Part shown: piece after piece, positions 1 through 64,000 of the stretch
How the letters are laid out: each line of letters starts with the position of its first letter
Numbering within the stretch: position 1 is the stretch's first letter
DNA from: a virus
Strand: one strand, 5' to 3'
Length of the DNA stretch: 64,000 bases
IMG/VR virus record: IMGVR_UViG_3300021185_003284
Coordinates: 32,001 to 96,000 of that record
Notes under the pieces: generated by a model
Seen by the model: the letters and a program-made list of their open reading frames with translations, nothing else
What the model was told of the DNA's origin: nothing
Databases searched by the model: none
Translations under genes and position numbers: made by a program

Positions 1-726
1 CTTAATAATCAAGATTCATTTGATCTATTAGCACACGTATTAGATGTAGCAGATGTATTTGTTAAGTACATAGAAGATACATTTAGTTCTGGTTTTGCAT
101 TAGTACCTAGTGCTGTTTACAATGCAATAACAATGAACAATTGGACAGATGAAGACTTACCTGATATGGGAGATGGATCATTTAGTTTAGATTTATCAAA
201 TGGAGATGTTAATTTAGCTTATAAATCTGCTCTATGGGGGGATGCTAACTTATCTCACGGAACAGTACAAGATAATGCAACAGGATCAGGAGTTACTTAT
301 TCTATAGCTAACTCTTCACCATTAACTTCTAAATCAATGACTCAATATGCAGTATCAGATTCTACAGTAGAAGCTACATTAGTTACTGAGATAAAAGACA
401 ATGGTAATGTTCATGTTGAATTTGAAATTTTATCTGATGATACAGCAGCATTACAATTAAAAGTTAATTACGATAGTTCAAGATTACAATTTAAAGAAGT
501 AATATTTGACACAGGTGATACTACTACTAACTTTGGTAACTCAGATTACTCTACAGTTAATATGGGTAGTATAATCCAAAATGGAGGAGCTATACCAGTC
601 AATTCAACAATGAAAATTGTATTTGAACCATTAGAAACAATAACATCCGCTGCAGGATTGGTAAGTATAAGAAATACTGATGCAGCAAGCACAGAAGGAT
701 TACAACAACATTTAAATATACAATAA
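1..726 (+). CDS. Partial (5'-truncated) surface protein with cohesin-like C-terminal domain and possible dockerin-like segment
   Basis: Frame of ORF 133..726 is open back to base 1 (LNNQDSFDLLAHVL...); C-terminal 'ALQLKVNYDSSRLQFKEV' resembles cohesin 'a.qf.l.YD...L.f'. Confidence 0.55.
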   Translation, partial: LNNQDSFDLLAHVLDVADVFVKYIEDTFSSGFALVPSAVYNAITMNNWTDEDLPDMGDGSFSLDLSNGDVNLAYKSALWGDANLSHGTVQDNATGSGVTYSIANSSPLTSKSMTQYAVSDSTVEATLVTEIKDNGNVHVEFEILSDDTAALQLKVNYDSSRLQFKEVIFDTGDTTTNFGNSDYSTVNMGSIIQNGGAIPVNSTMKIVFEPLETITSAAGLVSIRNTDAASTEGLQQHLNIQ

Positions 727-1088
727 TGAAGAAACTTACTTACTTACTATTCGCCATACTTGCAGTATCATGTATGAAAGACGAAGAAATGTTTATCGAT
801 GCTCCCGTTGATTCTCAGTTAGAGATATTAGATATAGAAGGATTAAAATTTCAAAGCAGCGATATAACAGATGGTTCATTATGGAACTTTAAAACATTAA
901 CAGAGGGAAAATATACTCTAGAAATTAGAAATCATTTTAAAACATTAATATCAAAAAATAAATTCAACGCTGAAATCGGAGATAATGTATCTAAATTTTA
1001 TACTAAAGCGCTCCTAGACGGTGACTATACAATAGTCATATTGAATGGACAGGACGTCATCCATGAGAGGAAATTAACAATTCGTTAA
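726..1088 (+). CDS. Lipoprotein with small Ig-like/beta-sandwich domain
   Basis: Signal peptide with lipobox LAVSC; 'L.dG.Y.i.i' beta-sandwich motif. Confidence 0.6.
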   Translation: MKKLTYLLFAILAVSCMKDEEMFIDAPVDSQLEILDIEGLKFQSSDITDGSLWNFKTLTEGKYTLEIRNHFKTLISKNKFNAEIGDNVSKFYTKALLDGDYTIVILNGQDVIHERKLTIR

Positions 1089-1634
1089 ATGAGAAAAGCA
1101 ATTATCGCAGTAATAGGTTTCGTAATGGTTGGGTGTGCAAACCCTTCCTTGGAAAGAGGATTTGAATCCTTAAGTGAATCATTAGCAGAGTTAGATGCAG
1201 CTTTTATAGCATTAGACATCGAACAAATGCAAAATGATATAGCATCTGCACAAGACGCAGTAGACCAAATGACATTAGACATGGAAGCTACTGAAGCAAT
1301 GTTGCAGGAAATGGCAGACAATCTAGCATGGGGTGACGATTTCGACACTACTGTTCTAGGTCAACTAACAGCCATGGAGCAGATCGTACTTAACATAACT
1401 GTTAGGCTACAGGAAACTCTCACAGTTGTAGAAAATATGGCAACAACAGAACAAGTTCAAGCTTTATTAGCTCAAGTACAAGATGCAGGAGATAAAGTAA
1501 AGCAACTTGTAGCTATAGCTGACTACGACTATGATGGAGTTATTAACGCATTAGATCAATGCCCAGATACTCCAATAGAAGAAATAAACGAAGTAGATGG
1601 AAACGGATGTAGTCCATCTCAATTATCTAATTAA
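1089..1634 (+). CDS. Coiled-coil lipoprotein with C-terminal thrombospondin type-3-like Ca-binding repeat
   Basis: Lipobox MVGC; heptad-rich middle; DYDYDGVINALDQCPDTP...VDGNGC. Confidence 0.7.
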   Translation: MRKAIIAVIGFVMVGCANPSLERGFESLSESLAELDAAFIALDIEQMQNDIASAQDAVDQMTLDMEATEAMLQEMADNLAWGDDFDTTVLGQLTAMEQIVLNITVRLQETLTVVENMATTEQVQALLAQVQDAGDKVKQLVAIADYDYDGVINALDQCPDTPIEEINEVDGNGCSPSQLSN

Positions 1635-1635
1635 A

Positions 1636-1935
1636 ATGAGTAAAGAAAAAAAAGAAGGATTCTTTTCAAACGTCAGAAATCAATTAATAGCAGGAGCTGG
1701 AGTAGTGTTAACTACCTTAGGTACTGTATTTACTGATAAGATCGAAGAGTTATTCGGAGTAGAAGATGATACAGCAATTGAAGTCGTTCAAGAACAAAAT
1801 GTAAATGTTGAAGGACCCTCGATTACTATCAATATTCCGGAACAACAAAAAGATACTGTAGTTAAAAAAGTTTACGTTAAACCTAAACCTAAATTAACAG
1901 ATACAGAAAAACGTAAGAAAGAAATCGACTGGTAA
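1636..1935 (+). CDS. Hypothetical membrane-anchored protein
   Basis: ATG at 1636 directly after previous stop; single hydrophobic segment. Confidence 0.6.
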   Translation: MSKEKKEGFFSNVRNQLIAGAGVVLTTLGTVFTDKIEELFGVEDDTAIEVVQEQNVNVEGPSITINIPEQQKDTVVKKVYVKPKPKLTDTEKRKKEIDW

Positions 1936-2027
1936 GAAACAAAAAAGAAGGGCCTGAATGTCGCAAATCCAGACCCCTCACATAGTTTCGAAAGAACTTG
2001 ATTGGTAACCTTTAAAATTAACTAACT

Positions 2028-2252
2028 ATGAATGTAATTAACTTTTTCGCAAGCCCCTTCATCTTAATGTATGAAGAAATCTTCGAGCAGCCAACTTTAT
2101 TATGGAAAATTTGGCAAACTCTTTTGCTAGTATGGGTATCTAGCTTATTTTTATTGTTTATTGTAGGCTGGTCTAGCTTAGTATTTGAACTAATTACTAA
2201 CCCATCATCATTCGACAACGCAACATTCGGGGTATTCGATACCCTTGGGTAA
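2028..2252 (+). CDS. Small membrane protein
   Basis: ORF with long hydrophobic helix, overlaps next gene. Confidence 0.55.
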   Translation: MNVINFFASPFILMYEEIFEQPTLLWKIWQTLLLVWVSSLFLLFIVGWSSLVFELITNPSSFDNATFGVFDTLG

Positions 2253-2964
2253 GTATATTAGTGTATTATTCGTAATATTCGGATTTGCACTAGTAAATGG
2301 ACAAGTCGTCGGAAAGACTACGACTGAGAATTATCAAGCGGAATTTGAGAGACAAGCCTCGTTATACTCAATTCCCGAATACTTTGGTGATCCAGTACCA
2401 GTAGCACTTCTAGACGTAGGTTTAACAGATGACATATTGCTACAGTATCCTGAACTAGGAGACTATCGTGTAGGCTTAGGTCTAACAAATATTACTGTAG
2501 CTTTTTTAGATGAAACTTTTAGATTTGAATTTGTAGAAACTAAAGATGAGATAAAGGACCGTATGATTGTACAGTTCAAAGCATCTCAGAAAGGATTTAC
2601 TGCTAATGAAATAGAGATAAGAGGAAAGATAACTCTTGCTCGATATTTTGCTTATGTAGAGATCTATGACTTTTCTATATCTGAAGATGAATCAATCAAT
2701 TTAAAAGACGGAGTGAAAAATACTCTTGTGACCAGACTTGGGCTCCAAGTTAAAATGGTCGATGCTCAAACCGGTCTATATATGACTGGTTCGGGATTAG
2801 GACTCGCTACAACTACTAGAGAGGTGACCATACTTAATGATCAAAATTTATCAGAAGTATCTTTCAATCAATCATCGATTGGGGTATCAACACGTAAAGC
2901 ATTAGAGACAGCAGTTGCTAAGATCGTTAAAAGGATGATAAGAAAGAAAATATTTGATCACTAA
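2245..2964 (+). CDS. CsgG/HfaB-like (curli assembly-type) exported protein
   Basis: Signal peptide; 'RFEFVE', 'LGLQVKMVDAQTG', 'RKALETAVAKIV' match the CsgG/TolB-N fold pattern. Confidence 0.65.
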   Translation: MGKYISVLFVIFGFALVNGQVVGKTTTENYQAEFERQASLYSIPEYFGDPVPVALLDVGLTDDILLQYPELGDYRVGLGLTNITVAFLDETFRFEFVETKDEIKDRMIVQFKASQKGFTANEIEIRGKITLARYFAYVEIYDFSISEDESINLKDGVKNTLVTRLGLQVKMVDAQTGLYMTGSGLGLATTTREVTILNDQNLSEVSFNQSSIGVSTRKALETAVAKIVKRMIRKKIFDH

Positions 2965-4825
2965 TTCAAGTGTTATGAGATGGTTACTATTCATAGTAAT
3001 TGCTGCGATGGGGATGTTCAAGGGTCATTCACAGGCCCTTGTTCAAACCTATACTGACAGATGTACAGGAGAAGTCAAAGTAATGACTGTACAGATGAAC
3101 AGCTCTACTGTGGTGGCTTATTATAATAGATCTAGAGTCTTTACAGCGGCTGAGTTTACTAACGGTACTTTAATAACATGGTTAGAAGAAACTTATTCAT
3201 GGTGGCAAGCATTATCACCTTGTTCAACAAATAATGCTACGTCTAATACAACTCAACAGACGACTCAAAACGCTACAACAAACGCTACTAATGCAGCATC
3301 TAATGCTACTAGTAATGCTACTAGTAATGCAACATCAAGTGCTGCTGGAACAACAGGTACAACTGGGACTACCGGAACAACTAATACAGGTAGTACTAAT
3401 ACAGGTAGTACTAATACAGGTACAACTAATACAAACACATCAAATGGAAATACAGGATCAACAGGATCTTCAAGCTCAGGAAGCTCAGGATCATCAACAG
3501 GAAATGGATCAAGCAGTGGTAGTTCAGGAAGCTCCTCTGGATCAAGCAGTTCAGGAAGCAGCGAAGGAAACTCTAGTGGATCAAGCTCAGGAGGGGATTC
3601 AGGCAGTTCTTCAAATGATAACTCAGGAGGAAGTGATTCCGGCAACAGTGGAGGAGGAGACTCTTCTGGCGATAGCAGCTCAGGAGGGAGTGAAGATTCA
3701 GGTGGGTCTGATAGCTCGGGTGATAACAGTGATTCGTCAGATTCAGATAACTCTTCTGGGGATGGAGATAGCAGCGATGGTGATTCGTCAGGAGGAGAAG
3801 AAAGTGATTCAGGAAGCGAAACAGAAGAAAATTCAGACGATTCAAAAAATGAGGAAAGTAAGGATGAAAAGTCTGACGAAAAGTCTGAAGAAAAATCTGA
3901 AGAAAAAGAAAAAGAAGAAGAAGTAGAAGAAGATAAGAAAGAAGAAAAGGAAGAGGAAAAAGAAGAGGAAAAGAAAGAAGAGGAAGAAGAAGAAAAGAAA
4001 GAAGATAAAGAAGAAGAAGAGGAAGAAGAAAAAAAGGAAGATAGTAAAGAAGAGGAAGAGGAAGAAGAAGAGGAGAAAGAAAAAACTTTAGCTCCTCCAA
4101 TTGTTACAGCTAACTTGGTAACAATGCAAATGATAGATGGAGCACTAACTAATGCTGCATCTTTTGGTTACTCTCAATCTTCATTAACAGGAGAAGATAC
4201 ATATGCAGCTAATGCAATGCTCTGGTCTAATCTTAAACAGTATAGTATTAACTTATCAAAGAGTCATGTATTCTTTAAATACGACAAACCAGTAGATTAT
4301 TATATTGATAATCCTATGACTGGAGGAAAAGATAAGCTAGGTACTCATATGGAGAGAGGATCTATAATGAAAGTACAATCTATATCAGCAGGATATATGA
4401 GAATGTTTTCAACTCATATTGCAACAGCAGGTATTAGTGATGTATATATGGGACAGAAAGATAATAAATGGAAAGGATTTGTAGGTGGATGGGCATTAAC
4501 TGGAATGTCAATATTCCCAGAAGGGAGTAAACCTATTTTAGTAGCAGCAGTTACAGTATTTGGTACTAAACCTTTTAATTTTAAAAAATGGGATAGATTA
4601 ACTGTTTCACCTATGCTTGCTTATTCTATGACTCCTATAACATTTGATATTAACCTAATGTATCCACAAGGTAATTATCATGGTACATGGATAGCAGGTA
4701 GTAACTTTGATTTTAATTTAACTCAAAGATTTAAAGCTAACATAGGAGGAACTTTAATTGGAAATACTGGACCAGGAGTACCACTTTCATGGGCAATCAC
4801 AGTAGGCTCTAGATTCCAATTCTAG
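2954..4825 (+). CDS. Exported protein with T/N/S/G-rich and E/K-rich low-complexity stalk and putative C-terminal outer-membrane beta-barrel
   Basis: Signal peptide (likely start ATG 2975); long low-complexity tracts; amphipathic beta strands ending in terminal Phe (GSRFQF). Confidence 0.6.
   Translation: MITNSSVMRWLLFIVIAAMGMFKGHSQALVQTYTDRCTGEVKVMTVQMNSSTVVAYYNRSRVFTAAEFTNGTLITWLEETYSWWQALSPCSTNNATSNTTQQTTQNATTNATNAASNATSNATSNATSSAAGTTGTTGTTGTTNTGSTNTGSTNTGTTNTNTSNGNTGSTGSSSSGSSGSSTGNGSSSGSSGSSSGSSSSGSSEGNSSGSSSGGDSGSSSNDNSGGSDSGNSGGGDSSGDSSSGGSEDSGGSDSSGDNSDSSDSDNSSGDGDSSDGDSSGGEESDSGSETEENSDDSKNEESKDEKSDEKSEEKSEEKEKEEEVEEDKKEEKEEEKEEEKKEEEEEEKKEDKEEEEEEEKKEDSKEEEEEEEEEKEKTLAPPIVTANLVTMQMIDGALTNAASFGYSQSSLTGEDTYAANAMLWSNLKQYSINLSKSHVFFKYDKPVDYYIDNPMTGGKDKLGTHMERGSIMKVQSISAGYMRMFSTHIATAGISDVYMGQKDNKWKGFVGGWALTGMSIFPEGSKPILVAAVTVFGTKPFNFKKWDRLTVSPMLAYSMTPITFDINLMYPQGNYHGTWIAGSNFDFNLTQRFKANIGGTLIGNTGPGVPLSWAITVGSRFQF
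3230..4085 (+). repeat. Low-complexity coding repeats (NAT, TGST, SSG/DSSG, poly-E/K)
   Basis: Direct reading; purine-only GAA/AAA tract ~3895-4083. Confidence 0.9.
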
Positions 4826-4873
4826 AAACTATTTATATTAAATAACGTTACACTAAAAACAGTTTTCATTATT

Positions 4874-5128
4874 ATGAACTATATAAAACGTAAATGGATG
4901 AGCTTTAGAGACATATTTAAAGACGAAAACGATATCAATGAAAAATCAGTAGTTGGTTTCGCAGCTTTCATAATCATGGTAATATTTGCATTTGCAGATT
5001 TAATTACTGGATATGTAGGCAAAGATTTAGTTATCAATGAGTACATATACAACTCATTTGTATGGATTGTATTAGGTGCTTTTGGTATTGCAGAAGCAGG
5101 AAAAGCTTTTGGACAAAGAAATAAATAA
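4874..5128 (+). CDS. Putative holin (two TM helices)
   Basis: Small 2-TM protein directly upstream of a DUF5675-like gene and spanin-like pair. Confidence 0.45.
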   Translation: MNYIKRKWMSFRDIFKDENDINEKSVVGFAAFIIMVIFAFADLITGYVGKDLVINEYIYNSFVWIVLGAFGIAEAGKAFGQRNK

Positions 5129-5131
5129 ATT

Positions 5132-5611
5132 ATGAAATTAGAAGTATTAAGATTCAGCTCACAGAGCGATTCTACACTCGGGTTATTATTCGATGTAACT
5201 AATGGTAGAAAGTTTTTATGTTTCACTATAGAAGATGAAGCAAGAGAAACTAAAGTAAAAGGAGAAACTAGAATACCTCAAGGTACGTATAAACTTAATT
5301 TACGTAAAGAAGGAGGATATCATAACAGATATGTTAAGAAGTACGGTTCAATGCATAAAGGTATGATTCATGTACAAGATGTACCGAATTTTACTTACAT
5401 ACTATGGCATACCGGTAATACTGACGAACATACAATGGGATGTTTACTATTCGGAGATACATCTCAGCAAAATATTTCTAAATCAGGATTTATAGGAGCT
5501 TCTACTGAAGCTTACAAAAGAGTTTACCCATCTATAGCAGAAGCTATTGAAAGAGATGGAGAAGCAGAAGTAACATATATTGACTTTGACGAAGGAATTA
5601 TCCACGGATAG
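5132..5611 (+). CDS. DUF5675-family protein (putative peptidoglycan-acting enzyme)
   Basis: Motifs STLG, CFTIED, ETRIPQGTY, ILWHTGN..HTMGCLL. Confidence 0.75.
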   Translation: MKLEVLRFSSQSDSTLGLLFDVTNGRKFLCFTIEDEARETKVKGETRIPQGTYKLNLRKEGGYHNRYVKKYGSMHKGMIHVQDVPNFTYILWHTGNTDEHTMGCLLFGDTSQQNISKSGFIGASTEAYKRVYPSIAEAIERDGEAEVTYIDFDEGIIHG

Positions 5612-5647
5612 TTGCTCGTCTGAGAAATATTTATTATATTGTATTAT

Positions 5648-6010
5648 ATGAAAGTAAAAGGTTTACAAGGATACCTACTGTTCGCTATATTAGGCGGGTT
5701 CGTAGCTTGGATGATATGGGGTCAACCTAAGATAAGTGTTGACATAGAGTCTTATGAATTAAAGATTCAGCTACTAGAACAGAGAATCGATTCTATAAAT
5801 ACTCAGAATAATGCTTTAAAATTAGAAGCTGATTCATTATATTTAAGAATAACCTCTTACGATCAAGAGATAAAGAAATTAAATTCTAGAATTTATGTTA
5901 TTAAGAAACAAACAGAGCAAAAAATTAATGCTGTTGATAGTATGTTTGATGATGAGCTTCAACAGTTTTTCGCAAACCGCTACAGACAGCATAAAGATTC
6001 AATTAACTAA
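5648..6010 (+). CDS. Membrane-anchored coiled-coil protein (i-spanin-like)
   Basis: N-terminal TM then coiled coil; overlaps next gene; lysis context. Confidence 0.45.
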   Translation: MKVKGLQGYLLFAILGGFVAWMIWGQPKISVDIESYELKIQLLEQRIDSINTQNNALKLEADSLYLRITSYDQEIKKLNSRIYVIKKQTEQKINAVDSMFDDELQQFFANRYRQHKDSIN

Positions 6011-6323
6011 GCCTATAGCTAAGTTAGTTATTAAAGACTTAATTCAGTTTGATGGACTATCAACTGAAATGCTTACTATGCAGTCTATTCTTACTGAGAC
6101 TAATAATAAGCTACTCACTCAGAACCAATTAGTTGTTAATTTAGAGCTACAAAATAACAATTTACAATCAGTTATCTCAGGTCTGAATAAGAAATATGAT
6201 GTTCAAACTAATCTTTCCAAGGATTTGGAAATAGCTTTAAAGAGACAAAAGAGACAATCTACTATTTATAAAATAGGAGCGGGTATCGGTGCAGCAGCTA
6301 CTCTTTTATTGCTAGTACAATGA
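5895..6323 (+). CDS. Exported coiled-coil protein with C-terminal hydrophobic tail (spanin-like partner)
   Basis: Overlaps previous gene; signal-like N-terminus; coiled coil. Confidence 0.4.
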   Translation: MLLRNKQSKKLMLLIVCLMMSFNSFSQTATDSIKIQLTKPIAKLVIKDLIQFDGLSTEMLTMQSILTETNNKLLTQNQLVVNLELQNNNLQSVISGLNKKYDVQTNLSKDLEIALKRQKRQSTIYKIGAGIGAAATLLLLVQ

Positions 6324-7438
6324 TAAAAAGATTTAAACAGAACATATTCCCAAGTATTATAGCAATTTCAGCATTGTCTGTTAGTGCTTCAGCTGCTTTC
6401 TATTCAGTTAGCGGACTATCTAAACTATTTGCAGGAGCTACATTTGAAGTAATTATAATGGCTGGTTCATTAGAGGTAGCAAAGTTAGTAATTGCATCTC
6501 TTTTATACCAATACTGGAATACAATTAATAAGCTTCTTAGAACGTATCTCACTATAGCTGCAGTAGTATTGGTACTCATTACTAGTATGGGTATATACGG
6601 CTTTTTAAGTGCAGCATATCAAGATACTTACAGACAGTTAACAGTTAAGAATAATCAAGTAGCATTTCTAGAACAAAAGACAGATTTTTATGGAAAGGAT
6701 GTGGCAAGGTATGATCAGGAACTTGAAAGAATCTCTAATAACATTTCTACTCTATCTGGTGCGAAAGCGACCTCGATTCAAGTACGAGACACGACATCAT
6801 CTACAGGCTTTCGATCAACAGTTAGTACTGCCGAACTTAGATTATCCCAAAGTCGTATTAATGTTGAAGAGGAAAATAGAGCATCTGTTCAATTAAAAAG
6901 AGAACAAGTAGCTGATAGTCTTCAGAAATACCAATTAGAAATATTAGATTTAGAGAATAATACAGATCTAGCAGGAGAGTTAGGACCACTAGAATACCTT
7001 TCTGGATTAACTGGCACTCCAATGGATAAGATTATTAATATACTACTCCTTGTAATTATATTTGTATTTGATCCTTTAGCTATTTCATTAGTAATAGCAG
7101 CAAACTTTGCCTTCGATCAAGCTAATAGAAAAAACTTATATGATGAATATGAGGATGAGGTTGAAGATGACTTATGGGATAGTAACGATAGTCCTAAAGA
7201 ATCAGAAGATACTTTACTGAACTACGATGAAGAAGATGAGAAAAGAATGGACGTTATAGGACGTAACGGTAATGATGGAGAACATTATGATGAGGATCCT
7301 AAAGACTGGAAAGTTGTAGACGGAGATCCAGTACCACAAAAGATACTACAAAAAGGACCAAGTGAACACAGAGTACTTTACAGTGATGGTTCTGAAAGAA
7401 AGGTTAGTAAAGACGACAACATTATCAAATATCTGTAG
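6320..7438 (+). CDS. Multi-TM coiled-coil membrane protein
   Basis: Three N-terminal TMs, coiled coil, TM with 'IFVFDPLAI', acidic tail. Confidence 0.7.
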   Translation: MIKRFKQNIFPSIIAISALSVSASAAFYSVSGLSKLFAGATFEVIIMAGSLEVAKLVIASLLYQYWNTINKLLRTYLTIAAVVLVLITSMGIYGFLSAAYQDTYRQLTVKNNQVAFLEQKTDFYGKDVARYDQELERISNNISTLSGAKATSIQVRDTTSSTGFRSTVSTAELRLSQSRINVEEENRASVQLKREQVADSLQKYQLEILDLENNTDLAGELGPLEYLSGLTGTPMDKIINILLLVIIFVFDPLAISLVIAANFAFDQANRKNLYDEYEDEVEDDLWDSNDSPKESEDTLLNYDEEDEKRMDVIGRNGNDGEHYDEDPKDWKVVDGDPVPQKILQKGPSEHRVLYSDGSERKVSKDDNIIKYL

Positions 7439-7493
7439 GTATTCTGATTTTTTCTTCGTATATTGTATAGATATACAAACTTAAATAATAGTT

Positions 7494-7712
7494 ATGGCAC
7501 AGCATAGAGTTATAAAAATGCTCACAAAGACCTATGAGGCTCAAAGAGAAAAGGCACTAATGACTTTCGACTTATTAATAGACCATCCTGCTGGTATAGG
7601 AGATCATTCAACTTCTGATTTCTATAAGAATGCTGAAGAAGCAGCAGTGGCATTAGCTGAAAGTGAAGACGTTTTAGAAACCCTTAAAAGACATTTTGGA
7701 AAGTATGAGTAG
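7494..7712 (+). CDS. Hypothetical phage protein
   Basis: ORF behind early promoter; 'PAGIGDH' motif. Confidence 0.65.
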   Translation: MAQHRVIKMLTKTYEAQREKALMTFDLLIDHPAGIGDHSTSDFYKNAEEAAVALAESEDVLETLKRHFGKYE

Positions 7713-8082
7713 TAGAGAAATTAGCGATGCAATGAGTGGGAAAAGAACCACAGCAATTGAGATACTTAGAGATGAGTACCCAACAATTTATAATGCTTAC
7801 AAAGAAGTAGTTGACGAACAGTTTGAACTATTTGCTAAGAAGCATCTTGATTACGGAATGCATAATGTAAGTGCTGGTACGAATTTAGATACACCAGATG
7901 AAATCGAATTTGCAATGACAGGATTATGGTACAGACTTTCAGATAAAATTAATAGATGGAAGAATATGATCATATCAGGCCGTAAAGCTCAAAATGAAAC
8001 TCTAATAGATACTTTTCAAGATGTTACTAACTATGGTATTATAGCGCAGTTAGTACAGAGAGGTCTCTGGAAAAACGATTAA
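7696..8082 (+). CDS. Nucleotide modification-associated domain 1 (DUF1599-like) protein
   Basis: KKHLDYG..N, RLSDKINR, ETLIDTFQDVTNYGII. Confidence 0.75.
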   Translation: MESMSSREISDAMSGKRTTAIEILRDEYPTIYNAYKEVVDEQFELFAKKHLDYGMHNVSAGTNLDTPDEIEFAMTGLWYRLSDKINRWKNMIISGRKAQNETLIDTFQDVTNYGIIAQLVQRGLWKND

Positions 8083-9024
8083 ATGCCGAAAAGAATATAT
8101 CCTGATTCTGAAAAGAAGAAGACTAATCCTTTAGTTAAAGAAGTTTGGGAGAGTAAAATTAAACAATCTCCTTCTAAGAATAAACATATTTCATATAGTT
8201 CACTTAGTACATATAATAAATGTCCTAAGAAATGGGAGCTAATGTATTTGAGAAATGAAATACCATTTACTCAGAACATTTATACTTGCTTCGGTACAGC
8301 TATGCATGAAACATTACAAACTTACTTAGAAACTTTATACTACGATAAGGTAAAGACAGCTAATGATATAAACATTAATCAATTGCTTTATGATAATATG
8401 ATTAAGTCATATAAATCTGGCAAAGCAATAAATGGACATACTCACTTCTCTTCAGCAGAAGAGTTACAAGAATTCTGGTTAGACGGAAAACATATTCTAG
8501 AGTTTATCAAGAAGAAAAGAGCTGCATACTTTAGTACTAAGACAGCTAAATTGGCTGGGATAGAGACACTCTTATACCAGGAGATACGTCCTGGAGTAAT
8601 GTTTAAAGGACTAGTAGATTTGATCTTCTACCATCCAAATACTGATAGATGGACTGTTATGGACATAAAGACTTCTACTAGAGGTTGGAATGATGCTTAC
8701 AAGAAGAATCCTAATCTAACTGCTCAAGTTATTCTATATAGAGAGTTTTTTGCTAAGCAGTTTAAAATTGATCCTAGTAAAATAGATGTTGAGTTTTTTA
8801 TCGTTAAGAGAAGAGTACCTGCAGAAGCAGAGTTTGCTACTCAACAGAGAAGAGTTCAAGAATTTACTCCTGCATCTGGACCTAGAAAGACAAAACAAGT
8901 TATTGAATCTATGAACAAATTTATATCAGATGTATTAGATAGCGATAACAACTATATAGATAAGGAATACTCTTGTACTTCTCCTTTAGGTAAGTGCAAT
9001 GAATGTAAAGATTATGTAAATTAA
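8083..9024 (+). CDS. PD-(D/E)XK nuclease (RecB/Cas4-like)
   Basis: ISYSSLSTYNKCP, GTAMHE, GLVDL...VMDIKTS, Q..LY, C-terminal Cys cluster. Confidence 0.85.
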   Translation: MPKRIYPDSEKKKTNPLVKEVWESKIKQSPSKNKHISYSSLSTYNKCPKKWELMYLRNEIPFTQNIYTCFGTAMHETLQTYLETLYYDKVKTANDININQLLYDNMIKSYKSGKAINGHTHFSSAEELQEFWLDGKHILEFIKKKRAAYFSTKTAKLAGIETLLYQEIRPGVMFKGLVDLIFYHPNTDRWTVMDIKTSTRGWNDAYKKNPNLTAQVILYREFFAKQFKIDPSKIDVEFFIVKRRVPAEAEFATQQRRVQEFTPASGPRKTKQVIESMNKFISDVLDSDNNYIDKEYSCTSPLGKCNECKDYVN

Positions 9025-9060
9025 GCCTATTTATATATAAATATATAATTATATACTGTT

Positions 9061-9249
9061 ATGATAAAAGACGAAAAGCTTACCTCGGTTAAAATCACAC
9101 AACCTCTTTTTGACGAATTTAAAATGGCTGCCCTCAAAGACAACTTTTCTTTTAAAAAGCTTGCAGATCGGGCAATTTTTCTCTATCTTACTGATAAGGA
9201 GTTTAAGAAGCAAATACACAAAATAAATTCAATCAATATAAAAAGTTAA
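9061..9249 (+). CDS. Small putative DNA-binding protein (ribbon-helix-helix-like)
   Basis: 'LTSVKI...LFDEFK' pattern; follows TATTTATA motif. Confidence 0.5.
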   Translation: MIKDEKLTSVKITQPLFDEFKMAALKDNFSFKKLADRAIFLYLTDKEFKKQIHKINSINIKS

Positions 9250-10697
9250 TGGAAGAAAAATTAGGTTATATACCAAAGGATAAAAGAAAGAAGATACTAC
9301 TTTTATCTGATGATATCAGAATGCACTCAGGAGTTGCTACTATGTCGAGAGAGATTGTAGTAAAAACTGCTCATCACTTTAATTGGTTTCAATTAGGAGC
9401 AGCTTTAAAGCATCCAGAAGCAGGTAAGACATTTGATCTATCAGAAGATATAAATAAAAGAAGAGGTCTTAAAGATGCGGATATTAAAGTTCAACCTTAC
9501 AATGGATATGGAGATGCATTGAAAATACGTCAGCTACTCTTTACTGAAAAGCCAGATGCTATTTTTATATTTACTGACCCTAGATATTGGATATGGTTAT
9601 TTGAAATAGAAAGAGAGATAAGAAGTAAGATTCCTATTTTTTGGTTAAACATATGGGATGAGTATCCTGCTCCTATGTACAACAAACAGTATTATAATTC
9701 TGTTGATACTCTTATGGGTATATCTAAACAGACAGTTAATATTAATAAACTAGTATTAGGAGAAGAAGCTAAAGATAAGGTTATAGAGTATGTTCCTCAC
9801 GGAATAGATGAAGAGGCATTCTATCCTATTACTAAAGAACATCCATCTTGGGATAACTTTTCTAACTTTAGAAAAGACTTATTCGGAGAAAAAGAGATCG
9901 AGTATGTAGTTTTCTTTAACTCCAGAAATATTCAAAGGAAGCACCCAGGTGATACTATATTAGCTTATAAATACTTCTGTGATAAGATAGGACCTGAAAA
10001 AGCTAAGAAATGTGCTTTAGTAATGAAAGGAGAGATAAGTTCACCTCATGGTACAGATCTAAGAGCAGTAAGAGATGCTATATGTGATACAGAGTATGTT
10101 AATGTATTCTTTAACGAAGAGAGATTAACTCCAGAACAAATGAATATGTTATATAACGTAGCAGATGTTAATGTTTTAATGAGCTCTAATGAAGGATGGG
10201 GATTATCTTTAACTGAATCAATGATGTCAGGTACTATGATTATTCCTAACACTACTGGAGGTATGCAAGACCAATCTAGGTTCGAAGATGAAAATGGGAA
10301 GTGGATAGACTTTGATTCTGATTTTCCTTCTAACCATAGAGGTAAGTATAAAAAATGTGGAGAGTGGTCATTACCAGTCTTTCCTTCTAACTTAGCTCTT
10401 ATGGGGTCTCCTTTAACTCCTTATATATTTGACGATAGATGTAACTCAGAAGACGTAGCAGATAGAATGCTAGAGGCATATGAATTAGGTCAGGATGAAA
10501 GAAATAGAAGAGGCCTTAAAGGACGTGAGTGGGCTATGTCGGATGAAGCTAGTATGACAGCTGAGAAGATGGGCGATAGAATTATCGAAGTTATGGATAA
10601 AGGGTTTGATAGCTTTACTCCTAGAAGTGAATTCGATATTATTAAAGTAGAAAATTATGTTAAACCAAAAGTTACCCATAACTTGTTAGATTATTAA
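9249..10697 (+). CDS. Glycosyltransferase, GT-B/GT4-like
   Basis: SGVA, VPHGID, RNIQRK, EGWGLSLTESM motifs. Confidence 0.9.
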   Translation: MEEKLGYIPKDKRKKILLLSDDIRMHSGVATMSREIVVKTAHHFNWFQLGAALKHPEAGKTFDLSEDINKRRGLKDADIKVQPYNGYGDALKIRQLLFTEKPDAIFIFTDPRYWIWLFEIEREIRSKIPIFWLNIWDEYPAPMYNKQYYNSVDTLMGISKQTVNINKLVLGEEAKDKVIEYVPHGIDEEAFYPITKEHPSWDNFSNFRKDLFGEKEIEYVVFFNSRNIQRKHPGDTILAYKYFCDKIGPEKAKKCALVMKGEISSPHGTDLRAVRDAICDTEYVNVFFNEERLTPEQMNMLYNVADVNVLMSSNEGWGLSLTESMMSGTMIIPNTTGGMQDQSRFEDENGKWIDFDSDFPSNHRGKYKKCGEWSLPVFPSNLALMGSPLTPYIFDDRCNSEDVADRMLEAYELGQDERNRRGLKGREWAMSDEASMTAEKMGDRIIEVMDKGFDSFTPRSEFDIIKVENYVKPKVTHNLLDY

Positions 10698-10698
10698 T

Positions 10699-11958
10699 AT
10701 GAGTAAACCGTTATTTATTATAAGCGCTCCTGTAGATACCTATTCAGGATATGGAGCAAGATCAAGAGATATAGTTGATGCTATCATTGCAACAGATAGA
10801 TATGATGTAAAAATATTATCTCAACGATGGGGTAATACTAGATTTGGATATTTAGCTGATCATAAACGTCAAGATATGATTAAACTAATACTACCTCATG
10901 TAGTAAAGAAACCAGATTATTGGATGCAGATTACAGTACCTAATGAGTTTACTCCTGCAGGTAAATATAATATAGGTTGTACTGCTGGGATGGAAAATAC
11001 ATTAGTAGCCCCTCAATGGATTGAAGGTGTAAACAGAATGGACGTAGTATGGACATCATCAGAACATTCTAAGTTAGTATTTGAAGCAACTGCATATGAT
11101 ACTGAAGATAAGAAAACTAAAACGAAAGGACAGTTAAAATGTACTACACCTATAGAGGTAATATTTGAAGGAGTAGATACTACAAAGTACCTACCATCTC
11201 CAGGTGATAAGTTAGATTTATCTGATATACAAGAGCAGTTCTGTTATCTACTTGTTGGTCATTGGATGCAAGGAGACTTTGGAGAGGACAGAAAGAATGT
11301 AGGGTATACAATTAAAACTTTCTTAGAAACATTTAAAAATAAACCTAAGCAACCAGCATTAATATTAAAGACTTCTTTAGTTAATACATCTATATTAGAT
11401 AGAGATAGGTTACTACAGAGAATAGATGATATTAGAAAAACTGTAAAAGGTAAGTTACCCAACATTTATTTACTGCATGGAGAGCTTTCTGATGATAATA
11501 TAAACAATTTATATAATCACTCTAAGGTTAAAGTAATGGTAAGCCATACAAAAGGTGAAGGCTTTGGAAGACCTCTCTTAGAGTTTACTACTACAGGTAA
11601 ACCAGTTATAGCTTCCGGATGGTCAGGACAGGTAGACTTTTTAGATAAAGATAAAAGTATATTAATAGGAGGAACATTAGAGAATGTACATCAGTCGGCT
11701 ACGGTTAAAGATATGATACTTAAAGATGCGAAATGGTTTAAACCTAATGATGGAGAAACAGCTAGAGCATATAAAGAAACTTTTAAGCATTATAAGAAAT
11801 ACTTAATACCTGCTAAACAACAAAGAGCTAGAACTAATAAAGAGTTTACTCTAAATCATATGTTTACTTTAGTAGACAATAGACTAAAAGAATTACTTCC
11901 TGAGTTTCCTCAAGAGGTAGAATTGAAATTACCTGAATTAGAATTACCTAAATTATAG
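10699..11958 (+). CDS. Glycosyltransferase, GT-B/GT4-like
   Basis: SGYG, DRKN, KGEGFGRPLLE motifs. Confidence 0.9.
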   Translation: MSKPLFIISAPVDTYSGYGARSRDIVDAIIATDRYDVKILSQRWGNTRFGYLADHKRQDMIKLILPHVVKKPDYWMQITVPNEFTPAGKYNIGCTAGMENTLVAPQWIEGVNRMDVVWTSSEHSKLVFEATAYDTEDKKTKTKGQLKCTTPIEVIFEGVDTTKYLPSPGDKLDLSDIQEQFCYLLVGHWMQGDFGEDRKNVGYTIKTFLETFKNKPKQPALILKTSLVNTSILDRDRLLQRIDDIRKTVKGKLPNIYLLHGELSDDNINNLYNHSKVKVMVSHTKGEGFGRPLLEFTTTGKPVIASGWSGQVDFLDKDKSILIGGTLENVHQSATVKDMILKDAKWFKPNDGETARAYKETFKHYKKYLIPAKQQRARTNKEFTLNHMFTLVDNRLKELLPEFPQEVELKLPELELPKL

Positions 11959-11960
11959 TT

Positions 11961-12419
11961 ATGAATATAGAAAAAGATCAATTAGTAGAAGGTCCATTCG
12001 GGAGTAATGCTTGTTATGAGCAAAACTTCGAACAAGATGGACAACAGATAACAACTTGGTTATGTTTCGGAAGTGGGTTTACAACTTCAACTTTAATGAC
12101 AGAAGGATCTAAACCTGTAAAAGATTTAACTGAAACATCTCCTGAATTATATAAAGACTTAATGCATACTGATAAGAACGGTAGAGTTTGGTTCCCTGCT
12201 ACTATTACTCTTCCGGAAAAAGGAATGGTGTTTGTGGACGGTAAAACAACTAAAGACTGGAAATGGTCATCAGTAAATGCGATCAAGTTGACAGAAGAAG
12301 AACTTAGTAGCGGTAAGTTCCCTAAAGGACAAGAGTGGAAGATGGATATGGCAAACGCTAAGTTATATGATCAAAGAGACTTTATGGATGCTTTAGAAAC
12401 TATAGGGTTCTATAATTAG
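11961..12419 (+). CDS. Hypothetical protein
   Basis: ORF in operon, no recognisable motif. Confidence 0.7.
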   Translation: MNIEKDQLVEGPFGSNACYEQNFEQDGQQITTWLCFGSGFTTSTLMTEGSKPVKDLTETSPELYKDLMHTDKNGRVWFPATITLPEKGMVFVDGKTTKDWKWSSVNAIKLTEEELSSGKFPKGQEWKMDMANAKLYDQRDFMDALETIGFYN

Positions 12420-12422
12420 AAT

Positions 12423-13034
12423 ATGAAAATAAGTTATGCTATTACAGTTTGTAATGAGGTTAAAGAGATTAAGAAACTCATTTCTATTCTTCTTGAAAGT
12501 AAAAGAGAAGATGATGAAGTAGTAGTACTCTTTGATAAACAGAACGGTACGGCTGAGGTCTGGTCTTATTTACAAGACCAAGATGTAATATGTGAAGCTA
12601 AGTCTTTTAAGAATCATTTTGCAGACTGGAAGAACTACTTAACAGGTATGTGCTCAGGAGATTATATCTTTCAAATAGATGCAGATGAATTTCCTCACAA
12701 GTCACTCTTAACTGCTCTTCCAGTCATCTTAGGATCAAATCCTGATAACGAAGTATATTTAGTTCCTAGAGTTAATACTGTAAATGGTTTAACAGAAGAG
12801 CATAGAGCTAAATGGAATTGGAGAGTAGATGAGAACGGATGGGTAAACTATCCAGACTATCAATGGAGATTATGGAAGAATAAATCAGAGATTAAATGGG
12901 TAAATAAAGTACATGAAGTATTAGAAGGTTTTAAAACTTATGCTCCATTACCTCCTAAAGAAGAATTATCTTTATATCATCCAAAAGAGATAAAAAGACA
13001 AGAGAAACAAAATGCTTATTACGACACACTATGA
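12423..13034 (+). CDS. Glycosyltransferase family 2
   Basis: ITVCNE, FQIDADE (DXD), YPDYQ.R, VHE. Confidence 0.9.
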   Translation: MKISYAITVCNEVKEIKKLISILLESKREDDEVVVLFDKQNGTAEVWSYLQDQDVICEAKSFKNHFADWKNYLTGMCSGDYIFQIDADEFPHKSLLTALPVILGSNPDNEVYLVPRVNTVNGLTEEHRAKWNWRVDENGWVNYPDYQWRLWKNKSEIKWVNKVHEVLEGFKTYAPLPPKEELSLYHPKEIKRQEKQNAYYDTL

Positions 13035-13459
13035 TATATTGGTTTACAGGACAGCCTTGTGCAGGTAAGACAACATTAGCAGATTTATTAAAGAAAGAAA
13101 AGCCTGGTGCTTTTAGAATCGATGGTGACGATATGAGAGAGTTATTTTCTAATAAAGATTATTCTGCTAAAGGTAGAATAGATAATGTAGGAACAGCTCA
13201 ACGTATTGCTCACTACCTACACAATCAAGGTAGAGATGTAATTGTATCATTAGTATCTCCTTATGTTGATCAAAGAGAAGAATTTAAAACTCTCTTAGGT
13301 GATAATATAAAAGAGATATATGTACATACAACAGAACCAAGAGAAAGAGATCATTTTAAAGCTATAGCTTATACTCCACCTCTTGAGAACTATATAGATA
13401 TTGACACAACAAAAGATTCAATCAATGAATCATTCGAAAAAATATTAAATGAAATATAG
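13031..13459 (+). CDS. cysC: Adenylylsulfate (APS) kinase
   Basis: WFTGQPCAGKTT P-loop, IDGDDMR, IVSLVSPY. Confidence 0.85.
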   Translation: MIYWFTGQPCAGKTTLADLLKKEKPGAFRIDGDDMRELFSNKDYSAKGRIDNVGTAQRIAHYLHNQGRDVIVSLVSPYVDQREEFKTLLGDNIKEIYVHTTEPRERDHFKAIAYTPPLENYIDIDTTKDSINESFEKILNEI

Positions 13460-13799
13460 TTTATTTATAGGTAGATGGCAACCATGGCATTCAGGCCACA
13501 GATGGTTAATAGATCAAAGATTAAAAGAAGGTAAAAAAGTTTGGATAGCAATTAGAGATGTAGAACCAAACGAAAAACAACCTTGGACTCCTCAAGAAGT
13601 TTTAATGAATCTCTCTAATGAATTAGCAGATCTTTTAGAAGAGGGCAGTATAAAAATTACAATAGTACCTGATATAGAATCTATCAATTACGGTAGAGGT
13701 GTAGGGTATGAAATTATAGAACATGTACCTCCTCAGAATGTTGAAGAAATATCAGCTACAAAGATTAGAGAACAAATGAGGAAAGATGGCAAGTTATAA
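13449..13799 (+). CDS. HxGH nucleotidyltransferase (cytidylyltransferase-like; possible minimal ATP sulfurylase)
   Basis: GRWQPWHSGH and ISATKIR motifs; adjacent to cysC. Confidence 0.75.
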   Translation: MKYSLFIGRWQPWHSGHRWLIDQRLKEGKKVWIAIRDVEPNEKQPWTPQEVLMNLSNELADLLEEGSIKITIVPDIESINYGRGVGYEIIEHVPPQNVEEISATKIREQMRKDGKL

Positions 13800-13983
13800 A
13801 AGTACTTTAATAAAGACTCTCATATGGAGAGTAATAGCAACTAGTATAACTTTTCTAGTCGGCTGGGTAGTTTCAGGTAATTGGAGATTTGGTTTAGTTA
13901 TAGGAAGTATAGATACAGTTTTAAAGACTATAGGTTACTTTAGTTTTGAAAGACTCTGGATTAAATATAAAGGTAATGATTAA
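13786..13983 (+). CDS. DUF2061-like small membrane protein
   Basis: 'KTLIWRVIAT...YFSFERLW'. Confidence 0.7.
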   Translation: MASYKSTLIKTLIWRVIATSITFLVGWVVSGNWRFGLVIGSIDTVLKTIGYFSFERLWIKYKGND

Positions 13984-14134
13984 AATAAATGTTAAGGTCG
14001 GCGATACTATTATGGTAGGTCGATTTAAGAATAAGAGAGTAAAAGTTAAGAGTATAGAATATGATGAATTTGGTATGCCAATGATAAATGGTAAACCCGG
14101 ATGTAATTTTAGGTTAGTACCTAACCCAAGATAA
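13976..14134 (+). CDS. Small hypothetical protein
   Basis: MIKINVKVGDTIMVGRFKNK; ATG overlapping previous stop region. Confidence 0.6.
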   Translation: MIKINVKVGDTIMVGRFKNKRVKVKSIEYDEFGMPMINGKPGCNFRLVPNPR

Positions 14135-14154
14135 ATTACAACCTATTTATATAC

Positions 14155-14697
14155 ATGGCAATGATACAAACTTTAGAGACAAACCAGCAATACGTAGGAA
14201 AAACAGTCGTATTAGGTTGCATTAACTATTCGATTACAGATTTACTACTCACTAACATGAATAGCGGTAATCTTGTAAAGAGAGATGTAGACTTTTACCT
14301 TCCTGTCAATACTCAAGGTTGGCAAAAATGGTACGATAGTCATATATCGTTACAAAATGATACTGGAGTAAAATCATCATTCATTAAAAAGAAAGACATA
14401 TACAGTATTGACTATAGTGATACAGGAAATATAGGAATAGCTATAGTAGAAGCACCAGATGTTGATTATGCTATTAAACTTATTAATAAAATAACTCCCA
14501 GCATTAAAGAATCTGGATTAATAATTGTTCCCTATAAACCTCTACACAGAATTCAATTTGTATCAAAAATAAATTCTGAATTTGATGCACAATATCTTGT
14601 CCATCTGGAAAATTATTCTTATATTAATTTTATCAAAGGTAAGGTACCTTTAAATAAGAATAAAAAGATTAGCAGGAGTAGATCGATACTCACTTAA
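14155..14697 (+). CDS. Hypothetical protein, possibly degenerate Rossmann methyltransferase fold
   Basis: VVLGC near N-terminus and 'IKESGLII' near C-terminus. Confidence 0.4.
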   Translation: MAMIQTLETNQQYVGKTVVLGCINYSITDLLLTNMNSGNLVKRDVDFYLPVNTQGWQKWYDSHISLQNDTGVKSSFIKKKDIYSIDYSDTGNIGIAIVEAPDVDYAIKLINKITPSIKESGLIIVPYKPLHRIQFVSKINSEFDAQYLVHLENYSYINFIKGKVPLNKNKKISRSRSILT

Positions 14698-14716
14698 ATT
14701 TACAGGTTAAAAAGTT

Positions 14717-15547
14717 ATGAAAAGAAAAGTAGGAGTTATAGGTAATGGTTTCGTAGGTGAAGCTATTTCATTTGCATTTTCCCCAACTACAGACTTAAGA
14801 GTATACGATATTGATCCTTTAAGGTCAACTCATACGAAAGAAGAAATAGACGAATGTGAGTTTATATTTGTCTGTGTTCCTACTCCGATGTTTAGAGACG
14901 GTACTCAAGATTTAAGTTATATAGAAAAAGTATTTGAAGATGCAGTAGACGGGCCTGTATACATAATAAAATCTACGGTTCTACCCGGTACTACTAACAC
15001 CTTATGTAGTAAGTTCCCAACATTAAGTATTATATTTAATCCTGAATTTCTTACTGAGAGAACCGCTAAGTTAGATATGCTTACTCAAGCTAGAATTATA
15101 CTAGGAGGTAGGAAAGATCTTACTATGCGAACTAAAGAGCTTTATGAAGAGAGGTTTATGAATAGACATATTATAGAAACTGACTCTGCAACAGCTGAAT
15201 TAACTAAATATATGAACAATACTTATTTTGCTACTAAAGTTAGTATAATGAATGAGTTCAAAAGACTATCAGATAAATTAGGAACCAATTGGCCAGATGC
15301 TTTATATGGTTTCGCTTCTGATCATAGAATAGGAGACAGTCATTTGCATGTTCCTGGACCAGACGGTAAGCATGGCTACGGAGGTACTTGTTTTCCTAAA
15401 GATGTAAACGCATTAATTAAGTTAGGTAATAAATTAGATACTCCTATGCATACTATAGAGGCAGGATGGAAAACTAACTTAGAAGTAAGACCAGAAAAAG
15501 ATTGGGAATCAAAATTAGGAAGAGCAGTTAGCGATGATAAAAAATAG
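14717..15547 (+). CDS. UDP-glucose/GDP-mannose dehydrogenase family protein
   Basis: GVIGNGFVG, FVCVPTP, IKSTVLPGT, NPEFL, GYGGTCFPKD. Confidence 0.9.
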   Translation: MKRKVGVIGNGFVGEAISFAFSPTTDLRVYDIDPLRSTHTKEEIDECEFIFVCVPTPMFRDGTQDLSYIEKVFEDAVDGPVYIIKSTVLPGTTNTLCSKFPTLSIIFNPEFLTERTAKLDMLTQARIILGGRKDLTMRTKELYEERFMNRHIIETDSATAELTKYMNNTYFATKVSIMNEFKRLSDKLGTNWPDALYGFASDHRIGDSHLHVPGPDGKHGYGGTCFPKDVNALIKLGNKLDTPMHTIEAGWKTNLEVRPEKDWESKLGRAVSDDKK

Positions 15548-16223
15548 TTTTAGAGAAGATATAGAATTTCTTTATACCAGATTAAGCAATAAAGATAAGT
15601 TTAGCTTCAGCAAATATGCTGATGGTGAATTTGCTATATTGGCAAATCAGAATATTACTAACGTTGACAATTGGACTTTCGATAACACTAAGCATGATTA
15701 TGTTAGAGACCAATTAATAGAATCATTTAAATTTAATGATCCAGATTACTACGTAGGAGTTAGTTGTGTATGCTGTCAACCTGTTAATCATGTTATGTGG
15801 ATGAGAGAACAATCACAACAAGATAAGTTAACTTGGGCAAATATATTTGTTAACAGCAATTATCCATATTTTGTAGATAAGTTTATACCTGAATTTAGTA
15901 ATCATAAAGTAATACTATTTGCTAGAGATGATGCAAGGTATACAGAATTACCATTTGCTGTAGATCAATTCGTACCTATCACATCAGAAGCAATGATAGA
16001 TAACTTTGAGTTAGTAAACGAATTTCCAGTAGAAAGCTATAAAGATTACTTATTTCTATTTTGTGCTGGTCCACTAGGTAATATGTTAGCAGCTAAATTC
16101 TGGGAGAAAAATAAAACTAATACTTATCTTGATATAGGATCTACACTCAATCCTTATTTAACTGAAACTAATAGAAGCTATCTAAGAGGAGGAGCTACAG
16201 AATTAAAAACTTGCATATGGTAG
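15534..16223 (+). CDS. Putative GT-D-fold (DUF1792-like) glycosyltransferase
   Basis: FSKYADGE, LFCAGP, LDIGS motifs. Confidence 0.6.
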   Translation: MIKNSFREDIEFLYTRLSNKDKFSFSKYADGEFAILANQNITNVDNWTFDNTKHDYVRDQLIESFKFNDPDYYVGVSCVCCQPVNHVMWMREQSQQDKLTWANIFVNSNYPYFVDKFIPEFSNHKVILFARDDARYTELPFAVDQFVPITSEAMIDNFELVNEFPVESYKDYLFLFCAGPLGNMLAAKFWEKNKTNTYLDIGSTLNPYLTETNRSYLRGGATELKTCIW

Positions 16224-17224
16224 TAGGTAAAGAATTATTAATATGTTTTGGAACTAGACCTGAATGGTTAAAAGTTAAGCCATTACTTAAGGAGATAAGT
16301 AACTACAAATTGTTATTTACTGGTCAACATAAAGACTTATTAAAAGATATTAAAGTAGATTATAGAATCGAAATAGGAGATCAAACTAATAGATTAGATC
16401 AAATCATAAGCGATTGCTTAACCCAGTTCCCAGAAGGAGACTTCGATGTATTAGTTCATGGAGATACTGTATCAGCATTTGCTTGTGCTTTAGCAGCATT
16501 TAGTAGAAAATTAAAGATTATACATTTAGAGGCTGGCTTAAGGTCTTATGACTTAAAGCAACCTTATCCTGAAGAAGGATATAGACAGATGATATCTAGA
16601 ATAGCTGATATAAACTTTCCACCGACTTCTATTTCAGCACAGAATTTATTCAATGAAAAGACAGATGGAATGTCATATGTAGTTGGTAATTCAGTATTAG
16701 ATAATCTTATTGAATATAAAGATGATTGTGAGTATACTGATAAAGTATTAGTTACATTACATAGATGGGAGAATCACCATTGGATGGATGAATGGTTTAC
16801 AGAACTAAATAAAGTAGCTGAGAAGTATTCAAATATTGAATTTACTATTCCTCTTCATCATAACCCAGCTGTAAGAAAACATAAACATTTACTAACAAAT
16901 GTTAATATAGTTCCAGCATTACCTCATGATGAAATGTTAAAGCTTATGTCTAAATGTAAGTTTATTATTTCTGATAGTGGGGGCTTACAAGAAGAAGGAG
17001 CATTTTTAAATAAGAAAGTAATTGTATGTAGAGACGTAACTGAAAGACCAGAAGGTATTTATACAGGTCACTTAACATTATGTAAGACTCCTTCTGATTT
17101 AATGGACATAGTAGACAGAATAAATAGAGATTATATTATAAAAAAAGACTCACCTTACGGTAAAGGTGATACAGCTAAAAGAGTTAAACGAATATTATAT
17201 GGCGAAGATAACAGTAATACTTAA
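16217..17224 (+). CDS. wecB: UDP-N-acetylglucosamine 2-epimerase (non-hydrolysing)
   Basis: GTRPE, TGQH, HGDT, HLEAGLRS, PEE, SDSGGLQEE, TERPEG. Confidence 0.92.
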   Translation: MVVGKELLICFGTRPEWLKVKPLLKEISNYKLLFTGQHKDLLKDIKVDYRIEIGDQTNRLDQIISDCLTQFPEGDFDVLVHGDTVSAFACALAAFSRKLKIIHLEAGLRSYDLKQPYPEEGYRQMISRIADINFPPTSISAQNLFNEKTDGMSYVVGNSVLDNLIEYKDDCEYTDKVLVTLHRWENHHWMDEWFTELNKVAEKYSNIEFTIPLHHNPAVRKHKHLLTNVNIVPALPHDEMLKLMSKCKFIISDSGGLQEEGAFLNKKVIVCRDVTERPEGIYTGHLTLCKTPSDLMDIVDRINRDYIIKKDSPYGKGDTAKRVKRILYGEDNSNT

Positions 17225-17924
17225 TTGCTATAAAAGAGCAGAGTACCTTAAAGAGCAGATAGAAGCTGTAACAGGTCAATCAATTCCACCAGAGGATATA
17301 ATGATTTGGTCTAATAAACCTGAAGAAGGTCAGCAATTTAATCTAGATGAATTAGGAGTAAAGGTAGCTTATAGCAATACTAATTTAAAGTTTCATGCTA
17401 GGTTTGCATATGGCTTACTTGCTAAATCTGAGTATGTAGCATTCTTTGATGACGATACAATACCAGGTAAAGATTGGTTTAAGAATTGCCTTGCTTGTAT
17501 GAAACATGGAAATTATATTTTAGGAACTTCAGGAGTAAGGTTAGAAAGTGAGAATTATGACCCTAATAAAAAGGTAGGATGGAATGGAGTTCTAAGCAAT
17601 AAGTTGGAATTAGTTGATTTAGTAGGACATGCCTGGTTTATGAAAAGAGATACGTTAAAGTACCTTTGGCAAGAAGATCCTATTTCATGGGAGAACGGAG
17701 AAGATATACAACTTTCAGCTTTTGCTTATTTACATGGAGGTATTGAAACAGCAGTACCACCGCATCCTGAAGGTAAAGAACACTTATGGGGTAGCATAAA
17801 TGGGTATAAAAAAGGAAATGACCAAAATGCTTCTCATTGGAAGAGCAATCATGCTCCTTTACGTAACGAAATTTGTAGTAAACTATCTGATAAAGGGTAT
17901 AAAAGAGTAATGAAAAGAAAATGA
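17199..17924 (+). CDS. Glycosyltransferase, GT-A/GT2-like
   Basis: ITVILNCYKR, FFDDD, GEDI. Confidence 0.8.
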   Translation: MAKITVILNCYKRAEYLKEQIEAVTGQSIPPEDIMIWSNKPEEGQQFNLDELGVKVAYSNTNLKFHARFAYGLLAKSEYVAFFDDDTIPGKDWFKNCLACMKHGNYILGTSGVRLESENYDPNKKVGWNGVLSNKLELVDLVGHAWFMKRDTLKYLWQEDPISWENGEDIQLSAFAYLHGGIETAVPPHPEGKEHLWGSINGYKKGNDQNASHWKSNHAPLRNEICSKLSDKGYKRVMKRK

Positions 17925-18769
17925 AAAAAATACTAGTAACAGGAGGAGCAGGCTTTGTAGGATCTAATTTAATTAAGTTACTATTAGAAAAAGGTCATAA
18001 GGTAACTTCTTTAGATAATTATGATTCCGGAACAATGAAGAATCATCACCAAGGAGCAGATTATATTCCCGGTGATATAGAATTGATTAATACTTTAGAT
18101 AAGGACTTTGATATAATTTATCACTGTGCAGCTTTATCTAGAATACAACCTTCATTCAATAACCCAGATGAGACTTATAGAGTTAATACCTTAGGTACTC
18201 AGAAAGTATGTGAGTTTGCTAGAAAGAATGGTATAAAGGTAGTTTATGCTGGTTCATCCTCAAAGCATCATGATCCATATCAATCTCCTTATGCTGCTTG
18301 TAAGTATATGGGTGAAGAAGTATGTAAGATGTATAAGAAGACTTACGGTATGGACATAGAGATAGCTAGATTTTATAACGTATACGGTCCAGGAGAGATA
18401 GTTTACGGTGATTGGGCAGCAGTAATAGGAATATGGAGACGTCAATCAGAAGCTAAAGAACCTATAACTATAGTTGGTGATGGAGAACAAAAGAGAGATT
18501 TTACTCATGTCGAAGATATAGTAGAAGGTTTATTTAGAATAGGATTTAAATTAGAAGTGCATGAAGATGCATGGGAGTTAGGAACAGGTATTAATTACTC
18601 TATTAATGATGTTTACTTAATGTTTAAAGAAAAGTTTGGAACAGACTATAAATACATTCCAGATCAAAATGGTAATTATAGAGAAACGTTAAGAGAAAAT
18701 AATGATGCTTTATTAAGATTAGGTTGGAAACCTGAAGATAAATTACTATCTTATATCAATAGCTTATGA
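17921..18769 (+). CDS. NAD-dependent sugar epimerase/dehydratase (extended SDR)
   Basis: GGAGFVG, YAACK (YxxxK), RFYNVYGP, RDFTHV. Confidence 0.92.
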   Translation: MKKILVTGGAGFVGSNLIKLLLEKGHKVTSLDNYDSGTMKNHHQGADYIPGDIELINTLDKDFDIIYHCAALSRIQPSFNNPDETYRVNTLGTQKVCEFARKNGIKVVYAGSSSKHHDPYQSPYAACKYMGEEVCKMYKKTYGMDIEIARFYNVYGPGEIVYGDWAAVIGIWRRQSEAKEPITIVGDGEQKRDFTHVEDIVEGLFRIGFKLEVHEDAWELGTGINYSINDVYLMFKEKFGTDYKYIPDQNGNYRETLRENNDALLRLGWKPEDKLLSYINSL

Positions 18770-19515
18770 AACTAGTAGTATACACAGCACTGTTTGCAGA
18801 TGAATCACTACCTTTAGAAGAGGTAGGAAGATTCTTTCCGTTTACTCATGAAAGAGGAGATGTTAAGTATATAGCTTTTACAAACAGAGAAGATTTAAAA
18901 TCAGATTTCTGGGATGTTAAAGTTTTAAAGAAAGATAAAGACAAGTCTTTTAGAATGATGTCAAGATTTCTTAAATGGAATCCATCTAAAGCTAAGTTAC
19001 CGAAACATACTCATAGTCTCTGGATGGACTCTCAATGTTATTTTAAATTTGAACCAAAGGCTATTGTAGATCATTATTTAAAAGATAACAAACATACAGC
19101 TATCCATCACCATACAGATCTAAGAAGTATATATGTAGAAGGAATGGTTACATCGTATGCTTATATGAATGATAAACCTTCTATAGTAAACAGACAGTTA
19201 GAAAGGTATCATGAGAATGGAATGCCATATCAATACGATCATTTCGAAACTGGAGTACTAATTAGAAAAAATAATAAAGACGCAAATGAATTTTCAAAAG
19301 AAGTTTATACTGAGCTTACAACTGATAGTATTAGAGATCAGATATCAACTCCATATATTGTTTGGAATAGAAGAGAAAAAGGAGACAAAGGAATACTAAC
19401 TATAACAGAATCTTTTACAGCACACAAAGGTCAGTTACCTTTAGAGAAATCTAAAATATTTTTTACTGAACCTAAGCCAAGTGATAAGTTAAAAGAGGAT
19501 TTAACAAAAAGATAA
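18766..19515 (+). CDS. DUF616-like glycosyltransferase
   Basis: VVYTA, SLWMDS, RDQIS motifs. Confidence 0.65.
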   Translation: MKLVVYTALFADESLPLEEVGRFFPFTHERGDVKYIAFTNREDLKSDFWDVKVLKKDKDKSFRMMSRFLKWNPSKAKLPKHTHSLWMDSQCYFKFEPKAIVDHYLKDNKHTAIHHHTDLRSIYVEGMVTSYAYMNDKPSIVNRQLERYHENGMPYQYDHFETGVLIRKNNKDANEFSKEVYTELTTDSIRDQISTPYIVWNRREKGDKGILTITESFTAHKGQLPLEKSKIFFTEPKPSDKLKEDLTKR

Positions 19516-19516
19516 T

Positions 19517-19690
19517 ATGAAAAAGTATATTGTAGAATTTAACTTATTAGATGGTACATCTGAAGAAATAGAGTTTGTAACTGACAAAATTGATTGGAGT
19601 ATAGAGCAATGGGGACGCAATAGAGCAGTAAGAAGTTACCAAATAATTCAAGAAGGTTCATCAAATACTAAAAGAATGTTATTAGACTAA
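19517..19690 (+). CDS. Small hypothetical protein (57 aa, not in ORF track)
   Basis: Hand translation MKKYIVEFNLLDG...KRMLLD*; fills the intergenic gap. Confidence 0.6.
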   Translation: MKKYIVEFNLLDGTSEEIEFVTDKIDWSIEQWGRNRAVRSYQIIQEGSSNTKRMLLD

Positions 19691-19703
19691 CTATTTATTA
19701 AAT

Positions 19704-20081
19704 ATGAAACAGCTAGAAAAGTATATAAGAAACGTATTAAGTGAGTCAGCAAAGATTAATTTTGCTGGACATAAGTTTGTGCTTAAGGTAGATACCAACG
19801 AAGATCCACAGAAGAAAGGTGTCAAAGTTCAATTTCTACCAACAGAGTTTGGTACTCTAACTAAAACTCAACAAGATGATATAGCAATTGAGCTTGAATC
19901 TAGATTGGAGAAAGGGTTAGCAAGCTTTGATATGAGAGTAGAAAGAGATAGAAATCTCAAAGACAAGACTATAATTGGCTTTTTCATCTACATTGAATAT
20001 TTTGATAGAATAATCAGAAAAGCATTATCAGGACAGAATCCAACGACTGATGACCCTGTAGACGGACCAGCCGAAGTTTAA
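19704..20081 (+). CDS. Hypothetical late protein
   Basis: Follows TATTTATT motif. Confidence 0.7.
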   Translation: MKQLEKYIRNVLSESAKINFAGHKFVLKVDTNEDPQKKGVKVQFLPTEFGTLTKTQQDDIAIELESRLEKGLASFDMRVERDRNLKDKTIIGFFIYIEYFDRIIRKALSGQNPTTDDPVDGPAEV

Positions 20082-20096
20082 AAACTAACGCAAAAT

Positions 20097-20504
20097 ATGG
20101 TGTCACCGAACAAGAAGATTAGAGAAGTTCTCTTCTCATTACATCCATTATCTTATCGTATCAAGAAGAAAGGTCTTGATAAAGAATCTATGAATAAAAA
20201 ACTATTTACTGGAATTATTACTCAGTTAAAGAAGATTGAGGACAGGAGAGACTTTATGGCTGAAGAGATAGGAATGGATATGACTACTTACGAAGATCAA
20301 TTCTTTAATGTTATAGAAGATCTAATGAAGATGTCATTTAATAAATCTCAGTTAGGATTAATACAATTATATCTCTACACTCTTTCACCAGATAAAGAAT
20401 GGGATGGAACTATAGTTGTTGAAGTAGGAGAATCAAAAGAAGAGAAAGTAGTAAAATTTAAAACACCTGAAGAGGTTTGGAAAGTAGTTACTGAGTTCTC
20501 ATAA
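20097..20504 (+). CDS. Hypothetical protein
   Basis: ORF in operon. Confidence 0.7.
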   Translation: MVSPNKKIREVLFSLHPLSYRIKKKGLDKESMNKKLFTGIITQLKKIEDRRDFMAEEIGMDMTTYEDQFFNVIEDLMKMSFNKSQLGLIQLYLYTLSPDKEWDGTIVVEVGESKEEKVVKFKTPEEVWKVVTEFS

Positions 20505-20513
20505 TAATAAGTT

Positions 20514-21734
20514 ATGGATTTAGATTTTTATAATGAGCATGGATATCTCCATATCGAAAATGCTATCCCAAAAGAGTATATAGAAATTGCAAGAGAAAAA
20601 GGCATGCCTTTAGTCAAATGGTCTAGAGAAAATGTTAATAAACCTGCACTAGCTGGCCCACCTACATTAAATCTACATGTAGGATGTGCTGGAGCATATG
20701 AAGGAGAGTTAATGAACCTTTATACTTCTAAAATCTCATATGATTTAGTTACCACTATTTTACAGAAAAAAGATATATTTTTATTTAATGATCAAATGGT
20801 CTATAAGTTTCCAAATGATAACTTTACATTTGCTCCTCATTACGATAATCAATATGGAGCTGAAAATAAGGATGGTAAAATGCATACTGTTAATATGAGT
20901 TGGGTACTAGATGACTTTACAGATGATAACGGAACATTAGAACTTCAAAGCTTAAAAACAAAAGAGTGGCATAGAGTCTATCCTAAAGCAGGAGATATTA
21001 TAGCCATAAACGGAAACTGTATACATAGATCAGGTCCTAATACTTCTGATAAACCTAGAGGACTATATGCTTGTGTGTATTCTGAAGGACAGATAAACTT
21101 ACAAAATTACTATAAGGAACCTTTTCTACTTAAAGATACAGATACACAGCACCTTCATCATCTATCTAATGGCATACCAATACAACAATTTAGAGGATTT
21201 GAGGAGTACTTTACTAAATTTTTAGAACTAAATAAATTTGATAGGATATTAGAATTAGGAACTTCAAGAGGAGGTTTAACATATTTCCTCTCTACTATAT
21301 TTGACGGACCTATTATTACAGTTGATAACGTAACTAAGCTAATAGACCAAAAAGTATATAGTGTAGCACGAGTAATGGAAGCAGATCATATGAGCTTTCA
21401 AACTCAGCAGTTCTTACATAAAGAGTTTATTTCTAAAGAAGGAAAGACATTAGTACTTTGTGATGGAGGTGACAAACCTTCTATCTTTAATGCTTATGCT
21501 ACTTTAATAAAGGAGGGAGACTTTATAGGAGTGCATGATTTCTTTGTATCAAAGGAAGAATATGAAAAACAAAACGCTTGGAACTGGATGGAATGCTCAG
21601 AAGATCAAATAAAAAACGTGATACGTGAGTATAAACTAGAAAAGACTGATACTTATTTACTCAACATCGTTTGGGGTATGTATAAGAAGAACTCTAAGAA
21701 AGTAGATCTACCAACTTATTCATCTATAATATGA
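20514..21734 (+). CDS. Fusion of PhyH-like 2OG-Fe(II) dioxygenase and class I SAM methyltransferase-like domain
   Basis: HYD...H.S..N.S...R in N-half; ILELGTSRGG, LCDGG, VHD in C-half. Confidence 0.8.
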   Translation: MDLDFYNEHGYLHIENAIPKEYIEIAREKGMPLVKWSRENVNKPALAGPPTLNLHVGCAGAYEGELMNLYTSKISYDLVTTILQKKDIFLFNDQMVYKFPNDNFTFAPHYDNQYGAENKDGKMHTVNMSWVLDDFTDDNGTLELQSLKTKEWHRVYPKAGDIIAINGNCIHRSGPNTSDKPRGLYACVYSEGQINLQNYYKEPFLLKDTDTQHLHHLSNGIPIQQFRGFEEYFTKFLELNKFDRILELGTSRGGLTYFLSTIFDGPIITVDNVTKLIDQKVYSVARVMEADHMSFQTQQFLHKEFISKEGKTLVLCDGGDKPSIFNAYATLIKEGDFIGVHDFFVSKEEYEKQNAWNWMECSEDQIKNVIREYKLEKTDTYLLNIVWGMYKKNSKKVDLPTYSSII

Positions 21735-21808
21735 AAATATACATTAAATTAGTTGGAATCCTGGATCTTTATTCTTATCTTTATATCTAATTAAAACGGT
21801 TATACTAT

Positions 21809-22207
21809 ATGCAAAAATTAAAAATGATTCCATGCCCTAAATGTGGCAACGATTTCCCAGAACTTAGAAAGACATTATACAACTATCATGTATGTGTTGA
21901 TTGCTCGACTACTAAACCTGTCGTAGGTATTACTACAGTAGAAGGAACAGGCGATCATACCTATAATGATATTATTATAATGGATCAAGATAGAGCTTTG
22001 GCTATTGAAAGAGCAGCTAATGAAGCTATGGGTAAGAAAGCAATTGATGTAGAAGTTTTAGACTTTGATAAAGAGCCTATGAATGATAACGAAGTTACTC
22101 AATCAATTAAAGATCAAACTAAAAACATACTAGAAGGAGAAGAGGAACAATATGATATGTTGGATCCTGATAAAGAACCTGAAGGTATAGAAGGAATAGA
22201 TTATTAA
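21809..22207 (+). CDS. C4 zinc-finger (TraR/DksA-like) protein with acidic tail
   Basis: CPKC..PELR..CVDC. Confidence 0.55.
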   Translation: MQKLKMIPCPKCGNDFPELRKTLYNYHVCVDCSTTKPVVGITTVEGTGDHTYNDIIIMDQDRALAIERAANEAMGKKAIDVEVLDFDKEPMNDNEVTQSIKDQTKNILEGEEEQYDMLDPDKEPEGIEGIDY

Positions 22208-22836
22208 TGGCAAGACCGTCTAAAATAGTTACTAAAGAAGATATTCTTAGAGCACAACAGAATACTCGTTCTAATATGGCAGCAGCCAGATATCTACATA
22301 TATCTTATAACCACTATAAGAAGTATGCTAAGATGTTTAAAAATGACGAAGGAGTAACTCTGTTGGAAGCTCATAAGAATCAAGAAGGGAAAGGTATCCC
22401 TAAATTTGCTGTAGCTGGTATAGATAATGTACCCTTAATGGATGTACTGGAAGGAAGAGTTCCTATAGAACATTTCGATTCCAGAAAAATTAAGGCTAGA
22501 TTATTAAGTGAAGGTAAGTTAGTTGAGGTATGTACTAGATGTAAATTCTCTGAAAGAAGAATTGTAGATCAAAAAATACCTGTTATCTTAAGTTTTAAAG
22601 ACGGAAATAAAAAAAATTGGCATTTAGAGAATTTAGAGTTTCTCTGTTACAATTGTTCTTTTCTCTATGCAGCATCACCTATCGAGGAGAAACGTGCAGA
22701 GGCAATGGAAGACTACGTAAAAACTAAAAGAGATGAGCCGGATTGGGAACTAGATGAACACCATAAGGAACATTTAAGAGAGTTAGGGCTATTAGACGAA
22801 TCTAACCCCGGAGATGAATTTATCTCTAGATTATAA
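22207..22836 (+). CDS. HNH-like zinc-binding protein
   Basis: CTRC...DGNKKNWHLENLEFLCYNC. Confidence 0.65.
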   Translation: MARPSKIVTKEDILRAQQNTRSNMAAARYLHISYNHYKKYAKMFKNDEGVTLLEAHKNQEGKGIPKFAVAGIDNVPLMDVLEGRVPIEHFDSRKIKARLLSEGKLVEVCTRCKFSERRIVDQKIPVILSFKDGNKKNWHLENLEFLCYNCSFLYAASPIEEKRAEAMEDYVKTKRDEPDWELDEHHKEHLRELGLLDESNPGDEFISRL

Positions 22837-22849
22837 ACTATTTATAACC

Positions 22850-22999
22850 ATGGCCAAAAAAGAAAAGAATAAATTTTCAACATGGAAAAAGAAAAAACCT
22901 TTAGAAAGAAAGGTTGCTGACGATCTAGTCAAGCAGTCTGAGAAAAATGAAAAGCTCAGAGAAAAAAGTATAGGAACTAGTTTCTTAGACTTATTTTAA
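22850..22999 (+). CDS. Small basic protein
   Basis: ATG just after TATTTATA motif. Confidence 0.5.
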   Translation: MAKKEKNKFSTWKKKKPLERKVADDLVKQSEKNEKLREKSIGTSFLDLF

Positions 23000-23013
23000 C
23001 TTAAAACTATTTT

Positions 23014-23607
23014 ATGAAAAACTTATTATTAACTATAGTTGTGTCTTTAGCCAGCACCGTTGTGATGGCATTTAGTTTAGCAACAAGAGGAGAAGTAAAG
23101 AGTGCAATAGAATTAGAACCAGAGAGGCCCTTGGCCTTAATTAACATCACCCCAGAAATCACAGCTCCAAAAATAGAGCTCATAATTAAAAATCACAGTA
23201 AGTTTCTAGAAGACATCGGAATGAGAGAGTCTTCCGGAAACTATAAAGCAGTCAATCAATTCGGATATTTAGGTAAGTATCAGTTCGGAAGAAGAACTCT
23301 TGATGCATTAGGATATGATAATGTATCTAATAGAGAGTTTTTATCTAATGGATCTATCCAAGAAGAAGCTATGTATGCTCTACTTACTCATAATAGAAAG
23401 ATACTTAGAAGACAGATAAGCAAATACGTAGGACAAACAATAGCAGGTGTATACATTACAGAGTCAGGTCTGTTAGCAGCAGCTCATTTAGCTGGTCCAG
23501 GTAATGTTAAAAAGTTCCTTAGAAAAGGTTATGAATTTAAAGATGGTAACGGTACTACAATGACATCTTATATGACAAAGTTTAGTAACTATAGGTTGGA
23601 ATTCTGA
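23014..23607 (+). CDS. Lysozyme-like/lytic transglycosylase with N-terminal signal anchor
   Basis: RESSGNY..VN..GYLGKYQF, LAAAHLAG. Confidence 0.75.
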   Translation: MKNLLLTIVVSLASTVVMAFSLATRGEVKSAIELEPERPLALINITPEITAPKIELIIKNHSKFLEDIGMRESSGNYKAVNQFGYLGKYQFGRRTLDALGYDNVSNREFLSNGSIQEEAMYALLTHNRKILRRQISKYVGQTIAGVYITESGLLAAAHLAGPGNVKKFLRKGYEFKDGNGTTMTSYMTKFSNYRLEF

Positions 23608-23656
23608 TATAATTTTCTTATATTAAGGTATAATTAATTAATAAAAAATAAAGGTT

Positions 23657-23959
23657 ATGACAAAAGCGAAACGCCACTACGAATCTTGGTCAATTGATGA
23701 AGCAAGATTATTTATGAATTACTATTTAGCTAATATTACTAGAAAAGATTATAGTCTAGTATTAGATAATTTTTCAAAGGAAGTTGATAGAACTTATGAT
23801 GCTATTGCATTTAGAGTAAAAGAAGTTTTGAGTATATTAACTGATGGAGATCAAGGTCTTAAAAAAGATAAATGGACAAAAGAATTTATCTATGTTGTTG
23901 ATGAAAAGCTAAATGAAGGCTCTATTTCTAAAGCTAAAATGATAATGTTGTTTGAATAA
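23657..23959 (+). CDS. Hypothetical early protein
   Basis: Behind early promoter and AAAGGTTATG leader. Confidence 0.7.
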   Translation: MTKAKRHYESWSIDEARLFMNYYLANITRKDYSLVLDNFSKEVDRTYDAIAFRVKEVLSILTDGDQGLKKDKWTKEFIYVVDEKLNEGSISKAKMIMLFE

Positions 23960-24294
23960 TGGGTAGAGAAAAAGCAGGACATACTGAGAAAATCAGGTTC
24001 GACTTTCCTACTGAAGCAGTATTGGAAGTTAATATTAAAGGTAATTGGTATAGAGTCACTTCACAAGACTTTAGATCTTTTGACGGTAAAAGAAGATATT
24101 CTAAACCTACTCGTCAACCAGGCCTTGGCATGAAAGATATGCACGAGATAGAATTTATTACTGTTGATTATACTGATGAACCTCTTTACATGTTTGGTAC
24201 TAATATTCAGGTACTAGATAGAGAGATGAATGAAAAGATAGTCAATAGTCCTTATTACGAAAAAGTAACTAAAGTATCAGGATCAAGAACATGA
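23959..24294 (+). CDS. Hypothetical protein
   Basis: Translationally coupled ORF. Confidence 0.7.
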   Translation: MGREKAGHTEKIRFDFPTEAVLEVNIKGNWYRVTSQDFRSFDGKRRYSKPTRQPGLGMKDMHEIEFITVDYTDEPLYMFGTNIQVLDREMNEKIVNSPYYEKVTKVSGSRT

Positions 24295-24587
24295 TAAAAT
24301 TACATTTTGAAAATACTAATGAATTTGAAGGTTTATTTAAATCTAAAAAATTAGCAGTCACTCAGGGCATTGTCCAAGGTATAGAAGAAGCTATGAAAAG
24401 AAATGTTAAGAGTGCTGATTTATTTCAACTCTCTTTTGGAGACTCAGATATGATGTATGAACTTTCACTACCTAGATCTCAATGGGTTGTTGCATTAGAG
24501 TCTTGTCTAGAACATTACCATGAATTACAATTAGCAGATGATGCTATAGATACGTGGAAACTTCTAGAAGCAGCTAAAGTCTGGTAA
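24291..24587 (+). CDS. Hypothetical protein
   Basis: Translationally coupled ORF. Confidence 0.7.
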   Translation: MIKLHFENTNEFEGLFKSKKLAVTQGIVQGIEEAMKRNVKSADLFQLSFGDSDMMYELSLPRSQWVVALESCLEHYHELQLADDAIDTWKLLEAAKVW

Positions 24588-24625
24588 ATAAAGTTAAACT
24601 TTTCCGGAAATAACTATGTAAATAG

Positions 24626-24688
24626 TTGCCTAGGAACTTAATTATTCATATATTAAGGTATAATTAAAAAGGTAAAATAAAGGTTATG
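24626..24688 (+). promoter_or_regulatory. Early promoter cassette
   Basis: TTG 24626, TATATTAA 24649, same leader. Confidence 0.85.
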
Positions 24689-25429
24689 ACAAATATTAAA
24701 ACAGTTAAAATGAAGGACATGAAGTTTGATCCTTCTCTATTCCGTCCAATGAAATCAGGACGTATAATCGATGCTCACTTCTCTTCTCAGAAAGGTTTGA
24801 TGAAAGGTACTAACTATGCAATCGTAGGTGATCCAGGTATTGGTAAAACTACTGTTATGTTAGATATGTTAGCTGACTTACAGAATAAAGGTAAGAAAGT
24901 TTTATTTATTTCTGGTGAAATGAATCAGATTGATATGTACGGTTACGTAAAAAGATACCCTAAGTTTGGTGAACTTCCAATATTATTTATGGGTGACCAT
25001 ACTGAAGATAATAACTTAGAAGTTATTGAAAATATCTTATCAGAAGGTTGGGATGTTGTACTTATAGATTCTATGGCAGAGGTTCAAAATGCTGTTGTAG
25101 ATACTCATAAAGGATGGATGTCATCTAAAAAAGCTGAGACTGAATTATTGAACTTATTTGAAAAGCATAATTTAGGTCAGAATGATTCTAATACTAATAC
25201 TTCTTTCTTAGTTATTCAACAAGTTACTAAAGGTGGTGAGTTTGCTGGATCGAATAGATTTAAGCATATGATGACTGGAATGGCTCATATGAAATGGACT
25301 AAAGAAGGTGATAGAACTTTCTTCTTCTCAAAAAACAGAAGAGGTGGTGATATGTCTGTAAGAATGTTTAGCTTGCAGAATAGAAATAGAATCGGATGGT
25401 TAGGAACTGTTGCAGTAGGTCAAGAATAA
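24686..25429 (+). CDS. RecA-superfamily ATPase (RadA/Sms-like ATPase domain only)
   Basis: GDPGIGKTT, FISGE, VLIDS, VTKGGEFAG, KNR.G. Confidence 0.8.
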   Translation: MTNIKTVKMKDMKFDPSLFRPMKSGRIIDAHFSSQKGLMKGTNYAIVGDPGIGKTTVMLDMLADLQNKGKKVLFISGEMNQIDMYGYVKRYPKFGELPILFMGDHTEDNNLEVIENILSEGWDVVLIDSMAEVQNAVVDTHKGWMSSKKAETELLNLFEKHNLGQNDSNTNTSFLVIQQVTKGGEFAGSNRFKHMMTGMAHMKWTKEGDRTFFFSKNRRGGDMSVRMFSLQNRNRIGWLGTVAVGQE

Positions 25430-25515
25430 AGTTACTTAAATAGTTGCCTCACAAAGATAAAATTCGTATATTGTAAATATAAATTAATAATTAATAATTA
25501 AATAAAAATCAGGTT

Positions 25516-26361
25516 ATGTCAGATATTATGTTCAATTTTAAGCAAGATGAAACTTACATGAGTAAGGAAGATCTTAGGAATGAATGCCCTTTAGCATTCG
25601 CTAGTGCACCAACTAACCCTAATGTTAGTGGTAAATACTTATTCGTTAATACAGAAACTATTGTAGACGATTTAGATAAGTTAGGATGGAAACCAGTTCA
25701 AGCTGCTCAAAGAAAAGCTAGAGGTAATGCAGGTACTATTTTTAGTAAGCATATGGTTGCATTCCAGAATCCAGATATTAAGATTAAAGGTGAAGGCGGA
25801 GATGATGCTTGGCCTAGAATTATTATGACGAACAGTCATGATGGTATGCAAGCGTTTAAGTTTAGCGTTGGTATATTTAGAATGGTTTGTTCTAATGGTT
25901 TAGTAGTTGCAGATGAGCAATTTAGTGACTTTAAGATTAAGCATAAAGGTTATACCTTTGGTGAACTTAGAGAAGTAGTTAATCAAGCTGTAGCTGATCT
26001 TCCTAATAGAGTCCAAGTATTAAACGATATGAAAGATAGAGTTCTTACTCAAGAAGAAAAGAATAAATTAGCTTTAGATGCTATGTTAATTAGAGCTAAT
26101 ATTACTCCTGGTTCTGAAAAAGCAAAAGAGTTTAATTATGATGCTGAGACTATTGAAGATATTCTTGATCCTAAAAGAGATGAAGATAAAGGAGATGATC
26201 TTTGGAGAGTATTTAATGTAGTACAAGAAAAGATTACTCAAGGAGATTTCCATGCTGCATTAACAGGTGCAAAAGTAAGAAAAGTTCGTAAAATTAAATC
26301 TTTCGAAAAGGACTTGAAAGTTAATAAGGAACTATTTAAATTAGCGACTAATTTAATTTAG
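25516..26361 (+). CDS. DUF932/DUF945-family protein
   Basis: KHMV.F, NSHDG, FRMVCSNGL, LWRVFNVVQE. Confidence 0.85.
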   Translation: MSDIMFNFKQDETYMSKEDLRNECPLAFASAPTNPNVSGKYLFVNTETIVDDLDKLGWKPVQAAQRKARGNAGTIFSKHMVAFQNPDIKIKGEGGDDAWPRIIMTNSHDGMQAFKFSVGIFRMVCSNGLVVADEQFSDFKIKHKGYTFGELREVVNQAVADLPNRVQVLNDMKDRVLTQEEKNKLALDAMLIRANITPGSEKAKEFNYDAETIEDILDPKRDEDKGDDLWRVFNVVQEKITQGDFHAALTGAKVRKVRKIKSFEKDLKVNKELFKLATNLI

Positions 26362-26414
26362 AAACATTCTAAATAAAAGTTGGTTATTAACTCTTAAAAG
26401 ACTATATTGTATAT

Positions 26415-27140
26415 ATGAATGTAGCAGTATTAGTAGAAATTATAAAAGAGACGGACAAAAATTGGCGATTCATATTTGAGTCGCCTTTGTACGATAAGAT
26501 AGATTTCGTCTCTGGCCAGCTTGTTCAATTAGCGATCCAGGATCCTATTGAGGCAGGCTACTACCATAAAAGAAATTATTCAGTAGCATCTTGGCCAGAT
26601 GGTACAAACAGGTTTGAACTTATCATAACCTACATACCTGGAGGTTTATTCTCTGAGTTTTTATTTAAGGAAGCAAAGATAGGAGATGAATTTCTCTACA
26701 GAGGTCCATTAGGAGTATTTACTTTACCGAACTTACAGAAACTAGATAGAGATATATACTTTGTGAGTACTGGTTCCGGAATAAGTCCTTTTAGATCCAT
26801 AATGGGTTGGATAGGAGAAAATCCTGATAAGATAGAAACTAAGAAGCTTAAATTATTCTTTGGTACACGAACTGAAAAGGAAATACTTTATAGAGATGAA
26901 ATGGAGGCTTTAGAAAAGAAGCTTCCTAACTTTGAATTCATTCCAACATTATCTCAAGAACAATGGGACGGTAAAACAGGATATGTCCATGACCACTACC
27001 TTAAACTAATAGATGAGATGGATGAAAAACCTTTAGTATACTATTGTGGATGGGATAAAATGATTAGAGAAGGAAGAAGCCATCTAGATGCTAGAGGATT
27101 TGAAATGACTAAAGATATCAGAGTAGAAATATTTGGATAA
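26415..27140 (+). CDS. Ferredoxin-NADP reductase-like FAD/NAD(P) oxidoreductase
   Basis: RNYSVAS, GGLFSEFL, GPLG.F, TGSGISP, YYCG, C-terminal EIFG. Confidence 0.9.
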   Translation: MNVAVLVEIIKETDKNWRFIFESPLYDKIDFVSGQLVQLAIQDPIEAGYYHKRNYSVASWPDGTNRFELIITYIPGGLFSEFLFKEAKIGDEFLYRGPLGVFTLPNLQKLDRDIYFVSTGSGISPFRSIMGWIGENPDKIETKKLKLFFGTRTEKEILYRDEMEALEKKLPNFEFIPTLSQEQWDGKTGYVHDHYLKLIDEMDEKPLVYYCGWDKMIREGRSHLDARGFEMTKDIRVEIFG

Positions 27141-27586
27141 TGGAAGGACCAATGGCAGCTTTAGACCTTCTTAACGAAAAGGCATTTCAGCATATAAAAA
27201 ATAACGTCGTCACTCAATTAACTTGTAGAAAAATTGGTCTTACGTTTTGTGCTTTGACCGATATTTATAAAGGACAAGAGGTATTCCTACCTTGGGATGG
27301 ACCAACAAGGGAATACAGCTTTATTGTAGATAGGATCGAAGAACTCCACGGAAACGTATTTGGTACCCTACTACGATACTTTGACAATCATTCTTATTTA
27401 GAAAAGGGTGTTGTTAATTTTAAATTAGTGCACGGTGTTAACTTTATAGTGGCACAACCTGAATGTATTTTATCCCCCGATGGAGAGGGTGGCAACTTAG
27501 AGTCAGGAACTATAAAGGCTAGATGGGATATTATTGCTACAACAGAGCTTTCACTCTATGAAGCAAGAAGTAGACCACTTTTGTAA
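27140..27586 (+). CDS. Degenerate SET-domain-like protein
   Basis: 'G..F.ALTDIYKGQEVF' and 'N....IKARWDI...EL..Y'; canonical NHS motif absent. Confidence 0.45.
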   Translation: MEGPMAALDLLNEKAFQHIKNNVVTQLTCRKIGLTFCALTDIYKGQEVFLPWDGPTREYSFIVDRIEELHGNVFGTLLRYFDNHSYLEKGVVNFKLVHGVNFIVAQPECILSPDGEGGNLESGTIKARWDIIATTELSLYEARSRPLL

Positions 27587-27612
27587 TACTATGCGTAATT
27601 GATAATTAACAA

Positions 27613-27620
27613 TATTTATA
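27613..27620 (+). promoter_or_regulatory. Putative late promoter TATTTATA upstream of the ATP-grasp/Hint gene
   Basis: Same motif precedes structural/lysis genes (4830, 47154, 49957, 58028). Confidence 0.6.
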
Positions 27621-27646
27621 ATAAACACTAATAAAACCCAAAAAGA

Positions 27647-29881
27647 ATGAAAGGTACATTATTTTCAGCTGACTTTGTAAAAGACGGAAACGGCGATAGT
27701 AAACTAATCGAAATCAACACTGATACAGCTTGTATCGCAGGATTAGCTTCTAACATCGACTTTACTGATCTTTACTCAGTTTTAGCTACAAACACAATCA
27801 CAGACCTACAGGTAATCTATAAAGAATTTCAAGAGCCAATCTTAGATAGACTTAAAGCTCAGAAACCTGAGGGAGTAACAATCACCGAACATAAGGAAAT
27901 ACACTCTTCTATATATCCAACTTCTATAGCAGACGATGCTACTAAGTTTATATTGAGATTAGCTTATGACGAAAATGCATTATTAGATGCCATTTACGCT
28001 AAAAATGATGCAAACTTACATGGTTTGTTCGGAGCACAAGGACCAGCATCAGCATCACTTGTAGTATCTGCTAAACAGTCAGCAGATTCCTCTAACCTTA
28101 ATTACGTATTAAACGGACCAACAGAACCAGATTTTGCTGTTAAGCCTAAAGTTCCTACTAAATCAGGAATTGACTTTTATAAGCTAGGAGGTTCAACAGG
28201 ATCTATTGAAGACAGGATAAACGAATTTACTGCTTCTATTGATTCAGGCGTTAATGTAATTACAAACTACGTTAGTGATGCAACAGATACAGCTAAGTCA
28301 GTAAGATCATATCAAATCGTATATGGAGCTGATTTAGATATCACTTGGTTAGGTGCTTATACTCTTGATGCTTTATTTACTCATACTTTAAGTTTAGTAT
28401 ACGATGATAATAAAGTAGTTAATAAATTAGCTAACAAGCATTACTATGAATTTGCTACTAATGACATCTCAGATAACGAAGGTGTTTATTATGAGGCTAA
28501 AATTAAGAAAGAAGATGGTAACTACGATGTAGCGGAAGATGCAGTAATAGGTACATTATATGATTCTTATTATGTAAGTGGATCGCCGATGACTGATAAC
28601 AGTCTTATATTAGACTCATGGTCTTTTGCTGGAGATACTCTACCTTCTGGTTCATATAGTACATCATCATCTTTACAGTCAAACACTTCAGTCACAATGG
28701 GAGATAATTCATTAAGAAGAATTACTCTTGATGACGGACAAACAGTACTATTAGGAGGAGCTAACAGAGCATTAGTACATGATAATGTTAATAATGAAAC
28801 TTCTTACTTAAGAGCTAGAGATATTAAAGCTGGATTCAAATTATTTGATGAAAACGGAGCTAGTAAAGGAGTTACTGCACATGATATAATCATATTAGAT
28901 AACGACTCAGATTCTAAAATTATAGAATTAGGAGTAGAGGATGTAGATAACTATGTTGTAAGTGGGTCTAATACTATTATTCACAACGCACCTTGTTTCA
29001 TTGCCGGAACTAAAGTTAATATGGAAGACGGTTCAATGAAGAATATTGAAGACGTTAAAGAAGGAGATCAAGTATGTTGTTGGGACTTTGAAATAAATGG
29101 TTTCTCAAATGAGAAAGTATTAATAACTACTGAAACAGAAGATCAGAAAGTAGTACAGATAACATTTAAATGCTTCGGTAATGATCTAGATATATATGCA
29201 ACTCCAGACCATCCATTCTTTGTAGAAGGTGGTAAAGGTTGGGCATGTCAAGATCCAGAATTACTTAAAGAAAAGACTGGAATGGAAGCTGCTCTATTAG
29301 ATGCAGGAGATAGTATACTGACAGGTAAGGAAGGAGAAACTTCTATTGTTACAGGAATTACTTCTTGTGACTGGACAGCGACAGTATATAACTTAGATAA
29401 CGTATTCAAATATAATAACTACTTTATATATGGAATGTTAGTACACAACAGATTTATCTTTTCTTGTCATACTTATGATAGTAAAGTAGAAATGGCTGAT
29501 GGTACTCACAAAGCTATAGGAGAAGTAAAAGTTGGAGATAAAGTAAAATCTATCAAAGACGGAATCGTAACAGAAGGTACTGTTACTGATCATTTAATTC
29601 ACGTTACTAACGATGTAATGAGAACAATCAAAACTACTAATGGATATACAGAAATCAATCACCCAATCTTAGTTGACGGTGAGTGGGTAGCTGCTAAAGA
29701 ATTAGGAGAAGTAGAAAGTGTATTTGTTGATAACTTCTATAACTTAGAAATTGACGGAAACATTTCTGAAAGTGATCATAACTATATCGTTGACGGAATG
29801 GTATCATCAGGATTAGGAGACAGCAAAGAGCTTAATGCTAAATATCAGAGACAACCTAAACAATTAACTAAACACTTATAA
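27647..29881 (+). CDS. Circularly permuted ATP-grasp-like domain fused to three tandem Hint (intein-like) domains
   Basis: N-term SADF...G..KLIEINT and FAVKP; Hint1 G279-N447 (ends IIHN), Hint2 C450-N601 (CFIAGT, TPDHPF, LVHN), Hint3 from C607 (CHTYDS, NHPI, ends GMVSSG). Confidence 0.85.
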   Translation: MKGTLFSADFVKDGNGDSKLIEINTDTACIAGLASNIDFTDLYSVLATNTITDLQVIYKEFQEPILDRLKAQKPEGVTITEHKEIHSSIYPTSIADDATKFILRLAYDENALLDAIYAKNDANLHGLFGAQGPASASLVVSAKQSADSSNLNYVLNGPTEPDFAVKPKVPTKSGIDFYKLGGSTGSIEDRINEFTASIDSGVNVITNYVSDATDTAKSVRSYQIVYGADLDITWLGAYTLDALFTHTLSLVYDDNKVVNKLANKHYYEFATNDISDNEGVYYEAKIKKEDGNYDVAEDAVIGTLYDSYYVSGSPMTDNSLILDSWSFAGDTLPSGSYSTSSSLQSNTSVTMGDNSLRRITLDDGQTVLLGGANRALVHDNVNNETSYLRARDIKAGFKLFDENGASKGVTAHDIIILDNDSDSKIIELGVEDVDNYVVSGSNTIIHNAPCFIAGTKVNMEDGSMKNIEDVKEGDQVCCWDFEINGFSNEKVLITTETEDQKVVQITFKCFGNDLDIYATPDHPFFVEGGKGWACQDPELLKEKTGMEAALLDAGDSILTGKEGETSIVTGITSCDWTATVYNLDNVFKYNNYFIYGMLVHNRFIFSCHTYDSKVEMADGTHKAIGEVKVGDKVKSIKDGIVTEGTVTDHLIHVTNDVMRTIKTTNGYTEINHPILVDGEWVAAKELGEVESVFVDNFYNLEIDGNISESDHNYIVDGMVSSGLGDSKELNAKYQRQPKQLTKHL

Positions 29882-29883
29882 TC

Positions 29884-30021
29884 ATGCCAGAAATATATAA
29901 AACAATCTCACTAGCAGATTACGGAAACAGAAATGCAACGGCTTTGACTGCTGACGAACAAACAGATGTAAGAGCAACTGTTACTAAGTTCATCGAACTT
30001 TTCAAAGCAGAACATTTATAA
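29884..30021 (+). CDS. 45-aa small protein (not in ORF track)
   Basis: Hand translation MPEIYKTISLADYGNRNATALTADEQTDVRATVTKFIELFKAEHL*; starts 2 nt after the Hint gene stop and ends 9 nt before the next ATG. Confidence 0.75.
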   Translation: MPEIYKTISLADYGNRNATALTADEQTDVRATVTKFIELFKAEHL

Positions 30022-30030
30022 GATAGTTAA

Positions 30031-30573
30031 ATGATCTTAGAGCAAAAGGTTTTATTGACTCCTAAGGAGTGTCAAGATGTAATAGCATCATGTAAAGACA
30101 TTTGGTACCCATCATTATTGGGTAAGGAGGAATATAAACCTAAGCTTAGAAATAGTTTCGTACATATTAAGAAACCAAGAAAAGGAGAGGCCTTGTATGA
30201 ATACATACAAAGAGGCCTTTCCCTTGTTTCTGAAGAGCTCGTATCTGAAGAACCTTTACTTATTCAGATATTAAAATACAAAAAAGGAGGATTTATCTAC
30301 AAGCATAAAGATGACGTTACCTCTTCATTAAATGGTTTAGTTCAAGCACGTTACTACTTTATTATTCTTCTTAATGATGATTTTGAAGGAGGAGATTTTC
30401 TAGCATATGATAATAAAGATACTGTGTATAAATTAGATAGGAAACAAGGTAACATACTTATAGGAGATCCGACTATGTTTCATGAAGTTACTAAAGTTAC
30501 AAAAGGTACAAGATATAGCCTAATATGTTTTATTACACCAGACCTTCTTAAACCTAATAATACTATAATTTAA
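30031..30573 (+). CDS. 2OG-Fe(II) oxygenase (prolyl 4-hydroxylase-like)
   Basis: KY..G....HKD, LNDDFEGG, HEV..V..G.RYSL. Confidence 0.9.
   Translation: MILEQKVLLTPKECQDVIASCKDIWYPSLLGKEEYKPKLRNSFVHIKKPRKGEALYEYIQRGLSLVSEELVSEEPLLIQILKYKKGGFIYKHKDDVTSSLNGLVQARYYFIILLNDDFEGGDFLAYDNKDTVYKLDRKQGNILIGDPTMFHEVTKVTKGTRYSLICFITPDLLKPNNTII
30182..30229 (+). terminator. Strong intragenic hairpin followed by a T-rich tract (possible attenuator)
   Basis: GGAGAGGCC/GGCCTTTCC plus TTGTATG/CATACAA stems, AATA loop, then CTTGTTT. Confidence 0.45.
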
Positions 30574-31121
30574 TGAAACCTAATTTTAAACATTATGGTT
30601 CTATAAATGTAGCTCCTTTTCTTTCTGCTTTGGAAGCTATCAAACCTCAAGACTGGAGTAAATATACCTACCGTCAAGACTTATTTCCTATGCATAACAA
30701 AACTCAAACTATACCAGTACTATATGATACAGACTACGAAATAGGAGTAAGTAAAAAATCATCTTTTTACAAAATATTTGAAAGTTCAATAGAGCATGCA
30801 ACTAAAAAGATATCTGAGTTAACCAAATCTAACTGCTCTATAATAAGATTTATTATTACTAACCTTCCAGCTAATACAGTAGTCGATGAGCATAGAGATA
30901 AAGCAAATAGTTTTAAACTTTATAATAGAGTACATATACCTTTAATTACTAATGATAAAGTTCTTTTCACAGTAGGAGAAGAAACAATCAATATGCCTGT
31001 AGGAGAAATGTATGAAATAAACAACAATGATCAACTTCATGGAGTAGTAAATAGCAGTAACCAAGACAGGCTACATATTATTTTAGATTGGTATGATTAT
31101 ACTAAAAGAACAGCCATATGA
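30573..31121 (+). CDS. Aspartyl/asparaginyl beta-hydroxylase-like 2OG-Fe(II) oxygenase
   Basis: HRD, RVHIPLITN, GEMYEINN, H.V.N....RLHIILD. Confidence 0.85.
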   Translation: MKPNFKHYGSINVAPFLSALEAIKPQDWSKYTYRQDLFPMHNKTQTIPVLYDTDYEIGVSKKSSFYKIFESSIEHATKKISELTKSNCSIIRFIITNLPANTVVDEHRDKANSFKLYNRVHIPLITNDKVLFTVGEETINMPVGEMYEINNNDQLHGVVNSSNQDRLHIILDWYDYTKRTAI

Positions 31122-31609
31122 AAAATATACTAATAATAGCATTACCAAGATCAGGAGGAACTTCTATTATGCATCAGTTAGCTGAAAAGCATAATTTAAA
31201 AGCAAGATTTGAACCTGAATTAACTCAATGGCCAGTAGCACCTAAAGACGACGTTACCAAAGTTATTGTTGATAGATTCAGTATGGTAGATATTTTTTCT
31301 ATAGCTGAAAATTACGATAATATTATATTGCATAGCAGACATGATATAGAATCTACAGCAGAATCTTTAGCTACAATGCTTCATCACTGGGGAGATGAAA
31401 GTCATGCTGAGAAACCATGGCATGCTGATTTACTCAAAGAAGTACCGCAGTGGTATTTAGAGCAAACTAACCATAGAATAGTACATTGTCAATTACTAAT
31501 GCATGTATTAAGTGACGAACTTAAAGTACCTATTCAATATTATGAAGATCTATTTGACCTTAATTCAAAAGAAAGATTAAGAAAAGATTTAGATAGAACA
31601 CTGTTATGA
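31118..31609 (+). CDS. Sulfotransferase-like (P-loop) protein
   Basis: IALPRSGGTSI (PAPS 5'-phosphosulfate-binding loop), FEP, YYEDLF. Confidence 0.7.
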   Translation: MKNILIIALPRSGGTSIMHQLAEKHNLKARFEPELTQWPVAPKDDVTKVIVDRFSMVDIFSIAENYDNIILHSRHDIESTAESLATMLHHWGDESHAEKPWHADLLKEVPQWYLEQTNHRIVHCQLLMHVLSDELKVPIQYYEDLFDLNSKERLRKDLDRTLL

Positions 31610-32322
31610 TAAAAATTATATGGACATACGATAAAAATGTATTTCACGATGAGGGTACCATTAAAAATAATAAAGCTTACTATAAAAGATCTATTATAGA
31701 TGCTAAAATATTTGGACATCCAACAGAAATGTACTCTAATGATAGAGATTTTGAACACCTAGTAGATACTTTTCATTATGTAGATACACCAGTAATGTTC
31801 TGGGATGAATTTAAATCATTTCCTCTTCATGATAATAAAAGTGATTTTCTACTATCAGATGGTGATATAATTTGGCACCAAGGCTTCAAAGTAAATAAAA
31901 ATGTTGATGTTTTAATTGATAGTTATGAAGACTTTAATTGGAAATCACTTTACGAAATAGATGTTAATACATTATCTTATTTAGAAATTAATAAGGTTAT
32001 TCCGGAATGGGATGGTAAGAAGAGAGCAGCCTTTTGTACAGGTATACTAAGCTTCAATAATAAAGAATATCAAGCACTTTATTTAGATAGGTATATAAAA
32101 TTTAAAGCATTTGTAGAAAGGTATAGGAATATGCTAGACGTCAGTAAATGTACAGCAATAGGAGCACAGTACCTATTAGCTACTATAGCAGATGTTAAAG
32201 GATATTCTCATTACGCTTACTCTAACAAAGTGAGAGAGAATAATGGCATCTACACACACTACTCAGGCAAGAAGAAACATACCGATAGTTTTCTTCCTCT
32301 TACTAAAAAACATCTACTTTAG
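31606..32322 (+). CDS. Putative GT-A fold nucleotide-diphospho-sugar transferase
   Basis: LSDGDII (DXD), CTGIL, AQYLL, YTHYSG.KK. Confidence 0.55.
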   Translation: MIKIIWTYDKNVFHDEGTIKNNKAYYKRSIIDAKIFGHPTEMYSNDRDFEHLVDTFHYVDTPVMFWDEFKSFPLHDNKSDFLLSDGDIIWHQGFKVNKNVDVLIDSYEDFNWKSLYEIDVNTLSYLEINKVIPEWDGKKRAAFCTGILSFNNKEYQALYLDRYIKFKAFVERYRNMLDVSKCTAIGAQYLLATIADVKGYSHYAYSNKVRENNGIYTHYSGKKKHTDSFLPLTKKHLL

Positions 32323-32567
32323 CTTGTTTTTCTGCTATATTCTTCTTATATTGATAGTTCACTAATATAATATAAAACATATGGAAAGCTACTTTATTTT
32401 AAAATCAAAACTAAATTTTAAACTTCAACAAACTGTAGTCGATGGGGGTGGAATACGCCTAGGAGGGTATAACTATATCCAACTAAGCTCAAAACCTAGA
32501 GGTCGATCTATTAAACACAACTTAATTGGCTCAGACTCTGGAGATCGATTTGTAATTTACAATTAAA

Positions 32568-32825
32568 ATGAGAAAGTTTTTAAGGTCTTTAGTTAAAGAA
32601 AGAAAACTTAAACCGGTAGAAAGATTAGGAAATAGGTTGGGCTATATGGGGACTGGATTTATAATGATGTCTCCTTACCTACTTCCTTATGATAATATGG
32701 GTGCCTATACTTATTTAGCAGGAGCATTATTATCTCTTCCTCAGGTTTGGTTAGCTAAACAATGGAACTTAGTTATTGTTAATTTTAATTTACTTATAGG
32801 TTATGGTGCGTATCTTTTTTATTAG
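32568..32825 (+). CDS. Small membrane protein
   Basis: Three hydrophobic segments. Confidence 0.65.
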   Translation: MRKFLRSLVKERKLKPVERLGNRLGYMGTGFIMMSPYLLPYDNMGAYTYLAGALLSLPQVWLAKQWNLVIVNFNLLIGYGAYLFY

Positions 32826-33240
32826 CCTTTTATTATTTCTATCTAATCTAGAGAAGAAAGCTCATAAGGCTATCGCCAAAGAGTATGAAGTTGATCTAGT
32901 AATACTTGACGTATTAGAAGAAGGTTATTTAGATGGAACACTCTACTCTGTCTTAACTGATAAAGGCCCTAAGGGATATGCTTTCATAGGTAGTTCCAAG
33001 TCTAGATACGATGATTTTGAATATCTAGCTCTATTAGATAGTAATTTTGCAATAGTAAAAGTAAAGGTTTTGATCTATAGAGAAAACTATGGAGGTGAAA
33101 TAGGAAGCACAAGATGGTTGAGACAATTCATAGGTTTGAAAGAACCAATTGATAGAGTTTCAGCTATAAGTGGAGCAACAATCTCAGTGAACTCTATACA
33201 CTATTCAGTAAATAAGTTACTGAGAAATATAGGGAAATAG
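32803..33240 (+). CDS. FMN-binding domain protein (RnfG/NqrC-like)
   Basis: YRENYGGEI...WLRQF.G, AISGATIS flavinylation motif. Confidence 0.8.
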   Translation: MVRIFFISLLLFLSNLEKKAHKAIAKEYEVDLVILDVLEEGYLDGTLYSVLTDKGPKGYAFIGSSKSRYDDFEYLALLDSNFAIVKVKVLIYRENYGGEIGSTRWLRQFIGLKEPIDRVSAISGATISVNSIHYSVNKLLRNIGK

Positions 33241-33303
33241 TTGCCTCCCCGAAGGATTATTCTTATATTTAAGTATAATTAAAAAGGTAAAATAAAGGTT
33301 ATG
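33241..33303 (+). promoter_or_regulatory. Early promoter cassette (TTG-N20-TATATTTA) with conserved leader
   Basis: Representative of ~18 copies; leader TATAATTAAAAAGGTAAAATAAAGGTTATG is identical at three sites. Confidence 0.85.
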
Positions 33304-34110
33304 ACAAAAATTGAAATTATTGACGAGATTATTGCTAAAAAGCAAGAACTATTATCTAAAGCTAAGAAGAAAGCTCTTAAGGTTAGAGATGATAGAAGAG
33401 ATTCTTATTTCTCTGTTATTCAAAAATACTTCGGTGGTGAATTAAATACTGAATACTCTAGTGATGCTTATATTCTTAAGCCTAAATACGATGGAGATTC
33501 TAGTTTTGAGATCTTAAGACCTCATGAAGATTATTCTTATGATAAAGAGTTAGGTACTATTAGAATTGAAAGACCTTGGTCTTGGAGAGAAGAGAAAGGT
33601 GAAAAGGCTTCTATGAGAATTTCTACTTATAGTACTTCTGCTGGAGGTCCTTGGGAGTTAGAAAGATTTGCCGTTCTAGGTAAAGTTGCTTCTGTTATTC
33701 AAGACTTTCAAGATGATATTATTGCTGAGATGGATAGTAAAACTGATTCTTATAAGGATGAGTATGATACTAAGTACCAAGAAGTAAGAACTTTAGAAGC
33801 TGATATTCAGAAACTTAGAGATGAAAAGAATAACTCTTACTTAGATACTGCTGAGAAGCTTTTAGAATCTAAAAAAGGTTTAAAGTTTGACGGTCAGAAG
33901 AAAGGTTCTATGGATTTAAGATGGGATTGGACTTTGAGAGGTATATCATCTGCTAAAATAATTAGCAAGACTGCCTCTGGTAAGTCAGCTGATGTTGAAA
34001 TTGCTACCTACGGAGAAACTCCTAGAGTTTATGAAAAGGTAAGAATGACTAATGTAGAGAATCTACTTTGGCAATATAGAGATTATGTATTAACTGCTGA
34101 TAGTAAGTAA
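33301..34110 (+). CDS. Hypothetical early protein
   Basis: Behind repeated promoter cassette. Confidence 0.75.
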   Translation: MTKIEIIDEIIAKKQELLSKAKKKALKVRDDRRDSYFSVIQKYFGGELNTEYSSDAYILKPKYDGDSSFEILRPHEDYSYDKELGTIRIERPWSWREEKGEKASMRISTYSTSAGGPWELERFAVLGKVASVIQDFQDDIIAEMDSKTDSYKDEYDTKYQEVRTLEADIQKLRDEKNNSYLDTAEKLLESKKGLKFDGQKKGSMDLRWDWTLRGISSAKIISKTASGKSADVEIATYGETPRVYEKVRMTNVENLLWQYRDYVLTADSK

Positions 34111-34111
34111 T

Positions 34112-34513
34112 ATGGCTCTATGGAACTATAACGGTGAGATAGTCTACTCTGACGGTGCCCTATCCATTTCGAATCCTGAGAGTGGATGGGCTACTCGCCA
34201 CTATTATAAAGTACCCTTTACTAATGTAGGTAAAGGTGGGTTAGTAAATTTACCTACCGGTAGATTTCATACTCCTTCTTGGATAGAGGTTCACGAAAAA
34301 GCTACCTTAGATGATATCTTAGTAGATAAGAAACCTTTTGAAGAGCTATTCGTAGAAGAGAGAAACGATCAAAAGTGGTCATTTAAGTCTGCTTCAAGCG
34401 ATAAAGAATATACTGTTAGATATAATGCAGCTGGTAACTTAAGCTGTGATTGCTGGGGGTATATAGGTCATAAGAAGTGTAAGCATATAAAAGAAGTTAA
34501 AGATGGACTGTAG
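34112..34513 (+). CDS. SWIM zinc-finger protein
   Basis: Y.V....LSCDCWG...CKHI. Confidence 0.75.
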   Translation: MALWNYNGEIVYSDGALSISNPESGWATRHYYKVPFTNVGKGGLVNLPTGRFHTPSWIEVHEKATLDDILVDKKPFEELFVEERNDQKWSFKSASSDKEYTVRYNAAGNLSCDCWGYIGHKKCKHIKEVKDGL

Positions 34514-34739
34514 TAAATGTTGTAACGAGATTAATCCTTTGAGATTAAAAGCATTACCAGGAACTAAGACCTGTGTAAACTGCTCTAGTACTTCTAGATG
34601 GTACGTTAGAAATATTATATCTGGGAAGACTGAGTATGCTGAAACTGAAGTAATAAAAGATCCTAATGTAGCTAAAGAGATAGCTGCTATGGATGTAAGA
34701 ACTGGTTGGGGTTCCAACCTTCATAAAGTAAATAGATAA
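34503..34739 (+). CDS. TraR/DksA C4-type zinc-finger protein
   Basis: CSKC..EI...RLKALPGTKTCVNC. Confidence 0.8.
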   Translation: MDCSKCCNEINPLRLKALPGTKTCVNCSSTSRWYVRNIISGKTEYAETEVIKDPNVAKEIAAMDVRTGWGSNLHKVNR

Positions 34740-34743
34740 TAAT

Positions 34744-34908
34744 ATGATTGAAATAATAAAACATACATTAGGAATTTGTGGAGAGCATTGGCATCCAAAC
34801 GTCATAACCTTGTTGGCCGGCTCTCCCATCTTTCTTACTGCTGTACATTACATTAAATGTAAATGTGGTGGATGGTTTAAACATAAAGATAATTGTGAGA
34901 ATCAATAG
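34744..34908 (+). CDS. Small His/Cys-rich protein (54 aa, not in ORF track)
   Basis: Hand translation MIEIIKHTLGICGEHWHPN...CKCGGWFKHKDNCENQ*. Confidence 0.55.
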   Translation: MIEIIKHTLGICGEHWHPNVITLLAGSPIFLTAVHYIKCKCGGWFKHKDNCENQ

Positions 34909-36196
34909 ATACATAATACTCGGACTTCTTATAATAGGATGTCAGAAGGAACCTATGGAACCTATTGCTCCAGTACAACCCTGTAACTGTGAGTTAGTAG
35001 TAGATGTACAGATACCTTCTGCTACTGATTGTGAAACAGATTACCTTCATTGGGATATTCCTTTTGTTGATACTGCTAAGAAGTTAAATGTTAACTTACC
35101 TAGATTTGGACAATTTACTTTATGGTCTGCATTTGGTAATTTTAATAATAACGATACGTCTGATTATGTAATCGTAACAGAAGGAGGAACTAATATAGAA
35201 AATCCTCCTAGGGGTGAAGTAGTTATAGTAGTAGATGATGTTATAGTAATAGCAATACCAAGTCCTCAACTAAAAACTAGGAAGGTAGTTACAGAAGATC
35301 TAAATCAAGATGGTATAGATGATATAATTCTATTTGGAACAGGACCTGATACTGCACAATCATCAGGAGATATTACTACTGTGATCTATATGTATGCTTC
35401 TGGTAGCTATAGGGTACAGGAAATAGGAAGCATCAGCGGATATTACCATACAGGAGCGTATGGAGTAACAAATGGAAATGCAGAGATTTTAGAGATTAAC
35501 TCTCAAGCTTTTACTAATGGTAGTAACGGGTATGTTAACCTTTTACAATCTAGCGGAACTAGTGAAGTATGGACTAATAGTGATTCTAACATAACTACTC
35601 ATCATGTAGCTCGAACTTTTCATAGTGAATTATATGATTTCGATAAAGATGGAATTCTAGATTTAATACTAGGTGGGCACGAATGGGAAGAAGATTGGAT
35701 GGCTACTTCATTACGTAAAGTAGTATGGCAGACTCATATACTTAGAGGATTAGGTCCAGGACAGTTCGATGTAGATAACCCAATTATACTCCCTCAGATA
35801 TTAAACTGGGGTGTAATTACAGACTTTGATATCTACGATATTGATCGAGATGGTAATGTAGAAATTATTATTACTAGAACTACTGGAAGAGATGGAGTAC
35901 AATTTGAATTAGTAGATAATGAATACTACGATGGTATTAAAGTTCAAATACTTAAAGGAGAAGGATTTAATTGGTATCAAGACCAGGCATTAGAGTCTCC
36001 TAACATAATAGGCTTAGGGACATTTATATGGCCTCATAAGAGTACGATCTATGATGTAAACGGAGATTGTTTACTAGATATAATTCCGGAAAGCGATAAG
36101 CTTAACGCAGCTAGCTTTGTAGACTTTAACTCTGTGAGAGGTATATACTATGAACAGCAGGATAACGGACAGTTTAACTTAAAATATAAGAATTAA
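34895..36196 (+). CDS. FG-GAP/VCBS repeat beta-propeller lipoprotein
   Basis: Probable GTG start with lipobox LIIGC; DLNQDGIDDII, DFDKDGILDLI, DIDRDGNVEII, DVNGDCLLDII. Confidence 0.8.
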   Translation: MRINRYIILGLLIIGCQKEPMEPIAPVQPCNCELVVDVQIPSATDCETDYLHWDIPFVDTAKKLNVNLPRFGQFTLWSAFGNFNNNDTSDYVIVTEGGTNIENPPRGEVVIVVDDVIVIAIPSPQLKTRKVVTEDLNQDGIDDIILFGTGPDTAQSSGDITTVIYMYASGSYRVQEIGSISGYYHTGAYGVTNGNAEILEINSQAFTNGSNGYVNLLQSSGTSEVWTNSDSNITTHHVARTFHSELYDFDKDGILDLILGGHEWEEDWMATSLRKVVWQTHILRGLGPGQFDVDNPIILPQILNWGVITDFDIYDIDRDGNVEIIITRTTGRDGVQFELVDNEYYDGIKVQILKGEGFNWYQDQALESPNIIGLGTFIWPHKSTIYDVNGDCLLDIIPESDKLNAASFVDFNSVRGIYYEQQDNGQFNLKYKN

Positions 36197-36381
36197 TGAC
36201 ACTAGGATTATATATAATAATAGGAGTAATATGGGCAGCATGGTTAGAGTATTATACAACAAATCAAATAGATGGCTTTCTAGGACGACCTTGGGTATGG
36301 CGAGAACGATTATTTCATTCTTTACTATGGCCAATAAGTCTAGGAACATTCATATGGGAATTTTTAAAGGGCATATCATGA
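36196..36381 (+). CDS. Small membrane protein
   Basis: Coupled ORF, hydrophobic, LLWP motif. Confidence 0.6.
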   Translation: MTLGLYIIIGVIWAAWLEYYTTNQIDGFLGRPWVWRERLFHSLLWPISLGTFIWEFLKGIS

Positions 36382-36596
36382 TAAATTCATTTACTACATA
36401 TAAGAAAGCTTTAAAGGTAGTAGATTCATGTGAGAATCATACTCAGTTAGATGGAGCTAAGAACTACATTAATAACTTCTTTAAATTCTATTCAGTAAAC
36501 ACTAAAGATGTTTTTACAGCAGATGATAGCATACATAGAATGTACCAGAGGTTACTAATTAAACACGCAGAGAAAAGCGTACTACTAGAAGTATGA
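36378..36596 (+). CDS. Hypothetical protein
   Basis: ATG overlapping previous stop (MINSFTTYKK...). Confidence 0.6.
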   Translation: MINSFTTYKKALKVVDSCENHTQLDGAKNYINNFFKFYSVNTKDVFTADDSIHRMYQRLLIKHAEKSVLLEV

Positions 36597-36961
36597 AAGA
36601 TTTAAATTGGTATTATATACTATTAGGAGCACTTGTAACTATAGTTGCTCAAATTGGAGCTTGGTTTCAACATAACTTACAGTTTAAGTATCCTGAGTAC
36701 GATGAGAAATGGTGGGGTATGTATGCTTTATCTGTTCCTCTAACTTATGTATTTATTCTTGCGACTAAGTACAATGTTGAAGGATATGGAGGAAGTATCT
36801 GGGGAGCTAGATTTGTAGGCTTTGCTATAGGAATGATTATATATGCTATTATGATCCAAATATTCTTTCAGGAGAAGTTTACTATGAAGATAGCATTTCA
36901 ATTATTACTTTGTTTTGCAGTATTATTTGTACAGGCTTTCTGGAAAGAGTCAGTAAAATAA
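36593..36961 (+). CDS. Four-TM small membrane protein (SMR/EamA-like)
   Basis: Four hydrophobic helices in 122 aa. Confidence 0.55.
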   Translation: MKDLNWYYILLGALVTIVAQIGAWFQHNLQFKYPEYDEKWWGMYALSVPLTYVFILATKYNVEGYGGSIWGARFVGFAIGMIIYAIMIQIFFQEKFTMKIAFQLLLCFAVLFVQAFWKESVK

Positions 36962-37060
36962 CTTAGTAACTAGTAGGTTCTTATTGTTATTTTTCATATC
37001 TTTAAGTATTAAAGAAAGAGAGATATACTCTCTTTATAATTAATTTAATTTATTTCTACT

Positions 37061-37201
37061 ATGATTCAACCTATCTATCACACCGACGACAACATTAAAA
37101 AAACTATTCAATCTCTATTAGAATCTAATTCGATTACACCCGAATTCGCCGACGATATTTACAACTTAGTATATAATAAAAATTTAACCGACCAAGAATA
37201 A
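37061..37201 (+). CDS. Small hypothetical protein (46 aa, not in ORF track)
   Basis: Hand translation MIQPIYHTDDN...LTDQE*; behind promoter at 36974. Confidence 0.45.
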   Translation: MIQPIYHTDDNIKKTIQSLLESNSITPEFADDIYNLVYNKNLTDQE

Positions 37202-37224
37202 ATTAAAAATAACTTGGGGAGGAG

Positions 37225-37287
37225 TTGCCTCCCTGAGTATTTCTTCTTATATTTAAGTATAATTAAAAAGGTAAAATAAAGGTTATG
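37225..37287 (+). promoter_or_regulatory. Early promoter cassette
   Basis: TTG 37225, TATATTTA 37248; near-identical to the 33241 copy. Confidence 0.85.
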
Positions 37288-37473
37288 ATACAGATTAAAG
37301 ATTTAAAAGTAGGTCAGATCTTCCAGATGGAAGGCTTAACAGAGAATGGTGATACAGTTCAAGCTGATTGTACCCTTCACGCTTATAACGGAATGAATAA
37401 GTACGTTGTTGAATCAGATGGTATTACGATATTATTCGATGGAGAGGATGTAGTAACTAAAGTATATAAGTAA
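37285..37473 (+). CDS. Small early protein
   Basis: Behind repeated promoter cassette. Confidence 0.7.
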   Translation: MIQIKDLKVGQIFQMEGLTENGDTVQADCTLHAYNGMNKYVVESDGITILFDGEDVVTKVYK

Positions 37474-37712
37474 TGGCTAGAGATAAAAAAAGATATTCAG
37501 TACAGATAGATTTGTACATTCATGCAGACAATGATTATATGGCTCGTAAAAAAGCTCATGAGTATGCTGAAGAGATAGATGCTAAGCATGTTAATGCTAG
37601 AGCTAATGTAATAGAGATAGGTGAGCAACCATTTGCTTCACTTTCATATAGAAAACTAGATGATAAATCTAGACCTATCGAGAAAGAAAAAGATGAACCG
37701 CTACCATTTTAG
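37473..37712 (+). CDS. Hypothetical protein
   Basis: Coupled ORF. Confidence 0.7.
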   Translation: MARDKKRYSVQIDLYIHADNDYMARKKAHEYAEEIDAKHVNARANVIEIGEQPFASLSYRKLDDKSRPIEKEKDEPLPF

Positions 37713-37719
37713 TAGCAAC

Positions 37720-37730
37720 GTTCTTTAACA
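37720..37730 (+). promoter_or_regulatory. boxA-like antitermination site
   Basis: GTTCTTTAACA vs E. coli rrn boxA GCTCTTTAACA; directly upstream of the RNA region. Confidence 0.55.
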
Positions 37731-37733
37731 TAT

Positions 37734-38015
37734 TGGAGGAAAGTGTTGGATCTGAAAGATTGATCCGTTAAAGAGAGGCCGACGCGATGAGATGATATCA
37801 AGAGCTCGCTAGAAGTTGAAAGCTTAGTACTGACTACCGCCGGTTATAGAGGGAAAGGAAAAGGAACTAAAGACTGAGGCTCGACATTGGGAGTGTAAAT
37901 TTTGATCACTTTAAAAGGGGAAGAAAATAAGCTGTGTGAAGACAGCGAGGTACCAAGTCCATTCCGGGCGAAACTATTTTCACAGAGAGGATACCTAACA
38001 CCCACCCTAACTCCA
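37734..38015 (+). ncRNA. Candidate ~280-nt structured non-coding RNA of unknown class
   Basis: Higher GC than flanks; end-to-end pairings TGGAG/CTCCA and GTGTTGG/CTAACAC; internal stems GGATC/GATCC, GAAAATA/TATTTTC, GCTGT/ACAGC; between boxA and tRNA. Confidence 0.55.
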
Positions 38016-38021
38016 TCTTAT

Positions 38022-38094
38022 AGCGCTGTAGAGCAGTGGCCAGCTCGTTGGGCTCATAACCCAAAGGTCGGAGGTTCGAATCCTCCCAGCGCAA
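38022..38094 (+). tRNA. tRNA-Met(CAT), initiator type; CCA not encoded
   Basis: Cloverleaf with GCGCTG/CAGCGC acceptor and 1:72 mismatch; anticodon arm TTGGG-CTCATAA-CCCAA with three G-C pairs; GGTTCGAATCC T-arm. Confidence 0.95.
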
Positions 38095-38111
38095 CTAAAT
38101 TAATAAAGGTT

Positions 38112-38345
38112 ATGAAATATTTAAGTAAAGATTATGTAATGCAAGAGATTATTGATACTGTACATATGATGCAGCTTAATAATGAAAAGACTCCTGACTT
38201 AGAACCAACGTATATGGATGCGTTAATTGAATGGTTCTTTATAGATTGGAATGAGATTGCTGATCGAGATACAGACTTTCAAGGATGCTTATTAGAGTTT
38301 TTAAGAACTGAGTTTAAAACTGAGACTATAAAACATGCCCTCTAA
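38112..38345 (+). CDS. Hypothetical protein
   Basis: ATG in AATAAAGGTTATG leader; the upstream part of track ORF 37902 overlaps the tRNA. Confidence 0.7.
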   Translation: MKYLSKDYVMQEIIDTVHMMQLNNEKTPDLEPTYMDALIEWFFIDWNEIADRDTDFQGCLLEFLRTEFKTETIKHAL

Positions 38346-38550
38346 AATTATACCAATCGTAGTAGTCTACACAAAAGGTAAAGGCTTCAAAAAGTATATG
38401 AAAGTCTTCCGGAATGTAAGGTACATAGATCAAGTTAATAGCTCCAGATCAAAGCTTCTTGATAAAGATATTGTTGTACATGATTTAGGATGGGGGGAGT
38501 ACTTTATAGAAAAGTATATGAAGAAGCATAAAATAACTAAGTATGCGTAG
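38335..38550 (+). CDS. Hypothetical protein
   Basis: Coupled ORF. Confidence 0.6.
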   Translation: MPSKIIPIVVVYTKGKGFKKYMKVFRNVRYIDQVNSSRSKLLDKDIVVHDLGWGEYFIEKYMKKHKITKYA

Positions 38551-38698
38551 AGCATGGAGATTATGGGCGAGAGCTTTGGGAGAAAAGATAGGTCCAACAA
38601 GTGAAGCAGATAAAATAGCTATACTGAGAACATTAATTATACTCCAGGCAGTAATATGTAATGCTTTGATTGTAGCTAATATTATAAAAAACTGGTAA
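38543..38698 (+). CDS. Small membrane protein (51 aa, not in ORF track)
   Basis: Hand translation MRRAWRLWARALGEKIG...IVANIIKNW*. Confidence 0.65.
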   Translation: MRRAWRLWARALGEKIGPTSEADKIAILRTLIILQAVICNALIVANIIKNW

Positions 38699-38773
38699 AA
38701 TAACTATGTAACTAGTTGCTCGTCTGATATATTATTCATATATTAAGGTATAATATTAAAACAAATAAAGGTT

Positions 38774-39283
38774 ATGGTAAATTTTAAAAGATCAAGTACA
38801 AGTATTAAGGGTTATGGTTCTGAGTTAGCTAAGGGCGAGAAGAACGATTGTTTCGTTAGAGCTTTAGCATCAGCTACAGAAGTTAATTATGACGTTGCTC
38901 ATAAATTCACTAAAGATTATTTCGGAAGAGCAAACGGTAAGGGTGTATACTTTACTGGCGCTACAATAAATCCTCTTGAAGATAAAGGTTTAAGTATAGG
39001 TAATAAAGACTTTGACTTTAAAGTTCTTAACAAGATGAGAATTACTAATGGGTATAAGTTATATGGAGAGATGGTTTACCGTCAGAAGACTGTTAAGTCA
39101 TTCATTAAAGATAATCCTAAAGGGACTTATATTGTTGGAGTAGCAGGTCATGCCTTTACTATAAAGGATGGTACGTTGATTGATAATGCTGATGAGAAGT
39201 TTAGACCTACTAGAAAAGTAACTAGTGTATTCCAATTGAAGTCTAAAAGAACGGAAGCTAAGCAATTAAGTTTGTTTGCATAA
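38774..39283 (+). CDS. Hypothetical early protein with NDC.VRA / H motif (possible papain-like fold)
   Basis: KNDCFVRALA ... GHAFTIKDG. Confidence 0.6.
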   Translation: MVNFKRSSTSIKGYGSELAKGEKNDCFVRALASATEVNYDVAHKFTKDYFGRANGKGVYFTGATINPLEDKGLSIGNKDFDFKVLNKMRITNGYKLYGEMVYRQKTVKSFIKDNPKGTYIVGVAGHAFTIKDGTLIDNADEKFRPTRKVTSVFQLKSKRTEAKQLSLFA

Positions 39284-39293
39284 TAAGCATGGC

Positions 39294-39345
39294 GAGGGGG
39301 TGAGGGGGCGTTTCTCTCTCTCCTCCGAAGGAGCCACGCGCGAAT
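39294..39345 (+). repeat. GC-rich structured repeat, copy 1
   Basis: GAGGGGG-CGTTT-CTCTCTC..CTCC-GAA-GGAG..ACGCGC; second copy at 40103. Confidence 0.75.
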
Positions 39346-39358
39346 TTAAAAAAGTAAT

Positions 39359-39535
39359 ATGAAGAAAAAGAAGAAATATACTATGTTAGATGCAAGGACT
39401 AAGGAGTGGGATACTACTCTACATCAAGGAAGGACTAAGCGTCAAGTAGAGAATAACTATAAAGTCATTGGGTTGACTATAGTCTCAGTCATAGTAGTAG
39501 CTTTATTTTATCTTATAATAAGTTTATTTGTATGA
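39359..39535 (+). CDS. Small membrane-anchored protein (58 aa, not in ORF track)
   Basis: MKKKKKYTML...C-terminal TM; stop overlaps next ATG. Confidence 0.55.
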   Translation: MKKKKKYTMLDARTKEWDTTLHQGRTKRQVENNYKVIGLTIVSVIVVALFYLIISLFV

Positions 39536-40080
39536 GTAACTTAGCATTCTATCCTATATTAACTCCAAGAGAGATCGTAGAAGAAGGAGCCTTTGGTGGT
39601 TGTTACTTCGGATTGCCTATAGAGGAGTATAGTAATTATGAGTATAGTGAGTTATTTGATTATCATTTTAAGGGCTTAGATACAAGCTTATACTTAGGAG
39701 AGACATATAAACCTCGTATGAATAAGTACAAGATAAGATCGGGTATGGATTATGAGTATTGGAAGGAGATGAATTGGATGCATGAGAGAGATCCATATGG
39801 TTGGTTTGAATGGTATTGTAAGTATAGTATGGGCATCAGAGGAGAGGACGATGATAGGCAGATAAGAAGATGGCAAGACTTTGCAGGTACTAATGGTAGA
39901 TGGCGTAATAGATTATATAAGAGAATAGAACAAGAAGATGATTGGAGTATATCACCAAGGATACAACAGTCATTACTACATTGGGGTTACAAAGCCAATG
40001 AAGAAGATTATAGTATGTATAAACAATTTAAATTAGTTAAAGATGAAGATAGACTTATCACTCAAAGGATGGGGCTTTGA
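39532..40080 (+). CDS. Conserved hypothetical protein (GAFGG / DPYGWFEWYC / DDRQIRRW motifs)
   Basis: Trp-rich conserved-looking motif set. Confidence 0.75.
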   Translation: MSNLAFYPILTPREIVEEGAFGGCYFGLPIEEYSNYEYSELFDYHFKGLDTSLYLGETYKPRMNKYKIRSGMDYEYWKEMNWMHERDPYGWFEWYCKYSMGIRGEDDDRQIRRWQDFAGTNGRWRNRLYKRIEQEDDWSISPRIQQSLLHWGYKANEEDYSMYKQFKLVKDEDRLITQRMGL

Positions 40081-40102
40081 TATGGCTGCTTTAAAAAAGA
40101 GT

Positions 40103-40153
40103 GAGAGGGGGAGGGCGTTTCTCTCCTCATCGAACGAAGTGAGCACGCGCAAT
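40103..40153 (+). repeat. GC-rich structured repeat, copy 2
   Basis: GGGGAGGG-CGTTT-CTCTCCTC..CGAA.TGAGC-ACGCGC. Confidence 0.75.
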
Positions 40154-40600
40154 ATTGACAAAACATCCAACCAATCCTACCAATGGGACCATTATAGCGG
40201 ATTACCGGGTACTGGGGCATATAAATAAGGTACTAGCATAGCTAGTCTCTGAGGTAGTGTACGGCTTTGCCTTTACATAGATATATGTTTACATAGATCC
40301 TCTAAGAGAGAAGTGCTATGATATGCATACCCATAGGAGACTAACGTCTAATACCATTGAAGCCTATTAATAATAACTAGTGTATATATTCATATATAGA
40401 TATACTTATAGATTCATATAAAGATATATAGCCTGTATAGAATAAACATAGGCAGGTGTGTGTAATTTAGATGGGTAAGATCAGTCCTGCATGTGCCCCT
40501 TACCTTTTTTTTCTCTCTATAGGCAAAAATAACCCACCAAACAGTTGCTTATATGAGATATTCTTCTTATATTAAGGTATAATATTAAAAAATAAAGGTT

Positions 40601-40846
40601 ATGGATTTAAGTAAATTATCAATTTCAGAGTTAAGAGAGTTAAGAACTAATGTCAATCAATGGATAGATATTAAAGGGCAGACCAATGCCATGTCTTATA
40701 CTATAGGACAAGAAGTTACCGTTGACCATAAGAAGCTTAGAGGTCAGATATGTGAGGTAGTTAAGATCAATAGAACTAAAGTAGTGGTTAATGCACCATC
40801 AATGGGTAGGGTATCAGTACCAATGTCCATGATAGAGGCTGCTTAA
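40601..40846 (+). CDS. Small early protein with SH3/KOW-like C-terminus
   Basis: IGQEVTV...G....VVKINRTKVVV; behind promoter cassette. Confidence 0.65.
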   Translation: MDLSKLSISELRELRTNVNQWIDIKGQTNAMSYTIGQEVTVDHKKLRGQICEVVKINRTKVVVNAPSMGRVSVPMSMIEAA

Positions 40847-40858
40847 TATAATCTATCT

Positions 40859-41050
40859 ATGGCAAATAAGATATATACAATCATTGGCCTTATAGTAGTA
40901 TGTACTATAGGGCTAATACTTATACAAGGCCTTATATGGCTGGGTGTTAATACTCTATGGCTATTACTCACCTACCCTCTATATTGTCTTATAGGAGTAA
41001 CTTGTCTTACCTTCCTAACACTCCTTATACCAAATAAACAAACTAAATAG
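40859..41050 (+). CDS. Small membrane protein
   Basis: Two hydrophobic helices. Confidence 0.5.
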   Translation: MANKIYTIIGLIVVCTIGLILIQGLIWLGVNTLWLLLTYPLYCLIGVTCLTFLTLLIPNKQTK

Positions 41051-41361
41051 TTGGACAGGTAGAAAATAGTCTGTCTTGAATACCCTTCCGGAATATTAGA
41101 CCAAATTGCCGGCCAATTGCCTGTACGCTGCACTCAAGGTGATATAACACTGACAGTATAGTTCCCTAAGGGGTTGGTAGTCTGCAAGATTCTTCCATAC
41201 TTATCTGCATAAATCTGATCAAATTTGAGTATATAGGTTATATATAAATATATATGTATATATTAGATTAGAACATTAGAGTTATTATGTGATACCATAC
41301 GAATAAACAAAAACCTATTAGCCCTATCCATGTTAATGGTACTACCAATCTATATAGAGCA

Positions 41362-41517
41362 CTATATACGATCTGTTTCATCCTTTCCACCATAGTCATC
41401 ATAGTAAAATAAGTATACAGCTCCTATTATAAGGCATATAGTAAGAATGATCATTGGGACCACTGGGAGATTTACTAAACCTACTTCGTCAAAGCTTTGA
41501 TTACCTGTTAAATTCAT
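41362..41517 (-). CDS. Small membrane protein (51 aa, not in ORF track)
   Basis: MNLTGNQSFDEVG...PMIILTICLIIGAVYLFY...*. Confidence 0.5.
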   Translation of the reverse strand: MNLTGNQSFDEVGLVNLPVVPMIILTICLIIGAVYLFYYDDYGGKDETDRI

Positions 41518-41520
41518 TAT

Positions 41521-41679
41521 TTACATTCTATTAACAACTGTTTCGTACGCTTTTTGATAAATCTCTAGTAATTCAGTGGGAGAACCTTTACTATTCTTTA
41601 TTTTAGTGACTTCTTTATATAATTCATCTTTAGCGCCATGGGAGATGGCAGAATAAACGATATCTTCTATAGTCTTCAT
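41521..41679 (-). CDS. Small hypothetical protein (52 aa, not in ORF track)
   Basis: MKTIEDIVYSAISHG...; behind minus-strand promoter 41731-41701. Confidence 0.6.
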   Translation of the reverse strand: MKTIEDIVYSAISHGAKDELYKEVTKIKNSKGSPTELLEIYQKAYETVVNRM

Positions 41680-41700
41680 ACGTTACCTTTGTTATATACT

Positions 41701-41731
41701 ACAATATAAGAACTTTTTATCTACTTTCCAA
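41701..41731 (-). promoter_or_regulatory. Early-type promoter, minus strand
   Basis: TTG-N20-TATATTGT on the minus strand. Confidence 0.75.
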
Positions 41732-42581
41732 CAGTACTTGGGGAAATTTTTTGGAAAATTTTCGCGATATAGGGGGTTGATTGTACAAAGCCCTCTTCCT
41801 TATGTGTTTTTATTGCTCTTATAAACTTATCAGCTATAATTTTTAACATTAAAGCAGGAGAATGTGCACCGTCCCTTGCAACTAACACTTTTTTACAGTT
41901 TTCTTCGTACCAATTCTTATCTATATCGGCTATTTCGAGAGGAGAGTTCTCCACAGTGGTCATAGCTTTGTAATATCCGGTTGGATCGTATGGAAATTCA
42001 CATAAATGGTAGAAAGGCACGTCTTTACCTTTAAGAAACCCTACCATAGCGTTGACATTTTTAGTATGGTTATAATCTACATACCAATCTTCTACTAAAG
42101 CTCCTCTTATATGCCAATTTGTGTAGGGTATAGCTTCTTGTGTATGTGTCCATTGAGGAGAATATTGGTGAACTTCACCATCTTTTGTAAAATAATCATA
42201 CCTAGATACAATATCTTGGAAATAAAACACGTTCTGCACGTTAAAATACTCAAAATACTTAATAAGATTAAAGTAGGCTGATTCAGAACCATAACCGCCC
42301 ATACCTAAGTTAACGATTTCGTTGCCTGTATATTGCGATACAAGGTATGGCCAGGTGTTTTCCCAATACTGTCCTGCACCGTATGTATGGCTACATCCTA
42401 AAAAAAGGTCTACTTTTTTGTTTTTATCGGGTATCATTTCAAAATTCATACGAAATCCAGCAGAGTTAAACAAATACTCTAAAGGTTTATCTACATACGG
42501 TTGAAATAACTCGGGCCATTTTCGATAATGCTTATAAAATACTTCCTTTTTACAAGTATTATACCATTCAAGTTTTACCAT
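41721..42581 (-). CDS. SGNH/GDSL hydrolase-like protein (paralogue B)
   Basis: FNSAGFR, FLGCSHTYG, NLGMGG, RDGAH. Confidence 0.7.
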   Translation of the reverse strand: MVKLEWYNTCKKEVFYKHYRKWPELFQPYVDKPLEYLFNSAGFRMNFEMIPDKNKKVDLFLGCSHTYGAGQYWENTWPYLVSQYTGNEIVNLGMGGYGSESAYFNLIKYFEYFNVQNVFYFQDIVSRYDYFTKDGEVHQYSPQWTHTQEAIPYTNWHIRGALVEDWYVDYNHTKNVNAMVGFLKGKDVPFYHLCEFPYDPTGYYKAMTTVENSPLEIADIDKNWYEENCKKVLVARDGAHSPALMLKIIADKFIRAIKTHKEEGFVQSTPYIAKIFQKISPSTVGK

Positions 42582-43438
42582 TGTTGCAGTGGATCTTGGG
42601 GATTTTTTTTTGGAAAAATTTTATCTATGTAGGGAATCGGTTCAATATACCCTTTTTCATGTGTATTAAGGAGGTGAACCATGTCGGTTCCTATTTGATT
42701 CATGTCTTCCACACTCATATGTGCTCCATCTCTTGGTAAAGTATAGTCACTATAGGGGAAATCTCCATCAATAGACATAATTTTTGGTCCATTAGGTGAA
42801 TCTCTATCATATTCTATGTATCTTCTATATGTTCTAGTGGGGAAAGTATGTTTATAGTATAAGTTAGCTCCTCTACTCTGCGCGAGATATGCTATTGCGT
42901 GTATAAACTGCAAATGATTGAGGTATATGGACCTATCATCTACAGCAACATGTTGTAGGTAGTCTTCGGTAAAGGGTTGCTGCATTTTCCATGCTTCTGG
43001 CCATAACGGGTTAAATGTACGGTGTGTAAAGTACTCGTCAAAGTAGCTGTATCGAGGAACAATAGGTGCAAACATAAATACGTTGCGTACTTTGTAGTGA
43101 TCTATGTATTGAAGTAGTGAGTAATAATGGGTACCTGTACCAGTTGAAGGCATTCCTAAGTTAACAGATGTGTTACCTGTATAGTTTGAGACTATACTTG
43201 TCCAAACCTCTTCTTCATAGTGCCCAATACCGAAAGTATGGCTGCATCCAAGGAATATATCAACTTCTTTTTCTTTTCTCCTATGAAATTCAAAATTTGA
43301 TCTAAATCCATCCGAATTTACATTGTAGCTAAGTGGTTTATCCACGTATCTTTGAAATACTTTAGGAAAGTTTTCATAATGATAAGGGAATATATCAGGA
43401 AATTCAGAGTCATGCCATTCTCTTACCACCATCTCCAA
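42575..43438 (-). CDS. SGNH/GDSL hydrolase-like protein (paralogue A)
   Basis: NSDGFR, FLGCSHTFG, NLGMP, RDGAH. Confidence 0.7.
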   Translation of the reverse strand: MEMVVREWHDSEFPDIFPYHYENFPKVFQRYVDKPLSYNVNSDGFRSNFEFHRRKEKEVDIFLGCSHTFGIGHYEEEVWTSIVSNYTGNTSVNLGMPSTGTGTHYYSLLQYIDHYKVRNVFMFAPIVPRYSYFDEYFTHRTFNPLWPEAWKMQQPFTEDYLQHVAVDDRSIYLNHLQFIHAIAYLAQSRGANLYYKHTFPTRTYRRYIEYDRDSPNGPKIMSIDGDFPYSDYTLPRDGAHMSVEDMNQIGTDMVHLLNTHEKGYIEPIPYIDKIFPKKNPQDPLQQW

Positions 43439-43572
43439 GTAATTTTTGCTATACCAAGGTATATATTAAGTTCTACCCAATCATTCTCTTCATCTATCAC
43501 TACATCTCCTTTACCGTAGTAAGTAAATCCCACTAGAAATTCACTAGCTAATAATTCTACTCTAAAGTCCAT
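43423..43572 (-). CDS. Small hypothetical protein (49 aa, not in ORF track)
   Basis: MDFRVELLASEF...ITWRWW*; behind minus-strand promoter 43618-43588. Confidence 0.6.
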   Translation of the reverse strand: MDFRVELLASEFLVGFTYYGKGDVVIDEENDWVELNIYLGIAKITWRWW

Positions 43573-43587
43573 TTTACTGCTTTTATA

Positions 43588-43618
43588 TAAATATAAGAAA
43601 AGTTAATTTAGAAAGCAA
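43588..43618 (-). promoter_or_regulatory. Early-type promoter for minus-strand island
   Basis: TTG-N20-TATATTTA on the minus strand. Confidence 0.75.
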
Positions 43619-43640
43619 GTAGGTAATGATATTTATTGGT

Positions 43641-44084
43641 ATGCAACCATTAGATAAAAATACATTGTTTTCTATATTTGAAGTAGGTGATGAAGAGATC
43701 TACAAAGAGCATGGTGTAGAAGATCAGCTAAAAAATCCTTTCGTGCTAATGGGAATGGTTCTAAAGGGATTAGAGAATTACAGTATAATGGATATGATGT
43801 ACTTAAAGAGACATCCAGAAGACTATAAGAACGTAAGAGCGTTAACAAAGTATAAGTATTATATTAAGTTGTATACGTACTTAGAGAGAATAGACAGTCT
43901 TAACTTTGATAAAATATATAAGGTTGCTGATTCTTTCGGAAGAGATGAAACGTATGTAGGGTTAGAGAACCTTTTAAGGTACTTTGAAAAGATAGAGCAT
44001 TATGAAAACTGTGCTGTTATAAAGAGGTATCAAGATTTATTGATAGAGTCTTATGTTTCTGAAGATACTGTAGAAAGTTACTAA
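43641..44084 (+). CDS. Hypothetical protein with UvrB/UvrC-like C-terminal motif
   Basis: 'YFEKIEHYENCAVIK'; ATG just after TATTTATT. Confidence 0.6.
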   Translation: MQPLDKNTLFSIFEVGDEEIYKEHGVEDQLKNPFVLMGMVLKGLENYSIMDMMYLKRHPEDYKNVRALTKYKYYIKLYTYLERIDSLNFDKIYKVADSFGRDETYVGLENLLRYFEKIEHYENCAVIKRYQDLLIESYVSEDTVESY

Positions 44085-44146
44085 GATAGTTGCCTCCCTG
44101 ACAAAGATTTCTTATATTTAAGTATAAATAAGAAACAATAAAGGTT

Positions 44147-44635
44147 ATGAGAATGAAAAGATTAACTATAGAGGAGTCGGCGACTCTAATCAAAGCCGAT
44201 CATAATACCTCAGATCACGAGAAAACTGGATATACGATAACACCTAGTGTAGATGCTCAGAAGAGATCCGAAGGATGGGAAGACGTTACGTACTATACTA
44301 GTGTAAAGAAGATGAACCAGAAGCCTACATACGATATAGAGGCACAATGGATATACGTACTTACTAATACTTCGATGCCTGGCCTATGTAAGATTGGTTT
44401 TACTAAGAACACTCCGGAGGAGAGATGTAAGGAGATAAATAGTGCTACCGGTGTACCTGTAGATTATGAAGTAGCTTATTCCGTACCGGTGTTTAATGGC
44501 CATGATGTAGAGCAATTAATACATTTCCATTTATCTGAAGTTAGAGTTAATAAGAGAAAAGAGTTCTTTACAATATCATTAGATGAAGTAAAGCCTATTA
44601 TAGATGCTATAAGTCAACCATATAAAATGTTATAA
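44147..44635 (+). CDS. GIY-YIG family (T5orf172-like) protein
   Basis: WIYVLTN..MPGLCKIGFT, ER..EI..ATGVP, E..IH, KEFF. Confidence 0.85.
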   Translation: MRMKRLTIEESATLIKADHNTSDHEKTGYTITPSVDAQKRSEGWEDVTYYTSVKKMNQKPTYDIEAQWIYVLTNTSMPGLCKIGFTKNTPEERCKEINSATGVPVDYEVAYSVPVFNGHDVEQLIHFHLSEVRVNKRKEFFTISLDEVKPIIDAISQPYKML

Positions 44636-44636
44636 A

Positions 44637-45263
44637 ATGAAAGAAATAAAAATCGCGGTGCAACTTCGCGCGTTTCGCGCGGCGGCCGTAACTTTTTTAA
44701 TTGTATTATTAACCTCGTGCTCGCCCGATGAGCTCTCTCCCGACACTTGCCCCGGCGGTTGTGATGGACAGATGCTTTGGAACTATGAGAAGGATGCAAA
44801 TGGATATTACCATGTACCTTTAGATTGGACGGGTGAGTACTTACCTTACTTTTTTGTCGATGTAACAGCTTCCGAAGTTGATCCATATTGGCAGTATAAT
44901 GAAGAGTCAGTTGTAGAAGCTAGATTCGATAGTAATACCTCATGGAGAATAGGTGACAACCTAGTGATATCTGTTCCCTACTACACTCCTTTTGGTAATT
45001 ATACCTCTACAGGTCTTCCTTTACCGGCAGGGTGGACAGACGTTAATTTAACTCAATATGAAGGAGAGCTTATTAATATAGCTCAACCTACGGGTATAAG
45101 ATTTTCTAAGAAGAACGGTAGATTAATGTCAAGACGTTACTTAGGTCCATTTATTCCAGAAATGATAGGTGATACTATCACGGTAAATATGAGAATATTA
45201 TGGGATGCAGGTGATAATTCTATAGTAAAAGATCACTACGAACAAAAATTTATTGTAGAATAG
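44637..45263 (+). CDS. Lipoprotein
   Basis: Lipobox LTSC. Confidence 0.7.
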   Translation: MKEIKIAVQLRAFRAAAVTFLIVLLTSCSPDELSPDTCPGGCDGQMLWNYEKDANGYYHVPLDWTGEYLPYFFVDVTASEVDPYWQYNEESVVEARFDSNTSWRIGDNLVISVPYYTPFGNYTSTGLPLPAGWTDVNLTQYEGELINIAQPTGIRFSKKNGRLMSRRYLGPFIPEMIGDTITVNMRILWDAGDNSIVKDHYEQKFIVE

Positions 45264-45415
45264 TTGCTTATACGAATTATATTTAATATCTTCAATATAT
45301 AATTAATAAGATATTAATATAGATAATAAATAATATAATATATAATAATAAAAATATATATATACTTATATAAATATATAATATAATTAATAATAAATAA
45401 ATAAAAGGTTACACT

Positions 45416-46150
45416 ATGTTAGAAGCAGAACAAATTCAAAAGAATTACGAGAAACATCTTAAAATTATCGAAACTTATTTAAGTGAAGAGCGTGTTACTC
45501 AAGTTAAAGCTATGTTAAACCATATGGAAGAGGTCTACATAATGGCTCCTGCTAGTGGTAAGACTTGGTACCATAATGCTTTTGCTGGTGGATATGTTGA
45601 TCATGTTAATAGAGTGGTACAATATGCTATTGAACAATCTAGACTTTATGAAAAGATGGGAGGTACTTTAGACTATACTGATGAACAGTTAGTATTTTCT
45701 GCACTATTCCACGACTTAGGTAAAATAGGAGATGGAGATGCTCCAAACTATATACCTCAGACTGACAAATGGAGACAGGATAAACTATCAGAAATGTATA
45801 CTTTTAATCCTGACCTGCAATTTATGTTGATTCCAGACAGGTCTCTTTTTATACTCCAGAAGTTTGGCATTAAAGTAGACCAGAAAGAGTTTCTAGGCAT
45901 TAGATGTCATGATGGAGTATTCGATAAAGCTAATGAAGCATACTTCTTCAGCAATGTTGAATCATCTAGGCAAAAGACTGCTTTAGTATCCGTACTTCAC
46001 TCAGCAGATTTCTTAGCCTCTAAGGTTGAATACGATATGTGGAAAAATAAAGGTGGATCAACAATACCAACTACTAAAAAAACAAAAGCATCAACAGGCA
46101 GAAGAGTGAACTCCTCAGAAGGCCTGAGTAAAATGCTTAAAAACTTATAA
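45416..46150 (+). CDS. HD-domain phosphohydrolase
   Basis: APAS..YH....GG..DH, LFHDLGKIG, HDG, LHSAD. Confidence 0.88.
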   Translation: MLEAEQIQKNYEKHLKIIETYLSEERVTQVKAMLNHMEEVYIMAPASGKTWYHNAFAGGYVDHVNRVVQYAIEQSRLYEKMGGTLDYTDEQLVFSALFHDLGKIGDGDAPNYIPQTDKWRQDKLSEMYTFNPDLQFMLIPDRSLFILQKFGIKVDQKEFLGIRCHDGVFDKANEAYFFSNVESSRQKTALVSVLHSADFLASKVEYDMWKNKGGSTIPTTKKTKASTGRRVNSSEGLSKMLKNL

Positions 46151-46151
46151 T

Positions 46152-46472
46152 ATGGCACAATTTTTTACTCTTACTAACATAATAATTACTGTTTTAGTTG
46201 CTTTATTGGCAACTTCTGTTTATATTATTAATAACTTACTTACGAAAGTAGAAAAGTACGAAGATGTAACGGTTGATCAAACAAGTTATCTTCAAAGAAT
46301 CTCCGATTTAATTAGAGATTCGAAAATGCACCTAAGAAAGCTAGACGAAAAAGGGGTCTTTGCAAGCGATGACGAGGTCGGTTATTTTTTTAATAAACTA
46401 AAAGAAATACAGAGCGAGCTTGACAATTACATGCTCCCCGAAAATTATGGCAAGGAAGAAAGCAAAAGCTAA
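46152..46472 (+). CDS. Membrane-anchored hypothetical protein
   Basis: N-terminal TM, 'F.SDDEVGYFF'. Confidence 0.7.
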   Translation: MAQFFTLTNIIITVLVALLATSVYIINNLLTKVEKYEDVTVDQTSYLQRISDLIRDSKMHLRKLDEKGVFASDDEVGYFFNKLKEIQSELDNYMLPENYGKEESKS

Positions 46473-47151
46473 CTACTTTACAACAGAGACAGAACAATAT
46501 ATAGTTAAATACAATACTTCAACAGATTCAGAATATAGAAATTCTATATTTACTGAACATATTTATCTACCATTCTACAAGTTAGCAGAGAACATTATAC
46601 ATACATTTAAGTTTTACTACACCGATGTTGAAAAGATAGAGGATCTCAAACATGAGATAGTATCTGTCTTACTGGAAGAAAAGATTATGAAATTTGACCC
46701 TACTAATGGAGCAAAGGCATACTCTTATTTTGGTACGATAGTTAAACGTTGGTTAATAAACTACAACAATAAGAATTATAAGAAGTTAAAACAGATAGGA
46801 TCTTGGGATGACGTAGCAGACGGTTATGTACCTGAACAAAGAGACCTAAATACTGTAGGAATAACCTTAGCTCAATTTATTGACCGTTGGGTAGGCAGCT
46901 GTTATGAAGAGTTAGATGAGATGTTTAAGAAAGATCACGAAAAAAGAATCGCTGATGCTGTTTTAACATTATTCAGAACTCGAAACGATCTAGAGATATT
47001 TAAGAAAAAAGCTCTCTACATATACATTAGAGAGATGACTGATTGCGATACCCCTAACCTCACGAGAGTTATTACTAAACTTAAATTTAACTTTAAAGAA
47101 AAGTACCAAAAACTTTATGATGAAGGATTAATCTCAAATAAAGTGTTATAA
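46447..47151 (+). CDS. Putative phage sigma factor (T4 gp55-like late sigma)
   Basis: NYF.., KLAENII, 'KFDP..GAKAYSYFGTIVKRWLI' resembles sigma region 2. Confidence 0.65.
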   Translation: MARKKAKANYFTTETEQYIVKYNTSTDSEYRNSIFTEHIYLPFYKLAENIIHTFKFYYTDVEKIEDLKHEIVSVLLEEKIMKFDPTNGAKAYSYFGTIVKRWLINYNNKNYKKLKQIGSWDDVADGYVPEQRDLNTVGITLAQFIDRWVGSCYEELDEMFKKDHEKRIADAVLTLFRTRNDLEIFKKKALYIYIREMTDCDTPNLTRVITKLKFNFKEKYQKLYDEGLISNKVL

Positions 47152-47153
47152 TC

Positions 47154-47161
47154 TATTTATA
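47154..47161 (+). promoter_or_regulatory. Putative late promoter TATTTATA
   Basis: Starts the baseplate operon. Confidence 0.65.
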
Positions 47162-47178
47162 TAAAAGTATATAATACT

Positions 47179-47556
47179 ATGAGTTTAGATAAAGAAATAT
47201 TTAAAGGTAAAACTCTATCAGATCTATTTGGAGAAATTTATGATAACTCCAAAGAAACTAAAGGACAGGTAAAAGCACTTATAGGAGAATTAAAACCTCT
47301 TATTGAGAATATCGGAGACGCTACTCTAATAGTACCTATGATTAAAGAGTACATGGAGATTGGTGTTAAGAATGACGATGCTCTTATTAAACTAGCAACT
47401 ATCATTCAACGTATAGAAAGTGCACAAGCAAAAGGAGAAAGCGGAGAGTTTGACTTCTCTGAGTTACAGGATTTATTAGAGGAGCAAGAAGCTCTAGAGA
47501 ATGAGATAGAAGAAGTACCAACTAAAAAAGAAGAAGAAACAGACAAAGATGTTTAA
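47179..47556 (+). CDS. Hypothetical late protein (helical)
   Basis: First gene after TATTTATA motif at 47154. Confidence 0.7.
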   Translation: MSLDKEIFKGKTLSDLFGEIYDNSKETKGQVKALIGELKPLIENIGDATLIVPMIKEYMEIGVKNDDALIKLATIIQRIESAQAKGESGEFDFSELQDLLEEQEALENEIEEVPTKKEEETDKDV

Positions 47557-48694
47557 ATCATTCGGAAACGCTTCGGCAGGTAGCGGTGGAGGAAACGGAA
47601 CATCATCAAATAGCTCTATATTTGCTAGAGTAGTAGATGTTATTCAAGATTCATTTCATCCTGAATATGAAGATAAAGGATCTTCAAACGCACTGTACGG
47701 ACTATTTTACAGAGAACTACACGTACCGACTCTAGAGGATGGAGAACAACCTCTTAAGTTCGCCTACTGTGGTATATCCGAATTTAAAAAGATACCCTTA
47801 AAGAATGAGATAGTTAGAGTAGAAAAACTTCCCTCTGACGAACGTACACCACAGGATCCAACTAAAACTAAGATGTACTGGACAGCTATAGTAGGAGTAT
47901 GGAACTCTCCTCATCACAATGCTGCTCCAGACACACTACAGTCAGGTGAAGGATCATCTGTAGATCTAGGTGAATACTTTGTTGAAAAAGAGAACGTACC
48001 ACCTATTCAAGCCTTTCCAGGAGACGTATTAATGGAAAGTAGATTTGGGTCTACACTTAGACTAGGAGGTACTAAATACGATACTAATATATTTACAGAC
48101 GACAGTAATGACGGAATTCCATATGTTATACTTTCAAACGGACAAAAAGAACCAGAGGACGGAGTAACACCTGTTATAGAAGATATCAATGATGATCCAA
48201 ACTCACTATATATGGGAGCAGATCATAAGTTTGAACTTACTCAAGCAAACGATAAACGTGACGCATGGGATTCCGAACCAGATAAAGCAGATGCATTTAA
48301 AGGTAATCAAGTAATTCTTAATGGAGGGAGACTGTTCTTCAATGCTAAAGAAGAAGGAATATTTTTATCTGCAGTTGAAGGTATAGGTTTAAACGGAAAG
48401 GTAGTAGGAATAGATGGAGAAGAGTACGTAGCACTAGACGCTACAAAGGTATACTTAGGTACAGATGCATTTAAAGAGATAGAGCCTGTGCTCTTAGGTC
48501 AAACTTCGATAGACTGGTTAGATGATTTTATATCTCAATTCGAAACCCTTTGTAAGAGTATAGCTACATCACCACCTGCACCTCCTGCATTCGTAGCAAA
48601 GCAGATAGCTACAGCAAATTCAATAGTACCGGTAATACCGCAGTTAAAGAGTTTATTAAAACAACTATTATCTAAAAAAGTATACACAGAATAA
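47549..48694 (+). CDS. Baseplate hub/spike protein (gp5/VgrG-like)
   Basis: N-terminal OB-like 'ARVVDVI', 'P..NE.V', 'GDVLMESRFGSTLRLG', C-terminal 'EPVLLG'; baseplate context. Confidence 0.6.
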   Translation: MFKSFGNASAGSGGGNGTSSNSSIFARVVDVIQDSFHPEYEDKGSSNALYGLFYRELHVPTLEDGEQPLKFAYCGISEFKKIPLKNEIVRVEKLPSDERTPQDPTKTKMYWTAIVGVWNSPHHNAAPDTLQSGEGSSVDLGEYFVEKENVPPIQAFPGDVLMESRFGSTLRLGGTKYDTNIFTDDSNDGIPYVILSNGQKEPEDGVTPVIEDINDDPNSLYMGADHKFELTQANDKRDAWDSEPDKADAFKGNQVILNGGRLFFNAKEEGIFLSAVEGIGLNGKVVGIDGEEYVALDATKVYLGTDAFKEIEPVLLGQTSIDWLDDFISQFETLCKSIATSPPAPPAFVAKQIATANSIVPVIPQLKSLLKQLLSKKVYTE

Positions 48695-49950
48695 TGCCAT
48701 ACGTTAATATACCCGATTCCGGACTTCATGGTACCATCGCTAAAATAGTTGGCAAGATGATGGGTGGGGTAATGTCAAAGGTAATACAGAACTCTACCAA
48801 CATAACTAATTCACTCAATAGAAAAGGATGCCCGACAGGGCCGGAGACAGATAGGTTAAGAAAGAAACTAAATCAAAATCAAAAATCTCTCCAACAAGTA
48901 CAGAGCCGTATATCAAAATTTAAAGCTATACCCGGTAAATTAAAACCACCATTAGGGGGACTAAAAGCAGCTTTAAAAATTATACTTACTTTACCAATTC
49001 CACAAGGTATAGGTATTCCACCAGGACCTGCTGGGGGTCTTATTATTGGTTTACCAATAAACATTACAACTAAGTATGCAGATACTATGCATCTACTAAA
49101 GGAGTTTATTAAGCAAATTGACGAAATTATAGTAGCTATAGAAGCAGTATTAGATACTCCATCAGCATCATTAAAGAGTTTACAACGTAACTTAGGATCA
49201 GCAGACACAGCCGTTAAATGCTGTGAAATAGAAGCAGCACTACAAAAACAACTCGACAATGGAGATTTAACTCAAACAGATATAGACGATCTTGGACTTT
49301 CAGATGATGACGGAGACTTAATCTTCTCCTCTCTAGGACCTAAGCTTCTTGCTTCTGTATCCAATAAAGGATTAACTAACAGTAGTAAAGATAGTTTAAA
49401 ATCTAAAAGTGATTTAAACAAAAAAGGAAAATGGTTACTTAAGAACCCAATATCTTCAAACGCTGACGGTGGGGATATTATATATCTTGTGAATGACCAA
49501 GTTAAGTATAATAATGTAGAGTACATATGCATTAAAGGGCATACCTCTTCATTAGAAAATATACCCCCTACAGCTGAATTCTGGAGTACATTAGATTCTG
49601 CTGTAAATAAAGGGGTAAGCGACCTTCTATCTGGAATTAGAAAGATAGAGGATAGCAATATTAATTCTAATACCAAAGACCTTATTAAAGGCCTATTAGA
49701 TAATTTTGCTAATATAGGGGAAGGTAAAGCAGGTATTAATTCTAAGTTCTTTCATACAGGCCCTGATGGTATTGTATATGAATTAAGAATAAAGAATGAT
49801 CCACAAGCACCACCTATTGCCCCTAGACGATACGCAGTAGCAATAAATCCTGACGGAGCAGAGATGTTTGTCGGTGATAAATCCTTTGCTTCTGACGTAG
49901 AAGTATTATTAAATGAAATAAAATTTAGAATAGACAACCAACTTTCATAA
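48694..49950 (+). CDS. Virion structural protein with small carbohydrate-binding-like insert
   Basis: 'Y.VNDQVKYNNVEYICIKGHTS....PP....W'; structural operon. Confidence 0.55.
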   Translation: MPYVNIPDSGLHGTIAKIVGKMMGGVMSKVIQNSTNITNSLNRKGCPTGPETDRLRKKLNQNQKSLQQVQSRISKFKAIPGKLKPPLGGLKAALKIILTLPIPQGIGIPPGPAGGLIIGLPINITTKYADTMHLLKEFIKQIDEIIVAIEAVLDTPSASLKSLQRNLGSADTAVKCCEIEAALQKQLDNGDLTQTDIDDLGLSDDDGDLIFSSLGPKLLASVSNKGLTNSSKDSLKSKSDLNKKGKWLLKNPISSNADGGDIIYLVNDQVKYNNVEYICIKGHTSSLENIPPTAEFWSTLDSAVNKGVSDLLSGIRKIEDSNINSNTKDLIKGLLDNFANIGEGKAGINSKFFHTGPDGIVYELRIKNDPQAPPIAPRRYAVAINPDGAEMFVGDKSFASDVEVLLNEIKFRIDNQLS

Positions 49951-49967
49951 ACAAACTATTTATATAT

Positions 49968-50393
49968 ATGAAACTCGATCAATTACGTACAATAATAAGA
50001 GAAGAAGTTAAGTCTGCTGTTAAAGAAGAGTTGCAAGATATGCTTAATGAAGCAGTTAAAGCAGCATCTACACCAACAAAACAGACTCCAACAACATACT
50101 CTCCAGTTACACAGAAGGACATAAGCAAGACGTGGTCGACTGGAAAGATTAATCAAGGTACAGTTCCTTTAGAAGAGATGATAAATCAAACTAAATCCGA
50201 AATGACCAATGAAGATTACAAAACAATAATTAATGCTAATTCTACATCAGCACCAAACTTTGCACAAAGACAGGCTACAGGTGGAGGAGGAGCAGGATTA
50301 GACTTAAGCACAATACCTGGATTCGATCCTAATAAAGCAAAAGCAATTTTAGCTAAAGCTAATGAATCATCCAAGCAAAGAGCAGGAGCATAA
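49968..50393 (+). CDS. Hypothetical late protein
   Basis: Behind TATTTATA. Confidence 0.7.
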   Translation: MKLDQLRTIIREEVKSAVKEELQDMLNEAVKAASTPTKQTPTTYSPVTQKDISKTWSTGKINQGTVPLEEMINQTKSEMTNEDYKTIINANSTSAPNFAQRQATGGGGAGLDLSTIPGFDPNKAKAILAKANESSKQRAGA

Positions 50394-50396
50394 GAT

Positions 50397-50807
50397 ATGG
50401 CATTCGAAGTTAAAAAAATAGATCCATTAGACCTACAGCCTAGAAAAGCTGTCGGTGTGCAGTTGCCATTTTCTGGTAAAAGTGTATTTAATGTAAACTA
50501 CACTACAGAAGCGGCAATTAAGACTAATTTGATCAATTACTTTTTAACAGGTAGAGGCGAAAGATTTTTAAATGTTAATTTTGGTAACTCACTTCAGAAA
50601 CTAGTCTTTGACCAGTTAACTGAGAATAAAGTAAAAGAGATAGATGCACTAGTTAAGGCAGATCTAGCATTCTATTTTCCTAGGGTAGAACCAGTAGAAA
50701 TTAACACACTTGGAATACCGGATAACAATACTGTTCAATTCTCTATGAGGTATAAGGTAAAAAATACCAACATAGAAGATGAGGTGGTAATTAATTTTGA
50801 ACAATAA
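50397..50807 (+). CDS. Baseplate wedge protein, gp25/GPW-like
   Basis: IKTNLINYFLT.RGER...FG..L...VF, FPRV. Confidence 0.85.
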   Translation: MAFEVKKIDPLDLQPRKAVGVQLPFSGKSVFNVNYTTEAAIKTNLINYFLTGRGERFLNVNFGNSLQKLVFDQLTENKVKEIDALVKADLAFYFPRVEPVEINTLGIPDNNTVQFSMRYKVKNTNIEDEVVINFEQ

Positions 50808-52627
50808 TGGCTGAACAAAGAGACATAAAATATGTAAACAGAGAGTTCGGTGACTTTAAAGAACAGTTAGTAGAGTTTGCGAAAAGCTATTTTCCAGACA
50901 GCTATAATGACTTTAATGAAACAGCCCCTGGAATGATGTTTATTGAAATGGCATCATACGTTGGTGATGTACTCTCTTTTTATCAAGACACACAATTACA
51001 AGAAACATTTCTTCAACACGCTCAGAACCCTGCTAATCTATATTCTTTAGCATACATGATGGGCTATAATCCTAGAGTGACTTCAGCTGCTACTGCTGAT
51101 ATATTAGTAGAGCAAAAAGTACAAGCACTTTCTGGAAGCAGCTATACACCCGATTGGGACCAAGCTATCAAAGTACATGAAAACAGTACTATTAAATCCA
51201 CCTCAGAAGGAAACTCTTCTTTTATAATACAGGATACCGTAGACTTTAAATTTTCTAGTTCTTATGATCCTACAGATATTAAAATATCATCAGTAGATGA
51301 TAGTAATAATCCTGCAGAATATATATTAAGTAAGAAGGTTACAGCAATGTCAGGCGTAATAAACACTACTACATCTACATTTGCTTCAGCAGAGAAATTT
51401 GCAACAGTAAACATAACAGATACTAACATAATTAAAGTATTAGATGTTACCGACAGTGACGGTAAAACATGGACAGAAGTTCCTTTCTTAGGACAGGACA
51501 CAGTATTTGATGAACAACAAAACACATCTACTGATAACGCTTTAGTTCCATCTTTAATGCAACTAAAAAAAGTACCTAGAAGATTCGTAACAAGGTTTAC
51601 CTCTAAAGGGGTTATGCAAATACAGTTTGGAGCAGGAATAATTGGCTCATCAGACGACCAGTTTCTTCCAGACCCACAAAATATAAAGAAGTTCGGAGAC
51701 AAACAAGCAGTTGAACAAATCGATAGAGCATTTGATCCATCTAACTTCTTATTTACTAGAACATATGGTTTAGCACCAAGTAATACAACATTAACTATAA
51801 GATACCTTACTGGCGGTGGAGTAGAGTCTAATGCACCTGCCAATTCAATAACTGAAAAAGATGTAGTTACCACCACAGCAACTGATTCAACTTTCCTTGA
51901 CACATTAACGTTTAACAACGAGAAACCTGCATCCGGAGGTAAAGATGGAGATACAGTAGAAGAGTTGAGACAAAATTCTCTTAAGTCATTTAGTGAACAA
52001 AAGAGAGCTGTTACTACATCTGATTATACAGTTAGAGCATTATCTCTACCACCTCAGTTTGGTTCTGTAGCAAAAGCATTTGTAACTCGAGAGTTTAATC
52101 AAAATAGTATTAAATCTCCTCTCGACAGTAATCCTTTAGCACTAGCACTTTATATATTAGCGTATGACAATAGTGGAAAACTAATTACTGCATCGACTTC
52201 TTTAAAGAATAACTTAAAAAAGTATCTCACTGAGTATATGATGATAACAGATGCGATTGATATTAAAGATGCATTTATTATAAACGTAGAAGTAAAATTT
52301 GAAGTTCTCACATTACCTAATTATGCATCAAGAGACGTACTTTTAAACTGTACTAATAAACTAAAAGATTATTTTAAGACAAGTAAGAGAGATATAAATG
52401 GTCCTATCAATACATCTAATGTATTTACAGTACTTGACTCTGTAAAAGGTGTACAGACAGTTAAGTCAGTAGACATATTCAATAAAGCAGGAGGTAATTA
52501 CTCAGGTTTCGGATATGATGTAGAAGGAGCAACCAAAGGAGGAGTAGTTTATCCTTCTTATGACCCTTGTATTTTTGAAATTAAATATCCCGATATAGAT
52601 ATATCAGGGAGAGTAACAACAACATAA
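50807..52627 (+). CDS. Baseplate wedge protein, T4 gp6/baseplate J-like
   Basis: YNDFNE..PG.MFIE..SYVGDVLSFY.D.Q..E, GG.D..T.EE.R, Q.RAVT..DY. Confidence 0.88.
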   Translation: MAEQRDIKYVNREFGDFKEQLVEFAKSYFPDSYNDFNETAPGMMFIEMASYVGDVLSFYQDTQLQETFLQHAQNPANLYSLAYMMGYNPRVTSAATADILVEQKVQALSGSSYTPDWDQAIKVHENSTIKSTSEGNSSFIIQDTVDFKFSSSYDPTDIKISSVDDSNNPAEYILSKKVTAMSGVINTTTSTFASAEKFATVNITDTNIIKVLDVTDSDGKTWTEVPFLGQDTVFDEQQNTSTDNALVPSLMQLKKVPRRFVTRFTSKGVMQIQFGAGIIGSSDDQFLPDPQNIKKFGDKQAVEQIDRAFDPSNFLFTRTYGLAPSNTTLTIRYLTGGGVESNAPANSITEKDVVTTTATDSTFLDTLTFNNEKPASGGKDGDTVEELRQNSLKSFSEQKRAVTTSDYTVRALSLPPQFGSVAKAFVTREFNQNSIKSPLDSNPLALALYILAYDNSGKLITASTSLKNNLKKYLTEYMMITDAIDIKDAFIINVEVKFEVLTLPNYASRDVLLNCTNKLKDYFKTSKRDINGPINTSNVFTVLDSVKGVQTVKSVDIFNKAGGNYSGFGYDVEGATKGGVVYPSYDPCIFEIKYPDIDISGRVTTT

Positions 52628-52628
52628 T

Positions 52629-53678
52629 ATGGCATTATTTAGAATATACCCCGAAAAAGATTCTCATATTTGGTCTGAACCAAATGTGGCAGGATTGTAC
52701 GGTAATGCCGGTAAAGATCCAATATTAGAAATAGGAGGATATCCCGACGTTAATTTAACAGGAAGGACAAACAGAACTCTAATACAGTTTAGACAATCGG
52801 ATATTACAAGCAGTATAAATAATAAAGTAACAGGAGGATTTAGCGCAAGCCTACACCTATCCTTAGCTTCAGCTTCTGAAATACCGGACACCTTCACTAT
52901 TAACTCTTATCCCCTATCTTCCTCCTGGACTAACGGTACAGGTCAAAGAACAGACAGTCCGCCTAATCTAGGAGGCTGTAGCTGGAAATATAAAGACGAT
53001 TCAACAACAGAGTGGACTACACCTGGAGCAGATTATTTACCTACACCTACTACAAGTCAAGTTTTTGACTTAACATCTACATACGATATTAACATGGATG
53101 TTACGGAAGCCATAGAAGGAATGTACAGCGGTTCCTTAAGTAACAATGGGCTTCTTCTTAAAATTGAAGATACATATGAAAATTACACAACTGCCAGTGT
53201 AAACCTTAAGTACTATGGATCAGATACACATACTATTTTCCCTCCTTATTTAGAACTTAAATGGGACGATACTGTATATAGTAGTTCTTTAACTGAATTA
53301 AATACCGACGTAGCAGTTATAAAAATTAAGAATCACAAACCAGAATACGTAGACTCAGATAAAGTTAGATTTAGAATTTCTGCCAGACCTAAATACCCAG
53401 CAAGAACATTCACTACATCTTCTATATACTTAACTGAATATAAACTTCCTATTAACTCCTATTGGGGCATACAGGACGACTTTAGTCAGGAAATGATAGT
53501 AGAATTTGATACAACATACACTAAGATTAGCGCCGACAATGTAAGTAGTTACTTTGACATTTATATGGATTCACTTCAACCGGAAAGACATTATAAATTA
53601 TTAGTTAAAACTACTTTAAATGGAAGCACTGTTGTCTTAGACAATAATAACATTTTTAAAGTAGTTAAGAATGGCTAA
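52629..53678 (+). CDS. Virion protein with DNRLRE-like domain
   Basis: D..I, RTLIQF, W..GTG, DVT, NNGLLLK, PYLELKW. Confidence 0.6.
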   Translation: MALFRIYPEKDSHIWSEPNVAGLYGNAGKDPILEIGGYPDVNLTGRTNRTLIQFRQSDITSSINNKVTGGFSASLHLSLASASEIPDTFTINSYPLSSSWTNGTGQRTDSPPNLGGCSWKYKDDSTTEWTTPGADYLPTPTTSQVFDLTSTYDINMDVTEAIEGMYSGSLSNNGLLLKIEDTYENYTTASVNLKYYGSDTHTIFPPYLELKWDDTVYSSSLTELNTDVAVIKIKNHKPEYVDSDKVRFRISARPKYPARTFTTSSIYLTEYKLPINSYWGIQDDFSQEMIVEFDTTYTKISADNVSSYFDIYMDSLQPERHYKLLVKTTLNGSTVVLDNNNIFKVVKNG

Positions 53679-54012
53679 GGAAATTTCAATTAAAAAAACT
53701 GTATACCAGAAAGATACCTTTGGTAAGGTGATCGATAGGTCTTTTAAGTCTTTTGTTCAACCAACAGCAGAAGACCAACAAGTTACTCTTGAACAATTCT
53801 TTAGCGATTACGACAGTCTTTTCTTAGAAATACCAGCAGAAGGAGATATACAATCACATACATATCTAATTAATAAAAGCTCAGAACTAGTAGATTTTGA
53901 AAAAGATACAACAGATATACAGCCTCTACTGGACGAAATTACACAGCTCAGAAATCAAATACTTGATTATCAAGAACAGTTAATTGAAGCTAATAAACCA
54001 GACATTGAATAG
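53671..54012 (+). CDS. Hypothetical structural protein
   Basis: Structural operon, C-terminal coiled coil. Confidence 0.7.
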   Translation: MAKEISIKKTVYQKDTFGKVIDRSFKSFVQPTAEDQQVTLEQFFSDYDSLFLEIPAEGDIQSHTYLINKSSELVDFEKDTTDIQPLLDEITQLRNQILDYQEQLIEANKPDIE

Positions 54013-57000
54013 TGGCAGAGTTTAAATACAACATAGAACAGTTAGAGCTAAGTAGTTTAGCACAGTCTTCAAAGATTACTTTGAAAGACGGCAAACTTAT
54101 TGGTACATTCGAGGTAGACAATGTATTTAATATCAATCAATCTAGAGTAGGAATAGGTGTATACTCTATTGATAATACGCTACTCGATTATATACCAAAT
54201 TATAAAGGGTACACATTTGGCCTTAACGCACAGATAGACGGAGATAGAGGAGCTTCTGTACTTACTATAGATCCTGAACAGGATATAAAAAAGTTAAAAT
54301 ACGATACAGGTGATGTAAGATTAGTATATAACTTCACTAATAATCTTTTTTCTGAAAACCAAGAAGGCGGAGAATTTTTTGTACAAGAAATTTCTAGTGA
54401 TAAAACAGAGTTAAAGTTATTAAGCTTATCGTTAGAAAGAGAACAGATATTAAATTACGTTAAAAGCTTAAAATCTAAGCTAAATGATAGTTCTTACTTT
54501 TCTCAATTTAGAGTTGACTTCGGTAACAACAGTAATAACGTAGGTATTAATGTAGATACGTTAGAAACTAATGAGGGCTTAGTAGTATTAGTAAAATTAT
54601 ATTCCCCCTTATTAGACACAGTTTCTATAAAGGATAGTTTAACCATACAGGAAATAGTTAGCGATAGCTTACTATACGAAATTACAGCTATCCCTTTTGT
54701 AGATACATTAGAAATACCATATATAAAAGGTCCTAACTTTTCTCTTGAGGAAGTAGATAAAGTAAATGAACCCACACAATTTTTAAACTATAACGAATTA
54801 TTTTCATATCCAGTTTCCGGTTCATATTATGAACTCTTCTCTCTCTTTAATAACGCTGGAGCAGAAATTGCTATTAATCATGAAGATTACGCTGACTTTA
54901 TACATTTCTCTTCTGCCGAAGAAAGATTGCGTAACTTCCAATATAAGCTTCAGCTACTAGAAAGCTATGAAACTTCGTTAAATACAATATCAGCATCAAA
55001 TGCCACTGGAAACGGAAATTCAATCCAAACTGAAGTCTCCGGCAGTAACACATACTACGAAGGTTTAATTAGAGGGTTAGTAGATAATTTTGACCATTAC
55101 GATAGATACCTTTATTATTCATCAGGATCAGAAGCATGGCCCAAGAGTACCTCAAAACGACCTTATGACAACTACTCTACAACCTCTTCAACAAGTATAA
55201 CTTGGTTTAATCAGCAACTAGTAACAGCATCAAACTTTGATGTAAGTAACTTTGATTTATTAGCTAACTCTATTCCTACCTTTATAAGAGAAGGAAAAGA
55301 AAACGAACCGTACTTGATGTTTATTCATATGATTGCTCAACATTTTGACAATTTATGGATATACTTTAAAGCAGTAGGGGATAAGTATGATGCTGATAAC
55401 AGACTTAATTTTGGAGTCAGTAAAGATATAGTTAGGGAGGTAGTAGAATCATTTGGTATAAACTTATATAATAGTAATCAAAACGCTGACAATTTATTCT
55501 CTATGTTTCTAGGTGCTACACCTGAAACTGGAAGTGAGAATATTAATACAATGTCTATAGCAACATCTGCATCCTTCAATAATGGATCAACAGATTTAGA
55601 ATACTTACAACCAGTCCCTAAGAGCGATTATGAAAAGGAAGTATATAAGCGAATATACCATAACTTACCCCACTTAGTAAAAACTAAAGGTACTGAAAGA
55701 GGGTTAAGAGCATTAATAAATTGCTTCGGTATACCGGAAAGTATATTAAGCATTAAGACATTTGGAGGTTCATTAATAGACGAACCAATGTTCGGAGCTA
55801 ATAATCCACATACCTCTAGTTTATATATTTCAAACAGTGTAAATTATAGAAGCGGCTCTACAAAGATAAGAACAGACAATACAGGGAGCTATACCTCAGG
55901 AAGTACTCTATCTCAGTTCGTATCTATAGAGCAGAGAAATAAAATATATACTGACGATACCCATAATGTAGAGGTTGGATTTGATATTTCTCATGGTACT
56001 AATGAACATATTATTCGTAAGATATCTAGTAGCTACGACATCGATTCTTATATTGGAGATCCAAGAAGAAGGTACGAAGAGGGTTACCCTGAATTAGATG
56101 CTCTAAGAGAAAAAGTAATCAATGACGGAATCGATTGGGACGACATTACTAACCGATGGGAATCAGGCTCTTGGGCTTGGGAAGATGAATTAGCATTTAC
56201 TAAGTCTCCTAAGTCTTTTGTTAGACTATTAAAGTTTTTTGACAGTTCTATCTTTAAGATTATTAAGGACTTCGTTCCTGCAAGAGGAAAGGTAGATACA
56301 GGTATAATAATCAAATCGAATAATTTAGGTAGAAGCAAAGCTAAACAAGTAGAGGTATCTTTTACAAATGAAATACATACAGCCTCAATACTAACCAACA
56401 CAGTTACTGGAAGCATTGGTGGAATATATGACTCTTCTGGGAGCTTCGACTACACTACTAATTACAACGCACATGTAATGACCCCTCTTGGCCCTGCCAG
56501 TAGAAACATTACTGATGAATCTCCAATGTTTAACGGAGAATTAAGTGGCTCGTTAATAGTAGCTACGGATGGAGAAGTAGGAAGTAAGAATCCATTTCTT
56601 GATTTAGCACAACCATTAATTGAGTTAGATATTACAGTATTTAACTTCTCACTACCGCCTCCACCGGCCTGTGTTATTGCTCTTACAGGAAGCTATATAG
56701 GTGAAGCTTATACTATAGGTGTAGTTGATGAAGCAGATTACGACGAAACAGTTGCTATAACCTATCCATTAGCAGTTGCTAATATTACAAGTTCTTATAA
56801 CTTTGCTCACGATTTCGACGTATATGAATTCTTTACTATTGAAGCAAACGCAACATATAGTGATACATACTATGACGGAACCTTCGGAGCATACGGTGCG
56901 AACTTTACAGGATGGTATGATAAGAATGATGGAACCGGTAATTTAATATCAACTAATAACCCACTTACTATTTATAGGTATACAGACGAACTGTACGGAA

Positions 57001-57035
57001 ACGAGTTTTATGCTAAATTTGAAAATCATATCTAA
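54012..57035 (+). CDS. Large baseplate/tail protein (contains P2 gpI/gp7-like 'K.KGT' segment)
   Basis: 'LVKTKGTERGLRALINCFG'; baseplate context. Confidence 0.6.
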   Translation: MAEFKYNIEQLELSSLAQSSKITLKDGKLIGTFEVDNVFNINQSRVGIGVYSIDNTLLDYIPNYKGYTFGLNAQIDGDRGASVLTIDPEQDIKKLKYDTGDVRLVYNFTNNLFSENQEGGEFFVQEISSDKTELKLLSLSLEREQILNYVKSLKSKLNDSSYFSQFRVDFGNNSNNVGINVDTLETNEGLVVLVKLYSPLLDTVSIKDSLTIQEIVSDSLLYEITAIPFVDTLEIPYIKGPNFSLEEVDKVNEPTQFLNYNELFSYPVSGSYYELFSLFNNAGAEIAINHEDYADFIHFSSAEERLRNFQYKLQLLESYETSLNTISASNATGNGNSIQTEVSGSNTYYEGLIRGLVDNFDHYDRYLYYSSGSEAWPKSTSKRPYDNYSTTSSTSITWFNQQLVTASNFDVSNFDLLANSIPTFIREGKENEPYLMFIHMIAQHFDNLWIYFKAVGDKYDADNRLNFGVSKDIVREVVESFGINLYNSNQNADNLFSMFLGATPETGSENINTMSIATSASFNNGSTDLEYLQPVPKSDYEKEVYKRIYHNLPHLVKTKGTERGLRALINCFGIPESILSIKTFGGSLIDEPMFGANNPHTSSLYISNSVNYRSGSTKIRTDNTGSYTSGSTLSQFVSIEQRNKIYTDDTHNVEVGFDISHGTNEHIIRKISSSYDIDSYIGDPRRRYEEGYPELDALREKVINDGIDWDDITNRWESGSWAWEDELAFTKSPKSFVRLLKFFDSSIFKIIKDFVPARGKVDTGIIIKSNNLGRSKAKQVEVSFTNEIHTASILTNTVTGSIGGIYDSSGSFDYTTNYNAHVMTPLGPASRNITDESPMFNGELSGSLIVATDGEVGSKNPFLDLAQPLIELDITVFNFSLPPPPACVIALTGSYIGEAYTIGVVDEADYDETVAITYPLAVANITSSYNFAHDFDVYEFFTIEANATYSDTYYDGTFGAYGANFTGWYDKNDGTGNLISTNNPLTIYRYTDELYGNEFYAKFENHI

Positions 57036-58009
57036 TGAATTTAGAAGAGTTTATTAATACAAATCCTAATTTTTATGGAAATGGAAATGCTAATTTATTT
57101 TATAGCTCTAGTATTTCCGGTTCAGACGATATACCTGTTGCTCCTTTTGTAATACAGGGACTTTCAATACCTAACACAGACCTAAATTCAAATAATTTAG
57201 TATCTCCTTTAAAAGAGGTAACAAAGTTTAAATTTGACTTTGGTGGATCAAGAATAGAAGCTACAATAACCGGTAGGCAGAAAAAAAATGACTATACATA
57301 CTTTTCTATTGAACCTATAACAGTTGGAACATTACCAGATGAAAACACAGTCGGATCCAGAATTGAAGACGATTCAGAATTTGTATTTAATCCTTACTTT
57401 GAGAGCGGCTACTTTAATAACGATTATAATCCACTACAGGGTAATTCAACTTTACTTTTAAGAAATTCATCTACTATGGTAGTAGATAGACAAGCATCTC
57501 AAATTACACCCGGTAACTTAGATGCACTAATAGCAGGAACTGCAGAAAGAGCAGAAATAGTAGACAGTTTTAATACAACAGCAGGATTAATCTCAGGTAG
57601 ACACGTAGGAAGCAAAACAACATCCGGAGGAGCAAAAGTAGACATATCAGCAGTATCTTCTTCGAAAGAGAGTTTTACAAGAGCAGTCATTGCAAATCAA
57701 GGTAAGAATATTGAACCAGCAGTAGTTTTTAAATCTTTTGAAGGAAGTGAACACCCTCAAGATGCAATTACTTCTACTATTAAAGGTTTAGCTGAAAGAG
57801 AAAAGATCAATATATTTTTTAAAGAATTTAGAGCAACTATTTCAGGTATACTACAGTACCCAAACTTCCCTGCTGTAGGAAGCACGGTATTTTTAAATAA
57901 AGAAGATTCAAAAGAATTAAGAAAAGCAGCAACAGCAAAAGTATATTCAATTCAAACTGACCAGGTATTTATTACAAATGAATCCGGATTGGTTACATCA
58001 ATTGAGTAA
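57035..58009 (+). CDS. Hypothetical structural protein
   Basis: Coupled ORF in structural operon. Confidence 0.65.
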   Translation: MNLEEFINTNPNFYGNGNANLFYSSSISGSDDIPVAPFVIQGLSIPNTDLNSNNLVSPLKEVTKFKFDFGGSRIEATITGRQKKNDYTYFSIEPITVGTLPDENTVGSRIEDDSEFVFNPYFESGYFNNDYNPLQGNSTLLLRNSSTMVVDRQASQITPGNLDALIAGTAERAEIVDSFNTTAGLISGRHVGSKTTSGGAKVDISAVSSSKESFTRAVIANQGKNIEPAVVFKSFEGSEHPQDAITSTIKGLAEREKINIFFKEFRATISGILQYPNFPAVGSTVFLNKEDSKELRKAATAKVYSIQTDQVFITNESGLVTSIE

Positions 58010-58053
58010 TAAACTATAATTAACATATATTTATATAAAACACAAATAATAAA

Positions 58054-58710
58054 ATGGGATACTTAGACAATTCGATCGTCACGGTGGATGCGATCCTTAC
58101 AAAAAAAGGTAGAGAACTGTTAGCTAGAGGGGACGGTTCTTTCAAAATCACTCAATTTGCATTAGCGGACGACGAGATAGATTACACCTTATACAATCCA
58201 TCACATCCCTCAGGTTCTGCACTCTACGGAGAAGCTATCGAAAACATGCCGTTATTAGAAGCATTTCCTGATGAGACACAAATTATGAAGTATAAGCTTA
58301 CTACACTACCAAGAGGTACATCAAAACTTCCGGTATTAGATTTAGGTGTTACTTCAATTACTTTAAGACAAGGAGCTTCAATAGCAATTACCCCTCAAAC
58401 GTTAAACTATTTAGGAGCTACTTCTATTTTCGAAACACAAGGATACACAGCAACTATAGCTGATGTAAGAACGCTTAACACCTTTACAGCAGTTGGTATT
58501 AACACAGAAGACGCAACTAGGCTAAATGAATCAGTAACAATTGGTACGAATGTATCTAAGACAGTACTTGGTACATCTATTAACTTAGTAGCAACATCAG
58601 TTAATACTTTATTTGGATCAAATACTCAACTGCAGACAACTATCACCATTATAGGTAGAGGTTCCGGAGCAAGATTAACGATTCCAGTAAACATCACTAA
58701 AACTAACTAA
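58054..58710 (+). CDS. Virion structural protein (tail-collar-like N-terminus)
   Basis: DAILTKKGRELLA...ITQFALAD. Confidence 0.6.
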   Translation: MGYLDNSIVTVDAILTKKGRELLARGDGSFKITQFALADDEIDYTLYNPSHPSGSALYGEAIENMPLLEAFPDETQIMKYKLTTLPRGTSKLPVLDLGVTSITLRQGASIAITPQTLNYLGATSIFETQGYTATIADVRTLNTFTAVGINTEDATRLNESVTIGTNVSKTVLGTSINLVATSVNTLFGSNTQLQTTITIIGRGSGARLTIPVNITKTN

Positions 58711-58712
58711 TT

Positions 58713-59738
58713 ATGTCATATAAAAGATTTGATGCAGAAGATTTAGTAGTTAGTGCAGAGTCAGTAACTACTCCAGTATGGTCAGGTAATACTACAACTT
58801 TAAGTACATTTTTTACTTCGTCTACCCAGGTAGGTGGTACTTCGGCTGATTATTACTACGATATATACCAAACATCCTCTACAGATACTTCTGGTAGAGT
58901 TCAATTTAGTGTTGCATATGGAGATAAACACGGAAGTGGTTCTCTATATTACAATACATCTGTAGTAGGAAAGTCACCTTCTTCTACAATATACGGTCAG
59001 TACAGAAACCTAGTATTAGGTGATGAAGAATCTGACTTTACTTTCGGTACAGACACTTCTGAACATTTTTACGTTATAGCTATTGATAGAGCGAGATATA
59101 AAGAAAAGCTTCTACCAGGTAGTTTCACATTAGAAATGAAACAATCAGGATCAGGAGAACATTTATCATTAACTGATAATAGTAAAATTATAACAACCAC
59201 TACATTTACAGATGCAGGTAGAGTTTATGACCTTGTAACAGGATCATTAGGTTCTCTTTCACCTGGTAAGAAAAACGATAGTGGTTATACAGACGGATCA
59301 GGTTCATACGGAAAACTTCTTCCAGATATTGGAATAATTTTATTAAACGGAAAAGCATTAGATGCTTCTGTTACAGCTGGAGGATTAAATTTAGGTATTA
59401 ACAGATCAGCTAATACTGCATCTCTTAATAATAGAAAGCTGTATGACGTTCTGGACTTTAGCGGAAGCTTTAGAATTCAATCTGAAGAGACTATTACTTC
59501 TAACTTTGTATTCGTTAGAGCTAGAAATAGTGAATTTAATTACTCTACTAACCCGTCCCTTATAACAGGTTCAGGAGAATTGAGACATAACGTAATGATT
59601 AACACACCCCAAGCATTTGTTACATCTGTTGGGCTGTATAACGATAATAATGATTTGTTAGCAGTAGCTAAACTTTCTAGACCTTTAATGAAGGACTTTA
59701 CAAAGGAAAGCTTAGTGCGAATCAAATTGGATTACTAG
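58713..59738 (+). CDS. Virion structural protein (tail-collar-like C-terminus)
   Basis: EFNYSTNP...VTSVGLYNDNNDLLAVAKLSRP..K. Confidence 0.6.
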   Translation: MSYKRFDAEDLVVSAESVTTPVWSGNTTTLSTFFTSSTQVGGTSADYYYDIYQTSSTDTSGRVQFSVAYGDKHGSGSLYYNTSVVGKSPSSTIYGQYRNLVLGDEESDFTFGTDTSEHFYVIAIDRARYKEKLLPGSFTLEMKQSGSGEHLSLTDNSKIITTTTFTDAGRVYDLVTGSLGSLSPGKKNDSGYTDGSGSYGKLLPDIGIILLNGKALDASVTAGGLNLGINRSANTASLNNRKLYDVLDFSGSFRIQSEETITSNFVFVRARNSEFNYSTNPSLITGSGELRHNVMINTPQAFVTSVGLYNDNNDLLAVAKLSRPLMKDFTKESLVRIKLDY

Positions 59739-59746
59739 ATAGATGA

Positions 59747-60796
59747 ATGAGTGCATTCAAGAAACTAAACCGTCAAGATGTATATGTCACGGACTATACT
59801 GCTAAAAAACAGTGGTATGCTTCCGGGAGTACTCTTAATGATTATGGTCTAGAGGTTTTAAGAGGGTTTTCAGGTTCTACACCCGGTTACCCATACCCCC
59901 TAGATTATAGAAATAATAGATACCAGAAGTTAACCTTCGATAGTGTCTACCATAATTATTACAGCGGTAGCAATACTCTTGGAGTATTTTCAGGGTCTTA
60001 CGATCTTTCACTTCAGACTACTTTAACTCTAACAGGTTCAAGAAGCAGCAGTAAAGAAGTAGGGGTAATATCTATTCCTAGAAGTGCATACGGTACTCAT
60101 ATAGAACCGGGCTCATTTGTTTTGAAAGCATTTTATGAAGACGGTAGAGGTGCAGCAACAAATGATGATAGGTATTGGATAGGAGATGGAGATTATGCAA
60201 GAGCAGATAATTTTGCAGATCAATATGTTGAGGATTTAGAACATTGGTACGGGACTATTCCTATCGACTTAGACGACTATATTAGTGATGAAGGAGATTA
60301 TGTAATAGAAACAGGTAGTGAGTACTTAGTAAGAGATGAGAGTATTCTTTTTGAAAGACATGAAGTAGTAGACGATAAAGAAGGAAGATTAGTATTATCA
60401 GGATCAACTCTTTCTTACACTAAAAACCAAAGGGTAGTAGGAGATATAATTTATAACCAAGGACAGGTTATAATAACAGATGACATAGCAGCAAGATATT
60501 ATTCAACTTATGCTCGACCTATTGTGCACTGGAAATCAAACCTACCTATTTATACATATAATGTTCACTGTACCGTTAAGGAGTCTGAGTTGAATTACTC
60601 TTTTAATCCTTCATCGTTAACAGGATCAGAAAATACAGTAAGAGATAATATCACAGGTAGTGAATTTAGACCTTACATAACAACCGTAGGGCTGTACAAT
60701 GAAGCAGATGAGTTAATAGCAGTTGCTAAAACTAACAGACCTATACCAAAATCGGAAAATGTTGATATGACATTTGTCGTAAAAATAGATATATAA
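59747..60796 (+). CDS. Virion structural protein, paralogue of 58713
   Basis: ELNYSFNP...ITTVGLYNEADELIAVAKTNRP..K. Confidence 0.6.
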   Translation: MSAFKKLNRQDVYVTDYTAKKQWYASGSTLNDYGLEVLRGFSGSTPGYPYPLDYRNNRYQKLTFDSVYHNYYSGSNTLGVFSGSYDLSLQTTLTLTGSRSSSKEVGVISIPRSAYGTHIEPGSFVLKAFYEDGRGAATNDDRYWIGDGDYARADNFADQYVEDLEHWYGTIPIDLDDYISDEGDYVIETGSEYLVRDESILFERHEVVDDKEGRLVLSGSTLSYTKNQRVVGDIIYNQGQVIITDDIAARYYSTYARPIVHWKSNLPIYTYNVHCTVKESELNYSFNPSSLTGSENTVRDNITGSEFRPYITTVGLYNEADELIAVAKTNRPIPKSENVDMTFVVKIDI

Positions 60797-61455
60797 TGGC
60801 AATAAACTTTAGAGCAGAGAAAGGACAAGCACTTACGTATTCAGAGTTAGACGTTAACTTTGGTTCGTACTTTAGATCAGCGTCAACAAACGGTCAAACG
60901 CTTACTTTATACTACCCTAGTAGTTCTCAAGTACCTGTTAATAGCGGATCAGTAGAAATTGCCCTAATAAAAGGATTACAGAACGCAGGTGTAAATAAAA
61001 GACTAACAGTATATTCTGGTTCTTCAGCTGTATCATCAAGCCAAGGATTAATTTTAGACGACAATCATAACTTAGGAATAGGAGTAGATGAAAGTTCTGA
61101 CTTACCTTTATCTTACAAGTTAATGGTTTCAGGATCAATTAAAGCTTCAGGTACTGTAATACAGGGATCAGACATTAGATTAAAAGAAGATATACAGCCT
61201 ATAGATAATGCCCTTAGTAGAATAGATAATATAGACGGAGTATACTTTACATATAAGGATACTAAAGAAAAGAGCATAGGTGTAATAGCACAAGATATTC
61301 AAAAAATTCTTCCAGAAGTTGTTTCTGAAGATAATAAAGGCTATCTTGGTGTTAATTATAGTGGTATAGTTCCTGTTTTAATAGAAGCAGTTCGAGAACA
61401 AAATAGTATAATTAAAGATCTTGAGGATAGAATCTCTGATTTAGAAAACAAATAA
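60796..61455 (+). CDS. Short tail fibre/spike with S74 intramolecular chaperone domain
   Basis: SDIRLKEDI, GVIAQD...PEVV, VNYSG...LIEAVRE. Confidence 0.85.
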   Translation: MAINFRAEKGQALTYSELDVNFGSYFRSASTNGQTLTLYYPSSSQVPVNSGSVEIALIKGLQNAGVNKRLTVYSGSSAVSSSQGLILDDNHNLGIGVDESSDLPLSYKLMVSGSIKASGTVIQGSDIRLKEDIQPIDNALSRIDNIDGVYFTYKDTKEKSIGVIAQDIQKILPEVVSEDNKGYLGVNYSGIVPVLIEAVREQNSIIKDLEDRISDLENK

Positions 61456-61456
61456 G

Positions 61457-63169
61457 ATGCCAGATAGTAAAATTACATTAAGGTCGGTAACAGGAAGTGC
61501 TTTAACGCATGCACAGATGGATCAGAACTTTATGGAACTGTTCTATACTGCATCAAAAGTAAATTCCCGATTAAGATTATTCAGATCACAATCCGACGAG
61601 CCGTATGTTGAAATAGAATTACCAACTCCTAAAGCTAAGCAATATGCAATACAGCTTAAACAAGGTACAGGTAGTTTAGCACAAGAAATAGACTTTACAG
61701 GGTCGAATCAATTCATGTTTGATTACGATAACGATGTATTTACTATTACAGGTTCAACCTACCACCAAGGAGATATGGTTGTTGACGGTAGAATGACTGC
61801 TAAGGTATTTCAATCTCAAACTATTATATCATCTACATCTACAGGTTCAACCTCATTTGGTGACACTTCAGATGACTTTCATATAAGAACAGGTTCACAT
61901 AGAGTATTAGGAGATTCTGATATCAACGGAGTATTAAGCATAACAGGTTGGTCAGATGTATCTTCATCATTAGGGCACCTATATAATTTTAGCTCTTCAC
62001 TAGACAACTATTATGCCACCGATGCAGACTTAGAAGCATCTAGATCACTAGATAGCGGATCAGCACACAACGACAGAGTAGCAAGACATGCTCTTTTATC
62101 TAGCTCAGCTCATAGTCAAAGAAGCACACTCTACCAGTATAATTCTTCCTCTATAATTGAACTATCAGGATCCTCACATGTACAGAGAGTGCATATGCTT
62201 AACTCTATGTCATACCATGACAGTATAGTTTCACAATCAGCATCAGGTTCTCTAGCACAAATAAGTGCATCATCACATGCTCAAAGAGTAGCAATTAGCT
62301 CCTCTGCGCACACTGCATACCTTAAAAATACTACAGACACCTTTACAGGCACTCTAACTGTTGCAGGTGATATTGACTCTAATGATATAACAATAGATAC
62401 ATGGGGATCAGTTTCTGCTTCACTAGCATCAATTTCATCATCAGCAAGTGGGAGTCAACTTAATATAGCTAATAATGCTAACAATAGATTAGTAACTGCT
62501 CAAGGAACAGATTACTTAAATGCTGAATCAAATTTAACTTTTGACGGAACTCACTTAACTATTGGTGATACAGCAATAACTAATTACTCCCATACTACTC
62601 ACGCTACTTTAGCATCTCTTATAGGTGGAACAAATTCAGGTTCCTTATTTGAAGCTTATACAGGTGGACACTTAGTAATGGGTATTAGAGATAACTCAAC
62701 TGACGGACATGATAGTTTCGCAGTTGTATCTGGAGATGGCGGGTATTATTCCGGTAACCAGTATACTAAACTTGCCTTTAGAGTTTCCGGTTCAGGAGAC
62801 ACAACAGTAGGAGGAACTCTTACTACAGAAGGAAGTTTAGCAGTAACAGGAGACATTACCGCAACAGGGGATGTTACAGCATACCATTCTTCAGATGAAA
62901 GATTAAAAGATAATATTAAACTAATTCCATCGGCAATCGATAAACTATCTAAAATAGGAGGTTACTCTTTTGACTGGAATGATAACTCGAACAATACAGG
63001 CCATGACATTGGAGTAATTGCTCAAGAAATAGAACAAGTACTTCCTGAAATTGTCATTGAAAGAGACAATGGATACAAGGCAGTACGTTATGAAAAAATT
63101 GTCCCGTTATTAATTGAAGCTATTAAAGAGCAGCAGTTACAGATAGAGGAGCTAAAAAGCAAACTCTAG
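61457..63169 (+). CDS. Tail fibre with S74 intramolecular chaperone domain
   Basis: SSDERLKDNI, GVIAQEIEQVLPE, VRYEK..PLLIEAIKE. Confidence 0.88.
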   Translation: MPDSKITLRSVTGSALTHAQMDQNFMELFYTASKVNSRLRLFRSQSDEPYVEIELPTPKAKQYAIQLKQGTGSLAQEIDFTGSNQFMFDYDNDVFTITGSTYHQGDMVVDGRMTAKVFQSQTIISSTSTGSTSFGDTSDDFHIRTGSHRVLGDSDINGVLSITGWSDVSSSLGHLYNFSSSLDNYYATDADLEASRSLDSGSAHNDRVARHALLSSSAHSQRSTLYQYNSSSIIELSGSSHVQRVHMLNSMSYHDSIVSQSASGSLAQISASSHAQRVAISSSAHTAYLKNTTDTFTGTLTVAGDIDSNDITIDTWGSVSASLASISSSASGSQLNIANNANNRLVTAQGTDYLNAESNLTFDGTHLTIGDTAITNYSHTTHATLASLIGGTNSGSLFEAYTGGHLVMGIRDNSTDGHDSFAVVSGDGGYYSGNQYTKLAFRVSGSGDTTVGGTLTTEGSLAVTGDITATGDVTAYHSSDERLKDNIKLIPSAIDKLSKIGGYSFDWNDNSNNTGHDIGVIAQEIEQVLPEIVIERDNGYKAVRYEKIVPLLIEAIKEQQLQIEELKSKL

Positions 63170-63182
63170 GGACTAACCTAAT

Positions 63183-63674
63183 ATGGAAAAAATGCCAACA
63201 CAACCTACTTGGACTCACCAAGGGAGGTTAATCACTGATATTTCAGATATGCCAGAAGGAACCTATGGGTTTATCTATGAGGTAGTTTATAAACCTGAGG
63301 ATATTCGTTACATAGGTAAAAAAGTACTTTACTTTGAACGTAACAAACGTTTAGGAAAAAGAGCTTTAGAGGAGTTGAGATTAGAAAGAAAGGCTAAAGG
63401 AATAGGTGGTCGTACCCCCCTTAAACAAAAAGTAATAACAGAATCTGATTGGAGAGACTATTTTGGTTCCCAAAAAGAGATAGTAGCATTAGCAAAAAAA
63501 GATAAGACTCAGGATAATTGGGAGAAGAGAATACTTGAGTATGTTCCTAATAAAAAGCTATTAACCTATTATGAGACAAAGCACCTATTTATTAATAACG
63601 TATTAGAGGACGATTACAGTTCTCATATAAATGATAATATACTAGGTAAGTTTTACAGAAAAGACTTTAAATAA
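63183..63674 (+). CDS. GIY-YIG-like protein
   Basis: YGFIY....RYIGKK, ESDW..Y.GS, N.NI.G. Confidence 0.7.
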   Translation: MEKMPTQPTWTHQGRLITDISDMPEGTYGFIYEVVYKPEDIRYIGKKVLYFERNKRLGKRALEELRLERKAKGIGGRTPLKQKVITESDWRDYFGSQKEIVALAKKDKTQDNWEKRILEYVPNKKLLTYYETKHLFINNVLEDDYSSHINDNILGKFYRKDFK

Positions 63675-63976
63675 TGAAACTGATAGAAATTTTAACAGAA
63701 GAGAATAGATATAACGCCGACGGTTACGACGAAGGTGATATCAAGCTCATGGGAGATATGATTCTTCCTACTGATAAAATGGTAGTATTGCAAGCAGAAG
63801 AAGATACGTATAACAGAGGACTATTAGTAACTAGTAATAAAGATAAAAGTTACGATGTAGCCTATTGGGCAGACGACAAAACTAAACCTTATCCTATAGG
63901 AATAGAAATAGACGGTAAGGAAGTATCAAAAGATGCTAAAATTATTAAGTTTATGTTTCACCCAGAAATGAAATAA
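63674..63976 (+). CDS. Hypothetical protein
   Basis: Coupled ORF. Confidence 0.65.
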   Translation: MKLIEILTEENRYNADGYDEGDIKLMGDMILPTDKMVVLQAEEDTYNRGLLVTSNKDKSYDVAYWADDKTKPYPIGIEIDGKEVSKDAKIIKFMFHPEMK

Positions 63977-64000
63977 ATTATGATTAGACTAAAAGAAATT

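Follow-up and report, generated by a model that had tools for sequence, protein, structure and literature searches.

Several described systems come close to parts of the gene cluster analysed here. Known ATP-grasp RiPPs employ RimK-like ATP-grasp enzymes, and ligases of the GspS/GS kind turn a carboxylate, typically a peptide C-terminus, into an acyl phosphate that is then joined to an amine. Cleavage by Asn cyclisation requires a terminal His-Asn. The SET, P4H/lysyl-hydroxylase 2OG, Asp/Asn hydroxylase and sulfotransferase families are best known for protein side-chain chemistry, and hydroxylation followed by glycosylation is exemplified by the Skp1 prolyl hydroxylase with its glycosyltransferases and by collagen lysyl hydroxylase with the Hyl glycosyltransferases. 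As to phages, a cyanophage 'second gene cluster' consisting of carbamoyltransferases, 2OG/DSBH hydroxylases, a halogenase and methylases was interpreted by Iyer et al. (2021, PMC7824862) as making a secondary metabolite or decorating the capsule. The locus described below shares with that cluster overlapping enzyme families, a home in marine phages and a variable content; however, neither an ATP-grasp/Hint protein nor a small partner ORF or an enzyme tag is named in the description of the cyanophage cluster (PMC7824862).

Our locus lies in a 64,000-nucleotide stretch of viral DNA (hereafter the window; positions 32,001 to 96,000 of IMG/VR record IMGVR_UViG_3300021185_003284), in which a sequence-only reading had called a RiPP-like tailoring cluster around a Hint polyprotein. 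All genes it named were recovered at their coordinates, on the plus strand, and profile or fold checks bore out its family calls. A 148-aa ORF for a degenerate SET-like protein (27140-27586), placed through the alignment of its ∼144-aa family, is followed after 60 nt by the 744-aa ATP-grasp/Hint polyprotein gene (27647-29881; an ATP-grasp fold plus three Hint folds) and, past a 2-nt spacer, by the 45-aa ORF p45 (29884-30021), recognised by homologue pairing across loci. Next come a 180-aa 2OG-Fe(II) oxygenase (30031-30573), a 182-aa Asp/Asn beta-hydroxylase-like oxygenase (30573-31121) overlapping it by 1 nt, a 163-aa sulfotransferase-like protein (31118-31609) and a 238-aa GT-A/GT8-like glycosyltransferase (31606-32322), the last two each entered through an ATGA overlap. 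Our best explanation, the chances of which we judge to be evenly balanced, is that 27140-32322, leaving aside the adjoining FNR gene, is a single functional cassette of widespread uncultured marine T4-like phages, in which a ligase-Hint/p45 core and variable tagged enzymes would modify a peptide or protein, p45 being the likeliest, that is ligated to a partner. The cassette looks like an undescribed machinery that would produce a peptide or protein in modified form.

The gene neighbourhood of the polyprotein was compared across 80 related viral loci (81 clustered regions including the window; 45 clusters after de-replication at 80% identity). A p45 homologue directly follows the Hint gene in 81/81 loci and 45/45 de-replicated clusters, on the same strand and starting 2-100 nt past it; p45 is an obligate partner of the polyprotein. 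Genes of the enzyme families (oxygenase, SET-like, sulfotransferase-like and GT-A) fill 119/218 of the slots +2 to +6 (55%), as opposed to 18/209 of the slots -6 to -2 (9%), and the slot after p45 holds a member of the 2OG oxygenase family in 20/45 clusters. Hence, the enzyme genes recur with the ATP-grasp/Hint gene in related phages and make one recurring cassette around it, as the sequence-only reading had proposed, except that the FNR falls outside and the Asp/Asn hydroxylase gene accompanies it only rarely. Part of this co-occurrence is background, since these phages often carry 2OG oxygenases and two further genes of this kind lie elsewhere in the window's genome. Phages with flanking genes at 70-89% identity to those of the window have the cassette between the same backbone genes, yet their enzymes differ (0-4 are present) and their polyprotein is only 31-37% identical. 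Relatives also carry radical-SAM enzymes among their cassette genes, and the neighbours at many loci include sugar-nucleotide enzymes, carbamoyltransferases and APS kinase (a family that adjoins the cassette in 15 loci), besides GDP-mannose dehydratase, SIS and cytidylyltransferase genes. The ligase-Hint0 family is nearly restricted to viral and metagenomic DNA: a tblastn search of 50,697 isolate phage records gave no match to the ligase-Hint0 unit, and our literature search found no paper describing the family.

Cassette enzymes of unrelated fold have a C-terminal tag in common, basic-x-x-(L/I)(L/I)-COOH. It ends 67-79% of the enzymes versus 7-21% of other genes, independent of the type of stop/start overlap, and was counted on 93% of GT-A, 81% of sulfotransferase-like, 71% of 2OG/SET-like and 58% of radical SAM proteins, with 0% in most backbone families. 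In the window, all five enzymes bear it, compared with about 9 of 82 other ORFs; across loci, tag-bearing genes make up 30/45 at slot +2 as against ∼12% upstream. Judged from these termini, the shared tag seems to tie the cassette enzymes together at the protein level. This is reminiscent of encapsulin cargo-loading peptides and PTS1, likewise short C-terminal motifs on co-encoded enzymes of unrelated folds, although the motif itself is another one, and no encapsulin, Pex5-like or PDZ-like candidate for a tag reader was found for the cassette.

The polyprotein opens with an ATP-grasp domain (residues 1-274; 27647-28468), modelled by AF2 with a pLDDT of 88 and a pTM of 0.81. VIA-align placed it at Z 8-9.6 over 200-220 residues to GSS22, YgiC, T. 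brucei GS, E. coli GspS and the ligase Cp1B, with LysX/ArgX and TTLL matching as well, and Foldseek returned human GS at 3e-6; the best Pfam match, GSP_synth, is sub-threshold (E 0.054, 13 bits vs a cut-off of 29.3). These middling fold matches, together with the invariant residues D9, E22, N24, K59, R104, K166, K179 and R220, identify the domain as a predicted ATP-grasp of the GspS/glutathione synthetase/YgiC kind. When the 2io7 range 311-608 was aligned to polyprotein residues 2-274, the acidic-Glu-x-Asn cluster D9/E22/N24 preceded the conserved lysines in the same order as in the GspS-type chain; the roles of D9, E22, N24 and the lysines are presumably those of their counterparts in GspS. 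The fold is thus shared with the GspS/GS/YgiC/Cp1B branch, of which Cp1B is the ligase of E-64 biosynthesis (PMC12568646), but the phage protein has no N-terminal substrate domain, begins right at the Mg-site hairpin and is fused to Hint domains. We also compared ligases that act on protein tails (LysX-LysW, RimK and TTL). As a small partner with a conserved C-terminus, p45 recalls LysW, yet its end is K-H-(S/L) and it has no acidic tail.

The three Hint units downstream share the fold of BIL domains (2lwy, 6tmm, 6y75). Hint0 (residues 276-447; 28472-28987) is cryptic and was detected by its family profile and by VIA-align (Z 19.2 and rmsd 1.6 over 138 aa to the C. thermocellum BIL 2lwy; Z 18.5 to 6tmm). 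The profile matches the BIL2 domain 6tmm, the C1A position of which aligns to Gly279; in Hint0, this glycine replaces the position-1 nucleophile Cys and there is no TxxH block, while the terminal H446-N447 is conserved (N447 invariant, H446 in at least 90%). An Ala-Pro linker (28988-28993) connects it to Hint1 (residues 450-601; 28994-29449), which was recognised by Pfam (PT-HINT 6e-18, plus Intein_splicing, Hint and AXH) and by conserved columns; in 60 distinct relatives, this linker measures 0-13 residues and is unconserved. Hint1 has the complete set of BIL-type features (Cys450, T519-x-x-H522, H600-N601) and, because Arg follows H600-N601, no +1 nucleophile, the pattern of BILs cleaving at either end rather than splicing. 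After the linker RFIFS (29450-29464) comes Hint2 (residues 607-724, with a 20-residue tail and the stop codon; 29465-29881), a unit of the Vint type (Pfam Vint 2e-16 at residues 606-724) with Cys607 and no terminal His-Asn. Given these residues, Hint1 and Hint2 should be capable of thioester formation at Cys450 and Cys607. The Hint2 tail motif SGLGDN..LN..Y.RQ is conserved in two-Hint forms, and one-Hint forms terminate in His-Asn-Lys. Throughout the wider family the order is constant, from the ATP-grasp through a Hint0 ending in His-Asn to an appendage, which in distant relatives is a ∼30-aa peptide with six to eight cysteines in place of the extra Hints; in sequence, this Cys-rich appendage resembles a fused core peptide.

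Tandem Hints flanking short segments are also a feature of the BUBL loci of Tetrahymena. Unlike these, however, the phage polyprotein has no ubiquitin-like cargo between its Hints, merely linkers of 0-13 unconserved residues, and it departs from BIL and BUBL proteins alike in the Gly at position 1 of Hint0, in being phage-borne, in the fusion of the Hint array to an ATP-grasp enzyme and in having a separate small partner protein. PT-HINT (PF07591) polymorphic toxins and Hedgehog/Vint proteins, to which the best Pfam matches point (PT-HINT 6e-18, Vint 2e-16), offer a parallel in the logic of a self-cleaving Hint that frees or activates an adjacent module; as in Hedgehog, Hint2 is extended at its C-terminus and has no terminal His-Asn. 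In contrast to polymorphic toxins, the Hints are not followed by a toxin domain, the protein has no domains for secretion or delivery, and the releasable module would be the upstream enzyme.

The partner protein p45 has neither a Pfam nor a PHROG match. Its Tyr5 is invariant and Lys6 is present in 47/51 homologues, with further conservation at Arg16, Lys26, Phe36, Lys41 and His44 and a conserved basic C-terminal helix. Both ends are conserved and the middle is variable, whereas RiPP precursors usually combine a conserved leader with a hypervariable core. We regard p45 as a candidate substrate, scaffold or adaptor, and its conservation pattern leaves room for the role of an adaptor instead of a substrate. 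With regard to graspetides and scaffold-peptide RiPPs, the cassette resembles them in its small conserved ORF beside an ATP-grasp and variable tailoring enzymes, and RiPP clusters in general in its fast-diversifying repertoire and in the distant relatives with a Cys-rich peptide fused to the enzyme. The ATP-grasp, however, is of the GspS/GS rather than the RimK/MdnC kind, and neither a recognition-element domain nor a RiPP-like division into leader and core was recognised in the cassette. We know of no RiPP class with Hint domains and a common C-terminal enzyme tag, nor was this combination found as a feature of any RiPP class in the literature searched.

As for the modifying enzymes, the SET-like call rests on a family of 28 copies in 21 loci, mostly right after p45, whose profile matches the KMT2C SET domain (E 3.4e-4, positions 12-140, full length). 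The window copy shares 20-31% identity with this family, has no copy of its conserved H-W, N-S and NYG residues, and ends in the tag-like RSRPLL. The 180-aa ORF (Pfam 2OG-FeII_Oxy_3, 3e-9, 38 bits vs a cut-off of 27; H92-x-D94, H151, R161; end KPNNTII) belongs to a family of 141 copies in 73 loci, whose profile scores from 4e-14 (3dkq) to 9e-9 (B. anthracis P4H) and also matches PiuC, PBCV-1 P4H and mimivirus lysyl hydroxylase; the P4H-like assignment therefore stands, and the protein is a predicted 2OG oxygenase of the prolyl/lysyl-hydroxylase (PKHD/P4H) type. For the 182-aa ORF, the family call proved sound (Asp_Arg_Hydrox 4.6e-11, 43 bits vs a cut-off of 22.6; H107-x-D109, H156; end KRTAI), but regular membership in the cassette did not, as homologues occur in only 4 related loci, which de-replication reduces to two relatives (L042/L043 and L065/L067). 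The 163-aa ORF, with homologues in 37 loci, retains its sulfotransferase-like designation by virtue of its PAPS loop (P10-R-S-G-G-T-S; further R74, S83 and the end DRTLL) and of Stf0 sulfotransferases as nearest Atlas models (TM 0.77), Pfam Sulfotransfer_3 giving only E 0.083 and the family profile matching CurM ST and NodH around the PAPS loop with E-values of 0.45-0.66. The 238-aa ORF, of a family found in 23 loci (AF2 pLDDT 90, pTM 0.88; invariant D85-G-D87; end KKHLL), aligns at Z 12-12.8 with glycogenin (12.8), the UGGT catalytic domain, LARGE1, GlyE, Skp1 galactosyltransferase and LgtC, and by Foldseek with alpha-1,3-GalT at 1.7e-5. This agrees with the GT-A-like call and suggests a GT8-like retaining GT-A glycosyltransferase, the nearest folds being mostly protein glycosyltransferases. 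A P4H/lysyl-hydroxylase-type oxygenase beside a GT8-like GT-A parallels the hydroxylation-then-glycosylation systems of Skp1, collagen, PBCV-1 and mimivirus; the nearest GT-A folds include Skp1 galactosyltransferase and collagen glucosyltransferases, and p45 has its invariant Tyr-Lys. However, the cassette encodes no collagen-like or Skp1-like substrate and the pairing of hydroxylase and GT-A is inconstant between loci.

Taken as a mechanism, our best explanation would work as follows. The invariant core is two genes, p45 and the polyprotein (ATP-grasp ligase, Hint0 and a variable appendage), with a Hint0 that has lost its N-terminal nucleophile but has retained the terminal His-Asn that cleavage by Asn cyclisation requires. 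The polyprotein might process itself at the Hint junctions and serve both as ligase and as an assembly point for the enzymes via their common tag. These could hydroxylate, methylate, sulfate or glycosylate a ribosomal peptide or protein, most likely p45, and the modified p45 or other peptide would be ligated to a partner; as the selection of enzymes varies per phage, so would the decoration. It is from gene content, folds and conserved catalytic residues that we infer such a RiPP-like or peptide-scaffold pathway, including the enzymatic activities, the self-cleavage, the substrate, the reader of the tag and the biological role, for which the sequence-only reading had suggested virion decoration or anti-defence as possibilities.

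The same genes could instead act on host or virion proteins, in capsid or tail-fibre decoration or host takeover, with p45 as an adaptor, regulator or chaperone. Known members of the enzyme families do act on proteins, the nearest GT-A folds include the capsid and adhesin glycosyltransferases PBCV-1 A64R and GlyE, the conserved ends of p45 resemble a folded helical partner, the promoter-like motif TATTTATA is common to genes of the baseplate and tail-fibre region, and, like host-interaction genes, the cassette has a far higher rate of divergence than the backbone. We nevertheless consider this rather unlikely: the sole link to structural genes is a motif that precedes non-structural genes too, PHROG annotates neither the polyprotein nor p45 as structural, and the Cys-rich peptide fused to ligase-Hint0 in distant relatives is left unexplained. 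Distinctly unlikely, in our view, is that the enzymes are independent auxiliary metabolic genes of a hypervariable island, sharing an insertion hot spot with ligase-Hint/p45 and no common pathway. While 2OG oxygenases, sugar-nucleotide enzymes and PhoH are classic scattered auxiliary genes of marine phages, 2OG genes occur elsewhere in the window's genome, the cassette make-up is highly variable and the cyanophage carbamoyltransferase and 2OG/DSBH cluster was described without a ligase-Hint gene (PMC7824862), an island of this sort sits poorly with a tag on unrelated folds that is missing from backbone genes, with enzymes polarised to the slots right after p45 (55% vs 9%) and with a polyprotein/p45 pairing that is invariant even at a polyprotein identity of only 30-37%.

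A glycan or small-molecule product would also fit, given the sugar-nucleotide, carbamoyltransferase and APS kinase neighbours in many loci. Here, the outcome would be an amino-acid/sugar secondary metabolite or a capsule decoration, p45 perhaps a LysW-like carrier and the ATP-grasp an amide-forming enzyme like those that make glutathionylspermidine or E-64. Among the nearest ATP-grasp folds are the small-molecule ligases GspS, GS and Cp1B (PMC12568646), with LysX/ArgX matching too; carbamoyltransferase, APS kinase, GDP-mannose dehydratase, SIS and cytidylyltransferase genes neighbour the cassettes of relatives, and a similar cyanophage enzyme set was read in this way (Iyer et al. 2021, PMC7824862). 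Even so, we deem such a product very unlikely: SET-like and PKHD/P4H-type enzymes are protein-directed in known cases, the window's own cassette is without sugar-nucleotide or carbamoyl genes, and the Hint domains together with the relatives' fused Cys-rich peptide indicate polypeptide chemistry.

Upstream, the cassette is adjoined by the FNR gene (26415-27140; Pfam NAD_binding_1 4e-22, FAD_binding_6 3e-10). It is present and of the family named before, but its membership in the cassette is not borne out, as homologues occur in only 10/81 clustered regions, the window among them, and mostly lie outside the cassette boundary, at 1.2-5.3 kb from the Hint gene; such scarcity and varying distance make it look like a backbone gene. 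In four metatranscriptome runs, selected using this stretch, assembled contigs of 100% identity extend over both the polyprotein and p45 (27639-30047 in one case, 26454-30910 in the largest), which, DNA carry-over being possible, hints at transcription of the two genes. The promoter-like motif TATTTATA lies at 27613-27620, on the plus strand and 26 nt upstream of the polyprotein ATG. The window holds 14 plus-strand copies, 7-9 of them within its ∼10% non-coding part, and spacers before 4874, 9061, 14155, 22849, 47179, 49968 and 58054 have it with a similar A/C-rich left flank. Genes of the baseplate/tail-fibre region do have copies, in keeping with the earlier claim that the motif is shared with structural genes, yet non-structural genes have them too, and late expression, a suggestion drawn from the motif, is thus not supported. 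TATAAATA, the canonical T4 late motif, marks other genes.

The 744-aa ATP-grasp/Hint polyprotein gene (27647-29881, + strand) and the 45-aa ORF p45, which starts two bases after it (29884-30021, +), were found as a pair, followed by tailoring-enzyme genes, in related viral loci. An alignment-based scan of IMG/VR retrieved 80 loci, with polyproteins sharing 30-37% identity with that of the window, and all ORFs at these loci were called and clustered; a scan of the IMG/VR viral contigs with the single protein as query found nothing. The sequence-only reading of a RiPP-like tailoring cluster had presupposed that such enzyme genes co-occur with the ATP-grasp/Hint gene in related phages, and this is what we observed: genes of the enzyme families occupy 119 of 218 slots at gene positions +2 to +6 after the Hint gene, versus 18 of 209 slots at positions -6 to -2. 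The automatic call put a p45-family ORF immediately downstream of the Hint gene in 77 loci, and four more had spurious antisense ORFs masking it, so that p45 is present there in 81/81 loci, including the window, and in 45/45 clusters after de-replication at 80% identity. Across these clusters, slot +2 is occupied by a P4H-type 2OG oxygenase in 20, a SET-like protein in 11, a sulfotransferase-like protein in three and a SET protein in one.

The IMG/VR source contig of the window (113 kb, an estimated 68% complete), of which the window covers bases 32001-96000, belongs to a divergent T4-like myovirus, marked by a gp6-like baseplate wedge and T4-type tail-fibre proteins; nearly all genes in the window lie on the + strand and its G+C content is ∼33%. 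A blastn search of the window stretch against 50,697 isolate phage records returned no similar record. ORF calling reproduced the previously described gene layout from 27140 to 32322 exactly. The FNR gene (26415-27140, +) overlaps the 148-aa ORF (27140-27586, +) by one base, and a 60-nt spacer, which contains a TATTTATA motif (27613-27620, +), then precedes the polyprotein gene. Four enzyme genes, tightly spaced or overlapping, lie 3' of p45, and the last of them stops at 32322. Pfam matched FNR, 2OG-FeII_Oxy_3 and Asp_Arg_Hydrox in window genes and gave no match for the 148-aa, 45-aa and 238-aa ORFs. Two adjacent glycosyltransferase genes (phrog_2170) are located at 9249-11958, distant from the cassette.

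Homologues of the polyprotein number ∼535 in marine metagenomes and come in forms of ∼618, ∼745 and ∼900 aa. An AlphaFold model built from 48 sequences (pLDDT 88, pTM 0.81) falls into two parts, residues 1-274 and 276-447. In structure comparisons, every non-Hint match of the model above Z 7 was an ATP-grasp enzyme and fell on the first part (GSS22, Z 9.6; YgiC, 9.5; Trypanosoma brucei GS, 8.8; Escherichia coli GspS, 8.7; the E-64 ligase Cp1B, 8.2); these matches span 200-220 of the 274 residues, with Z ranging from 7.5 to 9.6. Lesser ATP-grasp matches (Z 5-6) comprised LysX/ArgX, tubulin-tyrosine-ligase-like enzymes and ITPK1, and the non-ATP-grasp folds phosphoglycerate mutase and SixA matched at Z 5.5-6.2. 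Besides, Foldseek recovered human GS at 3e-6, and Atlas neighbours labelled GspS or circularly permuted ATP-grasp (0.85-0.86) serve as a lead only. Among curated family models, GSP_synth stayed below threshold (E 0.054, 13.1 bits vs a cut-off of 29.3, in 2/48 members) and the Pfam family ATPgrasp_ST appeared in 2/48 members. Because the GSP_synth match is below threshold, the predicted assignment of residues 1-274 to the GspS/GS branch of the ATP-grasp superfamily draws on fold and residues. Invariant in the 48 sequences are D9, E22, N24, K59, R104, K166, K179 and R220, of which D9, E22 and N24 together with the lysines are putative Mg/ATP-binding residues by analogy (acidic...Glu-x-Asn, phosphate-binding Lys).

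The polyprotein segment leading up to the first Pfam Hint closes with a nearly invariant His and an invariant Asn. The second part of the model (Hint0, residues 276-447) has a Hint fold, matching the Clostridium thermocellum BIL domain 2lwy with Z 19.2 and an rmsd of 1.6 over 138 aa; in addition, the profile of residues 1-447 matches the Tetrahymena BIL2 domain (6tmm), with the mutated Cys1 of that structure aligned to the nearly invariant Gly279. Hint0 thus carries Gly279 at nucleophile position 1, has no conserved TxxH block and closes with His-Asn (446-447). Hint1 (Pfam PT-HINT, 6e-18) possesses the position-1 nucleophile and the TxxH block (C450, T519 and H522, each at least 90% conserved) and a His-Asn at 600-601, while Hint2, of the Vint type (Pfam Vint, 2e-16), has the position-1 nucleophile C607 and no terminal His-Asn. 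The order along the polyprotein is accordingly ATP-grasp, Hint0, an Ala-Pro linker, Hint1 followed by Arg, an RFIFS linker, Hint2 and a tail. Since Ala448 follows the His-Asn of Hint0 and Arg602 that of Hint1, with no Cys, Ser or Thr as +1 nucleophile after any His-Asn, none of the three qualifies as an intein, and we predict from their sequences that they are BIL/Hog-like cleaving units. Relatives with a single Hint end in His-Asn-Lys. The 'AP' and 'RFIFS' linkers are, in general, unlikely to be product peptides; the first of them ranges over 0-13 residues, is unconserved and is missing in at least 11 of 60 relatives. Likewise, the -KHL end common to the polyprotein tail and p45 is not general, with Vint-type tails elsewhere ending differently.

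A RiPP biosynthetic gene cluster encodes a precursor peptide next to the enzymes that modify it, and p45 is a candidate for such a peptide. At the related loci the ORF beside the ligase and enzyme genes is 43-53 aa long, with Tyr5 invariant, Lys6, Arg16, Lys26, Phe36, Lys41 and His44 conserved, and Ser or Leu as the last residue. The central part varies, with many Thr, Ser, Asp, Glu and Lys residues but no fixed motif, and the conservation pattern of the ORF is not the leader/core pattern usual for RiPP precursors. In graspetides, a RimK/MdnC-type ATP-grasp enzyme closes macrolactones or macrolactams between side chains of a core in which Thr/Ser/Lys and Asp/Glu residues are conserved. The folds nearest to the ATP-grasp part of the polyprotein are of the GS/GspS type, and no RimK-type graspetide ligase was among the best 50 fold matches of the polyprotein model.

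The 148-aa ORF was correctly called a degenerate SET-like protein: it aligns with a ∼144-aa family whose profile matches the KMT2C SET domain over its full length (3.4e-4). SET folds feature conserved N-H-S/C and E-L-x-x-x-Y elements; the relatives retain F-V-N-S-G and G-E-E-L-L-S-N-Y-G, and the window copy has lost these residues. A separate SET family occurs in five loci (Pfam SET, 2.4e-11). The 180-aa ORF, read as a P4H-like oxygenase, matches 2OG-FeII_Oxy_3 (38 bits vs 27) and contains the iron triad H92-K-D94 and H151 and the 2OG-binding R161, with H151 and R161 invariant in 37 sequences; with its family profile, E values for PKHD and P4H structures run from 4e-14 to 9e-9. The proteins matched by this profile include PKHD-type hydroxylases, prolyl 4-hydroxylases of bacteria, algae and a chlorovirus, and a mimivirus lysyl hydroxylase. 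The Asp/Asn beta-hydroxylase-like call for the 182-aa ORF was borne out by Asp_Arg_Hydrox (43.2 bits vs 22.6, profile positions 68-154 of 157), with iron-binding residues H107-x-D109 and H156. Sulfotransferases are recognised by a PAPS-binding 5'-PSB loop, a 3'-PB Arg/Ser and the sulfotransferase fold. The 163-aa ORF has a P-R-S-G-G-T-S PAPS loop, with R11, G13 and R74 invariant and S83 nearly so; it fell below the cut-off for Pfam Sulfotransfer_3 (E 0.083), its family profile reached E 0.45-0.66 at best against the PDB, and its structural neighbours among Atlas models were Stf0 (TM 0.77), than which it is ∼90 residues shorter, and Sulfotransfer_1/3 (TM 0.72). The 238-aa ORF had no sequence match in Pfam or the PDB; in agreement with the GT-A-like call, its confident model (pLDDT 90) shows a GT8-like GT-A fold, with Z 12-12.8 over 186-206 residues to glycogenin, UGGT, LARGE1 and LgtC and a DxD metal/nucleotide-sugar motif (D85, D87) invariant in 22 sequences. 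Most of its closest folds are protein glycosyltransferases.

These otherwise dissimilar enzymes share a C-terminal tag: all five in the window end with a basic residue, two variable positions and two hydrophobic residues (RSRPLL, KPNNTII, KRTAI, DRTLL and KKHLL). By family, the tag is found in 93% of GT-A, 81% of sulfotransferase-like, 71% of 2OG/SET-like and 58% of radical SAM proteins, and in 0% of most backbone families; the three families chosen a priori from the sequence-only reading already show it, and the further families were added partly by the tag itself, which introduces circularity. Its frequency was 67-79% in these enzymes versus 7-21% in other genes in every junction class, independent of how the next gene begins, and it is therefore a signal at the protein level. 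An origin as a by-product of overlapping stop/start codons or of a ribosome-binding site was ruled out, the frequency being equal for ATGA overlaps, TAATG overlaps and gaps >60 nt and the residue after Lys displaying no Asp/Glu/Gly bias. Two more 2OG-FeII_Oxy_3 genes lie outside the cassette, at window positions 20514-21734 and, beyond the window, at 28886-29137 of the genome (L084 in our locus set). Both likewise end in a hydrophobic pair (…YSSII and …KFPLL), so the tag may mark the 2OG enzyme class genome-wide.

Seven phages (L003, L022, L042, L065, L068, L070 and L079) carry flanking genes 70-89% identical to those of the window. In these, the cassette sits between the same backbone genes, a DUF932 gene upstream (25516-26361) and a 61-aa gene downstream (32381-32566), with differing enzyme sets and a polyprotein only 31-37% identical. 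Because the cassette turns over this fast, a role in phage-host or phage-phage conflict is suggested. Members of the sulfotransferase-like family are present at 37 loci, those of the GT-A family at 23. The Asp/Asn hydroxylase does recur in relatives, yet in only four loci, equivalent to two relatives after de-replication (L042/L043 and L065/L067). The FNR, which had been listed upstream of the polyprotein gene in the sequence-only reading, does not appear to belong to the pathway, being present in 10 of 81 clustered regions and away from the core. Relatives also contain radical-SAM enzymes (88 copies in 45 loci), carbamoyltransferases and sugar-nucleotide enzymes, and an APS-kinase family adjoins the cassette in 15 loci. 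L027 and L032 (bases 32-7089) carry a tandem run of six radical-SAM-family paralogues upstream of the cassette, plus a further two downstream, and in L030 and L076 an extra stand-alone Hint ORF of ∼160 aa lies just 3' of p45. Upstream of the Hint gene in L002, L004, L013-L017, L027, L034 and others, a 555-aa carbamoyltransferase is always followed by a 38-aa ORF ending in FIYNH, and then by an APS kinase, a 121-aa protein ending in K-x-T-H-S (cf. K-H-S in p45) and a 69-aa protein. Together, these genes represent a second conserved module with its own micro-ORF.

We give an even chance to the reading that the cassette constitutes one pathway acting on a polypeptide, with p45 as the likeliest substrate or scaffold and the polyprotein as ligase and hub. 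The same machinery might instead be directed at host or virion proteins, which we regard as unlikely. That unrelated auxiliary genes have simply gathered in a hot spot seems less likely still, and a small-molecule or glycan product is the least probable of these options. If the cassette is indeed one pathway, it would represent a new RiPP-like or protein-modification architecture, in which an amide ligase is fused to predicted self-cleaving Hints, a tiny partner is always present, and unrelated tailoring enzymes are apparently recruited by a common C-terminal tag. Our search of the published literature on Hint/intein-like and phage ATP-grasp or oxygenase genes found no description of this layout. 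The cassette occurs in abundant ocean phages, and many marine-phage 2OG oxygenases and similar 'auxiliary metabolic genes' may belong to one phage-specific modification system. If the activities are borne out, protein ligation, enzyme docking and the combinatorial decoration of peptides could all gain new parts from this system.

As a more specific and rather doubtful proposal, the ligase-Hint0 unit might operate as an ATP-powered 'half intein'. The ATP-grasp part would supply, as acyl phosphate, the kind of activated carboxylate that an ordinary Hint generates at its N-terminal junction; the C-terminus of p45 or a tagged protein might provide this carboxylate. Hint0, which lacks the Cys, would then use its retained His-Asn and a downstream Cys to join the carboxylate to the C-terminal appendage, or would release the appendage, and the common C-terminal tail would dock the phage-specific enzyme set onto the ligase-Hint0 hub. 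If true, this would be a new enzyme-scaffolded way of building and ligating modified peptides, one nearly confined to viral and metagenomic DNA. The appendage that follows the Hint0 His-Asn takes several forms: it can be missing or just a short basic tail, consist of a ∼30-aa peptide containing six to eight cysteines, or comprise one to three Hints. In distant ligase-Hint0 relatives (P0230, P0237, P0241, P0244, P0246, P0253 and P0261), the Cys-peptide stands directly after His-Asn in place of more Hints, and others stop after the short basic tail. In Cys-peptide forms, and in roughly half of those that carry Hints, a Cys lies 0-2 residues past His-Asn; the linker in the remaining Hint-carrying forms measures up to 13 residues. 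A full-library HMM search with the ATP-grasp profile retrieved only 327 representatives among 1.84 billion, the match nearly always beginning at residue 1. With the polyprotein and a divergent ligase-Hint0 unit as tblastn queries, the 50,697 isolate phage records contained no homologue, and only mycobacteriophage inteins matched Hint1. In cellular genomes, the sole ligase-Hint0 match in 185,579 species was a 2.8-kb contig (L082, CAYNGR010000277.1) assigned to the bin of an uncultured Cyanobium MAG; this is either a binning artefact or a weak hint at the host, and too little to name one.

Near-identical copies of the window stretch are present in seawater metagenomes of many studies as well as six metatranscriptome runs. 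RNA-library contigs identical to the window extend from the FNR to the Asp/Asn hydroxylase gene (26454-30910), from the 148-aa ORF to the 2OG gene (27170-30225) and over the polyprotein gene and p45 (27639-30047); they indicate bridging of the polyprotein gene and p45, not starts or levels, and may include DNA carry-over. Ranking genes by RNA contig depth is not valid. The TATTTATA motif is mildly over-represented (25 copies vs 17 expected), with 7-9 of its 14 + strand copies in spacers. It does precede structural genes, as had been put forward in favour of late expression, but it precedes non-structural genes as well. Scans for sigma-70 promoters and terminators did no better than chance, and no + strand terminator was found beyond 32322. 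The T4-type late-promoter motif TATAAATA is found at 43586-43593, 44123-44130 and 45369-45376, before genes starting at 43626, 44147 and 45416, and a palindrome, TATTTATATATAAATA, at 9028-9043 joins both motifs before the gene at 9061.

Follow-up and report, generated by a model that had tools for sequence, protein, structure and literature searches.

The 744-residue protein P0001, which is carried by an uncultured marine T4-like phage, may well supply the large chain of a phage enzyme built from two proteins, an enzyme that dismantles itself after translation and has a cargo slot behind each of its His-Asn pairs, a reading that we hold tentatively. It is encoded by an intact open reading frame on the plus strand at positions 27647..29881 (stop codon included) of the window, the whole stretch of 64,000 nucleotides that was analysed, and is composed of four parts: a permuted ATP-grasp-fold domain, Hint1, Hint2, and Hint3 with a tail of 22 residues. 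All residues quoted in the original prediction for this protein are found in the translation, namely G279, GGAN at 370-373, H446-N447, AP and C450, followed by T519-P-D-H522, H600-N601, R602-FIFS, C607, N-H672-P-I and the ending GMVSSG722 ahead of the tail. A homologue search yielded more than 800 full-length homologues, and in the family alignment the N-terminus is near-invariant from Met1 on (MKGTLFSADF).

Residues 1-278 (27647..28480, plus strand) are assigned to a circularly permuted ATP-grasp-fold domain by the AF2 model, Foldseek, VIA and the conserved residues. Foldseek aligns the model (pLDDT 95.5) with glutathione synthetase (GS), YjfC/YgiC and GspS at E values of 1e-6 to 1e-3 (best probability 1.00), and the top 30 or more matches are all GS, GspS, YgiC or CP-ATP-grasp proteins. 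VIA gives Z scores of 9.5-7.5 across 200-219 residues, for which unrelated best matches typically reach 7-8, and the TM values of the fold matches are just 0.4-0.5. Canonical ATP-grasps (RimK, LysX, GshB, Ddl) align with their residues 1 to about 200-240 only to model positions ~50-278; GS, GspS and YgiC align to the model from residue 1 to about 275. The E-x-N segment stands ahead of the equivalents of the N-terminal and central domains, which is the order of eukaryotic GS. D9, E22, N24 and R220 are invariant across the family, K166 of the VKP motif is nearly invariant, and K59 and K179 are also conserved; the acidic residue, E-x-N, the Lys of the VKP strand and the Arg are candidate Mg/ATP-binding residues. 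The spacing of D9 and E22 is 13, like that of D257 and E270 in DdlB. Pfam has no family at E<=1 over residues 1-278, including any ATP-grasp or CP_ATPgrasp model, the domain profile finds chance matches only among PDB sequences, and a Foldseek search of the BFVD viral models returns none at E<=0.001; the putative ATP-grasp identity is one of fold and not of a sequence-level match. The original prediction had read this region as a circularly permuted ATP-grasp, and the fold that AF2 and Foldseek return for it, the permuted order and the conserved residues bear this out. Enzymes of the GS/GspS/YgiC class are carboxylate-amine ligases acting on peptides. Eukaryotic glutathione synthetase, GspS/YgiC/YjfC and CP-ATP-grasp proteins (PDB 2hgs, 8fbz, 2io7, 7uka, 3n6x) share with residues 1-278 the permuted strand order and the E-x-N near the N-terminus; unlike them, the phage domain is without detectable sequence similarity, much smaller (278 residues), and predicted to have an extra chain of 45 residues.

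Hint1 (residues 279-447; 28481..28987, plus strand) contains Gly279 in the place of Cys1, lacks the block-B His and ends in His446-Asn447. Although it is not detected by Pfam, it is a Hint domain, because hhalign aligns its profile nearly end to end with that of Hint2 (probability 96.8%, E 2e-10) and because Foldseek matches its AF2 model (pLDDT 96.4) to BIL domains, Hedgehog HhC and inteins (E 4e-8 to 1e-5, probability 1.00, TMt 0.75-0.85), the closest being Tetrahymena BIL2 and the BIL of C. thermocellum. In the hhalign alignment G370-G371-A372 face T519-P520-D521 of Hint2 with a gap opposite H522, which N373 would face in an ungapped alignment; a His at the aligned block-B position occurs in 0 family members. 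Both the N-terminal Cys/Ser nucleophile and the block-B TxxH are therefore absent from a domain that retains the terminal His-Asn. As had been proposed, the first Hint always lacks Cys1: Gly is found in 172 of 172 distinct copies, and the terminal HN in 171-172, being kept even where relatives possess Hint1 alone with a tail of 4-10 residues. The domain also carries a conserved insertion (SGSP..LPSGSY.TSS; residues ~309-345).

Hint2 (residues 450-601; 28994..29449, plus strand), delimited by Pfam and conservation, is BIL-A/intein-like, with Cys450, T519..H522 and His600-Asn601. Its best Pfam match is PT-HINT (PF07591; 6e-18, 65.8 bits, residues 464-601), and Intein_splicing and Hint are matched as well. 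Hint2-type domains (222 distinct copies) contain Cys1 without exception, T..H in 220-221 and HN in 221-222 copies. They share Cys1, TxxH and His-Asn with class 1 inteins and lack the +1 nucleophile and a religated C-extein: Cys or Ser never follows (0/222), Thr does so in 2/222 copies, the residue in P0001 is Arg, and what comes after the domain is another Hint or 1-13 residues. As P0001 contains no Cys, Ser or Thr at +1, canonical splicing should be impossible. By its residues, the 152-residue domain fits an A-type BIL, with Cys1, His-Asn, a non-nucleophilic +1 residue, no endonuclease and a variable region. The BIL of C. thermocellum (PDB 2lwy) and BIL2 of Tetrahymena BUBL1 (PDB 6tmm, 6y75) are likewise small, have Cys1 and His-Asn, and lie within variable regions of proteins, with neither an endonuclease nor a +1 nucleophile. 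Canonical mobile inteins were considered and rejected, since an extein, an endonuclease and a +1 nucleophile are all missing. Pretoxin-HINT (PF07591) resembles Hint2 as its best Pfam match and as a Hint that frees a variable C-terminal cargo, whereas P0001 has no toxin, secretion/trafficking domain or immunity gene, and its Hints are arranged in tandem with complementary defects. A polymorphic toxin was rejected on the same lines, since toxin domain and immunity gene are missing and only Hints and the 22-residue tail follow.

Hint3 (residues 607-722; 29465..29812, plus strand) is Hedgehog/Vint-like and ends in Ser721-Gly722 without Asn. It is recognised by Pfam as Vint (2e-16; 60.6 bits, cut-off 27; residues 606-724) and aligns with Hint2 in hhalign at 98.6%. 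Cys1 (Cys607 in P0001), the block-B His (His672) and the Ser-Gly ending are each present in 98/98 distinct copies; the Thr of TxxH has been lost, and the HN at 711-712 belongs to the block-F HNF motif and is not a terminal His-Asn. With Cys1 and block-B His and no C-terminal Asn, which is the Hedgehog/Vint combination, only an N-terminal thioester would be possible. The Hedgehog junction is Gly-Cys-Phe. Hedgehog Hog and Vint domains (PF01079, PF14623; PDB 1at0) have in common with Hint3 a Cys1 that follows a small residue and precedes Phe, the block-B His and the missing C-terminal Asn. Unlike them, Hint3 lacks a sterol-recognition region, in whose place a conserved 22-residue tail of other sequence is found (residues 723-744; 29813..29878, plus strand; LGD(N/S)xELNxKYQRQ...KHL); its upstream "signal" is a pentapeptide and the host a bacterium without sterols. 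In other phage contigs, Hint3 with its tail is also located at the end of unrelated virion (structural) proteins. The expectation that the last Hint always lacks Asn holds for the Hint3 subfamily and fails for another one, in which the last domain of many relatives is a complete one of the Hint2 type and the ending is HN-Lys.

Across the family, the array was compared in about 260 relatives from ocean viromes. The number of Hints per protein ranges from 1 to 4 and the linkers vary too, as had been anticipated, and the N-terminal domain, Hint1 and the small partner are the sole constant parts. The three Hints had been claimed to possess complementary catalytic sets with losses tied to position; this stood, in that the losses are position-specific and nearly invariant family-wide, which argues for selection rather than decay. 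In the alignments, the pattern of catalytic residues in Hint1, Hint2 and Hint3 is far beyond chance. Identity is 33% among the Hint copies inside one protein and 58% between the terminal copy and the terminal copies of other proteins; judged by these values, the additional Hints are paralogues that arose long ago and are specific to their position. The divergences of Hint3 and the N-terminal domain show a weak rank correlation (0.19), and pairwise-identity correlations between domains are too saturated to decide on module exchange.

No part of the protein varies more, as far as sequence comparison goes, than the peptides between the Hints, which are at the same time constrained in composition, with a basic first residue, many Phe, Trp, Gly and Pro and almost no acidic residues. 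Linker 1 (AP, residues 448-449; 28988..28993, plus strand) has almost no information content; Ala occupies +1 in 109/172 Hint1 copies, and in 23/172 the linker is missing, with Cys at +1. Linker 2 (RFIFS, residues 602-606; 29450..29464, plus strand) has Arg at +1 and a small residue before Cys, and in relatives can be as short as one Arg or Lys, or 2 residues. Linkers after Hint2 are enriched in Phe (3.6x), Trp (3.2x), Pro (2.8x) and Gly (2.2x), and Asp, Glu, Asn and His are depleted to 0.1x. In 121/144 internal copies such a linker opens with Arg or Lys, and the position ahead of Cys is usually taken by a small residue. In one clade, no 10-column window varies more than the linker, at 32% identity compared with 73% elsewhere. 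Among distant relatives a homologous 6-Cys module is located directly after the HN of Hint1, either as a free tail (13 cluster representatives) or bracketed between this HN and Cys1 of Hint2 (6 cluster representatives); a scan of viral contigs with the relative P0224, which has a Cys-rich tail, gave no match. The constrained linkers and the 6-Cys module in the same slot lend partial support to the idea of a peptide product. The bias in composition could instead reflect what the active sites of the Hints need in their flanks, and since linkers of 0-1 or 2 residues occur, being a product cannot be the universal function of a linker.

The second protein of the proposed enzyme is encoded by a 45-residue open reading frame (29884..30021, plus strand) that is tightly spaced, starting 2 nt past the P0001 stop; this conserved gene did not figure in the original prediction. 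In 34 related viral loci the gene is immediately followed, or slightly overlapped at its end, by a homologue. Complex prediction for P0001 and the 45-residue protein gave a score of 0.89, with 0.02 for the best of 3 controls; the mark set for this score was reached by 58/80 solved complexes and 2/110 mismatched pairs. Across three runs at least 96% of the contacts agree, and the partner has a pLDDT of at least 90. In the model, the partner touches only the constant part of P0001: it packs on the back of the ATP-grasp sheet, bridges this domain and Hint1, and has nearly all of its residues buried against the enzyme. It is thus predicted to be a small subunit that clamps the ATP-grasp domain to Hint1. 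A free RiPP precursor was rejected for this open reading frame, as its almost completely buried residues in the model better fit a subunit; it might still act as a LysW-type carrier.

Ocean viromes commonly contain the family, with more than 800 proteins and 55 IMG/VR loci, and the genomic context of the relatives is drawn solely from IMG/VR loci. PHROGs holds no family for P0001, a tblastn search of 50,697 deposited phage genomes revealed no relative of the family, the sole matches being those of mycobacteriophage inteins to Hint2 (35-41% identity across 80-120 residues), and megablast with 20 kb of the region gave no match. Nothing usable came from the named clusters of the ESM Atlas (best score 0.78), and a literature search found no description of the family. 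The neighbours of the P0001 gene are the 45-residue partner gene and 2OG oxygenases; no export, immunity or receptor gene that would suggest a use of a freed peptide is located near it.

We infer all cleavage, thioester and ligase chemistry of P0001 from its residues and from the established chemistry of inteins, BIL and Hedgehog domains. The ATP-grasp domain is joined to Hint1 without a cleavable junction (Gly279). Asn447 and Asn601 would cyclise and thereby cut the chain behind each His-Asn, and Cys450 and Cys607 would convert the Pro449-Cys450 and Ser606-Cys607 peptide bonds to thioesters. The expected products are ATP-grasp-Hint1 (together with the 45-residue subunit), free Hint2, Hint3 with its tail, and the peptides AP and RFIFS, which would come off with a free amino terminus and with the carboxyl terminus activated as a thioester; this thioester would then undergo hydrolysis, cyclisation or transfer to an amine, and the ATP-grasp enzyme may ligate the freed termini or work on a separate substrate. 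The slot after each His-Asn would be a cargo slot, holding a cationic-hydrophobic pentapeptide here and a 6-Cys mini-module in distant relatives. The position-specific conservation of the residues for cutting at exactly these four junctions supports self-disassembly. Carrying cargo is the most likely role of the slot and the weakest step of the explanation, and the "peptide-thioester device" with AP and RFIFS as products is, on the residues, plausible but unproven.

The same architecture might serve merely to mature an enzyme. On this account, which we consider rather doubtful, ATP-grasp-Hint1 and its 45-residue subunit are the product, the downstream Hints act as a self-excising timer, folding aid or plug, and AP and RFIFS have no function. 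The constancy of N-terminal domain, Hint1 and partner, set beside Hint numbers of 1-4 and linkers of down to 0-1 residue, speaks in its favour, as does the partner's restriction to the constant part in the complex model. Left unexplained are the invariant Cys1 and block-B His in each added Hint, when a plug needs one cut, the acid-depleted, Phe/Trp/Gly-rich linkers, the structured 6-Cys module in the slot of relatives, and the old and distinct classes of internal and terminal Hints. These classes also bear on the very unlikely proposal that Hint2 and Hint3 are selfish mini-inteins or BILs which piled up behind an ATP-grasp-Hint1 gene and whose residue pattern ensures harmless self-removal. The resemblance of Hint2 to mycobacteriophage inteins, the varying copy number and the weak Hint3/N-domain correlation, suggestive of module exchange, are in line with it; on the other side, no homing endonuclease is present, the chain stops 1-22 residues past the last Hint and offers no extein to religate, +1 is never Cys or Ser, copies within a protein have diverged to 33% identity with the terminal ones forming an orthologous class across architectures, and Hint3, lacking Asn, cannot excise itself.

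Conjugation to other proteins is a further candidate, for which the BUBL loci of Tetrahymena provide the model: BIL domains flank a ubiquitin-like cargo there, and BIL2 transfers its N-flank onto the amine of a lysine in an ATP-free reaction (PMC8616854). In P0001 the Cys450 and Cys607 thioesters would donate the acyl group upstream of them to a Lys or other amine on a target from host or phage, so that an isopeptide forms with no need for ATP, Asn cleavage would trim the adduct, and the ATP-grasp domain would add or extend a second amide. The acyl group would be either the enzyme-Hint1-AP chain or a short peptide. We regard this as unlikely. Its appeal comes from the BILs of Tetrahymena and C. 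thermocellum as top structural matches of Hint1, from the ability of BIL2 to make a Lys isopeptide and conjugate its own N-flank to other proteins (PMC8616854), from Lys at +1 in 69/78 terminal Hint2-type domains, and from the virion structural proteins ending in Hint3 and tail, where covalent attachment would be sensible. However, Arg at +1 of P0001 is a poor nucleophile, Hint3 is without a +1 Lys, there is no candidate target, and if Asn447 cut first just a dipeptide would be left for transfer. The BUBL/BIL loci are a precedent for Hint-bracketed cargo and for handing a thioester-bound group to an amine with no ATP (PMC8616854), and as a concept the architecture can no longer be called undescribed, as the original prediction had it. 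P0001 and its relatives differ from these loci in that the cargo comprises 0-14 residues or a 6-Cys module instead of a ubiquitin-like domain, the first Hint of P0001 has lost Cys1 and block-B His, and the array is viral, fused to an ATP-grasp domain and accompanied by a 45-residue partner. The parts (ATP-grasp ligases, BIL and Hedgehog-type Hints) are known; for their fusion, the complementary disabling and the 45-residue partner no paper was found.

In the engineered IMPACT-TWIN and SICLOPPS systems, an upstream intein performs the C-terminal cut only and a downstream one forms the thioester only, so that the bracketed peptide is reactive at both ends. These man-made systems lack an ATP-grasp partner and depend for ligation on a cargo that begins with Cys, whereas the first cargo residue in the P0001 family is Ala, Arg or Lys. 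It is conceivable, if speculative and on balance improbable, that marine T4-like phages make short activated peptides in this way without a leader protease or NRPS, the Cys1-less Hint freeing the amino end and the next Hint forming the thioester, and the Hint-bracketed cargo (cationic-aromatic peptides of the RFIFS type here, 6-Cys modules in relatives) being cyclised or ligated and tailored by the ATP-grasp/45-residue enzyme and the 2OG oxygenases; if true, TWIN and SICLOPPS would have a counterpart in nature, and viruses a new way of making ribosomal peptide products. Under the self-disassembly reading, provided that the cleavages and thioesters predicted from the residues do take place, P0001 would be a natural enzyme with a built-in programme for its own disassembly that makes activated peptides. 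It would then offer ready-made pairs of C-cleaving and thioester-only Hints for protein engineering, an example of domesticated, specialised Hints for intein evolution, and a new kind of auxiliary function for phage-host biology.

Protein P0001 is encoded by an intact ORF of 744 aa (window:27647-29881, + strand) within a gene-dense, one-directional stretch of 32-35% GC in a 113-kb IMG/VR virus contig estimated to be 68% complete; the same window carries T4-type baseplate-wedge and tail-fibre genes. Full-length matches to P0001 comprise more than 800 proteins, and residues 1-278, searched against 1.8 billion representatives, gave 197 clusters, the domain beginning at residue 1 in almost all matches listed. 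Relatives are encoded in 55 IMG/VR loci and in none of the deposited phage genomes. An architecture survey with module HMMs made from the family alignment revealed an N-terminal domain and a first Hint domain (Hint1) as the constant part, behind which comes either a short tail or an array of one to three more Hints; such an array closes with Hint3 plus its tail or with a Hint2-type domain that terminates in His-Asn-Lys.

The N-terminal domain (residues 1-278), predicted originally to be a circularly permuted ATP-grasp, gave a confident AF2 model (pLDDT 95.5), for which every significant Foldseek match was an ATP-grasp ligase of the permuted class: eukaryotic glutathione synthetase (E 1e-6), YjfC, YgiC, glutathionylspermidine and trypanothione synthetases, Mfla_0391, and the E-64 amide ligase Cp1B. 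VIA-align recovered the same set with Z-scores of 9.5-7.5 over 200-219 residues. The first 200-240 residues of the canonical enzymes RimK, LysX/ArgX, GshB, and Ddl align only to model residues ~50-278, as circular permutation predicts, and the acidic/E-x-N strands carrying the metal ligands come first in P0001 (D9, E22, N24) but last in canonical ATP-grasp enzymes. TM-scores to ATP-grasp structures are just 0.4-0.5, no sequence-level link of the domain to Pfam or PDB was found, and Pfam has no match to residues 1-449. On the basis of the model, an ATP-grasp fold is very probable. Relatives down to 24% identity all retain D9, E22, N24, and R220, and nearly all of them K166, the lysine of the VKP motif; catalytic competence of the domain is predicted and appears likely.

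No PHROG family covers P0001. Within the remainder of the protein, Pfam detects PT-HINT (6e-18), Intein_splicing, and Hint at residues 450-601 (Hint2) and Vint (2e-16) at residues 606-724 (Hint3). That a further Hint precedes them at residues 279-447 is borne out by a nearly full-length match between the Hint1 and Hint2 profiles (hhalign 96.8%, E 2e-10), by a Hint1 AF2 model (pLDDT 96.4) whose best solved matches, all with probability 1.00, are BIL domains (Tetrahymena BIL2, 6y75 and 6tmm; C. thermocellum BIL, 2lwy), Hedgehog HhC (1at0), and many inteins, and by the block-B alignment, in which G370-G371-A372 of Hint1 faces T519-P520-D521 of the Hint2 TPDH motif and a gap faces H522. Hint1 also contains a conserved insertion absent from the other Hints (SGSP.TD...LPSGSY.TSS; P333, G335, and S336 invariant).

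The loss of catalytic residues is position-specific, not random, across the family, which favours the original prediction. Hint1 begins with Gly in all 172 distinct copies, has a block-B His at the position aligned to H522 in no family member, and retains His-Asn in 171-172 of them, followed by Ala in 109 and, where a linker is absent, by Cys in 23. Hint2-type domains (222 distinct copies) invariably begin with Cys and keep T..H in 220-221 and His-Asn in 221-222 copies; the next residue is Arg in 107, Lys in 89, and never Cys or Ser. For internal domains of this type (n=144), it is Arg in 101, Lys in 20, and Phe, Leu, Trp or Tyr in 20, and for terminal ones Lys in 69/78. All 98 distinct copies of Hint3 possess Cys1, the block-B His, and a terminal Ser-Gly, with Leu as the first tail residue in 97. 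Hint copies inside one protein share only 33% identity, versus 58% on average between terminal copies of different proteins, which marks them as old, specialised paralogues and argues against a recent duplication or fresh insertion.

A Hint with His-Asn that lacks Cys1 cleaves only at its C-terminus; when Cys1, block-B His, and His-Asn are all present and only the +1 nucleophile is missing, the Hint forms an N-terminal thioester and also cleaves its C-terminal junction, but does not splice canonically; and a Hint that has Cys1 and His yet lacks Asn stops at the thioester, as in Hedgehog. Because of these half-activities under established intein chemistry, P0001 would resolve into residues 1-447 (with a 45-aa subunit), Hint2, Hint3 with its tail, and two peptides, AP and RFIFS, both of which would depart as thioesters. 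Self-cutting and thioester release are predicted here from the residues that the family keeps invariant. Among described systems, the nearest precedent for this logic of Hints around a cargo and acyl transfer is the Tetrahymena BUBL locus, where BIL domains flank a ubiquitin-like cargo and BIL2 hands its N-flank over to the amine of a lysine in an ATP-free reaction (PMC8616854).

Whether the linkers are cargo can be weighed from their variation. Across the family, Hint1 is followed by an AP-like linker, by none, or by one of 3-14 residues, and a Hint2 by a linker of 1 to 14 residues; in one clade with 73% identity elsewhere, the linker is the most variable 10-column window (32%) and also varies in length. 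Linker composition is far from neutral despite this high variability: Phe (3.6x), Trp (3.2x), Pro (2.8x), and Gly (2.2x) are enriched, Asp, Glu, Asn, and His are depleted (0.1x), and the linkers open with a basic and close with a small residue. In a distant subfamily, the Hint1 His-Asn is followed by a homologous 6-Cys module (C-x2-3-C-x4-9-C-G-x-[YWF]-x-C-x2-3-C-x2-C), a C-terminal tail in 13/19 cluster representatives examined and bracketed by a Hint2 Cys1 in 6. The slot behind His-Asn can thus accommodate a genuine module, which is found both with and without a thioester-forming Hint downstream; computationally, the cargo reading has its best support here, and the linkers of zero and one residue are the best evidence against cargo as a universal function. 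The module (23-35 aa; CxxC...CG.[YWF].C...CxxC in the representative proteins P0223-P0263) may be a mini-domain that binds zinc or is held by disulfides. The residue exposed by Asn cleavage of Hint2-type domains is R, K, F, L, W or Y in 216/222 copies, a set identical to the N-terminal residues that are destabilising under the bacterial N-end rule; chance, a requirement of the mechanism, or deliberate exposure of an N-degron may explain this match.

The 45-aa partner ORF (window:29884-30021, +) begins 2 bases past the P0001 stop codon, and a homologue lies directly downstream of, or slightly overlaps, the gene end in 34 related viral loci, at any Hint number. Every homologue retains Y5 and F36, and most terminate in KH(L/T/S). 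A complex model with residues 1-449 scored 0.89, a mark attained by 58/80 solved complexes and 2/110 mismatched pairs, versus 0.02 for the best of three controls; at least 96% of contacts agreed over three runs, with a partner pLDDT of at least 90, which supports the predicted binding. In the model, the N-terminal strand of the partner pairs with Hint1 residues 411-419 and its helix contacts N-domain residues 8, 10, 20, 23, 219-225, and others. Since catalytic D9, E22, N24, and R220 are interleaved with these positions, the helix would lie against the rear of the sheet, and the partner resembles a structural subunit more than a free precursor.

Further downstream follow two 2OG-Fe(II) oxygenases, one of the P4H type (PF13640; window:30031-30573) and one resembling Asp/Asn beta-hydroxylases (PF05118, Asp/Arg beta-hydroxylase; window:30573-31121). 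Homologues of the former lie within 6 kb of the Hint gene in 38/55 loci, a raw count from which no conclusion is drawn, as several copies occur per phage. Upstream neighbours encode a RecA/KaiC-like ATPase, a DUF932 protein, a ferredoxin-reductase-type oxidoreductase, and a 148-aa ORF without any match. Three ORFs (window:27140-27586, 31118-31609, and 31606-32322) without Pfam or PHROG matches recur near the Hint gene in 3-13 of 55 related loci, sometimes on its opposite side. The window also contains two adjacent glycosyltransferase-like genes (phrog_2170; window:9249-11958) and a sole tRNA, tRNA-Met (CAT; window:38022-38095).

Hint3 with its SGLGDN..LN..Y.RQ tail also terminates large phage proteins that are unrelated and range from 327 to more than 2139 aa, forming the C-terminal ~135 aa of ORFs in other phage contigs (L044:1-6420, L045:2161-6420, L046:2158-6420, and L050-L055), some of which match the PHROG 'virion structural protein' (phrog_14478) or tail/Hoc-like families. 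On virion proteins, it looks like a Hedgehog-style C-terminal autoprocessing module. For P0001 itself, the ORF with three Hints that carry complementary catalytic residues is confirmed, and its interpretation as a natural TWIN-intein-like peptide-thioester device is supported in part only. With a putative function, P0001 represents an undescribed variant assembled from known kinds of domains.

Follow-up and report, generated by a model that had tools for sequence, protein, structure and literature searches.

Hint domains are known as inteins, from Hedgehog processing, as toxin-release modules and as ubiquitin-dispensing platforms in ciliates. In the window analysed here, a stretch of 64,000 nucleotides, one gene encodes a polyprotein in which three Hint domains of 115-170 aa stand consecutively at the C-terminal end, separated by two residues (Ala-Pro, AP) and five residues (Arg-Phe-Ile-Phe-Ser, RFIFS). 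The source of this 744-aa polyprotein is an uncultured marine phage. An earlier note on this DNA regarded AP and RFIFS as mini-exteins and as candidate core peptides, and the question raised by the locus is whether such short pieces are selected products. The reading to which we incline, with modest confidence, is that they are fragments of a short tail split by extra Hints, i.e., by-products or connectors and not a selected product. The gene is composed as follows.

27647..29881, + strand: gene of the ligase-Hint1-Hint2-Hint3 polyprotein (P0001), 744 aa (ORF list, translation)
27647..28480, + strand: N-domain, residues 1-278, predicted circularly permuted ATP-grasp amide-ligase fold (model, fold search)
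28481..28987, + strand: Hint1, residues 279-447, with Gly at position 1, without T-x-x-H, ending His-Asn (fold match, hhalign)
28988..28993, + strand: mini-extein 1, Ala448-Pro449 (sequence, translation)
28994..29449, + strand: Hint2, residues 450-601, with Cys1, T519-x-x-H522 and His600-Asn601 (Pfam PT-HINT and related models)
29450..29464, + strand: mini-extein 2, Arg602-Phe-Ile-Phe-Ser606 (sequence, translation)
29465..29809, + strand: Hint3, residues 607-721, Vint-like (Pfam Vint, E 2e-16, 60.6 bits against a cut-off of 27)
29810..29878, + strand: 23-aa C-terminal tail ending Lys-His-Leu (translation)

The junctions read H446-N447/A448-P449/C450 and H600-N601/R602-F-I-F-S606/C607 in both the translation and the raw sequence. 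Together with the AlphaFold2 model (mean pLDDT 82; three Hint folds), they confirm the earlier claim that AP and RFIFS are the sole residues between the Hint folds. Both linkers lie in low-confidence stretches of the model (pLDDT < 50 at 438-449 and 602-606). The range 28982-29467, to which that claim was attached, runs from His446 to Cys607, i.e., Hint2 and both linkers. The description of the Hints as filling the C-terminal two-thirds is approximately right, Hint1 beginning at Gly279, and the short tail placed beyond them is indeed there, as the 23 aa that follow Hint3 in the translation. Among the scored candidates, 825 homologues of the polyprotein were found at E <= 0.001, with full-length alignment for most of those listed and 59-98% identity for the closest. 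The best Pfam model was PT-HINT (PF07591; E 6.1e-18, 65.8 bits against a cut-off of 27.7). A canonical intein was rejected because the +1 nucleophile is absent: the +1 residue is Ala448 after Hint1 and Arg602 after Hint2, neither of them Cys, Ser or Thr. Insertion at a conserved site, often with a homing endonuclease, was not matched either; the Hints are C-terminal and in tandem, and their lengths leave no room for an endonuclease. Translation and Pfam gave no toxin domain C-terminal to the Hints, where just the tail follows.

The N-domain was placed by fold search only, since the sequence searches were null: phmmer against PDB sequences gave no match, and nothing in Pfam was significant (best GSP_synth, E 0.053, 13 bits against a cut-off of 29.3). 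The top Foldseek matches of its model (pLDDT 91.9) were human glutathione synthetase (E 1e-7), YjfC/YgiC and GspS, and residues 1-274 aligned with YgiC (7uka) at Z 9.5 (VIA-align). The N-domain has the permuted segment order: its alignment with GS, GspS and YgiC begins at residue 1, that with classical ATP-grasps only at about residue 50 (Z 5-6). Based on this model, the N-domain belongs with the circularly permuted ATP-grasps of the glutathione synthetase / glutathionylspermidine synthetase type and is a predicted ligase. The acidic/Asn cluster D9/E22/N24 is invariant, which speaks for an intact ATP-grasp site, and ATP/Mg-dependent ligation is predicted.

The Hint segments of the AlphaFold2 model were re-aligned to solved structures and compared by Z, rmsd and aligned length. 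Hint1 (276/279-446/447) matched the C. thermocellum BIL 2lwy (Z 17.9, rmsd 1.6, 137 aa) and Hedgehog 1at0 (Z 17.3), and hhalign related it to Hint2 (probability 92%) in the C-terminal part, with block A aligning at 281-310. G279 and N447 are invariant in A1, and the terminal His-Asn is present in 234/238 relatives; having His-Asn and no nucleophile at position 1, Hint1 should cleave at its own C-terminal end only. Hint2 (448-603) matched Tetrahymena BIL2 6y75 (Z 21.4, rmsd 1.8, 145 aa, 25% identity), and its family profile found BIL2 (E 2e-25) and the C. thermocellum BIL (E 1.7e-22) among solved BILs. Pfam AXH also matches Hint2 above its cut-off. C450, T519 and H522 are invariant in A1, and all 238 relatives have a Cys as the first residue of the next Hint after the Hint1 junction. 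The residue after His600-Asn601 is the non-nucleophilic Arg602; Hint2-type domains have R or K in the next position at 108/126 and 46/61 internal junctions, and where such a domain closes the protein, a single Lys is all that comes after it in 82/127. Sequence and model place Hint2 among the A-type bacterial intein-like (BIL) domains, with predicted splicing or cleavage activity. It was reported that A-type BILs splice by aminolysis without a +1 nucleophile and that cleavage dominates (PMC4031507). The Hint3 segment (606-744) matched the Tetrahymena Vint domain 8r2c (Z 15.0) and is related to Hint2 (hhalign probability 99.6%). C607 is invariant, Ser-Ser replaces His-Asn and the terminal Asn is absent, and Hint3 is predicted to act at its N-terminal end only. 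The tail behind it is conserved, its HMM being found in 113 relatives with the same architecture. The residues of Hint1-3 uphold the earlier description of AP and RFIFS as mini-exteins between Hints with complementary catalytic sets.

Comparison of the linkers revealed what is kept at these junctions. Linker 1 in the 238 relatives is Ala-Pro in 128, another X-Pro in 18 (SP 13, GP 4) and absent in 34, which brings X-Pro to 146/238. Linker 2, compared in 126 relatives, has R at +1 in 97 and K in 11; it is 1-14 aa long and consists of the basic residue and then 0-13 mostly hydrophobic residues (hydrophobic fraction 0.65 against a background of 0.39). Many relatives keep all three Hints with a linker 2 of one basic residue, and one tri-Hint clade has HN-C at the first junction and then HN-K-C or HN-WK-C. 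In the close clade (>= 59% identity), AP is invariant and linker 2 is R-x-I-F-x, both better conserved than some neighbouring Hint positions. Some relatives carry 28-61-aa Cys-rich peptides in the AP/RFIFS slots. Across relatives the linkers range from 0 to 61 aa, while His-Asn (234/238) and the next Cys (238/238) stay; His-Asn was counted at 234/238, 125/126, 61/61 and 127/127 junctions. By this comparison, junction chemistry is far more constrained than linker content. Two observations speak against taking the linkers as tail fragments: the conservation of AP and R-x-I-F-x in the close clade could mean a function of their own, and the hydrophobicity of linker 2 is unusual for a passive spacer. 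AP as a RiPP-like hypervariable core was rejected on the 238 junctions, and RFIFS keeps R or K at +1 and can be as short as that residue.

The earlier note had also pointed to a prolyl-hydroxylase-like oxygenase two genes downstream. The genes that follow the polyprotein are listed here.

29884..30021, + strand: 45-aa partner ORF, immediately downstream, conserved
30031..30573, + strand: 2OG-Fe(II) oxygenase (PF13640 2OG-FeII_Oxy_3, E 3.2e-9)
30573..31121, + strand: Asp/Asn beta-hydroxylase-like oxygenase (PF05118, E 4.6e-11)
31118..31609, + strand: 163-aa protein of a recurrent neighbour family (family in 21 loci of the own branch and 44 of the Cys-peptide branch)

The oxygenase is where it was said to be, beyond the 45-aa ORF and with a PF13640 match. 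The oxygenase island is conserved, and a 2OG-Fe(II) oxygenase is the most constant enzyme neighbour of the ligase-Hint gene, standing within six genes at 54/60 loci of the own branch and 54/63 of the Cys-peptide branch. A specific partnership with the Pro of AP is not supported: the neighbour is present whatever the type of linker 1 (X-Pro 19/22, no linker 9/9, other linkers 25/28), and a P4H-like oxygenase specific to this Pro was therefore rejected. Of the core-peptide proposal, genuine mini-exteins remain; a hypervariable linker 1 and an oxygenase that depends on X-Pro do not. A homologue of the 45-aa ORF occupies position +1 at 50/60 unique loci of the own branch and 49/63 of the Cys-peptide branch, and the ORF sets of the two branches are related (hhalign probability 94.8%). 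Pfam had no match for this ORF, and its Atlas neighbours were sub-threshold only; Pfam likewise had none for the 163-aa protein, and a PDB sequence search found no relative of the two oxygenases. Lys-containing conserved C-terminal ends are found on the 45-aa partner and on many island proteins.

Relatives are encoded on 171 and 253 stretches in IMG/VR scans, and the ligase domain is matched by 198 cluster representatives at 50% identity. Among cultured phages (50,697 GenBank phage records), tblastn of the polyprotein returned just mycobacteriophage inteins (E ~1e-6) and megablast of 12 kb no match; PHROGs holds no family for the polyprotein, and a literature search on tandem Hint domains and on ATP-grasp with a Hint domain gave no description of a ligase-Hint family. 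A ligase+Hint1 tree of 219 representatives, built with FastTree from proteins some of which are metagenomic and possibly truncated, requires at least 14 changes for the presence of extra Hints and at least 55 for architecture. In close relatives without extra Hints, Hint1 is followed by a short Lys-bearing tail or by a six-Cys peptide of about 30 aa. The nearest pairs (a PAPPPKL tail with no extra Hint against AP[Hint2]RGIPKL; Cys-peptide...K against Cys-peptide[Hint2]KK) show the extra Hints within a pre-existing tail, where they were gained or lost many times. Nearly all family members have a Lys at the C-terminus or close to it.

As extra Hints were repeatedly gained or lost in the tail, AP and RFIFS are best read as tail fragments. 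The gene would encode a phage autoprocessing polyprotein made of a permuted ATP-grasp ligase, a core Hint1 and a short C-terminal tail, which in this lineage would be split by two extra modules, the A-type BIL Hint2 and the Vint/Hedgehog-like Hint3 with N-terminal thioester chemistry only. The tail would begin with AP, at +1 and +2 behind Hint1, and continue with R-FIFS, whose Arg is the conserved basic +1 of Hint2-type domains. In the course of processing that would be expected, Asn447 would cyclise and cut between His-Asn and Ala; Cys450 and Cys607 would form thioesters with Pro449 and Ser606; cyclisation of Asn601 would free the amine of Arg602, which could attack the Pro449 thioester as in A-type BILs, expelling Hint2 and linking AP to RFIFS. 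Such ligation of AP to the Arg, which the earlier note had given as an alternative, seems to fit the comparative data best (PAPPPKL against AP[Hint2]RGIPKL); plain cleavage at the junctions would be the other outcome. Intein expression systems show that the acyl shift is disfavoured where Pro precedes an intein-type Cys, and Pro at -1 of Cys450 therefore makes efficient splicing by Hint2 uncertain. AP and RFIFS would be constrained by junction chemistry and tail identity, and the selected functions would lie in the ligase-Hint1 core, the Lys-bearing tail, the 45-aa partner and the oxygenase island.

Other readings of the same junctions have to be weighed. The mini-exteins could be selected products, either an Ala-Pro diketopiperazine from Hint1 cleavage and the Hint2 thioester, or APRFIFS, which Hint2 splicing would assemble and the Hint3 thioester would cyclise or release as a small bioactive peptide, possibly hydroxylated by the oxygenases encoded nearby. 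X-Pro thioesters cyclise readily in established peptide and NRPS chemistry, X-Pro is the commonest form of linker 1, and the order of C-cleaving Hint, peptide and thioester-forming Hint is real. Both linkers are conserved in the close clade, and the Cys-rich peptides in relatives' slots mean that the slot can carry cargo. We nevertheless judge this reading decidedly unlikely: linker 1 is missing in 34/238, linker 2 is cut to one basic residue in many tri-Hint relatives, AP is not hypervariable and the oxygenase is indifferent to X-Pro, and most family members end Hint2-Lys, with no peptide left for a thioester-forming Hint to activate. It is also improbable, though deserving somewhat more weight, that the Hints serve as acyl-transfer platforms by analogy with BIL2 of Tetrahymena BUBL or with Hedgehog. 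The thioesters at Cys450 and Cys607 would pass the upstream chain (ligase-Hint1-AP, Hint2-RFIFS, or small peptides after upstream cleavage) to a Lys or another nucleophile, and the linkers would be the acyl-donor ends. BIL2, the closest solved relative of Hint2 (Z 21.4; E 2e-25), forms a Lys-epsilon isopeptide that conjugates the N-extein to substrates (PMC8616854). Also in favour are the near-universal C-terminal Lys, the conserved tail behind a Vint/Hedgehog-like Hint3, and the Lys-containing C-termini of the 45-aa partner and many island proteins. Against it, the acceptors (the conserved Lys of the C-terminal region, the 45-aa partner and the island enzymes) are candidates only, the +1 of Hint2 here is Arg and not Lys, and the invariant terminal Asn of Hint1 would sever the ligase before transfer.

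A further proposal, to which we give as little credence as to selected products, is that phages use the family to build conjugates of peptides or proteins with no need of a ribosome-independent synthetase. Hint1 would free an amine, the next Hint (as thioester) or the ATP-grasp (as acyl phosphate) would activate a carboxyl, and the intervening piece, AP, RFIFS or APRFIFS here and the six-Cys peptide in relatives, would be cyclised or moved onto a Lys of the 45-aa partner or of tagged island enzymes. If so, the mini-exteins would represent a minimal cargo, of natural origin, in a "two-intein" ligation cassette complete in itself. That no autoprocessing takes place at all, the Hints being structural or binding modules with intein-like residues by descent and the linkers plain hinges, is very improbable. 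AXH domains do use Hint folds for binding, and Pfam AXH scores Hint2 above its cut-off, but Cys1 (238/238), His-Asn and T-x-x-H are almost invariant at about 35% identity, which is hard to explain without catalysis.

The locus represents a family that is widespread among large aquatic phages and has gone undescribed; its members always join a permuted ATP-grasp ligase to a predicted C-cleaving Hint, and BIL- and Vint-like Hints come and go within their short Lys-bearing tail. The present polyprotein is the extreme form, with three Hints two and five residues apart. Hint chemistry is kept though almost nothing remains to release, which points away from a peptide product and towards the ligase, Hint1, the tail Lys, the 45-aa partner and the oxygenases.

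Among known systems, the phage N-domain has its permuted fold order in common with eukaryotic glutathione synthetase, GspS and YgiC/YjfC; it differs in length (278 residues against 370-600), in identity (about 10%) and in having no Pfam membership. Hint1 resembles Pretoxin-HINT (PF07591) in that it would release whatever stands C-terminal, but the phage protein has three tandem Hints, an N-terminal ATP-grasp and no toxin domain. Hint2 resembles A-type BILs in its Cys1, T-x-x-H, C-terminal His-Asn and lack of a +1 nucleophile. According to the summary of Amitai 2003 and Dassa 2004 in PMC4031507, documented A-type BILs are cleaved off at either end and are able to join their flanking segments by aminolysis. 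Their hosts are secreted bacterial proteins, whereas Hint2 is hosted by an ATP-grasp ligase of a phage, has flanks of 2 and 5 residues and stands next to further Hints. By structure as well as by sequence, Hint2 is matched best by Tetrahymena BUBL, in which BILs alternate with ubiquitin-like domains (6y75/6tmm). BUBL is likewise a polyprotein whose Hints bracket cargo and dispense it from thioester to Lys-epsilon isopeptide (PMC8616854); it is eukaryotic, has no ligase domain and uses no ATP, and its cargo is a folded ubiquitin-like domain, whereas the viral protein has slots of 0-5 residues, or Cys peptides of about 30 aa in relatives. Hint3 shares Cys1, the lack of a terminal Asn and a conserved C-terminal extension with the Hints of Hedgehog/Hog and Vint (PF01079, PF14623; PMC2362128), but the phage protein has neither a sterol-recognition-like region nor a vWA partner, and the N-extein of Hint3 is another Hint plus five residues.

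The order of C-cleaving Hint, peptide and thioester-forming Hint is that of the engineered two-intein systems (TWIN-type vectors, SICLOPPS), and the phage protein follows the same logic. Those systems were built in the laboratory, with a cargo of choice and an N-terminal Cys, whereas the phage cargo is nearly empty and begins with Ala or Arg. If the junction peptides were transferred or cyclised, the polyprotein would be a natural counterpart of these ligation systems.

The Hint protein comprises an N-domain, three consecutive Hint domains (Hint1, residues 279-447; Hint2, 450-601; Hint3, 607-721) and a short tail, with mini-linkers at both inter-Hint junctions. As the junction positions read from the DNA show, the earlier note, in which the two linkers were proposed as RiPP-like core peptides or small products, covered Hint2 plus both linkers.

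27647-29881, + strand: open reading frame of the Hint protein, 744 residues
28982-28987, + strand: His446-Asn447
28988-28993, + strand: Ala-Pro (AP), first linker
28994, + strand: start of Cys450
29449, + strand: end of His600-Asn601
29450-29464, + strand: Arg-Phe-Ile-Phe-Ser (RFIFS), second linker
29465, + strand: start of Cys607
29884-30021, + strand: 45-aa ORF directly after the Hint gene

Two confident matches to Hint-type Pfam models were obtained (residues 449-601 and 606-724). The third, upstream Hint counted in the earlier note was correctly recognized: hhalign of family sub-alignments matched residues 353-447 with Hint2 over its C-terminal two-thirds (probability 92%) and residues 281-310 with the first block of that domain, and in a full-length AlphaFold2 model (pLDDT 82) residues 276/279-446/447 could be overlaid on the C. 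thermocellum bacterial intein-like domain (BIL; Z 17.9, rmsd 1.6, 137 aa) and also on Hedgehog and the RecA mini-intein. In the same model, Hint2 lies closest to Tetrahymena BIL2 (Z 21.4), the Tetrahymena Vint domain is a match for Hint3 (Z 15.0), and both linkers were modelled with low confidence. Catalytic residues were read from an alignment of 46 full-length relatives (identity down to 33%). In Hint1, position 1 is always Gly, a T-x-x-H motif is missing, and the domain ends in an invariant Asn that follows His; Hint2 keeps Cys1, Thr519, His522 and Asn601, all invariant; Hint3 has an invariant Cys1 with Ser-Ser or Ser-Gly in place of His-Asn. The complementary half-activities proposed earlier for the three Hints are borne out by these residue sets, and Hint2 shows all the sequence features of A-type BILs summarised in PMC4031507. 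Solved BILs were matched by the family profile with E 2e-25 and 1.7e-22, whereas inteins were matched far more weakly (E 8e-14). The Pfam AXH model (Ataxin-1/HBP1 module) also scored above its cut-off on the first 110 residues of Hint2 (28994-29330, Hint2 residues 451-559; 50-52 bits versus 33), and Ataxin-1 AXH structures were matched by the family profile at E about 1e-10, which suggests kinship between AXH and the Hint fold in the N-terminal half of the latter.

Relatives were collected as 825 homologues among scored candidates, 198 cluster representatives from a filter-free N-domain search and 160 IMG/VR loci from two scans, and junctions were read exactly in 321 unique proteins via an HMM built for each domain. 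Among 238 Hint1-Hint2 junctions, His-Asn lies upstream in 234 and Cys follows in all; the linker is AP in 128, SP in 13, GP in 4 and A in 6, is missing in 34, and otherwise comprises 3-14 Gly/Tyr-rich residues, apart from two Cys-rich linkers of 35 and 61 residues. The first linker is thus either kept or lost, without the hypervariability of a RiPP core. At the 126 Hint2-Hint3 junctions (His-Asn 125, next Cys 126), position +1 is Arg in 97 and Lys in 11, and the 61 distinct linkers of 1-14 residues are 65% hydrophobic versus 39% background; the second linker pairs a basic residue with a run of hydrophobic residues that differs in length among relatives. The 61 Hint2-Hint2 junctions all have His-Asn and Cys, with +1 Arg in 31, Lys in 15 and lengths of 1-36. 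Where Hint2 is last (127 proteins, all with His-Asn), a lone Lys follows in 82, and otherwise a few residues including Lys. AP is invariant in the close clade (identity >= 59%), with a second linker of pattern R-x-I-F-x, and in one tri-Hint clade the first linker is missing and the second is just K or WK. The real constraint in the family lies on the junction chemistry.

The N-domain (residues 1-278; predicted model, pLDDT 91.9) ranked in Foldseek with human, yeast, plant and trypanosome glutathione synthetases, E. coli YjfC/YgiC, glutathionylspermidine and trypanothione synthetases and the E-64 ligase Cp1B (E 1e-7 to 1e-2 over the whole list). In an independent all-against-representatives alignment, residues 1-274 matched the glutathione synthetase/YgiC/glutathionylspermidine synthetase group (Z 9.5-8.2), whereas classical ATP-grasps (LysX/ArgX, RimK, TTLL, Ddl) aligned only from about residue 50 (Z 5-6). 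This pattern is the hallmark of circular permutation, and from its modelled structure the N-domain is predicted to be a permuted ATP-grasp. D9, E22 and N24 are invariant. Membership rests on the fold, since none of the sequence models reaches the N-domain.

In a more distant, equally abundant branch (loci L081-L160, e.g. L118:6001-7488 and L083:6001-7932, and proteins P0237, P0238, P0248, P0249, P0245, P0198 and P0202), the ligase-Hint1 unit leads directly into a six-Cys peptide of 27-33 residues ending in Lys plus 0-2 residues. In several members this peptide lies between Hint1 and Hint2, with Lys again after that Hint2; Cys-rich inserts separate two Hint2 domains in two proteins, and other relatives carry after Hint1 only a tail of 1-10 residues with Lys. 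On a FastTree tree of the ligase+Hint1 region (219 representatives), a minimum of 14 changes is needed to account for extra-Hint presence (shuffled mean 50), and a minimum of 55 for the whole architecture. Nearest neighbours of unlike architecture include PAPPPKL versus AP[Hint2]RGIPKL, and Cys-peptide with a final K versus Cys-peptide[Hint2]KK. The extra Hints sit within a pre-existing tail; from these pairs, AP would be the start of the tail after Hint1 and R... its continuation past an inserted A-type BIL, which supports the term 'mini-exteins' used previously.

In the proposed mechanism, cyclisation of Asn447 would cut the ligase-Hint1 unit off from the remainder, thioesters would form at Cys450 with Pro449 and at Cys607 with Ser606, and Arg602 would be freed by cyclisation of Asn601. 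The Arg amine could then attack the Pro449 thioester, so that Hint2 leaves and AP-RFIFS is formed; alternatively, attack by water would release free AP or its diketopiperazine, plus free RFIFS. The tail would stay on Hint3, which presumably cannot cut behind itself. Of the two chemistries put forward in the earlier note, the tail comparison favours aminolysis that joins AP to R..., a documented route of A-type BILs (PMC4031507), and lends no weight to an Ala-Pro diketopiperazine as a selected product.

We lean towards AP and RFIFS being spacers or tail fragments. Acyl transfer from the Hint thioesters is a considerably less probable reading, kept alive by analogy with BIL2, the closest solved relative of Hint2, which passes its N-extein to lysine (PMC8616854), and by the near-universal Lys in the tails of the family. 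That the two linkers are themselves small-peptide products is judged unlikely, and that the Hint protein undergoes no processing, very improbable.

The Hint gene belongs to a conserved island. The 45-aa ORF is a real, conserved partner: an ORF of about 45 aa occupies the +1 position after the Hint gene in 50/60 unique loci of this branch and 49/63 of the Cys-peptide branch, with homology between the two sets (probability 94.8%). This family, which matched no known family, keeps an Arg in the first half of the sequence (as Arg-Pro in the Cys-peptide branch) and has a C-terminal helix with a Lys-His-Leu/Ser-type end. A 2OG-Fe(II) oxygenase family lies at most six genes away in 54/60 and 54/63 loci, and three further neighbour families recur. 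The oxygenase is present whatever the linker type, so hydroxylation of the Pro of AP gains no support from it. A ferredoxin-NADP reductase-like flavoprotein (FAD_binding_6/NAD_binding_1; 26415-27140, + strand), two genes upstream of the Hint gene, and an FMN_bind-domain protein downstream (32803-33240, + strand) could be redox partners serving the oxygenases. Many unrelated island proteins, from at least ten neighbour families of oxygenases and unknowns (27140-32322 and neighbours in L001-L160), share a Lys-(Ser/Thr)-(Leu/Ile)-(Leu/Ile) C-terminus. Four island genes in the window end in two hydrophobic residues (...RPLL, ...NTII, ...RTLL and ...KHLL), versus 11/103 ORFs overall; the Hint protein ends in ...KHL and the window's 45-aa ORF in ...EHL. 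This shared C-terminus may serve as a tag for docking or for recognition by the ligase.

The source virus record (IMG/VR, 113 kb, estimated 68% complete) carries T4-like baseplate genes. Judged by its baseplate wedge protein (50807-52627, + strand), its closest cultured relative is Flavobacterium phage vB_FspM_immuto (160 kb), whose wedge protein shares 56% identity; this hints at a Bacteroidota host. When the phage collection was searched with the Hint protein, vB_FspM_immuto yielded no relative. One family member (L097) comes from a contig that bears a giant-virus MAG label (IMGVR_UViG_GVMAG-M-3300009164-63_000001), which reflects either mis-binning of a phage fragment or a broader range of hosts for the family. 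Homologues are named 'hypothetical protein' in their sources, and the literature search turned up no paper describing either an ATP-grasp fused to a Hint or tandem Hints like these. The tri-Hint form, with its nearly empty slots, is a new variation on BIL/Hint autoprocessing polyproteins, the chemistry itself not being new.
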